Below are positions 1 to 52,316 of a stretch of 52,316 nt of DNA, one piece after another. Position numbers and translations under genes: made by a program. Each line of letters opens with the position of its first letter. Position 1 is the first letter of the stretch. The notes under the pieces are model-generated. The model had not been told where the DNA came from. It did not search any database and saw nothing but the letters and a program-made list of their open reading frames with translations. The DNA comes from a virus (Duplodnaviria; Caudoviricetes): the IMG/VR virus record IMGVR_UViG_3300032278_000012, positions 1 to 52,316 of that record; one strand, given 5' to 3'.

Positions 1-169
1 TAAGGGATATCGGAATGATGTGTGGTTCCATAAGACGAGACCGAGGACAATCGTTACCGTTGCAATAACAATGTCTGCAATAAGGACATTGGTGTAGTCA
101 TAGGTGATCATTATATATTATTCTCCCTACTAAGAAGAACATAGTATATGTAGGTAAATTTAAAACCTA

Positions 170-2632
170 TCAAAAAATCCAAACAAGAAAAGCACCAACA
201 ATAAATCCATCGATCCACATAAACCATTTCATATGGTAATCGGATAGACCTAATCTGTTTTGGCACCAATCTACTTTGTCTTCAATCCAATCTAGACAGT
301 CTAACACTTTCGTGGGTAGTAATGACTTAAACAATATTTTCTCCGTTGGGAACATTAGACGTTCCCTGTTTTAAAACCAACGTATCGAAACCCGACTTCT
401 TGAGCTTCGAGTTCGATACTCTTTAGATATTTATCTACTCTGAGTCCGTAATCAGAACAATAATCTTCGATTTCTATATAGGTTCCATAGACGTATTCTC
501 TGAAACCGTTACTGTCGTTGACTATTGCGTATTCGTTTTTATCCATGTCACCCGAAGTTATTTTTGGTCGGTGGTTACCCATAGTATTTAATCCTTAATA
601 ATATAAATCCAAACATCAAACCCAATCCAATCGAGACGAATAGATTAAGTGGCCAGTCAAAATTTGCACCAGCGTATCCATATAACAAAAGAGTTTGATC
701 AGTGTATTCCATCGGGTTCACCTGTGTCAAACATTAAATCAAAGTTAAGTGGAAGAACCACTCGCATGATTTCCATCATCGCTTCGTAGGTGATTGCATG
801 TTGTTTGAGTTCGTCCAGTTTCTTCTGCACACTCAATAACATGAGATCATTCTTTTTCAGTTCCTTTTCGATTTCTTCTAGTATTTCTACCATACCTTTT
901 TTCTCGCTCCCTGTGCTTTTTCTTTTTTACGTTTTTGTTTTTCTTTGGTCGAGACCTTGGGTTTCCCCTTAGCCCGTCCTTTGATATTCCGACCTTTGCT
1001 CATATTCCTTTTCCCTCATGAAGTCATTCATGAATTTATCTACACTCCAACAGTAGGCATCTATATCCAACTTGGTTCCGAAGATTTGTATTTCGGGGCC
1101 TTCTTGAATAACCAAACCTTCTAGAGTTCGTTCACAAGCCACCATACTTTCCTGTGGAATGGAAACTTCTATTTGTTGTTCGTCACTATTATAAGGAGTC
1201 AGACTCAATATAATATATAAGATGACATCAGAACCGTTAATCATAATGTTCCATTCTTAGGATCGTCATAAATTTCATTTGGAGATATACCCCACACGAA
1301 CCCTTCACCGATACCCCACACGTTCCGTTGAGACCCTTTGTTTATAAGGGTCTTAGAGGTTGTCTGCCGTTCTTTGACCTGACGTATTTGTTCTTTAACA
1401 ACAACCTGTAAATCTTCCAGTTCATTTAAATCTTCTCTGTCGGTGATCCAATCGATCACATCTACTATATGCATTATAACTTTCTCCTTTTAATGCGTCT
1501 AACAATTTCTATTAACACCAAACGTGTTTGCCGATCACCCAGTTCTAGTACACTAACGTGTCCGTTGATAACTCGATCCGTCAACTGATCTATATCCCTA
1601 ACCATCCGAAAAATTCCTTGGCGAATAAAAATATAGGAATAATGAGTGCAACTGCACCCATGTAAATCAGGGTTGGATCATCCCATGGAAATTTATCATT
1701 CATAATTACTGCGATCCTTTATTTCCTTTCTAAGTTCTTGACCCATCCAATCTATATGCCTGGCACCGTAAGCGGTAATCCATAATAGAATAAACCACAC
1801 ACTAAACAGACCACCGAGTATAATTCCAAAAGTTCTCATGATGATACTAGGGTGGTTACTAAATTTCTAAGTAATAATACTAAACCAAAAGAGTTAAGCA
1901 TTATAAGAGCCCTGTCTTCCCATATCGCAGACACCACTAACCAACCAGCAACACCAACAATTGAGAGAATTAAATCATATAATTGTAATCCTTCTACTCC
2001 TCTCATTGACATTGCAGCTAGAATAAAAATACTTGCTATCCATTTAATATACCAATCAAAGGTATACTTGGGAGTTGCGGATTTAAACCACCTGTTAGAC
2101 TTTTTAAGTTCTTCTTGACTGGGTAAGATACTCATGAGATATACATCATCCATTCCTTAATTATTATAATGGATATGAATAATAACAATATCATCCACAC
2201 TGGATCAACGGTGGGCATTCTAGGAATCATTCGTCATACCCTATTCCTAGTTCCACTTCTCTTCTTATAATTTTATTAGAAAGTTTTTTATTATACGCCT
2301 TCTCTTTCTTACTGAGAGAATGTATAGTTTTAATTTTAGTCTTTTGTGCCATACCAATTCCATCTACCATCAGGCATACTGTGAACACCTTCCTCATGAT
2401 CATTGTAACCAAACCCTTTATCTATAAGGGTTTCAGAGGTGTTGTAATTATAGAAGGGAGATTTGTTCTGCTGGTGTAGGTTATACTCACGGATATACCC
2501 ATCAATATCTTTACTAGTGACGAATAAACCAGCAGGCCAAGACTTGGGTCTATCCTTCTGAAAGGTGACTTGATCATCTGACATACGTTTATAGATGTAT
2601 TGTGCTAAAGTCTGTTCGCCCTTTTCGGTCAT
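170..2632 (-). CDS. Cluster of small hypothetical/membrane ORFs (e.g. 170-355, 355-582, 699-893, 969-1244, 1241-1474, 1836-2153, 2336-2632)
   Basis: Tightly packed short minus-strand ORFs, several hydrophobic (1836-2153 has ~3 TM segments); typical phage accessory region; no recognisable motifs. Confidence 0.55.
1350..1372. repeat. Imperfect palindrome (AGACCCTTTGTTTATAAGGGTCT), related copy at 2411-2432
   Basis: Inverted repeat followed by AGAGGTTGT; near-identical to AAACCCTTTATCTATAAGGGTTT-CAGAGGTGTTGT at 2411-2443. Confidence 0.6.
2411..2432. repeat. Imperfect palindrome AAACCCTTTATCTATAAGGGTT(T)
   Basis: Second copy of the 1350 element, inside an unrelated ORF. Confidence 0.6.
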
Positions 2633-2756
2633 AATTTTTTAGAAAAATATTTTTCGTTAGTGTTATTTATCTCTTTTAACATATTCGATAGGGGGGTTGA
2701 GGCACTGGCGATTATTCATAGGAGTCCCAAAATACTGTTTGCCGCTCAGAGGTCAT

Positions 2757-2987
2757 TTAAGACGTTCTCCTGAGTTCGACCACATAACCCTTATCCTCGT
2801 ATTCCTTTGCCAGCGAGAGTCCCTTAGAGAGACTCACAGGTGTCTCAGTTCGACACCTAACAAGTGGCAGTCCTTCATAAGTCATTTCGGTTGCATCTCT
2901 GAGATCACTGTGAGCGGCTTCGCCGCGAGCAGTATAAACCCTGACGGTCTTCCATCCATACTTCTGATCTTTCTCTAAGTTATCCAC
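2757..2987 (-). CDS. Hypothetical protein (start uncertain)
   Basis: 76 aa ORF; its GTG start coincides with a DnaA-box-like motif. Confidence 0.45.
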   Translation of the reverse strand: MDNLEKDQKYGWKTVRVYTARGEAAHSDLRDATEMTYEGLPLVRCRTETPVSLSKGLSLAKEYEDKGYVVELRRTS

Positions 2988-3010
2988 ATGTCATCCACAG
3001 GTTATCCCCT
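2980..3010 (+). promoter_or_regulatory. Three phased DnaA-box-like 9-mers
   Basis: TTATCCACA (2980, perfect consensus), TCATCCACA (2991), TTATCCCCT (3002); 11-bp spacing. Confidence 0.55.
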
Positions 3011-3094
3011 GTTGCATATAACCTTTAGTTATATGTCGTAGTTATAAGAACCTGACGTAAGTCATTGATTCTTCTATATAACTATTCGTTATAA

Positions 3095-3202
3095 GGTGGG
3101 AGTCTTTCTCATTACTCCCTTGAGGGTCTCGGTGTTTCTAACCGTCACGACTTCACTCGTTACATACTAAGACAGTATCCGTGACTCACTGTTTTAATTC
3201 AT
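3095..3202 (-). ncRNA. Putative structured non-coding transcript from the 3209-3238 promoter
   Basis: No ORF downstream of a consensus promoter; stems GUCACG/CGUGAC, AUACU/AGUAU, CGGU/ACCG, GGGAGU/ACUCCC. Confidence 0.4.
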
Positions 3203-3208
3203 GTATTC

Positions 3209-3238
3209 ATTATATCATTAGGCGCACCGCATTGTCAA
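3209..3238 (-). promoter_or_regulatory. Sigma70-type early promoter
   Basis: TTGACA-ATGCGGTGCGCCTAATGA-TATAAT (18 nt spacer). Confidence 0.8.
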
Positions 3239-3417
3239 TACGGTTCGGGTAACTCTTCGAATCTTTTCTCTACTACCCTGTCAACGAGATCATCATATGA
3301 CACCGCGGACACTTCGTTAATAGAGAGACCCAACTCTGCAATCAAGTCGAGTCGATTAAGTTTAAGGACGTATGCCATCAGGCGCTCTTTGCATTCTGTG
3401 TTACCCATGTGACTCAT
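3235..3417 (-). CDS. Hypothetical early protein
   Basis: 60 aa ORF directly downstream of the promoter at 3442-3471. Confidence 0.65.
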   Translation of the reverse strand: MSHMGNTECKERLMAYVLKLNRLDLIAELGLSINEVSAVSYDDLVDRVVEKRFEELPEPY

Positions 3418-3441
3418 ATTACATTCCCATTCTCTAACTAT

Positions 3442-3471
3442 AGTATATCAAAAAGTGAGAGGCATTGTCAA
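3442..3471 (-). promoter_or_regulatory. Sigma70-type early promoter
   Basis: TTGACA-ATGCCTCTCACTTTTTGA-TATACT. Confidence 0.8.
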
Positions 3472-3654
3472 GTAGGTAGTAGTGGTCAGTGGATTTCCTT
3501 ATGGGTGAGAGGTGATAACCGCCCACTGACCTTCCTCTACTTAAGTTGTTCTGTTGTTAATGCGTAAGTGAGTCCTTACTATTGATTGTTATTATATATG
3601 TTCTGAGGGAGTCCATCCCCACATCTATTACTACTGGACTCAATCATTCATTAG
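3472..3654 (-). ncRNA. Putative structured non-coding transcript from the 3661-3690 promoter
   Basis: No convincing ORF/RBS; stems GAGUCCA/UGGACUC, GUAAG/CUUAC, GGUCAGUGG/CCACUGACC. Confidence 0.4.
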
Positions 3655-3660
3655 GAGACT

Positions 3661-3690
3661 AGTATGACAGAAAGTGATACGCATTGTCAA
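3661..3690 (-). promoter_or_regulatory. Sigma70-type early promoter
   Basis: TTGACA-ATGCGTATCACTTTCTGT-CATACT. Confidence 0.7.
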
Positions 3691-4132
3691 GTGTTTTGTT
3701 TAATATTATACCATATATTACGAAGGTAAAAACAGTTCCCTGAAGCAGGGCCCATGCGAATCGGCGAATACGACTAACAAGTGTTCATAGTGTAACCTCG
3801 GAGAATCTCTGAAACCCTTTCAAATCAACATCTTATAGACCTGCGTCAAACTGTGTCGCAGGGTAAGACACATTCAGAGTGTCTCCGATGCGCATTGTTA
3901 CACTCCACCTGAAGAGCCTTGGTCGTCTCTGAGAAGGTCTGAAGATTCTCTCCGAGAAAACTAGGCCTTGACTCCTTACTAAATATGTGATTAACATCTC
4001 CGAACAACACCACCAAAACCCACAATAATCCACTTTCCTCACAGTCACACAAATCGTATTATATTAGTATAACCCCAAGGTGTTCACCGAAGAATATAAT
4101 CAAGTGCGTCCGAGTCCATTCCGAATTATATT

Positions 4133-4170
4133 AAAACCCTCTTACATCAATACCTTAGTCATGGTATAAT
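4133..4170 (+). promoter_or_regulatory. Promoter of AAAACCCTCT-box class driving the only plus-strand genes
   Basis: AAAACCCTCT-22 nt-TATAAT with extended -10 TG. Confidence 0.65.
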
Positions 4171-4380
4171 AGATGTATTATGAAAGAAAGACTAATAAAC
4201 TACATAGACGAATGGAAGTGGTTCTTTATTAATCTGAATCCTTTTGAGAGAATACTCATAGGTCTACTCGGATTAATGGTCGGATTGTTTCTTCTAGTAG
4301 TATACTAGACATGTTATGGAAATGGTTTGTGATCACTATGGTCACATTAGCAGGATTACTACAACTTAGTTTTATACTCT

Positions 4381-4608
4381 ATGGATAGTCACAGAAAGTT
4401 ACATCAACAAACTAGTGCAACAGTATTCTCAGGATTGATTATTAATTATCCTTTGAGTATTACTCTGTTATGGTTCATTATGGATTACCTTGGTATCTCT
4501 AATACGTTTATCATTGCAACACTGGTCACATTCTTTATGACCATCTTTGCATATTGCAGAGTCTATATTGTTCTTCGGTTCTTTGAGAAAAGAGAACCTC
4601 TGCCCTAG
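4381..4608 (+). CDS. Small 2-TM membrane protein
   Basis: 75 aa with two hydrophobic helices; preceded by tiny hydrophobic ORFs from ~4179; converges on 4605-5222. Confidence 0.7.
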   Translation: MDSHRKLHQQTSATVFSGLIINYPLSITLLWFIMDYLGISNTFIIATLVTFFMTIFAYCRVYIVLRFFEKREPLP

Positions 4609-5222
4609 TCCGTGTTAGTGTATTCTAGAAACCTTTGATCTGATATAGTCTTATTCAAGACTGCCTCTCGATGAAACTCAATATGTTTTGGATCGGTATA
4701 TACGTCCATGGCAAAACTGATTCGTGGTTCTCTGAATAGATGAGATGGAACTTTGTGTTCGAGTTCAGCAGAGATTATGTTGATGTCCCCTACCGTGTTT
4801 GGTATGTACCCCACGTCCTCGTAGTGTGTTCCAGTGGATGGATTACCTGAGATGAATACATTGATTGCATAGAACCCATTCGCAAACGTGGTGTCTTCGG
4901 GATGGTTGTGTTTGTGAGTTGGGAGTCTTTCCCCTTGTCTGATGATATTGCACCATGACTGGATCGTCATGTTAGTCACTCCATCAAAATCAGGATACTC
5001 GTATAACCGTTGTGGTATATTCAGACGTTGAAATTCGGGATGACTTAACCAATTGTAAACCGTGTGTTGTGCAGTCAGTCCAGTGTAACCCGATAGATAT
5101 GGATTCTCTAATCCTAACACATAGTTTTCATGTTGTTGAATGAAGGTGGAGAGTGTTCCACATTCCAATTCAGATAGAAAACCTAGATAGGTGTTATGAT
5201 GATTCGGGTCGATGTCCACCAA
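4605..5222 (-). CDS. 2OG-Fe(II) oxygenase-like protein
   Basis: WCNIIRQGERLPTHKH...EHKVP...PRISFAMD pattern (HxH, distal H, RxS). Confidence 0.75.
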   Translation of the reverse strand: MVDIDPNHHNTYLGFLSELECGTLSTFIQQHENYVLGLENPYLSGYTGLTAQHTVYNWLSHPEFQRLNIPQRLYEYPDFDGVTNMTIQSWCNIIRQGERLPTHKHNHPEDTTFANGFYAINVFISGNPSTGTHYEDVGYIPNTVGDINIISAELEHKVPSHLFREPRISFAMDVYTDPKHIEFHREAVLNKTISDQRFLEYTNTD

Positions 5223-6090
5223 ATGTTACCCACTTTCTAAGGAAGAGATCAGTGTTCCTGTCTTCGTTATCTCCCTCATCCATATACATGAATTTACATT
5301 GATGGTTAATAGTCTTCCATTCGTGATCGAAATAATAAAGAACATCGGTTTCATCTCCACCCATTCCTTCCCATTTCTCAGGGAAATAGATTTTGACATT
5401 TGCATCCCATAGTGTATTGAGTCCTTTATTCATTGCCTCATTATTCACATAGTAAGGACAGAAGATGCCAGGCGCAGTTGGTAATATGATACCGTCATGG
5501 TTAGTGGATAGAAACTCTGCGAGATCAAAATTGTGTGGGTCTTCGGGACTATGGTCTTCTTTTAATTGTTTGCAATCAAGACCGTTGACTTCAATTAACC
5601 ATGTTTCAAACTTCCTTGAATCATCCCACCAGTTATTAACCAGTCGTAGGTATGCCATGTTCTTTGACTTGATTTCTTTTAACACTTCAATGGGTAGATC
5701 GAGAACTTCCATCGCTTCATTGATGTCTCCCTTCTCAGGCATTGCCATTATGGTTAGACCTTGACTCATTTCTTTAGGGACTAAATTGATATCCCAAATC
5801 ATGGTCTTTTGATATGCATCGAATCCATCATGATTGAAACAATCCAGTTTGTAATAGTCAGGGTTCTGAATATAATTATCCTTCTCATCCTTGACCAATT
5901 CCAAATCCCATATCTCGATTCCCAAATCAGTTTCTAATCCTGTTGGGTCATCAGTATAACACCAGTATCTTATTTGTTGCATACCCATAGTAAAATAGTT
6001 TAATCTTTGCATTGCTAATGCAATGTCATTTACCTTTTGGGTATCTTGTGGGTTATTACCCAGTTTCACGGTTACAATATTTTGGGACAT
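5194..6090 (-). CDS. Glycosyltransferase-like (GT-A) protein, divergent
   Basis: N-terminal IVTVKLG...CYTDDPTGL...YKLDCF resembles phage GT-A glycosyltransferases; DxD position reads WDIN. Confidence 0.45.
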   Translation of the reverse strand: MSQNIVTVKLGNNPQDTQKVNDIALAMQRLNYFTMGMQQIRYWCYTDDPTGLETDLGIEIWDLELVKDEKDNYIQNPDYYKLDCFNHDGFDAYQKTMIWDINLVPKEMSQGLTIMAMPEKGDINEAMEVLDLPIEVLKEIKSKNMAYLRLVNNWWDDSRKFETWLIEVNGLDCKQLKEDHSPEDPHNFDLAEFLSTNHDGIILPTAPGIFCPYYVNNEAMNKGLNTLWDANVKIYFPEKWEGMGGDETDVLYYFDHEWKTINHQCKFMYMDEGDNEDRNTDLFLRKWVTFGGHRPESS

Positions 6091-6321
6091 TTATTCTTTC
6101 TCCTTTTCGGGGTATTGCAGATTATACATGTCTGCATTTTGTTTGTTCTCTAAGATTGAGATTGCACGATTTGATTCATTCAATCTATTCACAAGTGCAA
6201 CAATCGATTGTTCAATTCGATCTAGTCTTTCTAGAAGGAGTGGATATCGTTCTGCTTGTTTGTTTTCAATCTTCTTAATCTTAGTCATTAAGATTCTTGT
6301 AGATAATTGTGGTGTGGTCAT
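6091..6321 (-). CDS. Coiled-coil hypothetical protein
   Basis: 76 aa with heptad-like pattern. Confidence 0.6.
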   Translation of the reverse strand: MTTPQLSTRILMTKIKKIENKQAERYPLLLERLDRIEQSIVALVNRLNESNRAISILENKQNADMYNLQYPEKEKE

Positions 6322-6323
6322 TA

Positions 6324-6479
6324 TTAAATACTCATATCACGATGTGGTGGTTCATGTTTATTACTGCAATGTGGACATGTCATTGAATGGGTCTTAATGA
6401 AACCATCGGTTGCAATACTCCACCACAAATCACATTTCTCACAAACAAAATGATATATCTTTTCAACACTAAAATTCAT
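6324..6479 (-). CDS. Small Zn-ribbon protein (51 aa, not in ORF track)
   Basis: Translated by hand: MNFSVEKIYHFVCEKCDLWWSIA...MTCPHCSNK; CxxC...CxxC; ATG 5 nt after a -10 element. Confidence 0.7.
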   Translation of the reverse strand: MNFSVEKIYHFVCEKCDLWWSIATDGFIKTHSMTCPHCSNKHEPPHRDMSI

Positions 6480-6509
6480 ACTTTATTATCTCATATTTAT
6501 AAGGTTTAT

Positions 6510-7073
6510 TCAAGAGGGTTTTCGTAAGTTCATAATGAAATCATGAAACTCTTCTGTTCCTCTTTGATAAGGTTCTCCGTTCACACGGTATTGAAGATTG
6601 ACTCCATTCTCAGTGCAATAACAGATCAACCAGTTTAATACATCACTTCTAATAGTAACACCACACTCCACTACACTCCAATATTCTCCACCAGTCCATT
6701 TCTTCGGGACAATGATCACATCAGATTTGTCGGGTTTCATCCATTCGGGTATCTTCTTTAAATTCTCTTCTCGTTTCCATCCACAATCATATGATGCATT
6801 GCAAAAAGACTTTGCATAGATATGTCGTTCTTCCCAAATTGAACACCCATCACCGACTTTACAATAGTGACAAGGGATTCCACCATATATTCTATTACTA
6901 TAATCAGTGTCTTCGGGTTGAATCTTACTAGTGATGTAATTCGTTTCCATTGCACCATTGAAGAAAGGTTCATCATGGTCAGTTCTCCATTCACAACACT
7001 TAGTGCAACCATCACATTCTCGTGTGGTATCGACTAGACCTTGAAGTTCTTTAAAGTTGGCCACGTTGCTCAT
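6510..7073 (-). CDS. CxxCxxCC (YkgJ/FliB-like) cysteine-cluster protein
   Basis: CDGCTKCC...PCHY...GCSIWEER...C...CGW. Confidence 0.8.
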   Translation of the reverse strand: MSNVANFKELQGLVDTTRECDGCTKCCEWRTDHDEPFFNGAMETNYITSKIQPEDTDYSNRIYGGIPCHYCKVGDGCSIWEERHIYAKSFCNASYDCGWKREENLKKIPEWMKPDKSDVIIVPKKWTGGEYWSVVECGVTIRSDVLNWLICYCTENGVNLQYRVNGEPYQRGTEEFHDFIMNLRKPS

Positions 7074-7632
7074 TCATCAATACCTTTTCTAATGTCTTTG
7101 AATCCATCCACTCATGGAATTCTCTTGATCCCAATCTATTGAATCCACCATGAACCATGTATTCACAATCGATTCTCCATTTCTCAACGTGAATGATTAA
7201 CCAGTTCAATACCACTCCTGTCATGGGTTTACTCATTTCGGTGACTGCCCAATAATCATGTTCTCCATTATCACCCCACTTCTTCTTTGCAATAATGATA
7301 CCTGATTGATTTGGTTGCATCCAGTCAGGTATACGAAAATCCTTATCCCCTAACCATTCACAAATAAATCGTCTGCATGGATTCAGTGGTCGTTTGTCAT
7401 AGACAGTGCAACCAACTCCTTGATCAATATATTGGCAGGGTCTGCCGGGATACATTGATGTCAATTCATGACCTTCAACTTCAATATCAGCGTGCAACCA
7501 TCCTTCACAACATGCAGTGCATGTCCCACAAGATCGATTTGGTTTTGGGCCTTCCAGTTGGACTACTGGAATATCACTGAGTTTTTGGTTGTTCTTCATC
7601 GGGATATTCATCGGGACATAGGTATGTTCCAT
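7051..7632 (-). CDS. CxxCxxCC (YkgJ/FliB-like) cysteine-cluster protein, paralog of 6510-7073
   Basis: CGTCTACC...PCQY...GCTVYDKRP..PC..F.CEW; start moved to the ATG downstream of TTGAGA-17-TATAAT promoter. Confidence 0.8.
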   Translation of the reverse strand: MEHTYVPMNIPMKNNQKLSDIPVVQLEGPKPNRSCGTCTACCEGWLHADIEVEGHELTSMYPGRPCQYIDQGVGCTVYDKRPLNPCRRFICEWLGDKDFRIPDWMQPNQSGIIIAKKKWGDNGEHDYWAVTEMSKPMTGVVLNWLIIHVEKWRIDCEYMVHGGFNRLGSREFHEWMDSKTLEKVLMNEQRGQL

Positions 7633-7726
7633 CTCTGTCATTATAACACAGGCCTGGCAAAATCTCAATAGACGAACAACTAGTGAAGGTTATACTCACT
7701 AGTATAATCAGAAATGTCTTGATCAT

Positions 7727-7951
7727 CTAACCACACTCTGATAAAAACTGTTCTCTCATCTCAACTTCCTTCGTCACCTCTTCAATGACTTCTTCAAGAA
7801 TTGCAAGTGGTTTATCCACCAACAATGCTTGACCGTCATTCTTCGGTTGAAGGTCATTTCGAATGATCAAGAGTTTATTTAAAATCTTCATATTCTCCAT
7901 TATCATACTCGTTTGAAGGAATTCCATCCTTCTATTAATCTCCCATGACAT
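7727..7951 (-). CDS. Hypothetical protein
   Basis: 74 aa helical ORF; real start may be internal. Confidence 0.5.
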   Translation of the reverse strand: MSWEINRRMEFLQTSMIMENMKILNKLLIIRNDLQPKNDGQALLVDKPLAILEEVIEEVTKEVEMREQFLSECG

Positions 7952-8274
7952 TCACAATGAAATGGTTCTGCCATGTGTTCTTCGGTGGTCTCGTAGTCGA
8001 AAGTTATTTCTTCACCTTCCTCAATCTTTCGTCTTGCAACGACCAACCCTTCTTTTATTAATTCAACCACTACTATTACTGCACTCGGATCACAATGATG
8101 ATTCATAAAACCACCGTTGACATCTTCAATGTGTTTATCCCTTACTTGGATAGATGTCCGAGTTGGGACATCAAACCCATTTCCGTCCAAAACCAAGATG
8201 AGTTGATTCTTGTCAATTTGCTGACTTGCAAATAAACCCGAATAATCTCCCTTAATTCTTTTTATCTTTACCAT
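7903..8274 (-). CDS. SET-domain protein (putative lysine methyltransferase)
   Basis: SGLFA, FMNHHCDP, GEEITFDY and post-SET-like FHCEC motifs. Confidence 0.85.
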   Translation of the reverse strand: MVKIKRIKGDYSGLFASQQIDKNQLILVLDGNGFDVPTRTSIQVRDKHIEDVNGGFMNHHCDPSAVIVVVELIKEGLVVARRKIEEGEEITFDYETTEEHMAEPFHCECHGRLIEGWNSFKRV

Positions 8275-8283
8275 GTTTTTTAG

Positions 8284-8359
8284 TGGTGGAGCGAATAGGA
8301 ATCGAACCTACGACCTACTGGATGCAAACCAGTCGCTCTCCCTACTGAGCTACCGCCCC
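8284..8359 (-). tRNA. tRNA-Ala(UGC)
   Basis: GGGGCGGTAGCTCAGTAGGGAGAGCG-ACTGG-TTTGCAT-CCAGT-AGGTC-GTAGGTTCGATTCCTAT-TCGCTCCACCA; G3:U70 pair, encoded CCA. Confidence 0.95.
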
Positions 8360-8367
8360 AAGACTAA

Positions 8368-8667
8368 CTATTTCTTTTTACGTCTACTCTTGGGTGGAGC
8401 AATACCACCTTTGTAGGCTTCGTTCCTACGTTTCGTAGATTTGTCATCAGCCTTGAATTTACCTTTGGCACCTCTTGCTCTCTTATTACGATCCGCAGGT
8501 GTTATTCCATCGACATATGCTTCATTGACATCCGTAGTGGTTGGATCATCTTTGATGTAATGTCCTTTCTTATTCCTTGCACGTTCTCCCGAACCACCAA
8601 GAAAAAAAGATCGAAACCAACTACTCATTCCAAATCGTCCACGTCTAGGTTTTTCACTTCTAGCCAT
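8368..8667 (-). CDS. Basic protein with two tandem RAR..KG...DD....NEAY repeats
   Basis: RARNKKGHYIKDDPTTTDVNEAY / RARGAKGKFKADDKSTKRRNEAY; RBS GAGGA before the ATG. Confidence 0.7.
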   Translation of the reverse strand: MARSEKPRRGRFGMSSWFRSFFLGGSGERARNKKGHYIKDDPTTTDVNEAYVDGITPADRNKRARGAKGKFKADDKSTKRRNEAYKGGIAPPKSRRKKK

Positions 8668-8887
8668 TATCCTCTTCCTCTTTATTACTAAACACAACTC
8701 CACCTCGTCTGACGAGTTCATTTCTGATCTTCGCTCTCAACTTCGGTTTCGTTCTCTCATTATTAAATGCTTCAAGAAGATCACTCTTACTTTTACACTT
8801 CATATAATTATATTCCCAACGAGTTATACTACCACCAGTGGCAGTCCTTTTCCATTGTTTTACTGTCGGCCCAAACTTAATCGGCAT
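8660..8887 (-). CDS. Hypothetical basic protein
   Basis: ORF from MPIKFG, preceded by GGAG. Confidence 0.65.
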   Translation of the reverse strand: MPIKFGPTVKQWKRTATGGSITRWEYNYMKCKSKSDLLEAFNNERTKPKLRAKIRNELVRRGGVVFSNKEEEDNG

Positions 8888-9086
8888 GGTATAAATCTCC
8901 AACTGTGAAGAAATTCTTATAAACACTCTTGTAATTCAAATTTGGATTTTCTTCATGTTCCAAACAACATTCTGCACCACAAAAGAACACTCGACCAATA
9001 GTTGAACTTGGAACATTCTTCCAATATTTCAATCTCTCATGTGGAAACTCAGTTCCACAGTTATTACATTTAATCAATTGAGGCAT
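8877..9086 (-). CDS. Small Zn-finger protein
   Basis: CNNC...FCGAEC. Confidence 0.65.
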   Translation of the reverse strand: MPQLIKCNNCGTEFPHERLKYWKNVPSSTIGRVFFCGAECCLEHEENPNLNYKSVYKNFFTVGDLYHAD

Positions 9087-9729
9087 CTTTTAATTCCTTT
9101 GGTAGTATGTAGTCTTGAAACTTTGGTTTTATTTCTTCAACATTCTCTGATTCTAAAAACTCTTGAGTGTCGTCATTTCTTCCAAACCATAATCTCAATT
9201 CATATTTTTCCCCTTTGAGAATTGGTTCCACTCCATTAAATCTATGACTAATATTATTCCAACAAATGATCGATCCTTCTTTTGGATAGATTATATGAGC
9301 ATCCACTTGAACTCGACCACCCCTGTAACCCTCGTTCAATTCAACTACCACACATGCAGTGTCATTTCTTTCCATCCCATCTAAATTAAATGGTCTAGAT
9401 GCATCAACTGGATATCTGATAATTTGTGCAAAATGGATTACTTCATAATCCATATCAGTTGGTAAAAAGGGTTGAAGTTTTTTCACGATGTAGTCAAAGT
9501 CTTTATTCCCATCACTACTAAAAGTATACATCTCCTTTCCAAAGTCATCTTTAAATTTCAATCTATGATTGTCTGAATCATTCACTGCGACTGGTTGAAA
9601 ATCTTCTGTCAACTCTCCTTCCTTACATTGAGTAAATGGAAGTCTTGTGAATCGATCTATGATCAATGAACACTCATCACTAGTCAATGCTTGATCAAAA
9701 ATAAATAATGTGTCTGCTAGTCTAAGCAT
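9070..9729 (-). CDS. 2OG-Fe(II) oxygenase-like protein with degenerate metal ligands
   Basis: QIIRYP...RPFNLD...LNEGYRGG...RFNGVEPILKGEKY; both His positions are Asn. Confidence 0.7.
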   Translation of the reverse strand: MLRLADTLFIFDQALTSDECSLIIDRFTRLPFTQCKEGELTEDFQPVAVNDSDNHRLKFKDDFGKEMYTFSSDGNKDFDYIVKKLQPFLPTDMDYEVIHFAQIIRYPVDASRPFNLDGMERNDTACVVVELNEGYRGGRVQVDAHIIYPKEGSIICWNNISHRFNGVEPILKGEKYELRLWFGRNDDTQEFLESENVEEIKPKFQDYILPKELKDASID

Positions 9730-10411
9730 TTTTTTGAGGATTGAAAAATTGGACTTGAGTGAATCTCCACTTATCGTCCTTATATGAATTATAATCTTCG
9801 ATGTATCCACCATGCAATCTGTTGCCGGGAAAAATGACACATCGATTAAATTTGTGAGGGATTATTCGTTCTAGAGTAAACAGTTCTTCTACTGGATATA
9901 GTAAATTGAATCGTTCATCATTGGTTATCCATTCTCCGTCATAAACGGCAGTTCCACCATCTTCCTCTTTGTCCAAATAAATGATGCAATTTAACACTGC
10001 GGAAGTGTCAGGAGTGTCGAACCGATCATCGGTGTGTGGGTAATGTTGGACTTTTGGATCAAATTCGGTTATTGTCTGAAAACAGTTAAACTCATACATT
10101 ATGTCCCAATGGTAAGTTGCCTTCCAATAATACTGTCTGCAAATATTCAGTATTCTTTCCATCTCTGTAAAATAGGTTCGAGTCGGATGTGCAATGTTGT
10201 ATACCAATCTACAATCATTGTAAACTTTGGAATTACTACTATTTCTTTCGGGATTGTATTTCCAATAAGGATATGACTGATTACTTAACCACTCATAAAT
10301 CTCTTCGGAATTCTCATAGATATTATCGATGGTTACTGTCAATCCATCGAAAGAATGTTCTAGTTTTGATGAGAATTTAAATAATTCGTCTAATGCAAAT
10401 TGCTTTTTCAT
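9722..10411 (-). CDS. 2OG-Fe(II) oxygenase-like (DUF6445-like)
   Basis: IDNIYEN...YPHTD...IIYLD..DGGTAVY...FNRCVIFPGNRLHG...RFTQV. Confidence 0.8.
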   Translation of the reverse strand: MKKQFALDELFKFSSKLEHSFDGLTVTIDNIYENSEEIYEWLSNQSYPYWKYNPERNSSNSKVYNDCRLVYNIAHPTRTYFTEMERILNICRQYYWKATYHWDIMYEFNCFQTITEFDPKVQHYPHTDDRFDTPDTSAVLNCIIYLDKEEDGGTAVYDGEWITNDERFNLLYPVEELFTLERIIPHKFNRCVIFPGNRLHGGYIEDYNSYKDDKWRFTQVQFFNPQKNA

Positions 10412-10427
10412 AATCTACTATAATCAA

Positions 10428-10775
10428 TTAGTTTTCTTCCACATCCGATTCAAATGCACCACTGTAATCCATCCCACCTTCGTTGTTCCAATCATCCCTT
10501 GCCCGAGAGTCTTCTTCATCTTCATCATGAGACTTTGAATATTCATCATTATCGTATGGGTCTTTTGTCTTTTCCCAAACAGTTCCCTTTCTCCAATCTT
10601 CTAAGTCTGACTCATCCAATTCTATCAGGAGAGTTTTACTATTTTCTCGTGTGAGTTTTCTGAGGTGTCTCCCCAATTCTTCATCATTAGGAAAATCCTT
10701 ACAAAGTTGTAAGAGTTCTAGAACTCCTAAAGATTGATGTTCTTTATCTCTGATCTGTATCATTAAAAAATCCAT
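10428..10775 (-). CDS. Hypothetical acidic protein
   Basis: 115 aa ORF with acidic tail. Confidence 0.6.
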   Translation of the reverse strand: MDFLMIQIRDKEHQSLGVLELLQLCKDFPNDEELGRHLRKLTRENSKTLLIELDESDLEDWRKGTVWEKTKDPYDNDEYSKSHDEDEEDSRARDDWNNEGGMDYSGAFESDVEEN

Positions 10776-11517
10776 AGGACATGTCTTGTCCTGTTTCGTT
10801 ATTGTCTATAATATCTCTGTGTTTCAAATTGAAACTCAAAGATATCCGTTCATATTTATCATCCGTTTCTTCATAGTTTGGTGGAACGGAGTGCATGATG
10901 TATGACGGCCACATTAGAAATTCACCATCCATTGGATGGACAAACATTTCACTGTCAACTCCCGCGACTCCTGTAAATTCGATGTTGGGCATATCTTCCC
11001 TTGATTGAGGATGATCAGGTGCATTGTGACTAAAATTACTCATGATATTTGGACTATAAAATCTGATCGGCATTGTTGAAGGTGATGTTTTGATATACCA
11101 TGTTCCTGAGATATGTGAATGCACATGATTATGAATTTCATGTTGATGATGTCCTTCATAACGACTGATCCATGAAAACAAATGAATATCATTTCTGTTG
11201 AGATGATCAACAGGTTCTTCAAAAGTCCCTGAGATGAATGAAATGTAAGTGTCTTTAATTCTGTCTGAAAATTCTTTATACCACTCAAACTCATGCATTG
11301 CAGTTCTTATATCTTCATCAAAATAAGTGGTGTAATCTCTTGATGTGTTCCCGACATTTCTTTCAGAAATGATTGAAATAAGTTCTCTCGCACTCTCTGT
11401 GACTAGTTCAGTGTCAATATCCAAAATTCCCCTTAAAAAGGGGATTGAAAATACTGGTAGAATGTCTGCCCTTGCGGGTTCAAATTTTGGTTCTCTACTC
11501 TTCGGAGTTTCCGTCAT
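10744..11517 (-). CDS. 2OG-Fe(II) oxygenase (TIGR02466-like)
   Basis: SWISRY...HNH..SHISGTWY...LMWPSYIMHSVPPN...ERISLSFN. Confidence 0.85.
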   Translation of the reverse strand: MTETPKSREPKFEPARADILPVFSIPFLRGILDIDTELVTESARELISIISERNVGNTSRDYTTYFDEDIRTAMHEFEWYKEFSDRIKDTYISFISGTFEEPVDHLNRNDIHLFSWISRYEGHHQHEIHNHVHSHISGTWYIKTSPSTMPIRFYSPNIMSNFSHNAPDHPQSREDMPNIEFTGVAGVDSEMFVHPMDGEFLMWPSYIMHSVPPNYEETDDKYERISLSFNLKHRDIIDNNETGQDMSYGFFNDTDQR

Positions 11518-12061
11518 CTTTCTTTCTCGGAAATAAACCAATTGATGGTCGTCTACTATTTCCTTCATCCTCTAATTTCACTCCAACACCAACTGCTGGT
11601 TCACCTTTGATGGTGACATTTCTATAATAAATCACTACTTCACCCAACTCTCTGATGTATCGTCTGAGTTCTTGCATGTTTGCACTCATCGCTTCGTAAT
11701 CACCAATAGTGGTTGCAACGAATACGATACTTCCACCATTTTGTTTTGCGATCTCATCTAAGAATCGATCAAGGTAAGTGTATCCTTCGGGCCAATCGTT
11801 CTCTTTACCCAGTTTACAAGTCTTGTCTTCATTCCTTACTCTTTTGCCTTCCTCGTTTTTTACACAAGGATTTGCAATGACCGCCTCTGATACCACATAC
11901 CATGTTGGTTCAATCAAATTGACTGCTCTTGGTAATTGTGGTTGCATGATATCAATCTCTATGGGTTTAGAGACTATCTCCACTTCCTTGGTTCCCATCA
12001 GGGAACAACTACTAATCAGTGGGATCAGGATTAGTAAGCTGATTAAGTTCTTTAGTATCAT
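11495..12061 (-). CDS. o-spanin-like lipoprotein (Rz1-like)
   Basis: Lipobox LISSC, Pro-rich segment, C-terminal DYE.MS.NM.ELRRYI; overlaps the 3' end of the i-spanin. Confidence 0.7.
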   Translation of the reverse strand: MILKNLISLLILIPLISSCSLMGTKEVEIVSKPIEIDIMQPQLPRAVNLIEPTWYVVSEAVIANPCVKNEEGKRVRNEDKTCKLGKENDWPEGYTYLDRFLDEIAKQNGGSIVFVATTIGDYEAMSANMQELRRYIRELGEVVIYYRNVTIKGEPAVGVGVKLEDEGNSRRPSIGLFPRKKDDGNSEE

Positions 12062-12395
12062 TTTCTATACTCTCAAATACATCCGCGGTTCCTTTATTGA
12101 TTCGGTTCTCAATCAGGCCAGGCTTTGCTTCTGCGAGTTGATTTAAATTATGTCTACGAAAAATATCCAAATATCGATTCATGTCTTCCTCGATTTCTGC
12201 ATTGCGTGTCTGCATTTGCATCAAAGATTGTCCTTGTAATTCATAGGACTCTTTCATGACCTTCATCGTTTCTTTTTGTTCTTCTACTGCAATCTCTAAC
12301 TTGTAATTATTTGCTTTCAGAGTTTGATTGTCCTGATACAAAAAATAACTAAAGAGACCCAAAGCAACTAGAAGACCAATTAATATCTGTTGCAT
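12012..12395 (-). CDS. i-spanin-like protein (Rz-like)
   Basis: N-terminal TM followed by coiled coil and AKPGLIE motif typical of T4-like spanins. Confidence 0.7.
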   Translation of the reverse strand: MQQILIGLLVALGLFSYFLYQDNQTLKANNYKLEIAVEEQKETMKVMKESYELQGQSLMQMQTRNAEIEEDMNRYLDIFRRHNLNQLAEAKPGLIENRINKGTADVFESIENDTKELNQLTNPDPTD

Positions 12396-12670
12396 TATTT
12401 TTCCTCTATTTTATAATCCAAGTTCGCACCACGAACTTCAACTATTTTCTTGGTTTCCCAATCTCTGAATTTTAAGTGATTTGGTTTCTTGATCAGTATC
12501 CTCTTCGCATTATAATTTGACCGATACATATGTCCACCTTCGGACTGTCTGTATACGGTGATTTCAAATTCATCAAGAAAGAGATGAATGAACCATTTCC
12601 ATATTTTTTTCAATCTATTCTTCATAATTTGACCGAGGGAATCTCCCTCTTCCTTCCAATATATAGCCAC
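12395..12670 (-). CDS. Hypothetical protein
   Basis: GTG start with AGGAG RBS, downstream of late-type TAAATA at ~12700. Confidence 0.6.
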   Translation of the reverse strand: MAIYWKEEGDSLGQIMKNRLKKIWKWFIHLFLDEFEITVYRQSEGGHMYRSNYNAKRILIKKPNHLKFRDWETKKIVEVRGANLDYKIEEK

Positions 12671-12713
12671 CTATCTCCTAAACTTATCCTTCATAGTCTT
12701 ATTTAGGAGATTT

Positions 12714-13226
12714 TTAGGTAGGGTCGGGGGTTCTCAATGCCTTGAGTTGATCAATTGTTGATCTTGCACTGGTGTGTAGGATTCCTATTCCACCATTTTT
12801 TTCCCAAGCATCGATGTTTCTTTGTCTATCGTCAATCAACACACAATTTTTCATTGCAAATCCACCCTTCTGATTACCATTATAGGTGCAAGTGACTACA
12901 ACATTAGGACTGACCCACTGTTTGATCCACTCATTTTTGTCGTAAACAACCAGTTCTCTGTTAATAGTCCCAGCTGCAGTCAAAATTTCCCAAGGTAATT
13001 CGGTGTGTCTGATGTATGCAAGTAAATCATGCATATCCACCATTGGTGGTAGATTTCTAAAGAGTCTTTTGTTCGTTAATTCTAACTTTCTTTGATCATA
13101 GATCATGTGACCATTATTATCAGGTGTTAATGGTTCTCCAATCATGGCAGAACAACCCTGTATAAAGTCGGCAAGGACTCCATCCATGTCTACAAATATT
13201 CTTTTTATGTTCATAATATATCTCAC
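12714..13226 (-). CDS. HAD-family 5'(3')-deoxyribonucleotidase
   Basis: IFVDMDGVLADF...ILTA...K..W...LIDD...W...GGIGI. Confidence 0.85.
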   Translation of the reverse strand: MRYIMNIKRIFVDMDGVLADFIQGCSAMIGEPLTPDNNGHMIYDQRKLELTNKRLFRNLPPMVDMHDLLAYIRHTELPWEILTAAGTINRELVVYDKNEWIKQWVSPNVVVTCTYNGNQKGGFAMKNCVLIDDRQRNIDAWEKNGGIGILHTSARSTIDQLKALRTPDPT

Positions 13227-13260
13227 AAGATAAACGTCTAAACCCTCATCTTACATACAT

Positions 13261-13290
13261 ATTATCTCATTATTGCGGAGGCATTGTCAA
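13261..13290 (-). promoter_or_regulatory. Sigma70-type early promoter
   Basis: TTGACA-ATGCCTCCGCAATAATGA-GATAAT, same TTGACAATGC class. Confidence 0.75.
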
Positions 13291-13717
13291 CCCTTTTCCA
13301 GTATTTTTCAAAGATTTCGACCTCATCTCTATACGCTTCTCGTTCCCATGGTTGACTCATATATTGGTCATAAAGTATGTTTTTTCTCTCATTCCACCTC
13401 AAATTTGCCGATAAATCACCCTTCAAAAACTGTTTTGCATGGATTAATTCATGTCCAAGATTCAACATTATCTCATCGAAAGGAAAGTCCGAGTCTTCTG
13501 ACCCTCTTGCAATTTCTATTTCAACACTGTTTCGGTTTCCCCAACACAATGCATAGTAATTGTTCTCACATCTATTCACCACTTCAATGTCTATGTCAAT
13601 GGGTCTCATTGCTCGTGGCATGTAATGAAAGATCACGTCTCTCACATACTCTCTAATTCTTTTCTTCTGTGCAATCCGACCCTTGATTCCGACAAATATG
13701 TTCCAACCATCTACCAT
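13262..13717 (-). CDS. Zincin-like metallopeptidase (HExxH)
   Basis: LGHELIHAKQ...PWEREAY. Confidence 0.8.
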   Translation of the reverse strand: MVDGWNIFVGIKGRIAQKKRIREYVRDVIFHYMPRAMRPIDIDIEVVNRCENNYYALCWGNRNSVEIEIARGSEDSDFPFDEIMLNLGHELIHAKQFLKGDLSANLRWNERKNILYDQYMSQPWEREAYRDEVEIFEKYWKRVDNASAIMR

Positions 13718-13977
13718 GGTAACATCGTCATCCCTATTTGTCTAAGAATAAACTCTATGATTATAAAGAAAACCCCACAAACTACGATCTGATAAAACCA
13801 CCACTTCCAACCAGTCAGTGACCTTGACCATTGTGCAAGTTTACTGTTATGTGCCTTGTCATATGCACCAGTTTTATTACCTATCTTTTCCGCCCAGTAA
13901 TTAGGGTCTACAAAATTCTTGATTGATTTTAAAAATTTAATAACCATTCTCTTCTTTCTCACACTGAAGCTCTTCAT
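13711..13977 (-). CDS. Small membrane protein
   Basis: C-terminal TM helix. Confidence 0.6.
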   Translation of the reverse strand: MKSFSVRKKRMVIKFLKSIKNFVDPNYWAEKIGNKTGAYDKAHNSKLAQWSRSLTGWKWWFYQIVVCGVFFIIIEFILRQIGMTMLPW

Positions 13978-14146
13978 CTACTTCTTCACCACAAAATGGA
14001 CAGTTACAGATGTGATACCCACCATTACTATTCTCAGACATTTCATGTTCAATGACACTTTCTGATTGACACTTGTCACAATGTAAGAGAATTCTAATCA
14101 TTGTCTCTCCAACTTTTAGTGTCATAATCTTTTGGGATGTATTCAT
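13937..14146 (-). CDS. Zn-ribbon protein
   Basis: CDKC...CPFC; start probably internal (MIRILL). Confidence 0.65.
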   Translation of the reverse strand: MNTSQKIMTLKVGETMIRILLHCDKCQSESVIEHEMSENSNGGYHICNCPFCGEEVDEELQCEKEENGY

Positions 14147-14384
14147 CCTCTGCTAATCCACTGTCTACCATAATTATGTTGTATAGATTTTCATACGTCT
14201 TCTTCTTTCCATCCATTGTTGCATATGGAAGTGCATCAAGTGTTGAATATGGAAAATCAAATCCTGCGGTCAGGATTCGAACTTCTTGAAACTCACGATC
14301 AATTTTATTGAACAGGTGTTTCCACCTCTCACAAATAATGTCTTGGTTCGCAGGAGTTGGTAAGTATAATTTATATTCCTTCAT
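14094..14384 (-). CDS. Hypothetical protein
   Basis: 96 aa ORF coupled to glutaredoxin. Confidence 0.6.
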   Translation of the reverse strand: MKEYKLYLPTPANQDIICERWKHLFNKIDREFQEVRILTAGFDFPYSTLDALPYATMDGKKKTYENLYNIIMVDSGLAEDEYIPKDYDTKSWRDND

Positions 14385-14655
14385 TGGTCACCCATTCTGC
14401 AAATTCAGTGTAACCACCGATGTAATTAAATTTATCAGTGTCGTAAAGAACCTCATTCAATACGTTGGCTTCCTTGAGTTCAATGATTTGAGGAAATGTC
14501 CTTGCATCAGGAAATTTCTCTTTGAGTTCTTCTCTAGTGAAATCTTCATCCAGTTGATGGTAGATGTAATCAATATTTTTATTGTGACACATCCTCTTGG
14601 CTGCATCACAAAATGGACAGTTTGGTTTACCCCATATCTCAATCATCATCACCAA
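14371..14655 (-). CDS. nrdC: Glutaredoxin
   Basis: CPFC active site, RTFPQI, IGGY; near nrdAB. Confidence 0.9.
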   Translation of the reverse strand: MVMMIEIWGKPNCPFCDAAKRMCHNKNIDYIYHQLDEDFTREELKEKFPDARTFPQIIELKEANVLNEVLYDTDKFNYIGGYTEFAEWVTNEGI

Positions 14656-15311
14656 ATGTATCCTATATTAAAAGACAAGATGTTGTCACTGAATGGGTCT
14701 TCCGTATAAATGTTCTTAAGACCTATCTTTACTTTGTCTGTCAACAAATAATCAAATGACGTTTCATTTCTAATTAACGGAGTGTTTGCAGATTCATAAA
14801 GAAACTTATTTGTGAACTTTACTTTGGGTGCAACTTTATAAAAGAACCAAAGACTGTTCCTTATGATAATCTCATCTTCATTTAACAAACCTATTGCAAT
14901 TTCATTACTCATTTTAATCTTTTCCGTTCTCAGGATTTTGTAACCCCAACCCATATTGATCTGCCGTCTAGAATCTAGGTCTCTGAATTCATTATAATCG
15001 TATCGAACTAATCCGAATACATATTGTTTTGTATCGAATTCATATCTCTGTTTGAATGCAATCAACCCTTTGTTCGTGATTGTTTGTTCATTTCTATCTT
15101 GATAACGATAATCAAATTCAATATCATTTTCAAATCTTTTACCTTGCCAAGAATAATCTACACTTGTGGTAAATGACAGATCACCATCGTCAAATTTACC
15201 ACCAAGATCAAATTGACCAGTGGCATTGGCTTGAGTTGATGCAATGAATAATATTCCAATTGCACAAACAGCACCAATTATTGCAAAGATACGTTCAAGT
15301 TTAGGACTCAT
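14649..15311 (-). CDS. Outer-membrane beta-barrel protein (DUF481/YdiY-like)
   Basis: Signal peptide ending ANA, alternating amphipathic beta strands, GWGY motif, terminal aromatic (IGYIW). Confidence 0.75.
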   Translation of the reverse strand: MSPKLERIFAIIGAVCAIGILFIASTQANATGQFDLGGKFDDGDLSFTTSVDYSWQGKRFENDIEFDYRYQDRNEQTITNKGLIAFKQRYEFDTKQYVFGLVRYDYNEFRDLDSRRQINMGWGYKILRTEKIKMSNEIAIGLLNEDEIIIRNSLWFFYKVAPKVKFTNKFLYESANTPLIRNETSFDYLLTDKVKIGLKNIYTEDPFSDNILSFNIGYIW

Positions 15312-15445
15312 CCCTGACCCCGATATGCTTTATATGATCTTCTTTTATTTTTATTCATTGTTGATGTACTAATTTTAGTTTTCCGTCCACGACCACCTCT
15401 TCCAATCGATGATGCTTTTTTATGTTGAACCCAAAACTTTTTCAT
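15308..15445 (-). CDS. Small highly basic peptide (45 aa, not in ORF track)
   Basis: MKKFWVQHKKASSIGRGGRGRKTKISTSTMNKNKRRSYKAYRGQG; coupled to both neighbours by ATGA overlaps. Confidence 0.7.
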   Translation of the reverse strand: MKKFWVQHKKASSIGRGGRGRKTKISTSTMNKNKRRSYKAYRGQG

Positions 15446-15657
15446 TCTTTCTCATTATTAAAGAGAGGCACACTGATATATTCACAATAAATATTCTCGT
15501 CATCACAAATTAGGATGTTCGTTCTTAACCCACATTTATCACCATCGCAACTGAGTTTGATTAGATGATCGTTGGGATAAATGTTTGCCCCACCTATGTA
15601 AGGAATAAGTGAACAACCCTGTAGCATTAACAGTAGTATAATTATAACTTTTGTCAT
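15442..15657 (-). CDS. Small putative lipoprotein
   Basis: Hydrophobic N-terminus with LQGC; two further Cys pairs. Confidence 0.55.
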   Translation of the reverse strand: MTKVIIILLLMLQGCSLIPYIGGANIYPNDHLIKLSCDGDKCGLRTNILICDDENIYCEYISVPLFNNEKE

Positions 15658-15859
15658 GTGTTTATCTTTATCACTCCTATCAGTGACACTAGAAATAACA
15701 CTACACTGAGACCAAAAATAATCTTCACTGCCTTATTCATATTAATTTTCTCAACCAATATATACAAAAAGATAGGCAAGCACCTAAAACAATAATAACC
15801 CACCAAATAGAGAATCTATAATTTAATATCTTATCAATTAATTTCTTCATCTTCTTCTC

Positions 15860-16957
15860 CTATAATTTAAATCCGTCAAAGGTATCGTCCTCTACGTCTT
15901 GTTTAATTCCACCAATGACATAAGATTCAATCTCTGTCTCTTGTGGTGCATTCTGTAACCCTCTACTAGTGAACCAATGTTGTGTCCATGGTAATGGATT
16001 ATTCGTGGAAGGAATATCGTATATAGGTTTTAGTCCAATTGCACGAAGTCTCCTGTTGCAAATGAATTCGATGTAATTCCCTAGAACCGTAGTGGACAAT
16101 CCAATAATTGAACCTTCCTTGAATAAGAACTCTGCCCAATCCTTTTCTGTTTTGACTGCCTCTTCATAGAGTTCATACACTTCCTTCTCACAATCTTTCA
16201 TGACCTTAGTCATGAGTTTATCCTTCTCAAATTTCTGATAATTCTTGATGATGTGTTGAGTGATTGCAAGATGTTGTGATTCATCTCTTGCAATCAAACT
16301 AATAATCTTTGCACTTCCTTCCATAAGTTTCAGTTCACCAAATGCAAAGGAACATGCGAATGAAACAAAAAATCTAATTCCCTCTAAGATGTTAACTGAT
16401 ACTAGGGTAAGGTAGAGTCCCTTATAAAGGTCGTATTCATCCACTTTTAGACCTAACAATTGTCTTCGTCCTAGTGCAATGAACTCATCATACTTTTTAG
16501 TGACCATTTCTGCTCGTTTAATGATTGCTGGTTCAGTAATTATGGTGTCGAACACATCACTTGGGTCTGCATAAACATTCTTTATGATATGAGTGTATGA
16601 CCTTGAGTGAATTGTTTCCATGAAGTCCCATGCAATAATAGAAGACTCAAGTTCAGGTAGAGAGACAAATGGTAGAAATGCTATGGATGGCCCTCTGCCC
16701 TGAACCGAGTCTAAAAGAGTTTGATATCTCAAATTGGAAGTGAAGATATGTTTTTGTGCATCATTCATTGTTTGAAAATCTACACGATCTTTCTGTAAGG
16801 ATATTTCTTCGGGTCTCCAAAAGAATCCTAATTGTTTCTGTGTGAGTTTGTCAAAGACAGGATACTTAAAGGTATCAAATCTCTGAGTGTTCAGTGGTTC
16901 ACCAAAGAACATCTTCTCTTTAGTGAAGTCTATATTTTTCTTGTTAAAAACTGTCAT
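15860..16957 (-). CDS. nrdB: Ribonucleotide reductase class Ia beta subunit
   Basis: FFWRPEE, QTLLDSVQGR, ETIHSRSY, LEGIRF, RDESQH, APQETEIESY. Confidence 0.97.
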   Translation of the reverse strand: MTVFNKKNIDFTKEKMFFGEPLNTQRFDTFKYPVFDKLTQKQLGFFWRPEEISLQKDRVDFQTMNDAQKHIFTSNLRYQTLLDSVQGRGPSIAFLPFVSLPELESSIIAWDFMETIHSRSYTHIIKNVYADPSDVFDTIITEPAIIKRAEMVTKKYDEFIALGRRQLLGLKVDEYDLYKGLYLTLVSVNILEGIRFFVSFACSFAFGELKLMEGSAKIISLIARDESQHLAITQHIIKNYQKFEKDKLMTKVMKDCEKEVYELYEEAVKTEKDWAEFLFKEGSIIGLSTTVLGNYIEFICNRRLRAIGLKPIYDIPSTNNPLPWTQHWFTSRGLQNAPQETEIESYVIGGIKQDVEDDTFDGFKL

Positions 16958-16958
16958 C

Positions 16959-18041
16959 TTATCCACCCTTCTTTGTTGCTGGATAATTGTTTTCGGGTCG
17001 TACATAGTCAGGTGAAACTTCTGATGGTTTTTTGATATATTTCTCAGATTTATGAGGTCTCTTCACTTCGTCAAATGTGAAGTTATTGATATACTTTGCC
17101 ACCTCTTCTGAGTCCATTCCTTCATAAACATTAAGAAGCCAGTCTGCCATTCTCTTCTTCTCAGGTGATTCATCGTCAGTATCATAACGATTCCGTCTTC
17201 CATCAAAATCTAACACTGTTCTAGGTTCTGCATTTATTCCTGCTTTGTTATCCCATGTCATCTCATAGGTTGCATCAGGCATCTCTCTGACCTTACCTAA
17301 GTCATTAATGAAATGAAGAAAGACATGATAACTATACTCACCTAATAAATAATCTCTCCAATGTGCAATGTTCGGGCCTTGGTAAACGAAGATGTCGCCT
17401 GGCTCTAAATCAAAACGAACTGAACCTGCCTCTACTCTATCCCTATTTTTTAATGCTTGGGTTTCTTCATACAATGTCTCTTGGTCTTTTCGTTTTAGTA
17501 TCCAATTCTCAGTTGAGTTGCCCCATAGTGTCCATGGAGTGTTATCATCTGTCTTATAATCCAAACAGAGAGTGACACTTATTTCACATGATGGTCTATC
17601 TGAATGTGCTTTGAGATATGCACCTCGATAATATTTTCTTGTATAAGAATAGGTCTCTCTTAATTTGAGATTGAGATAATCTCTTAGTTTATTTCTGACA
17701 TAGTGGTGAAGTGCAACTGCTGGTGGGAAACAGTAGGCACCGTGTGATTTTTCTAATGAACTTTGAGGAGATTCTTGAATGATGTCTACTTCTCTGTCAC
17801 CAAAGTATAATTTTTGTTGATCAGGATTATTCTCAATGACTTTCCATGCATCCAAAGTCATCGTGATAATCTCTTTAGGGATAAAATCTTTTAGAACAAT
17901 ATATCTATCGTTAACAAAATCTAGTGTGGTTTGATCAGTGAATCCAGTGTAAGGAGTCTCCTTATCTGAATGTTCATCATGAACCTTTTCTTTTATTCTC
18001 TTGTCATATCGCGCAAGTTTCGCACTCGTCACCGTCATCAT
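16959..18041 (-). CDS. 2OG-Fe(II) oxygenase-like protein between nrdA and nrdB
   Basis: YSYTRKY..GAYLKAHSDRPSCEISVTL...GD...YQG...HWRD...HVFLH. Confidence 0.8.
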   Translation of the reverse strand: MMTVTSAKLARYDKRIKEKVHDEHSDKETPYTGFTDQTTLDFVNDRYIVLKDFIPKEIITMTLDAWKVIENNPDQQKLYFGDREVDIIQESPQSSLEKSHGAYCFPPAVALHHYVRNKLRDYLNLKLRETYSYTRKYYRGAYLKAHSDRPSCEISVTLCLDYKTDDNTPWTLWGNSTENWILKRKDQETLYEETQALKNRDRVEAGSVRFDLEPGDIFVYQGPNIAHWRDYLLGEYSYHVFLHFINDLGKVREMPDATYEMTWDNKAGINAEPRTVLDFDGRRNRYDTDDESPEKKRMADWLLNVYEGMDSEEVAKYINNFTFDEVKRPHKSEKYIKKPSEVSPDYVRPENNYPATKKGG

Positions 18042-20295
18042 CTACCTCAATTCCAACAGGAAGGTCTTCCTGTATTACATCCTCTATTTTTCCATCCATT
18101 GTATTCTGATAATATGCAGTCTTCCATCCATATTTATATGTAGTCAACAAGTCCTTTGCCATGACTGAGATTGGCACCTCATGATTATCATAATGTTCGG
18201 GATTGTATGACCAATTTCCACTGATGGACTGATCAAAAAACTTTTGCATCACTGAAACAATATTAATATACCCCTCATTGTCTTTCATATCCCATAATAA
18301 TGTATAATTATTCTTCAAATGTTGATACTGTGGAACCACCTGTTTTAAAGTTCCCCTTTTACTCTTTTTAACACTGATATAGTCTCGTGGGGGTTCTACT
18401 CCATTCGTTGCATTAGAGACCACTGAGGAGCTCTCAGAGGGCATCTGAGAAGATAGTGTAGAGTGTCTTAGACCATGGTCTAAAATTGACTTTCTGAGCT
18501 TCTCCCAGTCACATTTTAACTTAAATTTACCCAATGTATCCACATCTTTCTTATAGGTATCAATGGGTAGTATTCCTTGTGAATACTTGGTTCTATCGAA
18601 CCACTCACATGCACCTTTTTCTTCTGCAACTGCATTAGACGCCTTCAATAATGAATACTGAAACTGTTCAGACAGTTCATGGACTAAATCTAATGCAACA
18701 GGGTCTTCATATTTGACCTTATTCTTTGCAAGAAAATGTGCAAGTCCAATATAACCAATACCCAATGAACGTCTGTTTTGGGTTGAAACCTCTGCAGCCT
18801 TCACTGGGTATTTTTGATGATCTATCAGTTCTTCAAGACCTCTCACTGATAAATCACACAAGTTATCAAGTTCTTCTAACTTAATAATTCCAACATTAAT
18901 TGCACTTAAAATGCAGAGTGCAATCTCTCCCTCTCCATCAATATGTTGAATCGGGTCTGTTGGTAAAGTAATCTCTTGACAAAGATTTGACATGTTCACT
19001 TTGTCAAGAAAACTACTATGAGTATTGGCATGATCTATGTTCATGACATAGATTCTACCTGTCTCTGCTCTTTCTTTTAAGATATCAGTGATCAGTTCTC
19101 TTGCACTAACTTTCTTCTTAGGTATGGAAGTTGCTCTTTCATACTTCTCATAAAGTTCATCAAACTCATCTGTTCCAAATGCCTCATAGAGACCTTCGAC
19201 ATGATGAGGTGAGAATAATGTAATATCTTGATTGTTAAGGAACCTTTCATAAAAGAGTTTAGACATCTGAATTGAGTAATCCAGTTTCCTTACTCTGTTG
19301 TCTTCGGTTCCTTTATTGTTCTTTAGAACAATAATATCTTCAATCTCTTGATGCCAAATTGGAAAATGCACGGTTGCACTTCCACCTCTAACACCATTCT
19401 GAGTGCAACATCTAACTGTTGACTCATATTTTTTTAAGAAGGGGATCACTCCTGTGTGTTGGACTTCTCCACCCCTTATCTTTGATCCTAATCCTCTAAT
19501 CCTTCCTGCGTTGATTCCAATACCTGCTCTCTGTGCAACGTATTTTCCAATTGCATTGTCTGATGAGAATATTGAATCAAGTGTATCATCTACATCCACT
19601 AAGACACAACTTGCAAATTGTTTAAGTGGTGTTCTTACCCCTGCCATGATTGGAGTTGGTATGTTAATTTTAAATGTTGAAATTGCATCATAATATCTCT
19701 TGACGTAATCTAAACGAGTCTCTTTCGAATATCTCTGAAAGAGTGTCATTGCAATTAACATATACATGAACTGTGGTGTTTCAAAAACATGACCTGATGA
19801 TCTATCTTGAACCAAATACTTGTCTACAATTTGTTGAAGACCTGCCCAAGTGAAATCTAAATCTCTACCATGTTTAATGTATGCGTCCAGTGATTCTATC
19901 TCTGAACTGGAATACTTTCTTAAAATCTCACCATCGTAAACACCCTGTGTGATGTTTCTTTCTACGATGTCTAATAATGACGGATAAATCTCTGCATCTT
20001 TCCACTTAGTGTTGAATACCTGTTTCTGAATTGCAAACAATAAAAGTCTTGCCGCAACGAATTGGTAATTAGGATTGTCTAATGAAATTAAGTCTGATGC
20101 AGATCGGACTAAAATGTTTTGAATGTCCTTAGTGGTGATACCATCGTAGAATTGTAAACCACTGTTCATTTCTACTAATGATTCACTAACCCCTGTGATT
20201 CCTCTACAGGATTTTTCTACCATTCTATGAATCTTTTCTAAGTCTATCCCGACTCTCTTTCCATCGGACTTAATGACCTTCATTTCTGAATTCAT
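18004..20295 (-). CDS. nrdA: Ribonucleotide reductase class Ia alpha subunit with ATP cone
   Basis: VIKSDG ATP cone, QFASCVL, SNLCQEI, LCILSA, KTAYY, C-terminal CETC. Confidence 0.98.
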   Translation of the reverse strand: MNSEMKVIKSDGKRVGIDLEKIHRMVEKSCRGITGVSESLVEMNSGLQFYDGITTKDIQNILVRSASDLISLDNPNYQFVAARLLLFAIQKQVFNTKWKDAEIYPSLLDIVERNITQGVYDGEILRKYSSSEIESLDAYIKHGRDLDFTWAGLQQIVDKYLVQDRSSGHVFETPQFMYMLIAMTLFQRYSKETRLDYVKRYYDAISTFKINIPTPIMAGVRTPLKQFASCVLVDVDDTLDSIFSSDNAIGKYVAQRAGIGINAGRIRGLGSKIRGGEVQHTGVIPFLKKYESTVRCCTQNGVRGGSATVHFPIWHQEIEDIIVLKNNKGTEDNRVRKLDYSIQMSKLFYERFLNNQDITLFSPHHVEGLYEAFGTDEFDELYEKYERATSIPKKKVSARELITDILKERAETGRIYVMNIDHANTHSSFLDKVNMSNLCQEITLPTDPIQHIDGEGEIALCILSAINVGIIKLEELDNLCDLSVRGLEELIDHQKYPVKAAEVSTQNRRSLGIGYIGLAHFLAKNKVKYEDPVALDLVHELSEQFQYSLLKASNAVAEEKGACEWFDRTKYSQGILPIDTYKKDVDTLGKFKLKCDWEKLRKSILDHGLRHSTLSSQMPSESSSVVSNATNGVEPPRDYISVKKSKRGTLKQVVPQYQHLKNNYTLLWDMKDNEGYINIVSVMQKFFDQSISGNWSYNPEHYDNHEVPISVMAKDLLTTYKYGWKTAYYQNTMDGKIEDVIQEDLPVGIEVDDDGDECETCAI

Positions 20296-21317
20296 ATCTT
20301 TTTATACTCCGTCAATTTCAGTTTTGCTGAAAGACCATCAAATATTGAAGTATTAATAATATCAAGAATCACACTCTGACTTAACCCATTCATAATCATT
20401 TCATTAACATCTTTTAAATCACTCACCCTTTTGTCGTTCCATATACAAACTTTATAACCAAGATCAATCACCTCTTTAAGTTTTTTGACTATCTCTCTAC
20501 TACGAGGTTCATTATCAAAAATGATTACTGCATTGTCTTTGATACTATTGTCTAATTTCTTAAAGTCACTACCACCGACTGCAATACTGTTTGGTAGGAA
20601 TAAACTGTCTATCGGCCCTTCTGTCACATAGACGGTTTTAGTTTTGTCCACTCTATTAATGTTGTAGATAAGTGGAACATCCTCTAGGAATTTCATTGTT
20701 AAGTATCTTAATGGTGAGTCATTAATCGCTCGACCTGATACTCCAACTAATTCCCCACTCTCTGAAAAGAATGGCAATACGATTCTTGGGTCATTTCCTA
20801 AAACTCTATCTTCATATTTCTTCGATAAATTCGACAAATGTTGTGAATTATCGACATAGAAGAGTTCTTTTATTTTCTCGTCAGGAATCTTTCTGTGTTG
20901 AAGATAATCTCTAGAAACAATCTTGTCCCATGCTGGCCAACAGACTGCCCTGAGTGTCTCAACACTGATATTTAGTAAATCTTGTTTTGGAGTAAACTTG
21001 AATTCGTTGGAAGAAGGCATCTTTTTTACCTTCGGTGTTACCCCTGATTCTTTTAACCATTCAACCAAATATTCTCGATGAATGGTAGGGAAATTATCCT
21101 TAAGAAAATGGACTGTAGAGGTTGCCTTGCCACAATTGTGACACTTATAGACAAAGTTTTGTTCCACCACAAAATGATATCCCCTCGCTTTGTAGTCATT
21201 CTTTTTAGAATCACCACAATAGGGACATCTGTGATTTAATGTATTATCACCCTTCCATTTGGCTTGATCCAAGTGAACCAATGCCATAGAAAGATACTTT
21301 CTTTCTAACCATAGCAT
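20292..21317 (-). CDS. DNA primase (T4 gp61-like)
   Basis: CPYCGDS...CHNC Zn finger, YVTEGPIDSLF, FDNEPR, KDVN TOPRIM motifs. Confidence 0.95.
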   Translation of the reverse strand: MLWLERKYLSMALVHLDQAKWKGDNTLNHRCPYCGDSKKNDYKARGYHFVVEQNFVYKCHNCGKATSTVHFLKDNFPTIHREYLVEWLKESGVTPKVKKMPSSNEFKFTPKQDLLNISVETLRAVCWPAWDKIVSRDYLQHRKIPDEKIKELFYVDNSQHLSNLSKKYEDRVLGNDPRIVLPFFSESGELVGVSGRAINDSPLRYLTMKFLEDVPLIYNINRVDKTKTVYVTEGPIDSLFLPNSIAVGGSDFKKLDNSIKDNAVIIFDNEPRSREIVKKLKEVIDLGYKVCIWNDKRVSDLKDVNEMIMNGLSQSVILDIINTSIFDGLSAKLKLTEYKKI

Positions 21318-21359
21318 TATACTATTATACTATGATTAGGGTATCTTTACAAGATGGTT

Positions 21360-21590
21360 TTAGGTTATTTCTGCAAGTCTTGCGTCGAGTTTTGCAATTT
21401 GAGTATTATAAGACTCCATTGCTACATCGTAAGATGCAACTGCAGCTTCAAGTGCTTCATCTTCCAAATCATCACCATATGAAGGAACTTCTAGTTCTTC
21501 TTTGGCTGCTGTAAGTTTAGCAATTTCTTCTGAATGATCTACTTCTACTTCTTCTGTTACTTCTTCGACTACTGTTTCTTCGTCTGCCAT
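21360..21590 (-). CDS. Small acidic coiled-coil protein (late)
   Basis: GGAG RBS; TAAATA late-type element at ~21620. Confidence 0.65.
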   Translation of the reverse strand: MADEETVVEEVTEEVEVDHSEEIAKLTAAKEELEVPSYGDDLEDEALEAAVASYDVAMESYNTQIAKLDARLAEIT

Positions 21591-21628
21591 GATTACTCCG
21601 TTATTAAAGTTTATTACTTATTTATGTA

Positions 21629-22390
21629 TTAAAAATGTTCCTCAGATCGTTTTGTTAGAACTTCACAACTATTTTGGGTTACTACAAGAGTATGTTCCCA
21701 TTGTGCAGAATTCTTTCCATCTACTGTTTCTACTGTCCAATCGTCTGATAAAACTTTAGTGTCATAAGTTCCTGCGTTGATCATAGGTTCAATGGTGAGA
21801 CACATACCTTTTCTCAACTGGAATCCTGTTCCACGTTCTCCGTAATGTAAGACCTTTGGAAAGTCATGATAAATCTCTCCAATCCCATGCCCACCGTAAT
21901 TTCTAACAACTGAATATCCATTTTCCTCTGCATGTTGTTGAATTGCATTGCCTATGTCACCCAAATATGCACCGTCTCTTACTTCTTTTATTCCTTTATA
22001 AAGACACTCTTGAGTAACTCTTACCAACCTATCCTCGTTTGGTTGAGTGTTACCCACTAAAAACATCTTAGAAGTGTCACCGTGAAAACCATCTTTCTTT
22101 ACAGTGACATCAATGTTTAGAATATCACCATGTTTTAATGTCTGATTATAGATAGGAATACCATGACAGACAACATGATTTACACTGGAACAGATTGTTT
22201 TTTCAAAACCTGTGTATCCAAGATTAGCAGGAACTGCACCTTGTTTACGAACTATGTAATTATAACACATGTAATCAAGTTCACCAGTTGATATGCCTGG
22301 CAAGACTTCATCAGTTATCATGTCCAAGACTTCTGCCGCAAGTCTCCCTGCGATTCTCATCTTCTCTATATCAGCGGGTGATTTTATCAT
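21629..22390 (-). CDS. map: Methionine aminopeptidase type I
   Basis: SVNHVVCHGIP, NIDVTV, HGDTS, GHGIG..YH, TIEPMIN, AQWEHT. Confidence 0.95.
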   Translation of the reverse strand: MIKSPADIEKMRIAGRLAAEVLDMITDEVLPGISTGELDYMCYNYIVRKQGAVPANLGYTGFEKTICSSVNHVVCHGIPIYNQTLKHGDILNIDVTVKKDGFHGDTSKMFLVGNTQPNEDRLVRVTQECLYKGIKEVRDGAYLGDIGNAIQQHAEENGYSVVRNYGGHGIGEIYHDFPKVLHYGERGTGFQLRKGMCLTIEPMINAGTYDTKVLSDDWTVETVDGKNSAQWEHTLVVTQNSCEVLTKRSEEHF

Positions 22391-23567
22391 TGACCTTCGG
22401 AAGTTTGTCTTTTGGAATCTGTAGAACGTATCTGTTCTCAACCACTGGTGGTGGTTTATGATATTGACCTTGAGGTCTTGCAATTAATCCTGTTGAAGTA
22501 ATCAAAAGTAACACAGCCAATGGGTCAAACACGAAAATGATTGCATAAATGACCGCTCTAACTGCATTGTCAAGGTACTTGACAGACTCTTCTTCTCCAT
22601 AAATCACCTCTGCAAGATACTTAATCGGGCCTATTTCCTTCTCAAATCCAAGTATTTCCTGTTCATGAACAAATCTTTCATCTCTTAACTCTGATATTAT
22701 AACATAAATGTCATCAATCTCCGAGTTGATTTCGTCAGTTTTTCCAATTACCTCATTTTGTCCTGAATTATTTAAAGTTTGAAGTCGCTGTATTTCGGTG
22801 TTTGAAGTGTTTATAGTGTCTTGTGCCTGTTGTCTGTAGGTGTCAATGGTTGTCTGTAATTTATCTATTTGTGCATTTGCATCCAGTTGGAGTTTATCTC
22901 TCTGAGGTTGTTGATCCTTTCTTACTTGAATACCTAGTGCAACATTATCCGTGATCTCTCTATTGAATGCACTTCCTGATGTGACTGTTCCCTGTTCTGT
23001 ATAACTCTTGACAATCTCATCTAGTGCATCTATGTCTTCTTTAAGTCTTCCACGGATATCATCTATCTGTCCCTGTGCATAATCTATATCACCTTGAACC
23101 CTGTCCCATGCACCATCTCTTATTGTTTCCTGTGCATTAACACTGTCTGTTATGTCAAATTGACCCCTACCAAGTGTATCAAGTCTTGTGGTAAGGGTCT
23201 TAATTTTGTTTTCTTGTCTTAGGATTTGAGTGTTGTATCGATCAACTTCTGCTTGTGATGATGCAGTTGCATAAGAAGTGTCTGAAGATGCTTTTGCAAG
23301 GTATCCAAAAATACCCAATGAGGTGATCAACATGAGAATAATGACTGCCCCAACCATGAAATATTTTTGGTAGTTGAGTCTGTCCCAAACTATGTGTAGG
23401 TATGCAGCGGTGACAAGTTTACCAAATTCCAATACACCTGTCATGATCACAATTCCTAACCATGCACCAGCAAAAATGGTTGCAAGACCAAGGACTGAGA
23501 AATATGCAGCGATAGATGCAATTGAGATTGCACTGAACAAAGCAAGGTAGTTCAAAAATTTAATCAT
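22371..23567 (-). CDS. Membrane protein with long coiled coil
   Basis: 3 N-terminal TM helices (LEFGKL, TSLGIFGYL), ~230 aa coiled coil, C-terminal TM (IIFVFDPLAV). Confidence 0.75.
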   Translation of the reverse strand: MIKFLNYLALFSAISIASIAAYFSVLGLATIFAGAWLGIVIMTGVLEFGKLVTAAYLHIVWDRLNYQKYFMVGAVIILMLITSLGIFGYLAKASSDTSYATASSQAEVDRYNTQILRQENKIKTLTTRLDTLGRGQFDITDSVNAQETIRDGAWDRVQGDIDYAQGQIDDIRGRLKEDIDALDEIVKSYTEQGTVTSGSAFNREITDNVALGIQVRKDQQPQRDKLQLDANAQIDKLQTTIDTYRQQAQDTINTSNTEIQRLQTLNNSGQNEVIGKTDEINSEIDDIYVIISELRDERFVHEQEILGFEKEIGPIKYLAEVIYGEEESVKYLDNAVRAVIYAIIFVFDPLAVLLLITSTGLIARPQGQYHKPPPVVENRYVLQIPKDKLPKVNDKITR

Positions 23568-23576
23568 AATGTAAGG

Positions 23577-23741
23577 TTACTTCTTTTCTAAGGCAGCTCT
23601 TTTCCAAATCTCATATTGTTTCTTTTTCTTTTTCTTTCTTACTATGGGTTGATCTGTGGACACAGCAACCCCTGTTGCATTAATAGGTGCATCTTCTTCT
23701 ATGGATTCGTTAAATTGCTTGAATGTTTTAATATAAGTCAT
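23577..23741 (-). CDS. Small protein with capsid-targeting-like N-terminus (54 aa, not in ORF track)
   Basis: MTYIKTFKQFNESIEEDAPINATG...RKKKKKKQYEIWKR. Confidence 0.7.
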   Translation of the reverse strand: MTYIKTFKQFNESIEEDAPINATGVAVSTDQPIVRKKKKKKQYEIWKRAALEKK

Positions 23742-24321
23742 CTGCTGTTACCAATACTCTGTCACCTTGAATGAAACCGACATATAAATTTATACCGTAA
23801 ATTGCACTATGTTCTGCTACCACATCAATCTCTTCTTTCAGTGGATATATTCTCGCATTTTGTTCTAAAGGTCTCCTTAATCTATACTTAATACCTGTTC
23901 CAACTGTAGTCAATTCATTGATCTCTACCAGTTGTTGTGTAGTAAGCATGTCATTATCCCTTAGATAATTATAAAATCTTTCACATAATTCATTTGCTTG
24001 TTCTTCATCCAGTTCACACTCTTCCTTCAATAGTGCAAGTGCAACTGCGTATGATGCAAATACGGTTTTCCCAAATGGGACTTTACTTATTATCCTCTTG
24101 AGATTAAAAACTAACCTTGTTAAAGGTGTTATTGTTGCCTTCTCTTCTTTTGTTGACGGATCATTAGGAATCCATTGTTGTTTATTGTCGGGATGTCTTT
24201 TCGACTTAATTCTTGCTCCCTTTTTATCAATAAACCCCATCTTATATGCAGGCATATCTTCCCACTTAGTGGTCAACATTTTAAGAATACGAAATACAAT
24301 TAATGTGTCTATAACTCTCAT
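23728..24321 (-). CDS. Conserved T4-like hypothetical (probable virion) protein
   Basis: FRILKMLT..W....AYK.G.ID..G...RLVFNLKR pattern recalled from marine T4-like phages; late promoter 5 nt upstream. Confidence 0.65.
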   Translation of the reverse strand: MRVIDTLIVFRILKMLTTKWEDMPAYKMGFIDKKGARIKSKRHPDNKQQWIPNDPSTKEEKATITPLTRLVFNLKRIISKVPFGKTVFASYAVALALLKEECELDEEQANELCERFYNYLRDNDMLTTQQLVEINELTTVGTGIKYRLRRPLEQNARIYPLKEEIDVVAEHSAIYGINLYVGFIQGDRVLVTADDLY

Positions 24322-24345
24322 ATATCTATTTATGCATTAAGAATG

Positions 24346-24422
24346 TGGAGCTGGTGGTCAGATTCGAACTGACGACCTGAGGTTTACAAAACCCCTGCTC
24401 TGGCCAACTGAGCTACACCAGC
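24346..24422 (-). tRNA. tRNA-Thr(UGU)
   Basis: GCTGGTGTAGCTCAGTTGGCCAGAGCA-GGGGT-TTTGTAA-ACCTC-AGGTC-GTCAGTTCGAATCTGAC-CACCAGCTCCA. Confidence 0.95.
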
Positions 24423-24794
24423 TTAGAGGTCTCGGAGTCTTTGTGTAAGTTCATCATCTAAGGGAATGTCTGTTTTCCACCCCTCTTCAACATATCCTAA
24501 GAAAAGGAACATAGTTTTGAGAGATGACCAATAGTTATCCTCTTTGATTTTGAATTCTAACATCCTCATGCATGGATCGAATCCAAATACATTGAAGAGT
24601 GTTATTAAATGATTTAACATGAGACGTTCTCTCAGTTCACCATTTTCATGGTATCTGTGGAGAAGTCGTTTGAGGTATCTGAATCTACGAACATCCTCTT
24701 GGAAGTCCTGAATGTCGATACATTGAGGGTCATCATAGTAACTTAAGGCAAAAGCCTGAAAGTTCTTGACTGTGAGTTTTTCAAAATCACTCAT
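24423..24794 (-). CDS. Conserved T4-like hypothetical protein
   Basis: YDDPQC...F.ED..RF.Y.KRL...RL.LNH...NVFG pattern. Confidence 0.7.
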   Translation of the reverse strand: MSDFEKLTVKNFQAFALSYYDDPQCIDIQDFQEDVRRFRYLKRLLHRYHENGELRERLMLNHLITLFNVFGFDPCMRMLEFKIKEDNYWSSLKTMFLFLGYVEEGWKTDIPLDDELTQRLRDL

Positions 24795-24826
24795 AATATA
24801 ATGATATTTAGTTGTTTAAGTTTGAC

Positions 24827-25237
24827 TTAAACTAGAGAACCGTAGACTTTATAACTACCTGTATCTAACTTTTCGTATCTGACTGAGAGATTAACTATTC
24901 TCTCTTCGACTTCAATCTCATCATGAGGTGTGTCTACTGTCTTACCGAAAATATCACCATATCTTTTGAATGGGATTTCAATTGCACCGTTTTCACCGAT
25001 TTCAACATCATCCATTGCACCTTCCACCATTGCAAGTCCAAGTAATGAAAGTTTTGCTTCCATTTGATTGAACGCTGCTTCGGGATTCAAGTATTCCAAT
25101 GTTGCTGTTGCACCGAGAATTGCATTAATTTTTTGAACGACAGCAGGGTCATCTATATCGTGTGGGATATGTTCAGAGGATAATGCCGCACTTGGATATA
25201 TCCCTGCTTCTTCTGTAAATTGTTTAAATCTTTTCAT
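24827..25237 (-). CDS. Putative internal head protein
   Basis: Starts MKRFKQFTEE, resembling the T4 capsid targeting sequence. Confidence 0.6.
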   Translation of the reverse strand: MKRFKQFTEEAGIYPSAALSSEHIPHDIDDPAVVQKINAILGATATLEYLNPEAAFNQMEAKLSLLGLAMVEGAMDDVEIGENGAIEIPFKRYGDIFGKTVDTPHDEIEVEERIVNLSVRYEKLDTGSYKVYGSLV

Positions 25238-25299
25238 ATTTTTCCTTAAGCTATATGTGACCTATAGAACTCCATATACATGTAGTTCCTAATCATATA

Positions 25300-25878
25300 T
25301 TATGCTACTACTGTAATTGTTCCAGCAAGTGTTCCGATACCAGCTACGGAAGTAATGGTTGCATTACCACCACCAACTGTATCTACTATTGTTGAACCAC
25401 CAGCGTGAGCTACAGCATTTGCACCAACACTCAATACATCATCTGCATTAGTAGCTGCGTTTGCTGCTGCTATTACAAGATTAAATGTAAGTTGGTTAGT
25501 TGTTGAACCTGATGCGTATACTAATACATGTGGCCCTCTACCTGAACCTGAACCTTCGTTTCCGTTGGTTACAGATAAAGTAGGTGAACCTGTTACAGTT
25601 ACCGCTTCGTTATAACTTACTGTTGCAGATAGTGTTCCACCAGCAGATTTGTCAAATGCTGTTGATACCCAATCTATTGCAGTAATGTCTGCTTGTCCAA
25701 TATCTGTTGCAAGACCTGTATTACTTCCAACTGCGACTAAAAGTTCCTCTAGAGTTCTTGCCCCTACAGTTTTTCTTAGCACCCAACCGGCTGCGCTTGC
25801 AAAAGTGTTTGATTTATCTGTTGCTGATAACCATTTAGGTTTTGCTTCGTCAGCGTCTGATACTCCCCATAATGCCAT
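25300..25878 (-). CDS. Virion structural/decoration protein with Ig-like C-terminal domain
   Basis: MALWG...GWV...ELLVA N-terminus; Ala/Gly/Thr/Ser-rich VSYNEAVTVTGSPTL...YASGSTTNQLTF. Confidence 0.65.
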   Translation of the reverse strand: MALWGVSDADEAKPKWLSATDKSNTFASAAGWVLRKTVGARTLEELLVAVGSNTGLATDIGQADITAIDWVSTAFDKSAGGTLSATVSYNEAVTVTGSPTLSVTNGNEGSGSGRGPHVLVYASGSTTNQLTFNLVIAAANAATNADDVLSVGANAVAHAGGSTIVDTVGGGNATITSVAGIGTLAGTITVVA

Positions 25879-25892
25879 TTGTTTATCCTCTC

Positions 25893-26435
25893 TTATGCTA
25901 CTCTTAGAATAGCGTTAAACGTCTTTTTAAAGGATTTTTGATCCTTTCTTAAAAGTCTTAAGTATTTAGACCTCGGTGATGGTTTAAGAGTCAATAAAGC
26001 ATCTTTTACTTTTACTGCATCTTTCCATTTAACCTTGGTTTTCTTCATATCATCTGTCCTAACATCGGTATCTCGTTTAGTGTCTTCCATACCTTTTAGT
26101 TGCATTAATACGTCTGCATCAGGTCTGAGTTGCATTCCTTTTGCACCTTTTGAATCCATTGCATCCATTGCTGTCTGCACTACGTCATCATCTCCTGCTT
26201 CGGAATACTTCCCACCTGCCATCTTAGAGATTTTCTCTAATTTGGACTTAAGTTCTTTTTCATTCTTGCTCTGTGCAACTGCACGAGCAACTTTCTTATT
26301 GCCTGCATCGGACATCATGCCGAAGTCTGCAATAACTTCCATCACGTTATTGACCTTTTTAGCCTGATCTTTAATGTATCCGAGTTTTGCTATTTTCTCT
26401 TTAAAGATACGGTATCTTGCATCAAGTCTATCCAT
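25893..26435 (-). CDS. Lys-rich mosaic protein (putative internal head protein)
   Basis: N-terminal DAR...FKEK..KLGY module shared with 27689-29770. Confidence 0.6.
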   Translation of the reverse strand: MDRLDARYRIFKEKIAKLGYIKDQAKKVNNVMEVIADFGMMSDAGNKKVARAVAQSKNEKELKSKLEKISKMAGGKYSEAGDDDVVQTAMDAMDSKGAKGMQLRPDADVLMQLKGMEDTKRDTDVRTDDMKKTKVKWKDAVKVKDALLTLKPSPRSKYLRLLRKDQKSFKKTFNAILRVA

Positions 26436-26440
26436 GATGA

Positions 26441-26752
26441 CTAATCCGACTCGTTATCGCCTTTCCAGTTCTTGTCAACGTAGTCGTAAAATTCTTTTTC
26501 TTTGTCCCCTTTTAATTCGGCTGGAGACTTAACACCAAATTTCTTTAGTGCAGATTGAAAAAACTTCTGATATTCGGCTTTGTCACCAGTAACTTCTTTG
26601 ACTGGTGCATCTTTAACTGTTGTTCCACTTCCTTTTCTGCCGTCTTTTTCAGCAACTCTTCGTCTTGAACCGTCTGCCTTAATCCACTCAGTTGCAAGTC
26701 TTTCTTTAACTGCGTCAATTAGACCTTTTGGTAAACTTTTTATATCGTTCAT
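26441..26752 (-). CDS. Hypothetical protein (putative head-associated)
   Basis: C-terminal EYQKFFQSALKKFGVKSPAEL...FYDYVDKNWK domain. Confidence 0.6.
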   Translation of the reverse strand: MNDIKSLPKGLIDAVKERLATEWIKADGSRRRVAEKDGRKGSGTTVKDAPVKEVTGDKAEYQKFFQSALKKFGVKSPAELKGDKEKEFYDYVDKNWKGDNESD

Positions 26753-27339
26753 TGTTTTAATTCCCCTTTTTCAAAATAATTGAAAAGTTGTTCTTTACCC
26801 TGTTCATTAAGTTGCAACTGTTTTGACAGACGACCTAACATGTTTCTTTCCATGAGTTTTTCAACCGTTTTTTCAAGATTGTGTGGTTTTTCTTCCACTT
26901 CTTCTGCAATAAACCCTGTTCCATCGCAGTTTGGACACGTTTCTTGTCCTGATTCAGAGACTTCTACTGTTTCAGTAGGTTTTTCTACTTGTTCCCCATC
27001 GATTTCTTTCAAAAGTAATTCGATTTCTTCGGTAACTGAGGGCTCTTTTACACTTTCATCCATATCATCTAACAAACCATCAATAACTTGATCTGCATGA
27101 TCAGGATCATCAGTCTTAATTAAACCATGATCATAGGCATGTCTCAATAATGCCATCTGTAAAGGACTTCTATCTTTAGGGAAACTTCCTTTTAGTTTGG
27201 CAAGTTCTCTCTTATATTTCTTTTTAATTTGATCGAGAGACATTGACTTTCCTTCGTCAATTGCCACCGTTGCAACTTCTTGCACATGTTCACGAACTTG
27301 TTTAAGTTTATCGTGCCAGTTTTCTGATTTATAACTCAT
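26749..27339 (-). CDS. Mosaic Glu/Lys-rich protein
   Basis: Late promoter TATAAATA 5 nt before the ATG; internal CPNCDGTG motif. Confidence 0.65.
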   Translation of the reverse strand: MSYKSENWHDKLKQVREHVQEVATVAIDEGKSMSLDQIKKKYKRELAKLKGSFPKDRSPLQMALLRHAYDHGLIKTDDPDHADQVIDGLLDDMDESVKEPSVTEEIELLLKEIDGEQVEKPTETVEVSESGQETCPNCDGTGFIAEEVEEKPHNLEKTVEKLMERNMLGRLSKQLQLNEQGKEQLFNYFEKGELKQ

Positions 27340-27347
27340 AGTCTTAT

Positions 27348-27671
27348 TTATAATATTGTTTTCTTTAGATACGGATGATAATGTTCTTCTATCCTTATCA
27401 CTAAATCATCAACACCCTTTTGTAATTGACATTTTCCTTGTTTGGGAAGATGATAATCTATTCCCACTTTAAACTCTATAGATGGTCTATCTTCCACTAA
27501 AAATTTCCATCCGTTTCCTTGTAAAATATGTATAGTTCTTGATCTAGTGTCTGAACGATACCACGTTAGGTCTCGTTGATCTATATTCTTTGAAAAGGTT
27601 CTGATACGATATTCTCGTCCAGTCCCATGTTTCTCTTGAACTGTCTCAGTGTATGGTAACACGTTTGCCAT
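27348..27671 (-). CDS. Cupin-like protein, degenerate metal site
   Basis: IRTF...LTWYRSD...IHILQGNGWKF; AGGAG RBS before MANVLPY. Confidence 0.55.
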   Translation of the reverse strand: MANVLPYTETVQEKHGTGREYRIRTFSKNIDQRDLTWYRSDTRSRTIHILQGNGWKFLVEDRPSIEFKVGIDYHLPKQGKCQLQKGVDDLVIRIEEHYHPYLKKTIL

Positions 27672-27688
27672 CACTGTCTTACTCCTAT

Positions 27689-29770
27689 TTACTTGTATAA
27701 ATGTCCGCCGTGGTAATTTCGAGGATACTTTGCAACAAAATCTATGTATCGTTGATCTGTAATATTTCCTCTTGCACCTTTGGCAGCCTGTTTCCAACCT
27801 GCGGGTTTGAATATGTCACCGTTTGCAATGTCTATGAATGCATGAATAGAACCTGCCTTACCCATTTCCCATGTTTCAACACGGTAAAATTTCTGTGCTT
27901 TTCTTGCCTTGATCTCGGTCTTTCTTTCTTTGTGCATCTTTGCAAACTCACCACTGTTTAACTGTTTGTTAATTGCATCTTCATACTTTTTAACACCATC
28001 TTCGACTGAATGATCACCTTGTATCTGACCTGCTTGAGTTGATGGTAATACTGGTGCTTCATTAATACTTTCATTTCTTATGTCAACTTCGTTTCGACCT
28101 ATTCTTAATTTTGTCAGTATCTTTTCTACTTCTGAACCACCCCAAACTGGGTGGATATTAGAAATTATGATAGCATCATCACTGTCTTGCATAACTTTTG
28201 CACCTTTACCAAGTTTGTTTTGTGCCTTTTTTAATGCCTTGAGTAGGTTTGACATATGTTTTGAGTCTATGTCCATTATGGTCACATCACCCTGTCTTTC
28301 TGCAAGAATCCTTTCGAATAGTGAAGGATTTGAAGCTAAATATTCTTGATCTTCTTTTCTAAGTTTTACTAGTTTTTGTGAATCGTATTTGAATCGAGAG
28401 ATTAAATTAGACGCTGCAAGTAAGGAAATGAAATTAATATCTGCCTTGTATAGTGCAACCAATTCGTCTTCGGGTCTACCCCTCATCATTGCTAAGAGTT
28501 TCTTACCTGTTGAAGATGTTGGATCAACACCTTTAAGACCAGCATATGCTGATTTTAATTTCTTTATCTGTGGTTCTGAAAATCCTTCTATTATCTGTTC
28601 AAAGGTAACTTCTTCATTTGCATATTGAAGTGCTTTCTTCACATCTTTATGATTAGAGAGACCTCTTTTAAGTTTCTCAATCTTTTTAACTGCATATGTC
28701 ATTGCACCACTATGATCAAGTGCAATTGTTGCTGCTTTTCTGACCATCTTATCTTTGACTGGATTTTTTCTAAAGTATGAACTGATCTCTTGTCCAGTAA
28801 GTATAGAACCATCCATTCTTCCCATTTTTTCTTGGAATTCTTCGAATGATGGTTTATCGTATTCAACACTTTCTTTCATTGTTGCATCGATGTCTGCTTT
28901 ACTGTAACCAAGATTCATTAATTTTTCTTTGAATGCTTTAGTTCTTCCATCGACACCTTTCTTTTCTTTCATTCCATATCCCCAATCCTTCAACCAATTT
29001 TCTATTGGGTCTTTCTCTTCACCCATGGCTATATCTATTGAAGAACCTTTAAGTTTCTTCCACTCGGCAGCCCATTGTTTAACTTGTTTGAGATCAACAC
29101 CGTATTTCTTTGCAATCTTGTTTACATTCAAACCGTCTTCAATGTCTGCAGCGATCTTTGAGAAATAACCTTCATCAAAATCCACTTCTTCTAGGTCTTC
29201 TGACTGAACGAATGCATTTTTCCTTTTCTTTAAATCTTTATCATCCTTTCGATCATCACCATCTGCACAATTCTCACCGTCTTCTTTCTGAACTTCTGCA
29301 TTGATCATACTTCCCCAACTCTTACTCTTGTTCGGGCCGTAGGTGTTTAACCATTTAGTAATTACACCCCTTGCATCTTTGTTAGATGGTAGAGCTGCAA
29401 TATCATCTGCTAAACCATCATCATCAACATAAGGAGAGATTGCTTGTTGTGCATCTTTTGCTTTAAGAGGTTTTTGTAATAATTTCTTTAATGCCTTTTG
29501 TTGTTGTTTGGTCTTAGGAACTGTCATTGTTCCTTCTTCTAGAGGTTTTTCTGTGACTGTGATTTCTTCGTTATAAGGATAACCTTTAAGAGGATTTGAA
29601 AATACTTGTGAGAATTGTTTCCGAGTTTTTTTCTTTTGTTCGTGGAAAAACTTTTCTCTTTCTTTTATAAAAGACATAACAGTTTGGCCAGGCGTATCTG
29701 CTTGATATGCAGTCCTAGTTTCATCAGTTCCCTGTTCGTGAACTCCGTTATCTGTGTAATTACCTGACAT
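27689..29770 (-). CDS. 693 aa multi-module protein (putative internal-head polyprotein)
   Basis: Series of ~40-90 aa modules joined by Glu-rich linkers (PLEE, LEEVDFDE, ESVE, ANEE, IIE, ILAE, ESINE); C-terminal SIHAFID...GDIFKPAGWK..AK domain. Confidence 0.65.
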   Translation of the reverse strand: MSGNYTDNGVHEQGTDETRTAYQADTPGQTVMSFIKEREKFFHEQKKKTRKQFSQVFSNPLKGYPYNEEITVTEKPLEEGTMTVPKTKQQQKALKKLLQKPLKAKDAQQAISPYVDDDGLADDIAALPSNKDARGVITKWLNTYGPNKSKSWGSMINAEVQKEDGENCADGDDRKDDKDLKKRKNAFVQSEDLEEVDFDEGYFSKIAADIEDGLNVNKIAKKYGVDLKQVKQWAAEWKKLKGSSIDIAMGEEKDPIENWLKDWGYGMKEKKGVDGRTKAFKEKLMNLGYSKADIDATMKESVEYDKPSFEEFQEKMGRMDGSILTGQEISSYFRKNPVKDKMVRKAATIALDHSGAMTYAVKKIEKLKRGLSNHKDVKKALQYANEEVTFEQIIEGFSEPQIKKLKSAYAGLKGVDPTSSTGKKLLAMMRGRPEDELVALYKADINFISLLAASNLISRFKYDSQKLVKLRKEDQEYLASNPSLFERILAERQGDVTIMDIDSKHMSNLLKALKKAQNKLGKGAKVMQDSDDAIIISNIHPVWGGSEVEKILTKLRIGRNEVDIRNESINEAPVLPSTQAGQIQGDHSVEDGVKKYEDAINKQLNSGEFAKMHKERKTEIKARKAQKFYRVETWEMGKAGSIHAFIDIANGDIFKPAGWKQAAKGARGNITDQRYIDFVAKYPRNYHGGHLYK

Positions 29771-29785
29771 AATTTCCTCTCTTAT

Positions 29786-31255
29786 CTATTTATTTGCATT
29801 AAAAGCAGCGATTGCCATTGACCTAACTTTTTTTGCAGATTTACCTTTGAATTGTGGTGCATCTGATTTACTAAAATCACTGATGTAATCACCTACAGTT
29901 GCATTTGCATCTAATTCTTCTGTTACTTTAAGACCTAATTTCTTTTGATATCTGTTAATCTGTTTTAGTAAAGTCTTCTTCTCACCCTTATTCTTTGTGT
30001 TAAGATACTTTTGCATGAGATCAATCATTGCATCACCATCAACACCTTCTGAATGTGTGTGCATACCCTTCTTCTTGTGGTGTTCATTTGCAGTTCGAAG
30101 TGCAGCTAATACCCTTGAATCATCTGATAATCCTTTCTTCAATTTCTCTATTGCTTTGACTGCACCAGTATAATTTCCTTGAAAATATTTTGGAGACTTG
30201 ATAAGTTTGATTGCCTTGTTCACTAATGAACGTGAGAATGATTCTTGAATGGATTCTGCTTTATAACCCTTTTTAAGTAAGTCTTTCTTAAACTTTTCAA
30301 GTGATGGTTTGTTTTTGAATATTTCCATATCAAAGAAATCACTGCCATCTTTATGTTTCTTTTTACCATCGTGATAACTTATAGTATATTTTGCCTTACC
30401 AACATTGTCTGTTTGACGAAATGTTTTTTTACCTTCTGAAAAAGATTCTCCATATCCTATTGCATCTTTTTCCTTATTCTTTGGTATTGAATCCCAATAC
30501 TTATCTCTTGAAGATGGTAATTTTCTAATGGAATTATATAATTTGTTTAAATTAACTGGTGGTTTTAATTTCTTTTTCGTATCACCAAATGCTACCATAA
30601 GTGGATCGGGGCCATGGACATAATCTTTTTTAAAGAGTTTAATTGCATGTTTTGGTGCATGAATTCTAAGATAAGCTTGAACTAATTTATCTGCTTTTTT
30701 CCAGTCTGATTCTTTACCAAACCTAATCTCGAAATCATCAATCATTTCTTCTTGAAGATTTGCTTCAAATAAAGCACCTATATCACCACCACTTACATAA
30801 TCAGGTAACATTTTGTTTAAATCAAAAGCTGAAATCTTATGGATTTTTGCAACTTTTTTTGCAAAAGCACCCATTGTCTTACTCTTCATCATCTTCTTTG
30901 CAATATCTTTACCTTTTGCTTGTTTCTTGGAGAATGCTTCGTTTGTTTCTCTTGACGATTGATTTGCTTCTCTTTCTTTTTCTGTATCGTCATTATCTTT
31001 CTGTCTTTCGTTCTCTCTTTCGTGACGTGTTTTAAGTGCCTCTTTTTCTCTTTCGTGTTTATTTGCAAGGTCATCTATTTCCCCTGCTTGGTCTACTTTA
31101 AGTCTTGCAGCGTCTTCTGCATCTTCCATGAAGACATTAAAAGTTTTTGTGTGGGGATAATTAGGAGTTTTTATAGGATATCGTTGCAAAACTTGATCTA
31201 TATCATCGTCTTGAATTTTCCTAATTCTATCTATAATCTTGAATAGTGTTGTCAT
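29786..31255 (-). CDS. 489 aa multi-module protein (putative internal-head polyprotein)
   Basis: Modules separated by ETNE, LFEANLQEE, ESFSE, ESIQES, VTEE; one module shared with the 693 aa protein; late promoter. Confidence 0.65.
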   Translation of the reverse strand: MTTLFKIIDRIRKIQDDDIDQVLQRYPIKTPNYPHTKTFNVFMEDAEDAARLKVDQAGEIDDLANKHEREKEALKTRHERENERQKDNDDTEKEREANQSSRETNEAFSKKQAKGKDIAKKMMKSKTMGAFAKKVAKIHKISAFDLNKMLPDYVSGGDIGALFEANLQEEMIDDFEIRFGKESDWKKADKLVQAYLRIHAPKHAIKLFKKDYVHGPDPLMVAFGDTKKKLKPPVNLNKLYNSIRKLPSSRDKYWDSIPKNKEKDAIGYGESFSEGKKTFRQTDNVGKAKYTISYHDGKKKHKDGSDFFDMEIFKNKPSLEKFKKDLLKKGYKAESIQESFSRSLVNKAIKLIKSPKYFQGNYTGAVKAIEKLKKGLSDDSRVLAALRTANEHHKKKGMHTHSEGVDGDAMIDLMQKYLNTKNKGEKKTLLKQINRYQKKLGLKVTEELDANATVGDYISDFSKSDAPQFKGKSAKKVRSMAIAAFNANK

Positions 31256-31263
31256 AATACTAT

Positions 31264-32586
31264 TTATCCTTTTGCTTTCTTCATTAATTCATGTTCTTTC
31301 CAATGAAGTGCATTCTTAGTAGAAGGGAATCTAGAAGTCCATGACAACATTTGACCGTAGAGTTTGTTTGCCTTTTTCTTCAATGCATCCAACGTATCAT
31401 CATTCTTTACTTCAATAAAATCATTACCAAACATTCTCAGGTAATCTTGACCGTGTTTTTGTGCATTCATCCAATCCTTTTCAACTATCGCAGGTGGAAG
31501 TTTTCTTGACCGTGCTAAATTTCTATCCTGTGCATTTGCAAGTGAAGTGTTTACATAGATCATCTTGTATTCATATCCAAGTGTATCTAATAATGCTTTG
31601 TATGCCTGTATTTTAGTTTTCTTTGCACTAGTAGTGTCAAAGATTAATCCGAGTCTTCCTTGGATATATCCATTCAAACCTTTTGCAACGAGTTCCTTTG
31701 CTCTTCCACGAAGTTGATCCCTGACCTTGGGATCAATTGTTCTTAAATCCAATGAAATTGAATTTTTCTTTAATGCCTTTTCAAATGCAGTGTCAGTGTT
31801 TACCAGTTTAAGACCAAGTGCTTTGAGGGACAGTGCATTCACTATAGTGGATTTACCACTGCCGGGGCCACCCATGAGGAACACTGCCTTAAAGATACCC
31901 TGATCATATACCCCTTCCTTAATCAAGTCTTCTAAGATGTAGGTTGGTAGAGTTGACTCTGTAATCCCCATACCTTTTCTGACTGCCTTATAGAGTGTCT
32001 CTGCATCTTTCTTGTTTTTCGATGGAACACCCTTTTTAAATTCTTCGAAATCACCCTTATCTGCAAACATTCTTAGTTTTGATGCACTCATACCTGACAC
32101 GTCATCTGAGTCGGGGTCTCTTTCCCCTGCTGAAATGATTTCAATCGATTTAAAATCGTAGTGTCCGTGTCTTCCGTATTTTCCGTTGTATGTTCGGATG
32201 AGTTGATCAAATTCTCGAACCCTATCTGACCCTACAACAAGTCTTATACTAGTGTATCCCTGTTCATACAAGAATGCAAGACAATCAAATATCGTTCTCG
32301 CAGGAGTGTCTATTACTTTAACCTTCTTAAAGAACTTCCTAAGAAACTTTATCTTAACTTTGTGGGTTAGTGGATTTTTTCTTGCATCCACGGAATGAGT
32401 TGGAAACAACATAACGTGAAATCCACCCTTAGATGCTTTGTTTAATTTATCAACAAGTTTTCCATGTCCTATGGTAGGTGGATTGAAACGACCAAAAGTG
32501 AACACTACACCCTTGTCTTTCTTTGCTTCGTTTATAAACGATTCAAATGTTTTAACTGGTGATATTTCTGATGGTTTTATTTCCAT
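31264..32586 (-). CDS. HIGH-family nucleotidyltransferase (cytidyltransferase-like) fused to a P-loop kinase
   Basis: FGRFNPPTIGH, VVGSDR, SAGERDPD, MSASKLR; then AVFLMGGPGSGKST...IFDTT...RN..RSR. Confidence 0.85.
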   Translation of the reverse strand: MEIKPSEISPVKTFESFINEAKKDKGVVFTFGRFNPPTIGHGKLVDKLNKASKGGFHVMLFPTHSVDARKNPLTHKVKIKFLRKFFKKVKVIDTPARTIFDCLAFLYEQGYTSIRLVVGSDRVREFDQLIRTYNGKYGRHGHYDFKSIEIISAGERDPDSDDVSGMSASKLRMFADKGDFEEFKKGVPSKNKKDAETLYKAVRKGMGITESTLPTYILEDLIKEGVYDQGIFKAVFLMGGPGSGKSTIVNALSLKALGLKLVNTDTAFEKALKKNSISLDLRTIDPKVRDQLRGRAKELVAKGLNGYIQGRLGLIFDTTSAKKTKIQAYKALLDTLGYEYKMIYVNTSLANAQDRNLARSRKLPPAIVEKDWMNAQKHGQDYLRMFGNDFIEVKNDDTLDALKKKANKLYGQMLSWTSRFPSTKNALHWKEHELMKKAKG

Positions 32587-32723
32587 TACATCCATTCCTC
32601 AAACATGTCTTTTCCTACTCCACAATCGGGACATTCCCAATCGTCAGGAAGGTCTTTAAAAAGGATGTCTTCTTCCCATTCATTATACTCATGGGCACAG
32701 ACGATGCATTTGTAAATATGCAT
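32586..32723 (-). CDS. Rubredoxin (45 aa, not in ORF track)
   Basis: [13 protein letters not shown]...[20 protein letters not shown]: canonical CxxC...LPDDWxCPxCG. Confidence 0.9.
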
Positions 32724-33095
32724 TTACGCATCCTTCTTCTTCTTAGTCTTCATCATCTCTTTTGCTCTTACTTTAGGAATCATTTTCTTTGCAATTCTTT
32801 GGATAGCAGACTTCTTCTTCTCTAATCTTTTTTCTAGTTCTTTCTTTGCACCCATAGACAAATCTGATTTACTTCTACCCTTAAGAATCTTCCTGATTAA
32901 AAGATTTCTTGCAGCCTTATTTGCTTTCTTTGCAACCTTTTTAGGATTCAGAATAGGTTTCTTCATTGCCTTCTTTCTTTTGAAAAGAATCTTTGCTTTG
33001 TTCCTTCTGAACGCAGCGCGCATCTTCATACGAGTTTGCATAGATGCAACCTCTTCTATTCCTTCTTCTCCTATAAATTCTTTAAATGATTTCAT
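32724..33095 (-). CDS. Very basic protein with capsid-targeting-like N-terminus
   Basis: MKSFKEFIGEE followed by a Lys/Arg-rich body. Confidence 0.7.
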   Translation of the reverse strand: MKSFKEFIGEEGIEEVASMQTRMKMRAAFRRNKAKILFKRKKAMKKPILNPKKVAKKANKAARNLLIRKILKGRSKSDLSMGAKKELEKRLEKKKSAIQRIAKKMIPKVRAKEMMKTKKKKDA

Positions 33096-33096
33096 C

Positions 33097-33501
33097 TTAA
33101 CCTTTTAATGGTGCTAGTTTGTTCTTCTTTCTCAATACATTTAACTGTTTGACAACCTTCTTGTATGCATCTGACCCTGCTGGTAAGTCCATTGCATTAC
33201 CAAACAATTTAGACATTTTTGCATCATCAGGTGTTCCCCAAAATTCTCTTAATCGTGGTTCTGTTCTATTATACTTTTGTGTAACAACAGATAAATTAGA
33301 CCTGTCATTATTCAAGGGATCATTATCCTTATGATGCACGTCCATTCCTTTAAGGTTCTTTCTATTCTTTAAGAGTCTTCGTGCTTCGTTTCTTTTAGAT
33401 CGTCTTGCAATCTGTTCGGGTCTAGAATGATAATTCTTATACTCTTTCTTGTAGTTCCGTTCTTCACCCCACATTCTAACAAATTCTTGAAATGAAAACA
33501 T
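33097..33501 (-). CDS. HNH-domain protein plus short C-terminal module
   Basis: DVHHKDNDPLNNDRSNL......NR; start MFSFQEF 1 nt after the upstream stop. Confidence 0.75.
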   Translation of the reverse strand: MFSFQEFVRMWGEERNYKKEYKNYHSRPEQIARRSKRNEARRLLKNRKNLKGMDVHHKDNDPLNNDRSNLSVVTQKYNRTEPRLREFWGTPDDAKMSKLFGNAMDLPAGSDAYKKVVKQLNVLRKKNKLAPLKG

Positions 33502-33502
33502 C

Positions 33503-34711
33503 TTACTTATCCCACTGTTTTGCAGCGGTGAAATTATTGAATGCAAATTCCATTCGATCAACCAATTTTACTGCCTTACCTTGTCGATCAATTGCAACAT
33601 AACCTTCGGGATTAACTGCTTCAAATCCCTTATCCGTTTTCTTGAATGTTCCTATTGACTTAACCCTATTCAATGCATTGATAATAAGTTGTTTTGACTT
33701 TACAAGGTATCCTTGAAACTTTGTTAAATTGATCAATAATTTTTTAAGACCTTTTAACTCGGACATTATCTGTTCACCAATCTCTACTTTAACATCAATG
33801 TTTTGTTGTTTCTTTAACTTACCAACTACCTTATCTCTCCAATACACTTCAACATGATTAAGATATCCTTCGGGAGTTGGGTTGTAGGTTCCACTTCTGA
33901 TAAGTGCATTATGATATGTCTTATAAGTTGCACCTGCGGCACCTTTACTAGTCATGGTTTTTTGGATTTTCATAAACTTACCTAAATCGTTCTTGGTGAT
34001 ACCATGAAATGATTTACCCACTACACTCAATGATTGTGTTAACGTAAGTGTTTCTTTTGCAGTCATGTTTCCAGTTCCACTAACATCTTTATAGGTTGCA
34101 TCATCAACCCAAATATCTTTAGAATGTCCTAAACCTTTAAGGTTTACACCAAATGATGCAGACAATCCATCGATTGTTGACCCCTTGTAAGTAGTGTGAA
34201 ATACTATACCAAATTTTGCATCTCGAATCTCAGAACCTAAGTCTGAATCTTCGTCCACTGCATAGAGAATAGTATTGGGTTGAAAGGTAATATAAGACTT
34301 ACCATCTATATTTTTTGTTTTCTTATCTCCACTGGTAAACATTAGATCACCTTGAAGAATATTTTTAAAAGATAATTTAGATAGATGTTTGAATGCTTCT
34401 AAGAATTTAGTTTCAAGATCACCACTTAATTCGGGTGCATCTTTGATTTGTTGTTCGGATGTATAGAACTTAGGGTCTTTAGTGAATAGAGATTTCTTTG
34501 CAACAAAGAACTGATTCGTTTCGGGATGTTTTCCAACAAAAAGAGCAGGAGCTCCGTCCCATTTAACAGTCATATTGACTTTAGACTTGGAGTTCCCCTT
34601 TAACATGTCTCGAAGGCCTCGTAGGAAGTTAACTGCACCCCTACCACCATCAATACCTTGATTGATGATTTCGTCTTCTAGATGTTCTAAATGTAAATTT
34701 TTTGCGCCCAT
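33503..34711 (-). CDS. DUF6267-like protein with ATP-dependent ligase-like motifs
   Basis: HLEHLED, VKWDGAP (motif I KxDG), QGDL, PEGYV, VKLVDR. Confidence 0.7.
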   Translation of the reverse strand: MGAKNLHLEHLEDEIINQGIDGGRGAVNFLRGLRDMLKGNSKSKVNMTVKWDGAPALFVGKHPETNQFFVAKKSLFTKDPKFYTSEQQIKDAPELSGDLETKFLEAFKHLSKLSFKNILQGDLMFTSGDKKTKNIDGKSYITFQPNTILYAVDEDSDLGSEIRDAKFGIVFHTTYKGSTIDGLSASFGVNLKGLGHSKDIWVDDATYKDVSGTGNMTAKETLTLTQSLSVVGKSFHGITKNDLGKFMKIQKTMTSKGAAGATYKTYHNALIRSGTYNPTPEGYLNHVEVYWRDKVVGKLKKQQNIDVKVEIGEQIMSELKGLKKLLINLTKFQGYLVKSKQLIINALNRVKSIGTFKKTDKGFEAVNPEGYVAIDRQGKAVKLVDRMEFAFNNFTAAKQWDK

Positions 34712-34712
34712 A

Positions 34713-34751
34713 ATAGTAGAATAACACTTTTGTGTGTGTTTATCTACTATT
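34713..34751 (-). promoter_or_regulatory. Hairpin overlapping late promoter and translation start region
   Basis: cATAAATAGTAGATAAACAC-loop-GTGTTATTCTACTAT-T-ATG. Confidence 0.55.
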
Positions 34752-34761
34752 TATGATTTTT

Positions 34762-35160
34762 TTACGTTGCAGATTGACCGTATGCTACATCCATAGAAAT
34801 CTCCCAATTTCCATCGATTTGTGCTTGGTATGCAATCTTCTTAAGATTCATATTATCAATGACTGCTTGTGCAGCTGTTTTATCTGTTGTCCAACGTGAA
34901 AGTTGTGTAGCAATATATGTGTCAACTTCTGATTGTGTTCCAAGATCACCTTCGCCTCTGCAAACTAAAGGTTCAGCAGGATCACCAGCCGTTTCACTAT
35001 AGTTGGTAATTGCAGTAGATAATTCTTCTTTAGTAGTTCCAGCGGAAAGACCGTCATAGAAATCAATCATTTTTTGTTGTTCAGTCATGCCTGATTGGAT
35101 ACTAGTAATATTTGTGTTTATTACTGTAATAGTATCTGCAAGATCGTCAAGATGTGCCAT
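34762..35160 (-). CDS. Hypothetical helical protein (late)
   Basis: GAGG RBS, TAAATA upstream. Confidence 0.65.
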   Translation of the reverse strand: MAHLDDLADTITVINTNITSIQSGMTEQQKMIDFYDGLSAGTTKEELSTAITNYSETAGDPAEPLVCRGEGDLGTQSEVDTYIATQLSRWTTDKTAAQAVIDNMNLKKIAYQAQIDGNWEISMDVAYGQSAT

Positions 35161-35196
35161 TTGTTTACCTCTAAATTAAGTGATTTATATCGTTAT

Positions 35197-35373
35197 TTAG
35201 GTTTTTGCAAGTGGCATAGAGTGTAGATGTTTATCTATTTTGTTGATTTGTCGAGTAAGTAATCTGACTTGTTTTTTGTCGTTTTCTGATTTTGCGACGC
35301 GTAACTGCATTTTCAACGATACCTTTTTACTGATATCATCAATAACTTCATGTGATTTTAAGTTCTTACCCAT
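35197..35373 (-). CDS. Small basic protein (58 aa, not in ORF track)
   Basis: MGKNLKSHEVIDDISKKVSLKMQLR...; TATAAATA at ~35396-35403. Confidence 0.6.
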   Translation of the reverse strand: MGKNLKSHEVIDDISKKVSLKMQLRVAKSENDKKQVRLLTRQINKIDKHLHSMPLAKT

Positions 35374-35409
35374 AATATTAAATAATGTATAATGGTATTT
35401 ATATGCATT

Positions 35410-36894
35410 TTACATATTATTCAGACATAAGAGATACCCCTCATATCCTTTAACCTGTTGAACTAAATTTCCTCTATTACCGTTTGCGCCTTCAAACTCA
35501 TCACAAGTATCATCACCATCATAATAATATGCCCAGTTTCCTTTTTCATATCTAAGATAATCATTAGTATCATAATAATAACTCACAAAGTTGTCTCTAT
35601 ATTGAATAGTTGTGTCTAGGTCTGTGAGTGTTGTGTGTATATCTGTTAATGCATAAACGTCTCTATAAGACATAATATCTAACATATCATAGTTAAATGA
35701 CGTGTTACCATTCTGCATTTCAAACAAAAAATACGATGATGAAGACAAGCATGTGTCATCAATACTTCTTAAATTACCTTTGATCCTATAACTATGATAA
35801 CATCCATTACCAGTAGTTGGCATAAAATCAACAAAAGTATTTTCTACTCCATTGACCTGTTCAACTGCAATTCGTATAGTATCACCATCAATCAAATCGT
35901 ATGCAATATAGTTTTCAGATATTCTAACTTCTGCAAGAGAGGTTATATTTTCAAGTGTAATTTCTATTGCATTACCCTCTGCATCTAAAATTTGACCTGT
36001 AGAATTTGCAATTAATCCATTGATGTTATGCATTCTTGAAAATACAAAATTATCATCCGCTTGTTCTGTTGGTGATTCGTTTCTTAGATCAAAAGTAATA
36101 GTTACGAATGGTGTATTTGTTAGAATTGATTCTACTAAATTACTTGATACCATTGATATCATATCAAGATTATAATGTTCTTCAACAACTCTTTCAATCT
36201 TACTTGACGTTCCTAAAAAATCAACTATCCTTTCTCCAATTTCTTGTTTCTCAACATCTTCTGATGCAATAAAATCTTCATAAAAGTCTACTGGATTTAT
36301 GTAATATTGATTATGTAAATCAAATAGAACATCGTCTATCCTTGAGGTTACATTATTTGCAATAGTATTAGCAGACACATCACATCCTTGTGATGCATCT
36401 ATAGATGTTGTAAGTTCGTCTTGAATATAGGAAGTAAATAGTGTGGTAAAAGGTGTTATATTTGCCTTCTCAGTAGATGAGTTATAAGGAAAATACATCA
36501 TGGTATATGCTTCAGTGACCGTTCCCCTAGTAGAGTCTGTTGCCCCTACAGGGACTTCTGCAACCCTTGGTCTATTAGATGCACATGCTAAAGTGTAATC
36601 ATCAATATAAAGAAATTGAGATTCAACAAAGTAATACTCTTCGTTTGCTAAATCTTCTGTTGCAGATGGTTCACCTTCATCTTGCACTAGATTCCAATTG
36701 AAATCTATAAAAACATTTGCACCACTGATATACCCATCAATAACCTTTGTCTGTAATAGATAAGGATTACTTGATGCAGTCGGTGTTGCCGTGACAGCTG
36801 TCGATGATAGCGAGGATTCTCCTACTGAATACTCAGTATTCCCACCACCACATGCAGTTAAAATCGTTAATAATAATATACTCAAATATCTCAT
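35410..36894 (-). CDS. Large acidic lipoprotein, bacterial-like
   Basis: Lipobox LTACGGG, Ser/Thr linker, VIDGYISGANVFID motif, NITPFTT; GGAG RBS. Confidence 0.8.
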   Translation of the reverse strand: MRYLSILLLTILTACGGGNTEYSVGESSLSSTAVTATPTASSNPYLLQTKVIDGYISGANVFIDFNWNLVQDEGEPSATEDLANEEYYFVESQFLYIDDYTLACASNRPRVAEVPVGATDSTRGTVTEAYTMMYFPYNSSTEKANITPFTTLFTSYIQDELTTSIDASQGCDVSANTIANNVTSRIDDVLFDLHNQYYINPVDFYEDFIASEDVEKQEIGERIVDFLGTSSKIERVVEEHYNLDMISMVSSNLVESILTNTPFVTITFDLRNESPTEQADDNFVFSRMHNINGLIANSTGQILDAEGNAIEITLENITSLAEVRISENYIAYDLIDGDTIRIAVEQVNGVENTFVDFMPTTGNGCYHSYRIKGNLRSIDDTCLSSSSYFLFEMQNGNTSFNYDMLDIMSYRDVYALTDIHTTLTDLDTTIQYRDNFVSYYYDTNDYLRYEKGNWAYYYDGDDTCDEFEGANGNRGNLVQQVKGYEGYLLCLNNM

Positions 36895-36920
36895 AATTTT
36901 CTCCAAAAAATCTTTAAAGA

Positions 36921-37038
36921 GAGATACCCCACAGCAGTTCCAGTAGGACTAGACCCATTATCATCGATACGTTCTGTGTCTGCACGGATAGGCTCTGTGT
37001 CAGTATCGAATTTGAGGATCGCCAGAGTGGGATATCCC
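36921..37038 (-). ncRNA. Structured RNA/5' leader upstream of the lipoprotein
   Basis: 12-bp closing stem GGGAUAUCCCAC/GUGGGGUAUCUC with G-U pairs only on the minus strand; nested GAUCC/GGGUC and UCGAUAC/GUAUCGA. Confidence 0.65.
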
Positions 37039-37052
37039 AATTCTTAACGTCT

Positions 37053-37082
37053 ATTATAGTAAAAAGCATAGGGCAGTGTCAA
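37053..37082 (-). promoter_or_regulatory. Sigma70-type early promoter
   Basis: TTGACA-CTGCCCTATGCTTTTTAC-TATAAT. Confidence 0.85.
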
Positions 37083-38467
37083 TAGGAAAAATCCTTAAAT
37101 TTCTGTTGTTTTGCCCTGTCGAATACAGGTGTCTCATCATCATAATTATCCGCGGCATCAATTAATTCTTCCTGTGCTTCCTGTTCACAATCATATAACT
37201 TCATACGACTTCTATCGATCCCTATAACGAATCGTTTAAAGATTGTTGGATCATTATATCGATTCTTTAACTGTTTAATGACTATTTGGTCTAATTCTTC
37301 TAATTCATCAGATGTAATCATTGCAAACATAAAATCTGCTGTTGTTGGTAATCCAAATGATTCAGATGTATCTGTTAAACCAATATCAGTAGAACCAAAA
37401 CCACTTCTTGTGGTTTGAGTTGCACTCATAATTGGAACATTATATTCCACAGCCAATCCTCTGATTTCTTCTGCAATACTTTTAACTAATGTGTATGAGT
37501 TTGCGCCTGCGCCTGGCCTAATTCTGTTTGATGCACAGATATTTAAATAGTCAATGAATATTACATCGGGCCTAAAATCTTTCTTAATCTCTAACTCTTG
37601 GATTAAGTGTCTGAAATGACCAACATGAGCTGCCGCAGTTGGGTATTCTTTAGTAACTAACTTCCCTTTAGTTTTTTCTTTAATCTTATCAATCTTTTTA
37701 CTATACATTTTCTTGGAAAGATCAGGTAATTCCTTCATTGGAATATTAAGAATGTTTGCATCAATTCTCTCTGCAATTCTTTCCTCACTCATTTCAAGTG
37801 TAATGTAAAGAACATTCTTACCCATCATAAGACTTGCACTTGCCATGTGGCACATGAATAGGGATTTACCCACCCCTGTTCCTGCCAAACAAATGTTAAG
37901 TGTCTTATTGGGTAATCCACCTTTCGTAATCTTATTAAAGTATTCTAAATCAAATGGAAGTTTCTCTTCTTCCGTATGATAAAAATCAAATCTTTGATCT
38001 TCATCTTCAAGTTGATCATGACCTATGGATATGTCAAAAGACACGGAAAGCGCATCCTTAAGAAGTTCGGGTATTTCACCTGTAGACCTTTTTGATTTCT
38101 TGTCAATGACTTCGATACTGTCCATGACTGCAATATAGATTGCTCTATCTTTGCACCATTTTTCAGTTTCATCAACCAACCAGTCTTGTGGTGTATCTTC
38201 TTTATTTTTACCAATTATCTCTACAATAGACTTGGAGTTCTTAACAACTATCTCGTTTAAATTAGAATTGTTATCAAGATTTATGAGAAGTGCCTCTATT
38301 GTTGGAGTTTTGGTATACTTATAGAAGTATGTCTGTATCTCTGAAAATACAGTTTTTTCATCACTCTCGGTGAAATACGCCGACTTCAGAAAAGGAATTA
38401 CTTTCCGTGAATATGCTTCATTTTGAACTAGATTCTTGAGAATCGTCTGTTCTAACCGTTGTTCCAT
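37079..38467 (-). CDS. Replicative DnaB-like helicase (T4 gp41)
   Basis: [23 protein letters not shown]-like, FIDYL, ATQTTR, SESFGLP, KNRY. Confidence 0.97.
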
Positions 38468-39476
38468 AACTAAAATATCTTTGTGCTGTTTCTTCCAATT
38501 GTATCATTACATCTTCTGTAAAATACTTTTCGGGATTATTATTAATCGTTTTTGCAAACTCTGTTTTACCTGTGGGTAGTAATACCCTTGTGGATGCCTT
38601 TTTGAAAATATCAAATGCAAGTGCCATATCTAATAGACCATAGTATCTATCGAGTCCTTTGTCATAAGTTAATCTGACATCGACTACTCTATTCTCTACG
38701 GTTAACCTAGATTTTGCATTCTTGCAATGAATAATATTTCCAATGATCTGCGTTCCTTCCTTTTCTTTCTTCCTAGAAAGATATACGATTGATGACGCTG
38801 CATACTTAAGACCTGATCCACCACCCATTTCTTTTTGTGGGAACATAGAACCAATCACATCATATGTGTGATTAGTTACAATCATAGGAACTTTTGCACG
38901 ACCAAGTTTTAAGGTAAGAACTCTAAATGTTCCTTTAACAATTTGAGCTCGGGTCATATCCTTAGTTTCTTTTCCCTCGGCAGTGTCTTCTATTTCTTTA
39001 GTTGTGGATAACATCCCAAGTGAATCTATGACAAACAACATTGGTGGTCTCTCTTTTTCGGGAGTTTCCAAATATTTGTCTAAGATACTTAAGGATTGAT
39101 TACGGAACTCTTGAACAGTGACTACTGGAACAATTACGACTCGCTTAGAATCAATACCTCTTGATTCAATCATATCTTTTGATAATGCAGATTCACTCTC
39201 AAAGTAAATAACTGCAGCTTTGGGATTATCCTCAAGGAATTTTTGACACACTCCTAAGGCAAAATAGGTTTTACCTGTTGCAGATTCCCCTGCGAGTGCT
39301 GTGATTTTGTTAGATGGTAGTCCACCGTAAAGTGAACCACTTAGGAGTGCATTGAAAATGTATGATCCAGTATCAATAAATGAATCTACATCACCAGCTG
39401 CGACTCCATCGGAAACGAGACTTGCATACTCATTACCACTGGATTTAATTAAGTCTTTAATAAATGACATAAACAC
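38418..39476 (-). CDS. uvsX: RecA-like recombinase
   Basis: [34 protein letters not shown]. Confidence 0.95.
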
Positions 39477-39759
39477 CTCTCATAATGTATATACATTATA
39501 TCATGAAATTGTTGAAATTGACTAGAGGGTTTTTAGTCTTTACCGTTATATTTTTCGCACATTTCACCTTCTCCATTCAACCATCTTTCTTCAATCATGA
39601 CTTTGATTTGATGAATTTGTAGTTCAATGAGTCCAAGAGATACGAAAAGAACTCCTATTAGAGTGAGATATAATATGTCTAGTGTTGTTATATCCATAAG
39701 TCTACCAAAACACTAATAAAAATACTATAAGATATACTACTAATATAAAAATGTCCATG

Positions 39760-40173
39760 TTATGCTAATCCTTTTTCAATCAAGTATTCTCGATTTTTTA
39801 AATGACCTTTTTTAATATCATCTTTACTTTGTCCATGATACGGAACTGCATGATGTGCTTCAATTGCCATATCATTCCAACATTCGGTCTTATCGGGATT
39901 ATATAGATTGCCTAATATTCTCCCAAATTTACCTTTTGCAGAACTTTCTACTAAAATGTGTGGGTATTGTTCAACCCAATCTACTAAAAACTGTTTTGCA
40001 AGATTTCCAAATTTCTTCTCTACTTTGTCTCTTGTTCTACTTTCGGGCGTGTCGATGCCAACGAGTCTAACTCGTCCTTTCTGAAAGAAGTTGAAGCCTA
40101 GGTCTAACATCACGTCAATGGTGTCGCCGTCAACGACTCTTAATACTTTTGCTTTATATATAAAAGGGTTCAT
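39760..40173 (-). CDS. Thermonuclease (SNase-like)
   Basis: RVVDGDTIDV...RVRLVGIDTPE...GKFGRILG. Confidence 0.9.
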   Translation of the reverse strand: MNPFIYKAKVLRVVDGDTIDVMLDLGFNFFQKGRVRLVGIDTPESRTRDKVEKKFGNLAKQFLVDWVEQYPHILVESSAKGKFGRILGNLYNPDKTECWNDMAIEAHHAVPYHGQSKDDIKKGHLKNREYLIEKGLA

Positions 40174-40187
40174 AGTGTCTATTCTAT

Positions 40188-42689
40188 TTATTGAAAGAAA
40201 GAATCTAAACTTGCAACAGGTTCAACATTCCAATTTATTAAATTGATAACTGCCTTTAATGGTTCCACAAATGACTTATCAAACTGTTTATCATAATCCA
40301 CATATCTCCTTAAATCGAATTCCCTAGGAAAAACATTTGTAAAAGATATAACATTTTCATTCAACGTATTGGGTATTGTTAGATAAGTGAAGTGTATTTT
40401 ATCCCCATTTTTGATTAATTCATACCGTTTATCAATGTTCTTTTGTTTAAGTAAGTGATTGAATAACAATGCACCCCTGACATGAATTGGTGTTCCCTTT
40501 GAATATATGTTAGATACGTCTGAATACTGTTGTAAATTATTACACCCTCTTGGTGATGCAACTTCTTCGGGTGGAAGTTTTCTAAATTCTTTTCTTGATG
40601 TCTCTACAAATTCCCACAAATCTTCTTCTGTTCCTTGCATTACTAGGTGGAATGCCTCTGTTAATTTACCCCTAACCCACTGTGGTGTTGAACTCTTTGC
40701 AGTTTCAATACCCATCATTTTGAGTTTAGGTTCACGGAGTCTAACCCCTTCGTTATCATGAACATTTAAAATATATCGTTTTTTTGCAGTCCAAATACCT
40801 CTATCTGCAATCACCTCTCTACCCATGTCCATCTTTTGTTGAAAGGCATTGGTGTATTTTGCGAGGTCTTCAAATCCATTCGTCAAAACACTCTCGATTT
40901 TCTCTTTTGCAATTGTATCCAAGAAGTCAATAATCTTCGTTTTTGGAGTGTCTTCGGGAAACACTTGAGACACTAGTTTGTCTAAAGTTATATACAGTGA
41001 ATCCGTATCCATTGCAATCACATAATCTTCATCCTCAGTTTGAAGAATCTGATTAAGATATTTGTTAATAGTCTTTTCTGCCCATTGAATCACCAATTGT
41101 CCTGATGTCGTAATTGCCTCTGCAAGGTCTATACTAAAGAATGCGAAATATTGGTTCGCAAGAGCTCCATATGCGGAGTTTAATGCGATCTTTCTGACTT
41201 GCTGGTTGTTATACGCTCTTTTAATTAAAACGTCTAATTCTGCGCGTCTTTCGGCATCTGCACTCTGATATTCAACCTGATACTCAATCATCTTTTTCTT
41301 CCACAATCGTCTCTCATCGTAGAATTTTTCCATGAGTTCGGGAAGGAATCCTTGTTTATCTCTCTTGAATAACACTCCATTAGGTGTCACAGTGTGTTTC
41401 TTAAGATGAGATAAATCAACTTCCTCATTCAATATCTTATTTACACTGACATCCTGTTTGTCACCCTTCACCATTTTCTCAGGTGAAATATTATACTGCA
41501 TAATCAAATGTGGATATAGACTGTTTAAGTCAAATGACACTACCCAATCATGACCACCTACTTGTGGTTCCTTAACATATGCACCTACAATAGAATGAGT
41601 TTTCCCTTCATATTTAAGTCTCTGTGGTGGAGTTGCAATGTTTTGTTCTTTTAAGAAATTATAAATGATGGTTTCCCAATACTTTACCATCCCAAAAGTA
41701 TCATTATAATTGCACTTTGCATTATAAGACATTGCCTGAACTAACTCAATCAATCCAAGTTTGTCTTCCAACTCTTCAATTAAAACTGCATCCTTGACAT
41801 TATACTCAAGAAACTTTGGATAGTTCTCTCGGTAAAGTGTATGAAGATTTCCATACTCAGAATAATCTAACTTACCTTTACCCAACTCTACATTTGCAAT
41901 GTGGTTTAATGAATAGGATTCTTGATTAACAAAAGTGTGTTTACGATATAGTTCTAGATAGTCAAGAATGTTAACACCATACAAAGTGTATGCCATGTTC
42001 TTATCACGATATTGACCACCAACCCATTCTCTAACCTGACTCATTCCCCATGGAGAAAGTTTTTTATGTTCATCCTCACCAAGAATCTTGTCAATACGAT
42101 TACACAAATAAGTGATATCAAATGAATCAACATTCCATCCTGTAATGATATCGAAAGACTGTTTTCTCCAATATGCAATAAACTGTCTGAGAAGATCAGG
42201 TTCATTTTCACATTCATGATAAACAACACCATTTTTCTCCCAAGGCCCGATTCCAAATGTCTGTGGTTGTTTACCAAATGGTTTGATGGTTATTGCATTG
42301 ACCTTTTCTTCTGCAAGTGCTGGTTCGGGAAATCCATTCTCACTTTCACACTCAATATCGAGTGATGCAATTCGAATTAATTTAGGATCGTAAGGAATAA
42401 CTCCTTGGAATTTATCTGCAATGTAAGTGTAAACATAACGATCATATCCGTGGATTTGAAATCCTTTGACGGCATTATATTTCTCTCTGAACTTTCTTGC
42501 ACCACCCATTGAATTGAGATTAACCATCTCAAGTGGTCTTCCATCTAATGAACGATATGGAGAATCTTTTTTAGTTGGAACGTAATGATTAGGACGATAG
42601 GCAACAGACAGTTTTACCTGTTTGTTTCCTTTATATCCTTTGACTAGAATCTTGTCACGAGTGCGACAGACATTTGTATAAAAATCCAT
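40188..42689 (-). CDS. Family B DNA polymerase (T4 gp43)
   Basis: Exo DIE, GWN...FD; pol FDLNSLYP, KIALNSAYG, MDTDS, KKRY; no intein-sized insertion. Confidence 0.98.
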   Translation of the reverse strand: MDFYTNVCRTRDKILVKGYKGNKQVKLSVAYRPNHYVPTKKDSPYRSLDGRPLEMVNLNSMGGARKFREKYNAVKGFQIHGYDRYVYTYIADKFQGVIPYDPKLIRIASLDIECESENGFPEPALAEEKVNAITIKPFGKQPQTFGIGPWEKNGVVYHECENEPDLLRQFIAYWRKQSFDIITGWNVDSFDITYLCNRIDKILGEDEHKKLSPWGMSQVREWVGGQYRDKNMAYTLYGVNILDYLELYRKHTFVNQESYSLNHIANVELGKGKLDYSEYGNLHTLYRENYPKFLEYNVKDAVLIEELEDKLGLIELVQAMSYNAKCNYNDTFGMVKYWETIIYNFLKEQNIATPPQRLKYEGKTHSIVGAYVKEPQVGGHDWVVSFDLNSLYPHLIMQYNISPEKMVKGDKQDVSVNKILNEEVDLSHLKKHTVTPNGVLFKRDKQGFLPELMEKFYDERRLWKKKMIEYQVEYQSADAERRAELDVLIKRAYNNQQVRKIALNSAYGALANQYFAFFSIDLAEAITTSGQLVIQWAEKTINKYLNQILQTEDEDYVIAMDTDSLYITLDKLVSQVFPEDTPKTKIIDFLDTIAKEKIESVLTNGFEDLAKYTNAFQQKMDMGREVIADRGIWTAKKRYILNVHDNEGVRLREPKLKMMGIETAKSSTPQWVRGKLTEAFHLVMQGTEEDLWEFVETSRKEFRKLPPEEVASPRGCNNLQQYSDVSNIYSKGTPIHVRGALLFNHLLKQKNIDKRYELIKNGDKIHFTYLTIPNTLNENVISFTNVFPREFDLRRYVDYDKQFDKSFVEPLKAVINLINWNVEPVASLDSFFQ

Positions 42690-42713
42690 ACTGTTATTAT
42701 AACACAGCTGGGT

Positions 42714-42953
42714 CTATTCTACTAGAGTCTTTGGAGTGTCTTCTTGAAAATGATTTTCTAAAACTAAAAGTTTATCTTCTGCTTCTGCAATCAATTCTAC
42801 TTGTGTGTCAATTGCAGATAGAATTTCGGGATGTTCCCCGATACCTGCTGAATTGGTTAAGTAGATTTCAATGTTTGCTTGCGCTTCCGCAATTGCACCT
42901 TGATACTTTAGTTCTAGTGCCTTCACTATAACTGCTCTCATAATATACCTCAA
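42714..42953 (-). CDS. Conserved hypothetical protein
   Basis: ANIEIYL...GIGEHP pattern common in marine T4-like phages. Confidence 0.65.
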   Translation of the reverse strand: MRYIMRAVIVKALELKYQGAIAEAQANIEIYLTNSAGIGEHPEILSAIDTQVELIAEAEDKLLVLENHFQEDTPKTLVE

Positions 42954-43238
42954 TTATCTTTTATTACCAGTTGCTACCTTGTAATTTGTTTCTAATGCTG
43001 GTCTAGGTTCGAAAACCGTTACAACATGTCTATATGGAATATCAAAATTGTATTCCTTTGCATATGCAGCCCATGGTGCAAAATTTACACTCATAGATTG
43101 CGTTTCTTCATTTGCATCTAAAACTAAAATATTACAATCTTCAATTATATACGATAACTTCCACCATGCATTGGTAACAAATCCCATAAGGACTTGACCA
43201 TTTAATAGTCTTATGCACTTTACTTTTTTACTAAACAT
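42954..43238 (-). CDS. Conserved hypothetical (Sm-like fold possible)
   Basis: IRLLNG...FAPW...VVT..EP...L...Y pattern, usually near gp43. Confidence 0.6.
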   Translation of the reverse strand: MFSKKVKCIRLLNGQVLMGFVTNAWWKLSYIIEDCNILVLDANEETQSMSVNFAPWAAYAKEYNFDIPYRHVVTVFEPRPALETNYKVATGNKR

Positions 43239-43680
43239 TTTTTACCATTTCTTGTAGTTCTTTTGATCGTCTCCCTACCTGACCAAACCAAGTAGAGTCT
43301 TCCATTTCGCTGGCCATTTCTTTCCACTCATGTCGTCTTGCACAACCCAACATTTTTCTGAATTTAGAAAGTCGTGGAGCTCCAAGATTAAAACACATAT
43401 TCACTAAAACATGTTGTATATCTTCGGGTAATTCATAAAAGTCTTCTTCATTACCAAAAACATGAATTGTCTCAACCAAATGTGTTGCAAAATCTATTTC
43501 AAAGTAACCATCAACAACATCTTGATCAATACGTTGACCTACTGGCCAGTCATAATGTTCATCATCAGGTTGACAAAGATGTCCTATTCCTAATGTTTTT
43601 AATCCTAGAGAATCTAAGTAGATTTCTAGAACTTCACCTTCATGTCTCTTTATCTGTTCTTTCAATATCTCTTTGTTCAT
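43231..43680 (-). CDS. T4-type lysozyme (GH24) / endolysin
   Basis: HEG...YLDSLG..TLGIGHL catalytic E-x8-D-x5-T; NMCFNLG, W..QV..R. Confidence 0.9.
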   Translation of the reverse strand: MNKEILKEQIKRHEGEVLEIYLDSLGLKTLGIGHLCQPDDEHYDWPVGQRIDQDVVDGYFEIDFATHLVETIHVFGNEEDFYELPEDIQHVLVNMCFNLGAPRLSKFRKMLGCARRHEWKEMASEMEDSTWFGQVGRRSKELQEMVKNV

Positions 43681-43948
43681 GCTTTATTTTTTCCTCTAGG
43701 AGTTCAACTAAGATATCACCCATTAATGTGTTAAGTTCTTTATTATTTATAAGGGTGTTCATCCCCTCTCCTGACAAAGGTAGTCTTCTAATGGTTCTTT
43801 CAAAATTGATATTGGGTTTTCCGTCCTCAAATTGAACCTTACCATATTGATAAACCAGTCCTTTCCATTCACCACTGGTTATCTCTATCGCGGCGTCCTT
43901 TTCATTAGGATTTTCTACCACTTGAAACACTTCACCAAATAATTTCAT
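43640..43948 (-). CDS. Conserved hypothetical protein
   Basis: G.WKG.VYQYGKV.F...GDIL pattern. Confidence 0.6.
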   Translation of the reverse strand: MKLFGEVFQVVENPNEKDAAIEITSGEWKGLVYQYGKVQFEDGKPNINFERTIRRLPLSGEGMNTLINNKELNTLMGDILVELLEEKIKHEQRDIERTDKET

Positions 43949-43949
43949 C

Positions 43950-44360
43950 TTACGCTTCCCATGGAAATACTACCCACTTTCCTTCATTAAGGTGTAAAAA
44001 TTGAACATCATCATTGTTTGGGCGACCAAATAAACATACTGGATGAACATCTTTATGAATAAACTCTATAATCTTTTTCATTGTAAACCCTGTATCATAG
44101 ATATCATCAATTAATAATATCGGTGCAACTTTGTTTCCTATTTTGTTTAATAACCATTTTGGTTCTTTGTCAGTTCCGTCTCTACTTTGAAATCCTATAA
44201 TACTCAATTCTGCATCTTTTAAATTAGATAAATGTGTTGCAATAGGTAGACTTCCTCTATAGATTCCAACGACATGTTTAAACTCTATGTTGTCTGCAAT
44301 ATAATGAATATCCTTTTTGTATTGAGTCCAACTATAGGTGAGTTTAGGTGAAGAACTCAT
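43950..44360 (-). CDS. Purine (xanthine/guanine-type) phosphoribosyltransferase
   Basis: GIYRG.L..A..LS, PRPP loop LLIDDIYDTGFT, C-terminal WVVFPWE. Confidence 0.85.
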   Translation of the reverse strand: MSSSPKLTYSWTQYKKDIHYIADNIEFKHVVGIYRGSLPIATHLSNLKDAELSIIGFQSRDGTDKEPKWLLNKIGNKVAPILLIDDIYDTGFTMKKIIEFIHKDVHPVCLFGRPNNDDVQFLHLNEGKWVVFPWEA

Positions 44361-45639
44361 TTAACGAACCCCCCCATTGCTCAGAAAGTTTATCCTGACT
44401 TCCTTGTAAGGGTAACCACTCGTTGATAAATTGTTCATAGTCGTTGATTCTTGATAATCCTCTGTCATTTAAGAGAGAAGGATTCTTTATGTATTTATCT
44501 ACATGATCCATGTAATGCTCAACTGTTTGCATAACATTATAGAATGCTAACAGGTGAGACCCATCGAAACCAATGTCACTATGCCACTTAATTTTATTCT
44601 CTATATTTCTACTTGACCACTTAGTGCATTCTTCAATTAAGAAATCATAATCAAGTATATTAAAGGTCTTGAATGCCTCTTTATTTTTCTCATATAAATC
44701 ACTGAACACTGGAACTAACTGATTTTGATAAATCCATGTGTCTGACTTCTTCGTTGTTGCTGGACTCTCTATATCAATGTTAATCCAATTCTCGTCTCTG
44801 TATCTTGAGAAGAACCATGAGTTGGCATGAGTTGATGAATCGTAAGAAACATTTTTTACAAAACTAAAATACTCAGGTGATATGAAAAATGGCATCATCA
44901 TTTTGTGTGATCCCACTCCCAATAAATGAATGTTCTCTTTAAGAGACATTGGAATCTCTAAACCTTTAACTGCGTAGATCATTTCCATTCGGTTATCAAG
45001 ACTTGCACCACTACATGCAGACGATAGAGAAATACCACAACAGTGTGATAACTCTTCTTCTGTTAATCCATTCACAATCGTTTCAATGTATTCTCTGTAT
45101 GATTCTAAGTCCTGTCCTTGAACTATGAGTGTAATCTTAGTGTCACTTTCTAGTGCATTAAACACTTGTATCTGTCTCTTAACATTTGTAAGTGTTGATC
45201 TTGCAGTATTACCAATTAAGTCTCTTGCAAATCTTCTACCAAATGTAGATGTCTTCATTGACCATCCACTATTTGATCCATCAAACTCCACTGGAATATC
45301 ATCAAAGATCATTGCAATATCTGAATAGGTTCCTTGATGATTATAAATCTTATCTTTTATCTCAGGTGTTAATCCTTTCTTTGTTCTTGAAAGTTGTAAA
45401 CCGCCACTGTCTGCATATAGATTATGCCATTGAGGAAGATAGTCATGCATTGCAACTCCATGACTTGGTTCTGTATGAGAATTGAACAACATGGATATGT
45501 TTTGATTATCATATTTGTCGTTCATATATGCTATCTTATTATTAAAGACTTCTGCATATGGAACAAGCACGGACTGATCGTAATAGAGATTACTAGTCCC
45601 CATCGTCATACCTGAGATTACATATTCAAAATTAATCAT
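44344..45639 (-). CDS. dpdA: DNA 7-deazaguanine transglycosylase (TGT-fold, DpdA/DpdA2-like)
   Basis: YADSGGLQ, FDDIP, IVQG, IHLLGVG, SYDSST TGT-like motifs; no C-terminal tRNA-TGT Zn site; in preQ0 operon. Confidence 0.85.
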   Translation of the reverse strand: MINFEYVISGMTMGTSNLYYDQSVLVPYAEVFNNKIAYMNDKYDNQNISMLFNSHTEPSHGVAMHDYLPQWHNLYADSGGLQLSRTKKGLTPEIKDKIYNHQGTYSDIAMIFDDIPVEFDGSNSGWSMKTSTFGRRFARDLIGNTARSTLTNVKRQIQVFNALESDTKITLIVQGQDLESYREYIETIVNGLTEEELSHCCGISLSSACSGASLDNRMEMIYAVKGLEIPMSLKENIHLLGVGSHKMMMPFFISPEYFSFVKNVSYDSSTHANSWFFSRYRDENWINIDIESPATTKKSDTWIYQNQLVPVFSDLYEKNKEAFKTFNILDYDFLIEECTKWSSRNIENKIKWHSDIGFDGSHLLAFYNVMQTVEHYMDHVDKYIKNPSLLNDRGLSRINDYEQFINEWLPLQGSQDKLSEQWGGSLNEFFT

Positions 45640-46279
45640 TCACAATCGACATAAATTCTGCTCGTGCTTGAGGAATATCAAAGAATGCACCACCCAATCT
45701 ACTTGTAACCATAGATGAGTTTACATCTTCAACACCTCTTGCTTTTACACAGAAGTGATCACACTCCATGTAAACTGCAACATTGTCAGTTTCTAATATC
45801 AACTGTAATGCACGAAAAGTTTGTTCAGTTAATCTTTCTTGAACTTGTGGTCTCCTTGCAAAGAAGTTTACCACTCTGTTTAGTTTTGACAGTCCTATTA
45901 CATTTCCAGTAGGAATGTATGCAACATGACATTTACCGTAGATGGTTTGAAAATGATGTTCACAAACTGACTTAACAATGATGTTCTTTTGAACTACCAT
46001 TGAATCAAATTTCATCTTGTTTTCAAATATCGTGCATCTAGGAAACTTCTCATAATCCATTCCACTGAATAGTTCATCAAAGAACATAGTTGAGACTCTA
46101 AGAGGACTATCTCTCATGGAATCATCTTCCATATCACAACCAATTTTTTCCATTATATCTCGGAATTTCATTTCGACAAACTCAACATTATGTTCATAAC
46201 CACCGTTCATTGGAGTTTCTACTCCCAATTCAATTAAATGATTGTGAACTTGTTGTCCTAATTCTGCATCATACTTCAT
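45632..46279 (-). CDS. folE: GTP cyclohydrolase I
   Basis: SVCEHH, IGLSKLNR, RRPQVQERLT, HFCVKARGV. Confidence 0.97.
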   Translation of the reverse strand: MKYDAELGQQVHNHLIELGVETPMNGGYEHNVEFVEMKFRDIMEKIGCDMEDDSMRDSPLRVSTMFFDELFSGMDYEKFPRCTIFENKMKFDSMVVQKNIIVKSVCEHHFQTIYGKCHVAYIPTGNVIGLSKLNRVVNFFARRPQVQERLTEQTFRALQLILETDNVAVYMECDHFCVKARGVEDVNSSMVTSRLGGAFFDIPQARAEFMSIVND

Positions 46280-46950
46280 TCTATCTCTCCAAACCAATAT
46301 GGATTTTCTTTCGTTTCAAATCTATTTAGCGGTTCTAAAACCTTATTGTGAAAATCCATTTTATAATTAACTCCTGCTTCAGTTTCCCACCATGACTCAT
46401 TAAACTGAACTGAACTAATATTCAAATCTCCATCATAAAACAATGGACTAATCTCATTTCTAAAAAGGGTGACTTGCTCTCCGTCATATCTTGCACAACT
46501 AAATGTTCCATCAACATCATCAAGATAACCACCTAGTAATATGTGTCTATGTAATAATTCTGTATCCCAACTAAGACCACCATATCCGTCTTGCCATTCT
46601 TTTATTTGATACTCTTTAATGATACCATTGTGCCATAACATATCCTGTCTTATACAGGAAGGATGCATATCTTTACTTTGTGTTGTTGGTGCTTGAACAT
46701 GACCTAACCAATATGTCTTATAAAGTGTTGAATCATATTCTTTAAAATAATCCCTGTCCCAAGTTATTCTTGGAAATTCACCAAGAGATTTTCTCATTCT
46801 TGAACTAAAGACCGTTTCACCGTCTCTATAATGTTTAAATGCACCTGTAACAAATTGTGTTACAGACCATGAATAATCACCTCTATACTGATTAGCAGTT
46901 GCTAACTCTTCAAACTTTTCTTTATCAAAACTTCCAAATATCGCGCACAT
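46276..46950 (-). CDS. Stand-alone class II (Ntn) glutamine amidotransferase
   Basis: N-terminal MCAIFG, YRG, LGH..APT, HP, WHNGII, WDTE. Confidence 0.85.
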   Translation of the reverse strand: MCAIFGSFDKEKFEELATANQYRGDYSWSVTQFVTGAFKHYRDGETVFSSRMRKSLGEFPRITWDRDYFKEYDSTLYKTYWLGHVQAPTTQSKDMHPSCIRQDMLWHNGIIKEYQIKEWQDGYGGLSWDTELLHRHILLGGYLDDVDGTFSCARYDGEQVTLFRNEISPLFYDGDLNISSVQFNESWWETEAGVNYKMDFHNKVLEPLNRFETKENPYWFGEIE

Positions 46951-47684
46951 TATAATGTTACCACCCAGTCTATTATTATATCATAAGGTATAGGGTCTTG
47001 CCTACCGACTTTCATGAAATTCATAATTCTTTCTGCACATGATGGACACTTCCCACATGATACTGATGCAAGAGGTTCATAGCAAGTCATTGTATGTTTT
47101 AATAGATCGAACTGACCTAAGTCTATTGCAATTTTAATCTCATCTGCTTTTGACATCTGACTGAACGGTGCAACAATCTCAATCGTATTATGTCTATTCT
47201 GTGATGCAACTGCATTCATTGAATCAACAAACTTTTGTGTTGTATCCCAATAACCATATTCATCATGAACTTGTAAACCTGTATAGACCTTATTACACTT
47301 CTGAACCTCTGCTTGCGATAATGCGAGTGATAGTAAAATCATATTCCTAAATGGAACATAGGTCACTGGTTGAGGATCACCCAACACTTCTTTAATGTTA
47401 GGCATGTCTATATCTGTCCCTTCAATATTTGCAGATAACGGTCTTGCGATCTCTCCTAATATACTTAAATCTAATACGGTGTGTTCAACACCCAATGCAT
47501 TACAAAGTTCCCTTGCTTTAAATATTTCTATTCTTTGTTTTTGATTATAGTCAAAAGTAACTGCTTTAACATTGTCTTTACCATATTGGTCTACTAACAT
47601 CATGGTTGCCACGGATGAATCTAACCCACCTGATAACACTACCAATACTTTATCGTCTAATTGTTTAACTTTTAATTCATTCAT
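46950..47684 (-). CDS. queC: 7-cyano-7-deazaguanine synthase
   Basis: SGGLDS, YNQK, TYVPFRN, CY...CGKCPSC. Confidence 0.95.
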   Translation of the reverse strand: MNELKVKQLDDKVLVVLSGGLDSSVATMMLVDQYGKDNVKAVTFDYNQKQRIEIFKARELCNALGVEHTVLDLSILGEIARPLSANIEGTDIDMPNIKEVLGDPQPVTYVPFRNMILLSLALSQAEVQKCNKVYTGLQVHDEYGYWDTTQKFVDSMNAVASQNRHNTIEIVAPFSQMSKADEIKIAIDLGQFDLLKHTMTCYEPLASVSCGKCPSCAERIMNFMKVGRQDPIPYDIIIDWVVTL

Positions 47685-48387
47685 AATCGTATATCGTTCT
47701 AATTTTAGATTCATCATATCCAAATGTTTCTACCTGTTGGATAAGACCATCTAAAATAAATTTATGTAAATCAGGGAACATATCACCTGCTGAGTTTGGA
47801 CTTCCATGAAATCCATCGTCCTTTGCTTTGTTATATAATTCTTTCTCAGGGATTATTGCAAAATTTTCTATTGCACCAACTTTTTTTAATTCTGTTAATG
47901 ACTCTTTTGCTGGATCATAATTTCTTTGTTTTGGATTGAAATTTGCAATCACATTTTTATATGGATGTCCTAATCCTTGCATAGTTATAAAAAAGAGCAT
48001 CATTCTCTCATACATTACACTTTTATATAACTCATCATTCTCATGTGGCCCTGCTTCGTAATTAAGATACGGCCATGACTCCCAAAATGGTTCGGGAACC
48101 ATACCACCATTTGATACAACAATCATATCTACTTTAGGCCCAAAACTCTCTTGAAATTTTCTCCATTTTTGACTGCGGTAATAGGGTCTAGTCGATGTGC
48201 ATAAAGATAAGAATGCAGTAGGTTGTGTTGGTATATGTTGTTCCACTACTCTTTCAAATGCTTCATGTAATATTGGAAGTTTTAAAACTTTCGTTTCACA
48301 ATCCATTTCACTGGATGGAATCCAATCATCTGACCGAAAAAGTTTTTCATCACCTTTAGGGAGAAATTTATCTCTGTCTATTTTCAT
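47677..48387 (-). CDS. ArcS core / DUF5591-like protein
   Basis: AFLSLCTSTRPYYRS resembles the ArcS C-S-x-x-K-P-Y-x-x-S motif; VVS..G.VP...YE; located between queE and queC. Confidence 0.65.
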   Translation of the reverse strand: MKIDRDKFLPKGDEKLFRSDDWIPSSEMDCETKVLKLPILHEAFERVVEQHIPTQPTAFLSLCTSTRPYYRSQKWRKFQESFGPKVDMIVVSNGGMVPEPFWESWPYLNYEAGPHENDELYKSVMYERMMLFFITMQGLGHPYKNVIANFNPKQRNYDPAKESLTELKKVGAIENFAIIPEKELYNKAKDDGFHGSPNSAGDMFPDLHKFILDGLIQQVETFGYDESKIRTIYDYE

Positions 48388-48541
48388 CTCTAGGTTTAGT
48401 TTGATAGTTCACTCGACAATAATCACTACAAAAATTAGAATCTTTATTTTCTACTCTATTAAAATCTGTAATTACAGATGTAAATGGGTCTCCACAATAT
48501 ATGCAGACTTCTTGTGAAGATCGTGCTATTCTTTTACTCAT
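48368..48541 (-). CDS. Small Zn-finger protein (57 aa, not in ORF track)
   Basis: MSKRIARSSQEVCIYCGDPF...NFCSDYCR; ATGA-coupled to the queE stop. Confidence 0.65.
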   Translation of the reverse strand: MSKRIARSSQEVCIYCGDPFTSVITDFNRVENKDSNFCSDYCRVNYQTKPRDENRQR

Positions 48542-49365
48542 GTTCCTATTTGATTACCCCATATGTAACAGTGGACTCTTGCAGAAACATTATATCCTCT
48601 TTCCATGGTTTGTTCTGCAACCATCGCTGCATTATCGTGTTGACTTTCTTCTGTTGCACCTACAGGCATAATCCATATTGGATAGTTCACTTTAGAATGT
48701 CTAAAGGTTGCAATTGCATCTTCTATCTCATCCCATGATTGTTCTGAACCATTACAAACAAACTTTAACTGACCCACTTCTGATGCCCGAGTATATCCAG
48801 CAACTATATCAGGACAAATTCTATCCTTTTCTCCACTGGTTCCAAATATCTTAGGACTAACAGAAAAGAAAAATTCAGTATCTAATGCTTGCATCATATT
48901 ATGTAATTCGGGTAGTATTTCTCTTGTTCCATTGGTTTCAATAGTAATCTTTGGAATTTTACCATATGCAACAAAGTATTCTAATATCTTGACTATGTTT
49001 TTTTGTGCAGCCTTCAATAACGGTTCACCACCTGTAAATGCAAGATGGTTATCATGTTTTATCTTATTGAGTAATCGAGTTGCTACCTCTTCAACGGTTT
49101 CATTCTTTTGAAGATGTTTGAATCTTTTTGACCACGAGTAAGAAGAATCACAACCATACTTAAAGACTGGTAAAGACTCTATCGTTTGCATAGGATGTAA
49201 TGGTAGTTCTAGATAAGGTAATTCATAAGTAGATGGATCAGTAGGGTCTTTCTGACCAAACCCATTACACTCTAAATTACATCCAAAAAATCTTAACCAT
49301 ACTGTTGTCACTCCTGTATAGTGTCCTTCACCCTGTATGCTTTTGAATATTTCAGAATATAACAT
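48538..49365 (-). CDS. queE: 7-carboxy-7-deazaguanine synthase (radical SAM)
   Basis: EIF.SIQGEG, RFFGCNLEC...GCDS, FTGGEP, IETNG, SVSPK, R.H...WG. Confidence 0.95.
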   Translation of the reverse strand: MLYSEIFKSIQGEGHYTGVTTVWLRFFGCNLECNGFGQKDPTDPSTYELPYLELPLHPMQTIESLPVFKYGCDSSYSWSKRFKHLQKNETVEEVATRLLNKIKHDNHLAFTGGEPLLKAAQKNIVKILEYFVAYGKIPKITIETNGTREILPELHNMMQALDTEFFFSVSPKIFGTSGEKDRICPDIVAGYTRASEVGQLKFVCNGSEQSWDEIEDAIATFRHSKVNYPIWIMPVGATEESQHDNAAMVAEQTMERGYNVSARVHCYIWGNQIGT

Positions 49366-49886
49366 TATCTCATGCTTGGTAAATCCCCATGTAAGATTTC
49401 TCTATTAAGGTCTTTAAGATCACTAAATCGAAGTCTATCGGGGTCTTTAAACGGTTCATAGATTGCAGAGTTTTTTGCACACTCATGATGTTCACTACTT
49501 ATTACCCAACATCTACTCTCATATTTTTCTTTCAGAAATGAATCTACATACTCACCAACATATTGTGCAAGCCCTTCACTACTAATTAAAGGAAATGTCT
49601 GTAATTTACAATGACCGTCTTCGGTCAATCCTTGAAAGGTAGGGACTAATGGATCATCAGATTGAAGGATTACTGTGTGGTCAAACCATTCGTCAAGTTG
49701 TCTTTTTACTTCTTTTAAACCACCAAAGTCTACTACAAAACCTTGCTTGTCTAAATGTTTACATCCAAAAACAAACTTAAATGAACGATCATAACCATGC
49801 AGTAAATAACAATCGGTGTCTGACTTCCAATTCCTATAGGCACAAGGCCCGATTTCAATATACTCTTTAGTTGACGTAAAACTCAT
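49365..49886 (-). CDS. queD: 6-carboxytetrahydropterin synthase
   Basis: C..LHGY, VVDFGGLK, FDH, SSEGLA, E..KNSA. Confidence 0.9.
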   Translation of the reverse strand: MSFTSTKEYIEIGPCAYRNWKSDTDCYLLHGYDRSFKFVFGCKHLDKQGFVVDFGGLKEVKRQLDEWFDHTVILQSDDPLVPTFQGLTEDGHCKLQTFPLISSEGLAQYVGEYVDSFLKEKYESRCWVISSEHHECAKNSAIYEPFKDPDRLRFSDLKDLNREILHGDLPSMR

Positions 49887-50393
49887 CTAAAGATTTTCTA
49901 AAACATTCTGTGGTGTTGAAACTATATAAGGATCAGAATCGATGTTATCACCGAATCCATCTTCTACAAAAGTTTTTTCTATCACTCCGTTATCTACGAC
50001 TAATGCATATCTCCATGATCTTCGACCAAAACCGAGATTTGCTTTTTCTACTTCTGCACCAATTTCATGAGTAAATTCACCATTACCATCGGGTAATGGA
50101 TAAACATTAACAATACCTAATTGATCAAACCAATTATTCATTGCAAAAGTATCATTTACTGATAAACAGTAAATTTCTTCAATACCTTTTCCTTGAAATT
50201 GTCTATATAATTCTTCAAAGCCTGGCAACTGGTAAGTTGAACAGGTTGGTGTAAATGCGCCTGGCAATGCAAATAAAATTATTCTTTTGCCGGCAAATTG
50301 TGTTCCTGTTTCAAGGAACGCGAAGTCATCTCCTACCCTTATAGGTAAGGTAACATTAGGGATTGTATCTCCCACTTGAGGATTAAAACTCAT
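49887..50393 (-). CDS. Peroxiredoxin (Prx5/redoxin family)
   Basis: LPGAFTPTCS..QLPG, SVNDTF, DGNGEF, RSWRY. Confidence 0.95.
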   Translation of the reverse strand: MSFNPQVGDTIPNVTLPIRVGDDFAFLETGTQFAGKRIILFALPGAFTPTCSTYQLPGFEELYRQFQGKGIEEIYCLSVNDTFAMNNWFDQLGIVNVYPLPDGNGEFTHEIGAEVEKANLGFGRRSWRYALVVDNGVIEKTFVEDGFGDNIDSDPYIVSTPQNVLENL

Positions 50394-50414
50394 AAATCAC
50401 TCCATAATATAATT

Positions 50415-50464
50415 AGAATACACCTATTATACTACAAATAGGTGTGTTCTGTAAAGAGAGTTTC
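50415..50464 (-). promoter_or_regulatory. Promoter of the prx-dpd operon overlapped by a 14-bp inverted repeat
   Basis: TTTACA-18-TATAAT; IR AGAATACACCTATT / AATAGGTGTGTTCT. Confidence 0.6.
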
Positions 50465-50465
50465 T

Positions 50466-50879
50466 TTATTTAATTTTGATAAGTTGAGGCTTATCTTCTT
50501 CGGGAATGACTCTCTCAATTGCGATACTCAAGATACCATCTTTAAGTTCTGCACCCACGATTTCTACATCGTCTGCAAGTGTAAAACTTCTACGGAATTC
50601 TCTTGATGCAAGTCCTCTATGGACATACTCTTGTTCGCTATCAGCCTGTTTTCCTTCTATTACAAGAGATTCTTTCTCTTTTGAAATAGAAACATCTTTC
50701 TTACTGAATCCTGCTACTGCAAGTTCAATAGAAAAGTGTTCATCGTCTTGTTTGACGATATTATAAGGTGGATAGTTAACGGAAGGTGCTTGTGCAGCTC
50801 TTTCCAGTAATTGAAAGGTTCTGTCGAACCCGATTGCGAATGGGAAGGTTCTCCCATAAATGTCATCGAATAATGTCAT
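50466..50879 (-). CDS. Small heat shock protein Hsp20 (IbpA-like)
   Basis: IGFD, NYPPYNI, ELAVAGF, HRGLA.R.F.R.F.L, DGIL. Confidence 0.95.
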   Translation of the reverse strand: MTLFDDIYGRTFPFAIGFDRTFQLLERAAQAPSVNYPPYNIVKQDDEHFSIELAVAGFSKKDVSISKEKESLVIEGKQADSEQEYVHRGLASREFRRSFTLADDVEIVGAELKDGILSIAIERVIPEEDKPQLIKIK

Positions 50880-50912
50880 TTTTATCTCCTTTTTTAAGCA
50901 AGTTAAAATTAA

Positions 50913-50937
50913 TGTAGACCCATAATTGGCATCTACA
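50913..50937 (-). promoter_or_regulatory. Hairpin in the hsp20 5' leader
   Basis: UGUAGAU-G-CCA-AUUA-UGG-GUCUACA between promoters and the AGGAG RBS. Confidence 0.55.
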
Positions 50938-50988
50938 ATAGTATTTATAATACTATAGTACCTATTATACAGATTTTTTTGAAATAGA

Positions 50989-52316
50989 CTAGAGGGTTTT
51001 GTGTAATTTCCTTACTTCTTTTCTTCCACCATATCTTGTATCAAATAACGGTGCATATATGATCACTGGTTCATCTTTTCCCTTTACTTTAATTTCATCT
51101 ATTTTTTGACATGGAATATCTTGTAATTTGTTGTAAGTGTATTCAGATATTAAAATAGGTGTATCAAATGTCCTTGTTTGAACTTCAAGTCTTGCACCGA
51201 GGTTAACAGCATCCCCGACTACTGAATAATCGAATCTTAGTTCAGAGCCCATATTCCCTACAATACAAGTTCCAGTGTTGACGCCTGTTCCTATGACAAC
51301 TGGTGGTAAATCTAATCCTTCTTCCTTTATTTCTTTGTTCATTTGTTCAGTCAGGTATTCTATTTCCATTGCAGATTTAACTGCCATATCTGCATGGTTT
51401 TCACACGGTAAGGGTGCATTCCAAAATGCCATAATACAATCGCCCATGTATTTGTCTATGGTTCCACCATTATTAAGTATAACCCTAGTCATCCCATCTA
51501 AGAATCTATTGATAAGTTCTACCAGTCCTTCGGGATCATCTCTCTGCATGTATGATTCACTAATAGGAGTAAATCCAACAATATCAGCAAACATAAAGGA
51601 CATCTCCTTTCTATCTCCACCAAGTCTCAATAGTTCGGGCTCTTTTTGCAGCTTTTCAACCATGTCAGGTGATAAATACTTTTGAAACTGCTTTCTAATT
51701 TGTTCTTTAAGTTGGAAAGTAACGTAGTATTTGTTAAACGACGCATGGCCGAACACGAATAGGGAGGCTACAGATGAGTAGAAAGTATCAACGAGAACGA
51801 GACTTGAAGACCATGCGTAATAGCCTATACCCACCTGACATCCAACAATACCTAGACTCACTATCCCCGCAAAAGCTGTGGGAAGTTTGTAGACCACTAC
51901 AAGCAATATTAAGAGAACTACCAAGAGGAGAGCAAATTCGAGCAATTCAAGATAAAAGGATCGTTGTATTTGGACTCCTGTCAAAACGGTATGAATCAGG
52001 TTGGCTTGAACTTCGTGGGGATACATTGCACCCACTGGGGTTGAAACTGGATTGTCAAATCCCTCAGCTGTCATACCCCAAATTAAAATCTTATTCTCAA
52101 GGTTTGTCGTGACTAAATCAGCGGCAGAAACAGACTGGAATTTATTCCAATAAGTTATCATGATATCACCAGTGGGAGTTGTTTGGATTGGAGGCTGCAC
52201 GCCCATTCTGATCCACTCGACTCCGACTTCTGTCACCTTTAATTGATAACTTGGTTGATCGAAATATGCACGAAGAGTTTCTAATGCAAGAGAAGGATAT
52301 AACTGATTATTAGCAA
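50989..52316 (-). CDS. CHASE2 + 3TM + class III adenylate cyclase (5' truncated by window)
   Basis: Frame is open to the window edge (LYPSLALE); FADIVGFT, DKYMGDCIMAFW, DYSVVGDAVNLGARLE; Lys/Asp specificity residues indicate ATP. Confidence 0.93.
   Translation of the reverse strand, partial: ANNQLYPSLALETLRAYFDQPSYQLKVTEVGVEWIRMGVQPPIQTTPTGDIMITYWNKFQSVSAADLVTTNLENKILIWGMTAEGFDNPVSTPVGAMYPHEVQANLIHTVLTGVQIQRSFYLELLEFALLLVVLLILLVVVYKLPTAFAGIVSLGIVGCQVGIGYYAWSSSLVLVDTFYSSVASLFVFGHASFNKYYVTFQLKEQIRKQFQKYLSPDMVEKLQKEPELLRLGGDRKEMSFMFADIVGFTPISESYMQRDDPEGLVELINRFLDGMTRVILNNGGTIDKYMGDCIMAFWNAPLPCENHADMAVKSAMEIEYLTEQMNKEIKEEGLDLPPVVIGTGVNTGTCIVGNMGSELRFDYSVVGDAVNLGARLEVQTRTFDTPILISEYTYNKLQDIPCQKIDEIKVKGKDEPVIIYAPLFDTRYGGRKEVRKLHKTL

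Follow-up and report, generated by a model that had tools for sequence, protein, structure and literature searches.

Shuffled module arrays in a marine T4-like phage: candidate head-protease-processed internal proteins

What purpose is served by long phage genes in which small modules follow one another, many of them headed by the same short element ending in Glu? In this study, we analyzed a 52,316-nucleotide stretch of DNA (the window), part of the genome of a marine T4-like myophage. An initial annotation had proposed that five ORFs of 693, 489, 196, 180 and 103 aa at 25893-31255 encode strings of basic modules released by the head protease. These ORFs (p693, p489, p196, p180 and p103) are present at those coordinates, all on the minus strand, but the system extends further, from about 23577 to 34711 (Table 1).

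Results

Architecture of the arrays

The genes for p693 and p489 are located between those for the gp41 helicase and the gp61 primase, and the neighbours of the locus are replication genes. No head genes were found in the window, a fragment estimated to be 24% complete.

Table 1 ORFs of the locus with their modules and candidate junctions (in motifs, a slash follows the Glu of the junction).
Feature	Position (nt)	Strand	Residues	Description
orf54	23577..23741	-		leader MTYIKTFKQFNE plus tail
p136	24827..25237	-		begins MKRFKQFTEE/AG, T4 capsid-targeting-type leader
p192	25300..25878	-		'S-layer domain' family (MALWG...)
p180	25893..26435	-		colinear conserved flanking gene, 56-71% identity, 17 loci
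p103	26441..26752	-		small modular ORF; C-terminal part matches phrog_28651
p196	26749..27339	-		conserved ends, optional middle module 30-95
p196 IDE/G	27250-27261	-	27-30	precedes middle module
p693	27689..29770	-		693-aa ORF, array of about eight modules
p693 M1		-	1-75	homology breakpoints
p693 M2		-	80-165	homology breakpoints
p693 M3		-	201-252	helix-turn-helix (HTH); HTH_23 E 0.0028, below curated cut-off
p693 M4		-	272-295	homology breakpoints
p693 M5		-	316-391	homology breakpoints; paralogue of p489 N6
p693 M6		-	396-464	homology breakpoints
p693 M7		-	492-565	homology breakpoints
p693 M8		-	572-693	DUF7717, E 1e-11
p693 LEE/G	29531..29542	-	E79/G80	before M2; contexts and low pLDDT
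p693 FDE/G	29168..29179	-	E200/G201	before HTH module; contexts and low pLDDT
p693 FQE/K	28826..28837	-	E314/K315	before M5; comparison with relatives
p693 IIE/G	28583..28594	-	E395/G396	before M6; contexts
p693 LAE/R	28295..28306	-	E491/R492	before M7; stand-alone M7 leaders
p693 (ES)INE/A	28055..28066	-	E571/A572	before DUF7717; contexts and linker type
p489	29786..31255	-		489-aa ORF, module array
p489 N1		-	1-40	homology
p489 long helix		-	38-123	
p489 N3		-	115-165	homology
p489 N5 and FSE/G	30257..30442	-	275-333 (module)	most widespread module
p489 N6		-	334-391	paralogue of p693 M5
p489 N7		-	404-443	
p489 N8		-	444-489	DUF6321-like
p489 LQE/E		-	167-170	candidate junction
p489 FSE/G		-	272-275	candidate junction
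p489 HSE/G		-	401-404	candidate junction
p489 VTE/E		-	444-447	candidate junction
p443	31264..32595	-		cytidylyltransferase (NMNAT-like) and P-loop kinase; Pfam, PHROGs
p443 KTFESFINE/A	32524-32553	-	15-24	T4-type leader
p443 IKE/G	31912-31923	-	225-228	between its two domains
p123b	32724..33095	-		very basic, 36% K+R; begins MKSFKEFIGE/EGIEE/V
p154	33097..33561	-		HNH_3 module ORF, E 3.3e-7

The module-array pattern was confirmed and is stronger than the first reading of the sequence could reveal. The module limits of p693 were set by homology breakpoints, and the linkers noted initially, PLEE/G (76-80), FDE/G (198-201), IIE/G (393-396), ILAE/R (488-492) and SINE/A (568-572), lie in or adjoin zones in which homology to other proteins starts or stops. 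No Pfam family was found in p489. The AF2 models agree with the proposed independence of the modules, with low overall pTM (0.31 for p693 and 0.27 for p489) and low-confidence linkers between confident islands, which in p693 span residues 81-150, 201-240, 271-300, 331-380 and 590-650; pLDDT in p489 is low at 149-180, 199-273 and 397-404. Four of these five p693 junctions fall within low-confidence segments or at their borders: LEE/G ends segment 63-80, FDE/G comes after 162-197, LAE/R opens 491-501 and INE/A is within 554-583, while IIE/G sits between helices 389-392 and 398-409. In p489, TNE/A (104-107) and IQE/S (336-339) are inside confidently predicted helices. The description of the modules as basic applies in part: K+R makes up 14-24% and D+E 15-22%, and p196 is net acidic.

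Recurrence and shuffling of the modules

Three recurrences between proteins had been noted. The match of p693 355-386 with p489 360-391 is firm (19/32 identical, E 2e-5). That of p693 273-291 with p180 4-22 (10/19 identical, E 0.003) is weak alone, but the motif opens the p180 family in relatives and reappears as M4 of p693. The third, KQINRYQKKLGL with KQLNVLRKKNKL, is unsupported (6/13 identical, E 2.5); KQLNVLRKKNKL is located at 33115-33150, in the tail of the HNH_3 ORF and beyond the range first described.

Both different module order and stand-alone homologues, expected from a shuffled system, were seen in relatives' loci and in other proteins. The 22 related loci with both flanking anchors have 14 distinct ORF-length signatures; none contains an end-to-end match to p693, and only one (L004) is roughly colinear with p489. 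Residues 492-565, 199-240 and 1-72 of p693 occur elsewhere as stand-alone ORFs or inside other ORFs. With an E cut-off of <= 1e-3, phmmer returned 1612 representative clusters, most of them matched through N5, which occupies any position in proteins of 92-1101 aa.

The middle module of p196 is missing in 142-aa and 124-aa homologues and is found within a 597-aa ORF of a related locus (L001), in which residues 21-40 of p103 also recur; [IL]xE/G precedes this middle module in 3/3 contexts. The HNH_3 module of p154 is in frame within p489 homologues of relatives, the p123b module is fused in three loci (L019, L021 and L023) with LDE/V before it, and the p443 kinase domain has an ORF to itself in HTVC008M (beginning MIPFILKE/G) and in L013. 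The small orf54 is the shell of a stand-alone HTH-module gene, the module itself residing in p693 here.

A module-independent junction ending in Glu

All nine linkers listed in the initial annotation are present, and these Glu-ending linkers prove to be a conserved junction, independent of the module that follows and of the kind found at the end of T4 leaders. Across 16 anchor-defined module families, hydrophobic-x-E[GA] occurs at most 14 aa upstream of the module in 54 of 99 distinct contexts, the background being 6.2% within these proteins and 2.4% in the controls. Upstream contexts read [LI]xE/GT[MW][TA]VP for M2 (7/7), [VF]xE/G for the HTH module (6/6), hydrophobic-x-E/[GA] for M6 (3/3) and [LIV]xE/APV.PST for DUF7717 (7/7). 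The FQE/K site before M5 is FQE/A or WQE/A in relatives. For N5, 103 internal copies in world-wide metagenome representative proteins have Glu at P1 in 102 and Gly at P1' in all 103, with hydrophobic-x-E at the module edge in 96.

Stand-alone modules retain the element at their N-terminus. ORFs opening with M5 begin MNLFQEAK..., those of the HTH module begin MTYIK[ST]FK...E/G, and those of N5 begin MKTFKQIMTE/G or MNESVNE/G; stand-alone M7 ORFs (89-92 aa; L006, L010 and L011) have the leaders ...WQELKE/R and ...WQQLKE/R.

At 297 left-hand homology breakpoints in 93 representative proteins, hydrophobic-x-E/[GA] was found 54 times against 25.7 expected (p 1.7e-7, a value that overstates independence because the proteins are related) and hydrophobic-x-E alone 184 times against 94, while decoy motifs, in which P1 was D, K or Q or P3 was not hydrophobic, were at expectation. 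The motif occurs 435 times in 124 N5-bearing proteins (138.8 +/- 10.9 in shuffled sequences). The commonest linker is ESVNE/G or ESVNE/A; ESVNE occurs 153 times in these proteins, ahead of many different modules, and ESINE/A of p693 belongs to the same widespread type, ES[VI]NE/[GA]. The junction codons vary; therefore, the constraint acts at the protein level. The junction is lacking for M1 (0/11 contexts), M4 (0/3) and HNH_3 (1/12), whose stand-alone forms open directly with the module, and N7 has a hydrophobic P3 in only 8/14 contexts. In control proteins, [LI]xE is mildly over-represented (139 vs 120).

T4-type leaders in the locus

In related loci, 17 of 17 distinct N-termini of the p443 family have a leader resembling the capsid targeting sequence of T4 internal proteins, MK-x-F-x-x-F-(I or L)-x-E/A. 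In the window this leader is not at the extreme N-terminus, because the codon of V14 is GTT. Homologues of p136 begin MKKFSQFIEE and MTKSFKTFISE, and the sequence of p123b makes it a candidate internal-protein-like protein. A strict leader pattern was found in 4/28 locus genes and in 1/183 outside (Fisher p 0.0012). Inside the arrays, a strict T4 leader pattern is not enriched (10 found vs 10.8 in shuffles), and the N-termini of p693 and p489 have no capsid targeting leader.

The motif ATAAATA is strongly strand-biased and lies ahead of p402, p489, p693, p196 and p197, and likewise ahead of head genes in a close relative (G001). No enrichment was seen for TATAAATA (6 found vs 4.63 expected).

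Virion association and the protease of a relative

In S-SCSM1, seven genes of the helicase-primase interval (_89, _90, _91, _92, _93, _95 and _97) are annotated 'virion protein'. One of them, _91, is an NMNAT with 40% identity to p443 and begins MKSFLQFLKE/A. The enzyme is among the virion proteins reported for S-SCSM1 and S-CREM2, with the authors' caution that such proteins are possibly abundant contaminants; the three cyanophage proteome papers make no mention of 'capsid targeting'. The P-SSM2 cytidyltransferase is T4-GC 190, an experimentally determined virion structural protein (Sullivan 2010), and NMNAT is not named among the 23 proteins of the S-SCSM2R proteome. An S-SCSM1 gene annotated as a virion protein has the same N-terminus and position as p192; the link consists of N-terminal likeness and synteny only, and BLAST found no match between the two. 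Similarly, BLAST gave no direct match of p693 or p489 to _92 or _93, and the connection is made via modules that occur in ORFs of relatives (E 3e-9 and 4e-5).

The close relative G001 encodes a gp21-family protease (Peptidase_S77, E 1.3e-38). Its gp23 homologue contains a single hydrophobic-x-E[AGS] motif, TLEE/A at 50-53, flanked by the propeptide helix on one side and the conserved VRRAMPNL on the other, and this is probably the maturation site.

Discussion

The stretch at ~23.6-34.7 kb is best explained as corresponding, in a marine T4-like phage, to the hypervariable loci for internal proteins in T-even phages, but largely written as arrays. Small modules are headed by a short leader ending in hydrophobic-x-Glu, followed by Gly or Ala. 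Where relatives carry a module as its own gene, this leader forms the N-terminus and in many cases follows the T4 capsid-targeting pattern M-K-x-F-x-x-F-(I/L)-x-E; in p693 and p489, with many modules fused head to tail, the leaders persist as linkers. In the mechanism that we propose, array proteins made in time for head assembly would enter the prohead core, a gp21-type prohead protease would cut after each linker Glu, and the freed modules of 40-120 aa and the enzymes would remain with the DNA and reach the host on infection. One gene may supply several small proteins carried within the virus particle. We infer the packaging of p693 and p489, linker cleavage, injection and module function, including any effector role against defence systems, and we consider the chances even that the arrays form such a packaged, head-protease-cut system.

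The closest known system is that of the T4 internal proteins. IPIII and IPII read MKTYQEFIAE/A and IPI reads MKTFKEF...; their leaders share an aromatic residue at 4, a hydrophobic residue at 7, I or L at 8 and, ahead of an Ala, Glu at 10, as do those of p123b, p136 and the p443 family. A review assigns targeting to residues 4 and 7 and processing to residues 8 and 10; the same text describes T-even loci with diverse, fast-changing payloads and only the leader conserved, as here. A gp21-family protease is also shared, here in G001. Unlike in T4, however, many payloads are fused, up to eight or more modules long, and what remains of the leader is an internal linker. The arrays themselves start without a leader, the set takes in enzyme domains, and the genes between which the locus is situated are those for gp41 and gp61. 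Sequence comparison found no homology to the bodies of the T4 internal proteins.

Polyvalent proteins of phages and conjugative elements (Iyer et al. 2017, PMC5512222) are likewise multi-domain polypeptides with shuffled architectures, for which the available text proposes delivery with DNA and suggests proteolytic domain release. Their definition is based on known enzymatic and anti-restriction domains, often including their own metallopeptidase, none of which Pfam detected here, whereas the present modules are tiny, mostly of unknown family, and joined by one uniform motif suited to a head protease. In the giant phages phiKZ, 201phi2-1 and SPN3US, inner-body and ejection proteins are processed by the prohead protease, similarly after Glu at short motifs and sometimes at several sites per protein (PMC9026906, PMC5694885). 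In the available parts of these papers, what the protease takes off is a long propeptide from a single mature protein, and shuffling arrays of independent modules are not described; we found no homology to these inner-body or ejection proteins.

Against processing in the head we count the leaderless p693 and p489, the three junction-less families, the two helix-internal p489 sites and the replication-gene setting; the conserved Glu-Gly could also cap a structural element or provide a joint for recombination. The same points, together with several modules of DNA-binding type (HTH_23, HNH_3), favour ordinary uncut multidomain proteins that act in the cytoplasm in DNA binding or host takeover, encoded in a hyperplastic region, with the element, a shared linker or helix cap, retained because it suits recombination. 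We regard this as possible but less probable than packaged arrays. Stand-alone modules retain the element as a short leader, where it has no domain-linker role, and the identical element stands ahead of unrelated modules. Breakpoints are enriched only for Glu at P1 with a hydrophobic P3, codon variation shows that the conservation does not concern a joint in the DNA, and orthologous neighbours are present in virions.

True polyproteins cut in the cytoplasm by another phage or host protease, as in RNA viruses and without involvement of the head, are improbable. In their favour, the conserved junction indicates processing, the arrays lack N-terminal targeting leaders, and head genes are far from the locus; however, the locus showed no endopeptidase gene, and the only peptidase nearby belongs to family M24, whose enzymes are aminopeptidases. 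The motif instead fits T4 leader ends and the presumed gp23 site of G001, and neighbouring genes are virion-associated. That the long ORFs are artefacts, in which small genes were joined by chimeric assembly or by frameshifts, as the separate small ORFs for many modules elsewhere might suggest, is very unlikely, since independent contigs repeatedly contain arrays of 597-697 aa whose modules differ in order, isolates encode arrays of 1006 aa (P-TIM68) and 815 aa (S-SCSM2R), and representatives reach 1101 aa.

p443 is a member of the cyanomyophage virion NMNAT-like cytidylyltransferases (T4-GC 190) by its identity to S-SCSM1 ORF91 and its position in the same locus, but differs in being fused to a P-loop kinase and in having its leader displaced 14 residues from the start. 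The leader of this family offers a packaging mechanism for a virion-associated cytidylyltransferase. The payloads of the locus include helix-turn-helix, HNH_3, DUF7717 and DUF6321-like modules, very basic segments and two enzyme domains.

Shuffled modules in the array proteins and their relatives

The five ORFs of 693, 489, 196, 180, and 103 aa described in the initial annotation are all present, and the − strand holds all genes of interest in the window. The locus has genes for ribonucleotide reductase, gp61-type primase, gp41-type helicase, UvsX, and DNA polymerase as neighbors. At the DNA level, the closest cultured relatives are Pelagibacter phage HTVC008M, Methylophilales phage Melnitz, and cyanomyophages; a search of positions 25000–32000 against phage records matched only the gene for p192, a syntenic flank protein. 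In the array protein p693, Pfam detected a weak helix-turn-helix and a terminal DUF7717 (PF24835; residues 589–693, 45.5 bits against a gathering cut-off of 27), and the second array protein, p489, gave no family match. Homologs contain HNH_3, DUF3008, DUF5824, and HTH_28, and the module types comprise two DNA-binding or nuclease, one very basic, and two enzyme domains. The expectation of independent folding units agrees with the AlphaFold2 (AF2) models (pTM 0.31 for p693 and 0.27 for p489), in which confident islands alternate with low-confidence stretches. The best match of the p693 model in a Foldseek search of the PDB had an E value not below 0.87, a whole array being an unsuitable query. 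Module recurrence between proteins was real for p693 and p489 (19/32 identical, E 2e-5) and weak for p693 and p180 (10/19 identical, E 0.003); a third claimed pair was unsupported (E 2.5), its second member lying outside the proposed array region in the HNH_3 ORF.

Using p693, p489, and the conserved p180 as anchors, we retrieved 31 related IMG/VR loci. Their flanks are syntenic in the order p402, p443 (an NMNAT-like cytidylyltransferase plus P-loop kinase), a variable stretch, p180, p192, p136, p123a, and p197. The 22 loci with both anchors gave 14 distinct ORF-length signatures, eight loci with a signature already seen being left out. Module order differs among relatives as had been anticipated, and the full-length colinearity that would have spoken against the initial annotation is not seen: no end-to-end match to p693 was found among the related loci, and a roughly colinear p489 homolog (41% identity, with an HNH_3 insertion) occurs only in locus L004. 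L006, L010, and L011 encode residues 492–565 of p693 as an ORF of their own (89–92 aa). In L010 and L011, a 90-aa ORF at another place encodes the helix-turn-helix module (residues 199–240), and the stand-alone gene for it is reduced in the window to a shell of leader and tail. Residues 1–72 recur at opposite ends of other ORFs, closing one of 202 aa in L001 and opening one of 104 aa in L004. HNH_3 is encoded on its own in the window; most relatives have this module in frame within their p489 homologs, and residues 115–163 of p489 appear in a p693-like 597-aa ORF of L001. Shorter-protein searches returned partial homologs of p693 (35) and p489 (224), of which many consist of one module. A conserved ORF of ~107 aa, present in all relatives and in Melnitz, showed no family match, no junction motif, and no part in the shuffling; its longer frame, which starts at TTG, extends into the end of p693.

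Positions of the features named in the text
Feature	Record	Position	Strand	Remarks
p402	window	33503–34711	−	full-length DUF6267 protein (E 1e-93)
Rubredoxin ORF	window	32586–32723	−	45 aa (E 4.6e-10); stop overlaps p443 start (ATGTAATG)
ATAAATA before p489	window	31261–31267		5 nt before start codon
p489	window	29786–31255	−	array protein, modules N1–N8
p693	window	27689–29770	−	array protein, modules M1–M8
Conserved ~107-aa ORF	window	27348–27671	−	between p693 and p196
ATAAATA before p196	window	27345–27351		5 nt before start codon
ATAAATA before p197	window	24327–24333		5 nt before start codon
Helix-turn-helix shell	window	23577–23741		54 aa
Peptidase_M24 protein	window	21629–22483	−	methionine-aminopeptidase family (E 1.6e-48); near locus
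ORF between two ribonucleotide reductase genes	window	16959–18041	−	matches phage 'ferrochelatase' PHROGs (E 2.9e-35)
Five successive leader-bearing ORFs	L013	992–6840
S-SCSM2R_176	L047	5938–8385		815 aa
P-TIM68 AIR93496	L046	7024–10044		1006 aa
Syn9 gp69	L038	1258–1731		stand-alone DUF7717
Klebsiella phage K14-2 protein	L036	2537–2866		stand-alone DUF7717; 175,759-bp genome

A uniform peptide motif at module junctions

The residues before each module were tabulated for every distinct upstream context, and unrelated modules showed the same type of boundary (16 families, 99 contexts; a slash marks the putative cut after Glu). The motif hydrophobic-x-E[GA] was located at most 14 residues upstream in 54/99 contexts, against a background of 6.2% in the same proteins. 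It is missing in three families (M1, 0/11; M4, 0/3; HNH_3, 1/12), and in N7 the Glu-Gly pair is constant (15/15) with a hydrophobic P3 residue in only 8/14 contexts. Because these families had been picked by eye from conserved anchors, an unsupervised breakpoint test was added. At 297 left-hand BLAST breakpoint clusters from 93 representative proteins, the motif was present at 54 against 25.7 expected. Five decoys were at expectation and the sixth, E-x-hydrophobic/[GA], was weakly raised (15 vs 8.0, p 0.017), the p-values of this test being generous because the proteins are related. Junction codons vary between loci, and the constraint therefore acts on the peptide. The linkers listed in the initial annotation are all present, and ESINE/A, which precedes DUF7717 in p693, is of the same type as ESVNE. 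Nine distinct linkers of the ES[VI]NE type occur in the related loci and none in 39 control proteins.

Boundaries preceding individual modules
Module	Boundary	Contexts
DUF7717	[LIV]xE/APV.PST	7/7
M2	[LI]xE/GT..	7/7
Helix-turn-helix	[VF]xE/G	6/6
Kinase domain of p443 family	hydrophobic-x-E/G	6/6
Basic p123b module	hydrophobic-x-E	6/6
M6	hydrophobic-x-E/[GA]	3/3
p196 middle module	[IL]xE/G	3/3
M7	LxE/R	3/3

An independent metagenomic sample was obtained with phmmer, in which p489 matched 1612 of 1.84 billion representatives at E ≤ 1e-3. For most of these the match is confined to module N5, which can stand anywhere in the protein (92 to 1101 aa long). Among 124 newly returned representatives, 109 alignments start within the first six residues of N5, later starts being excluded, and 103 of the 109 copies are internal. 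Glu precedes the boundary in 102/103 of these and Gly follows it in 103/103, with hydrophobic-x-E at the edge in 96/103. The few N-terminal copies begin with MKTFKQIMTE/G, MNESVNE/G, MEKMLNE/G, or MEFESVKE/G, and one with M/G. The 124 proteins contain 435 occurrences of the motif (138.8 ± 10.9 after shuffling), and ESVNE occurs 153 times, ahead of many different downstream sequences; one 947-aa representative holds seven sites of this type. Arrays can contain repeated modules, since P0167 (534 aa) carries N5 twice, at positions 166 and 389, each time after an ESV[NT]E/G linker. A modular, shuffled architecture with a uniform junction is established.

T4-like leaders in the locus

The first ten residues suffice for the packaging of T4 internal proteins, residues 4 and 7 serving in targeting and residues 8 and 10 in processing by gp21, which cleaves after Glu; a Glu-to-Asp change stops this processing, and T-even internal proteins have little in common beyond this leader, their bodies not being conserved (passages of PMC9026906 on the leader). 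In the translated T4 record, IPIII and IPII start with MKTYQEFIAE/A and IPI with MKTFKEFTS...ITE/A. We defined a leader as 10–19 N-terminal residues that end in (I/L)-x-E, position 4 being aromatic and position 7 hydrophobic. The very basic protein p123b (MKSFKEFIGE) fits this definition, and p136 (MKRFKQFTEE) has T instead of I/L at position 8. In p443 of the window, the leader KTFESFINE/A is at residues 15–24 rather than at the extreme N-terminus; V14 was rejected as a GTG start, its codon being GTT. Among p443 family members in the loci, 17/17 distinct N-termini have leaders of the T4 type, mostly as MK[QKT]F..[FW][LI]TE/[AG]K; such leaders are also found in P-TIM68, S-SCSM1, S-SCSM2R, P-SSM2, and S-RIM8; the Melnitz leader is one residue shorter, and none was found in HTVC008M. 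A strict leader pattern, defined after the data were seen, occurs in 4/28 locus genes of the window and its close relative G001 and in 1/183 genes outside (Fisher p 0.0012).

While p123b, p136, and the p443 family carry a leader like the one on internal head proteins in T4, the arrays' own N-termini lack it, and no leader matching the definition was found on p693, p489, p196, p103, or p180. Internal array linkers retain only its hydrophobic-x-E end. Stand-alone leaders align with fused linkers (...WQELKE/R with SLFERILAE/R; MNLFQEAK with SFEEFQE/A). Since the strict T4 pattern is not enriched inside arrays, we abandoned the notion of each linker as a complete targeting sequence.

Five successive ORFs of the distant locus L013 have T4-like leaders at their starts (MAELLRFKDILE, MVSSFSKFLVE, MIKFSQYLSE, MKTLEQIRE, and MYKFKAFYE) and encode the same kinds of protein as separate genes; this locus resembles an unfused form of the system. 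Stand-alone DUF7717 proteins start with MATFAEFCE in Syn9 and MNTFEILAE in K14-2, the latter extending the leader-like N-terminus beyond marine phages.

Prohead protease and expression signals

The T4 prohead protease gp21 follows an (L/I)-x-E rule. The window is an entire virus record of 52,316 bases with an estimated completeness of 24%, and it contains no head genes and no gp21-family protease. In the 106-kb relative G001, a Peptidase_S77 gene (E 1.3e-38) is located beside gp22- and gp23-like genes. The gp23 homolog contains a single hydrophobic-x-E[AGS] motif in the entire protein, TLEE/A at 50–53, flanked by a conserved propeptide helix and VRRAMPNL. T4 gp23 has 521 aa and its mature chains in the PDB have 456 aa. 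We infer that G001 gp23 is cleaved at TLEE/A.

The T4 late promoter TATAAATA is uninformative in the window (6 found, 4.63 expected). ATAAATA is strongly biased toward the gene strand (16 vs 4 in the window and 37 vs 6 in G001) and is found at most 80 nt upstream of p402, p489, p693, p196, and p197; in G001 it likewise precedes the portal, gp22-like, and sheath-like genes. This placement is compatible with late expression but is not proof of it. An ATAAATA exactly 5 nt before the start codon, as in p489, p196, and p197, is also found at the G001 portal gene and six others. This spacing leaves too little room for an ordinary leader with a ribosome-binding site; these genes may have leaderless late messages, or the signal may be coupled to the stop codon upstream.

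Reported virion association in cyanophages

The GenBank record of S-SCSM1 labels seven genes between primase-helicase and primase as 'virion protein': _89, _90, _91 (NMNAT), _92 (520 aa, basic), _93 (69 aa), _95, and _97. The _91 protein is 40% identical to p443 (E 9e-45). The _92 protein shares a module with the variable-stretch ORF L024_6033_6833 (E 3e-9) and with L013_5929_6840 (E 4e-5), which additionally holds a p489 module, and _93 is a module of the 815-aa S-SCSM2R array; no S-SCSM1 virion protein matched p693 or p489 directly. S-SCSM1 was not among the Megablast hits of the S-SCSM2R NMNAT gene. Two proteome papers, in the parts that treat the enzyme, place an NMNAT-like protein in the virions of S-SCSM1 and S-CREM2, cite S-CBWM1 and S-SZBM1, and both warn of possible contamination (PMC9602691, PMC10665884). 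T4-GC 190, to which the P-SSM2 cytidyltransferase belongs, is listed as a structural protein of the virion on experimental grounds (Sullivan et al. 2010), but the S-SCSM2R proteome of 23 proteins does not name its NMNAT. 'Capsid targeting' is absent from the text of the three cyanophage proteome papers, and a literature search for 'capsid targeting sequence' together with 'cyanophage' matched only a T4 review. In cyanomyophages, one very large unannotated protein directly follows the cytidylyltransferase: that of S-SCSM2R (S-SCSM2R_176) starts with MSSWEKFSSEIVE/G, and P-TIM68 AIR93496, in the same position, ends with the DUF6321 module of p489.

Discussion

The best explanation, to which we give an even chance, is that the arrays represent the T4 internal-protein system in fused form and are cut by the head protease. 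Ranked second, and rather unlikely, is that they are uncut multidomain proteins with a common linker. In the AF2 models, four of the five listed p693 junctions fall within or border low-confidence segments (63–80, 162–197, 491–501, and 554–583), as do LQE/E, FSE/G, and HSE/G of p489; IIE/G of p693 sits between two helices, and TNE/A and IQE/S of p489 are inside predicted helices. Polyvalent proteins likewise combine 2–15 domains per polypeptide in variable architectures, but their MPTase peptidase, ART, ArdC, DarB-like helicase/methylase, and other domains were absent from p693 and p489 by Pfam, and they occur in packaging/late or conjugation gene contexts, whereas the arrays lie between helicase and primase genes (sections of Iyer et al. 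2017 on these proteins). Processing in the cytoplasm by another protease seems improbable. The arrays recur in independent contigs and in isolates, which all but excludes an assembly artefact.

Extending the reading of head-protease cleavage, we tentatively propose, with slightly less confidence than the cleavage itself, that marine T4-like phages encode polyproteins from which the head protease releases injected mini-proteins, together a combinatorial library. The (E)S(V/I)NE/G/A element and its variants would have three roles: remnant of the capsid-targeting leader, cleavage site, and joint for module exchange between phages. One gene could put many different effectors in the capsid, and recombination could reshuffle the set. 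If so, the arrays would be a major unrecognized arm of ocean phage–host conflict, N5 alone being in 1612 protein clusters, and tailed phages would own an RNA-virus-like polyprotein strategy that packs numerous small proteins to be delivered along with the DNA. The T4-type leader would explain why NMNAT-like enzymes recur in cyanophage virions, and the identity of the large unannotated proteins beside them and the source of many small orphan phage genes would also be explained. Leader and linker motif together offer a simple rule by which candidate injected proteins could be picked out from the sequences of thousands of uncultured marine phages, and existing virion mass-spectrometry data and the T4 packaging system allow a direct test of the idea.

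Adjoining genes

The cytidylyltransferase gene always adjoins p402. PHROG 455 spans both p402-like and p443-like parts in one 764-position profile, and because it unites them, fused p402–p443 forms probably exist. The HTVC008M homolog of p402 contains KWDGA, which we take to be reminiscent of the ligase nucleotidyl-transferase motif.
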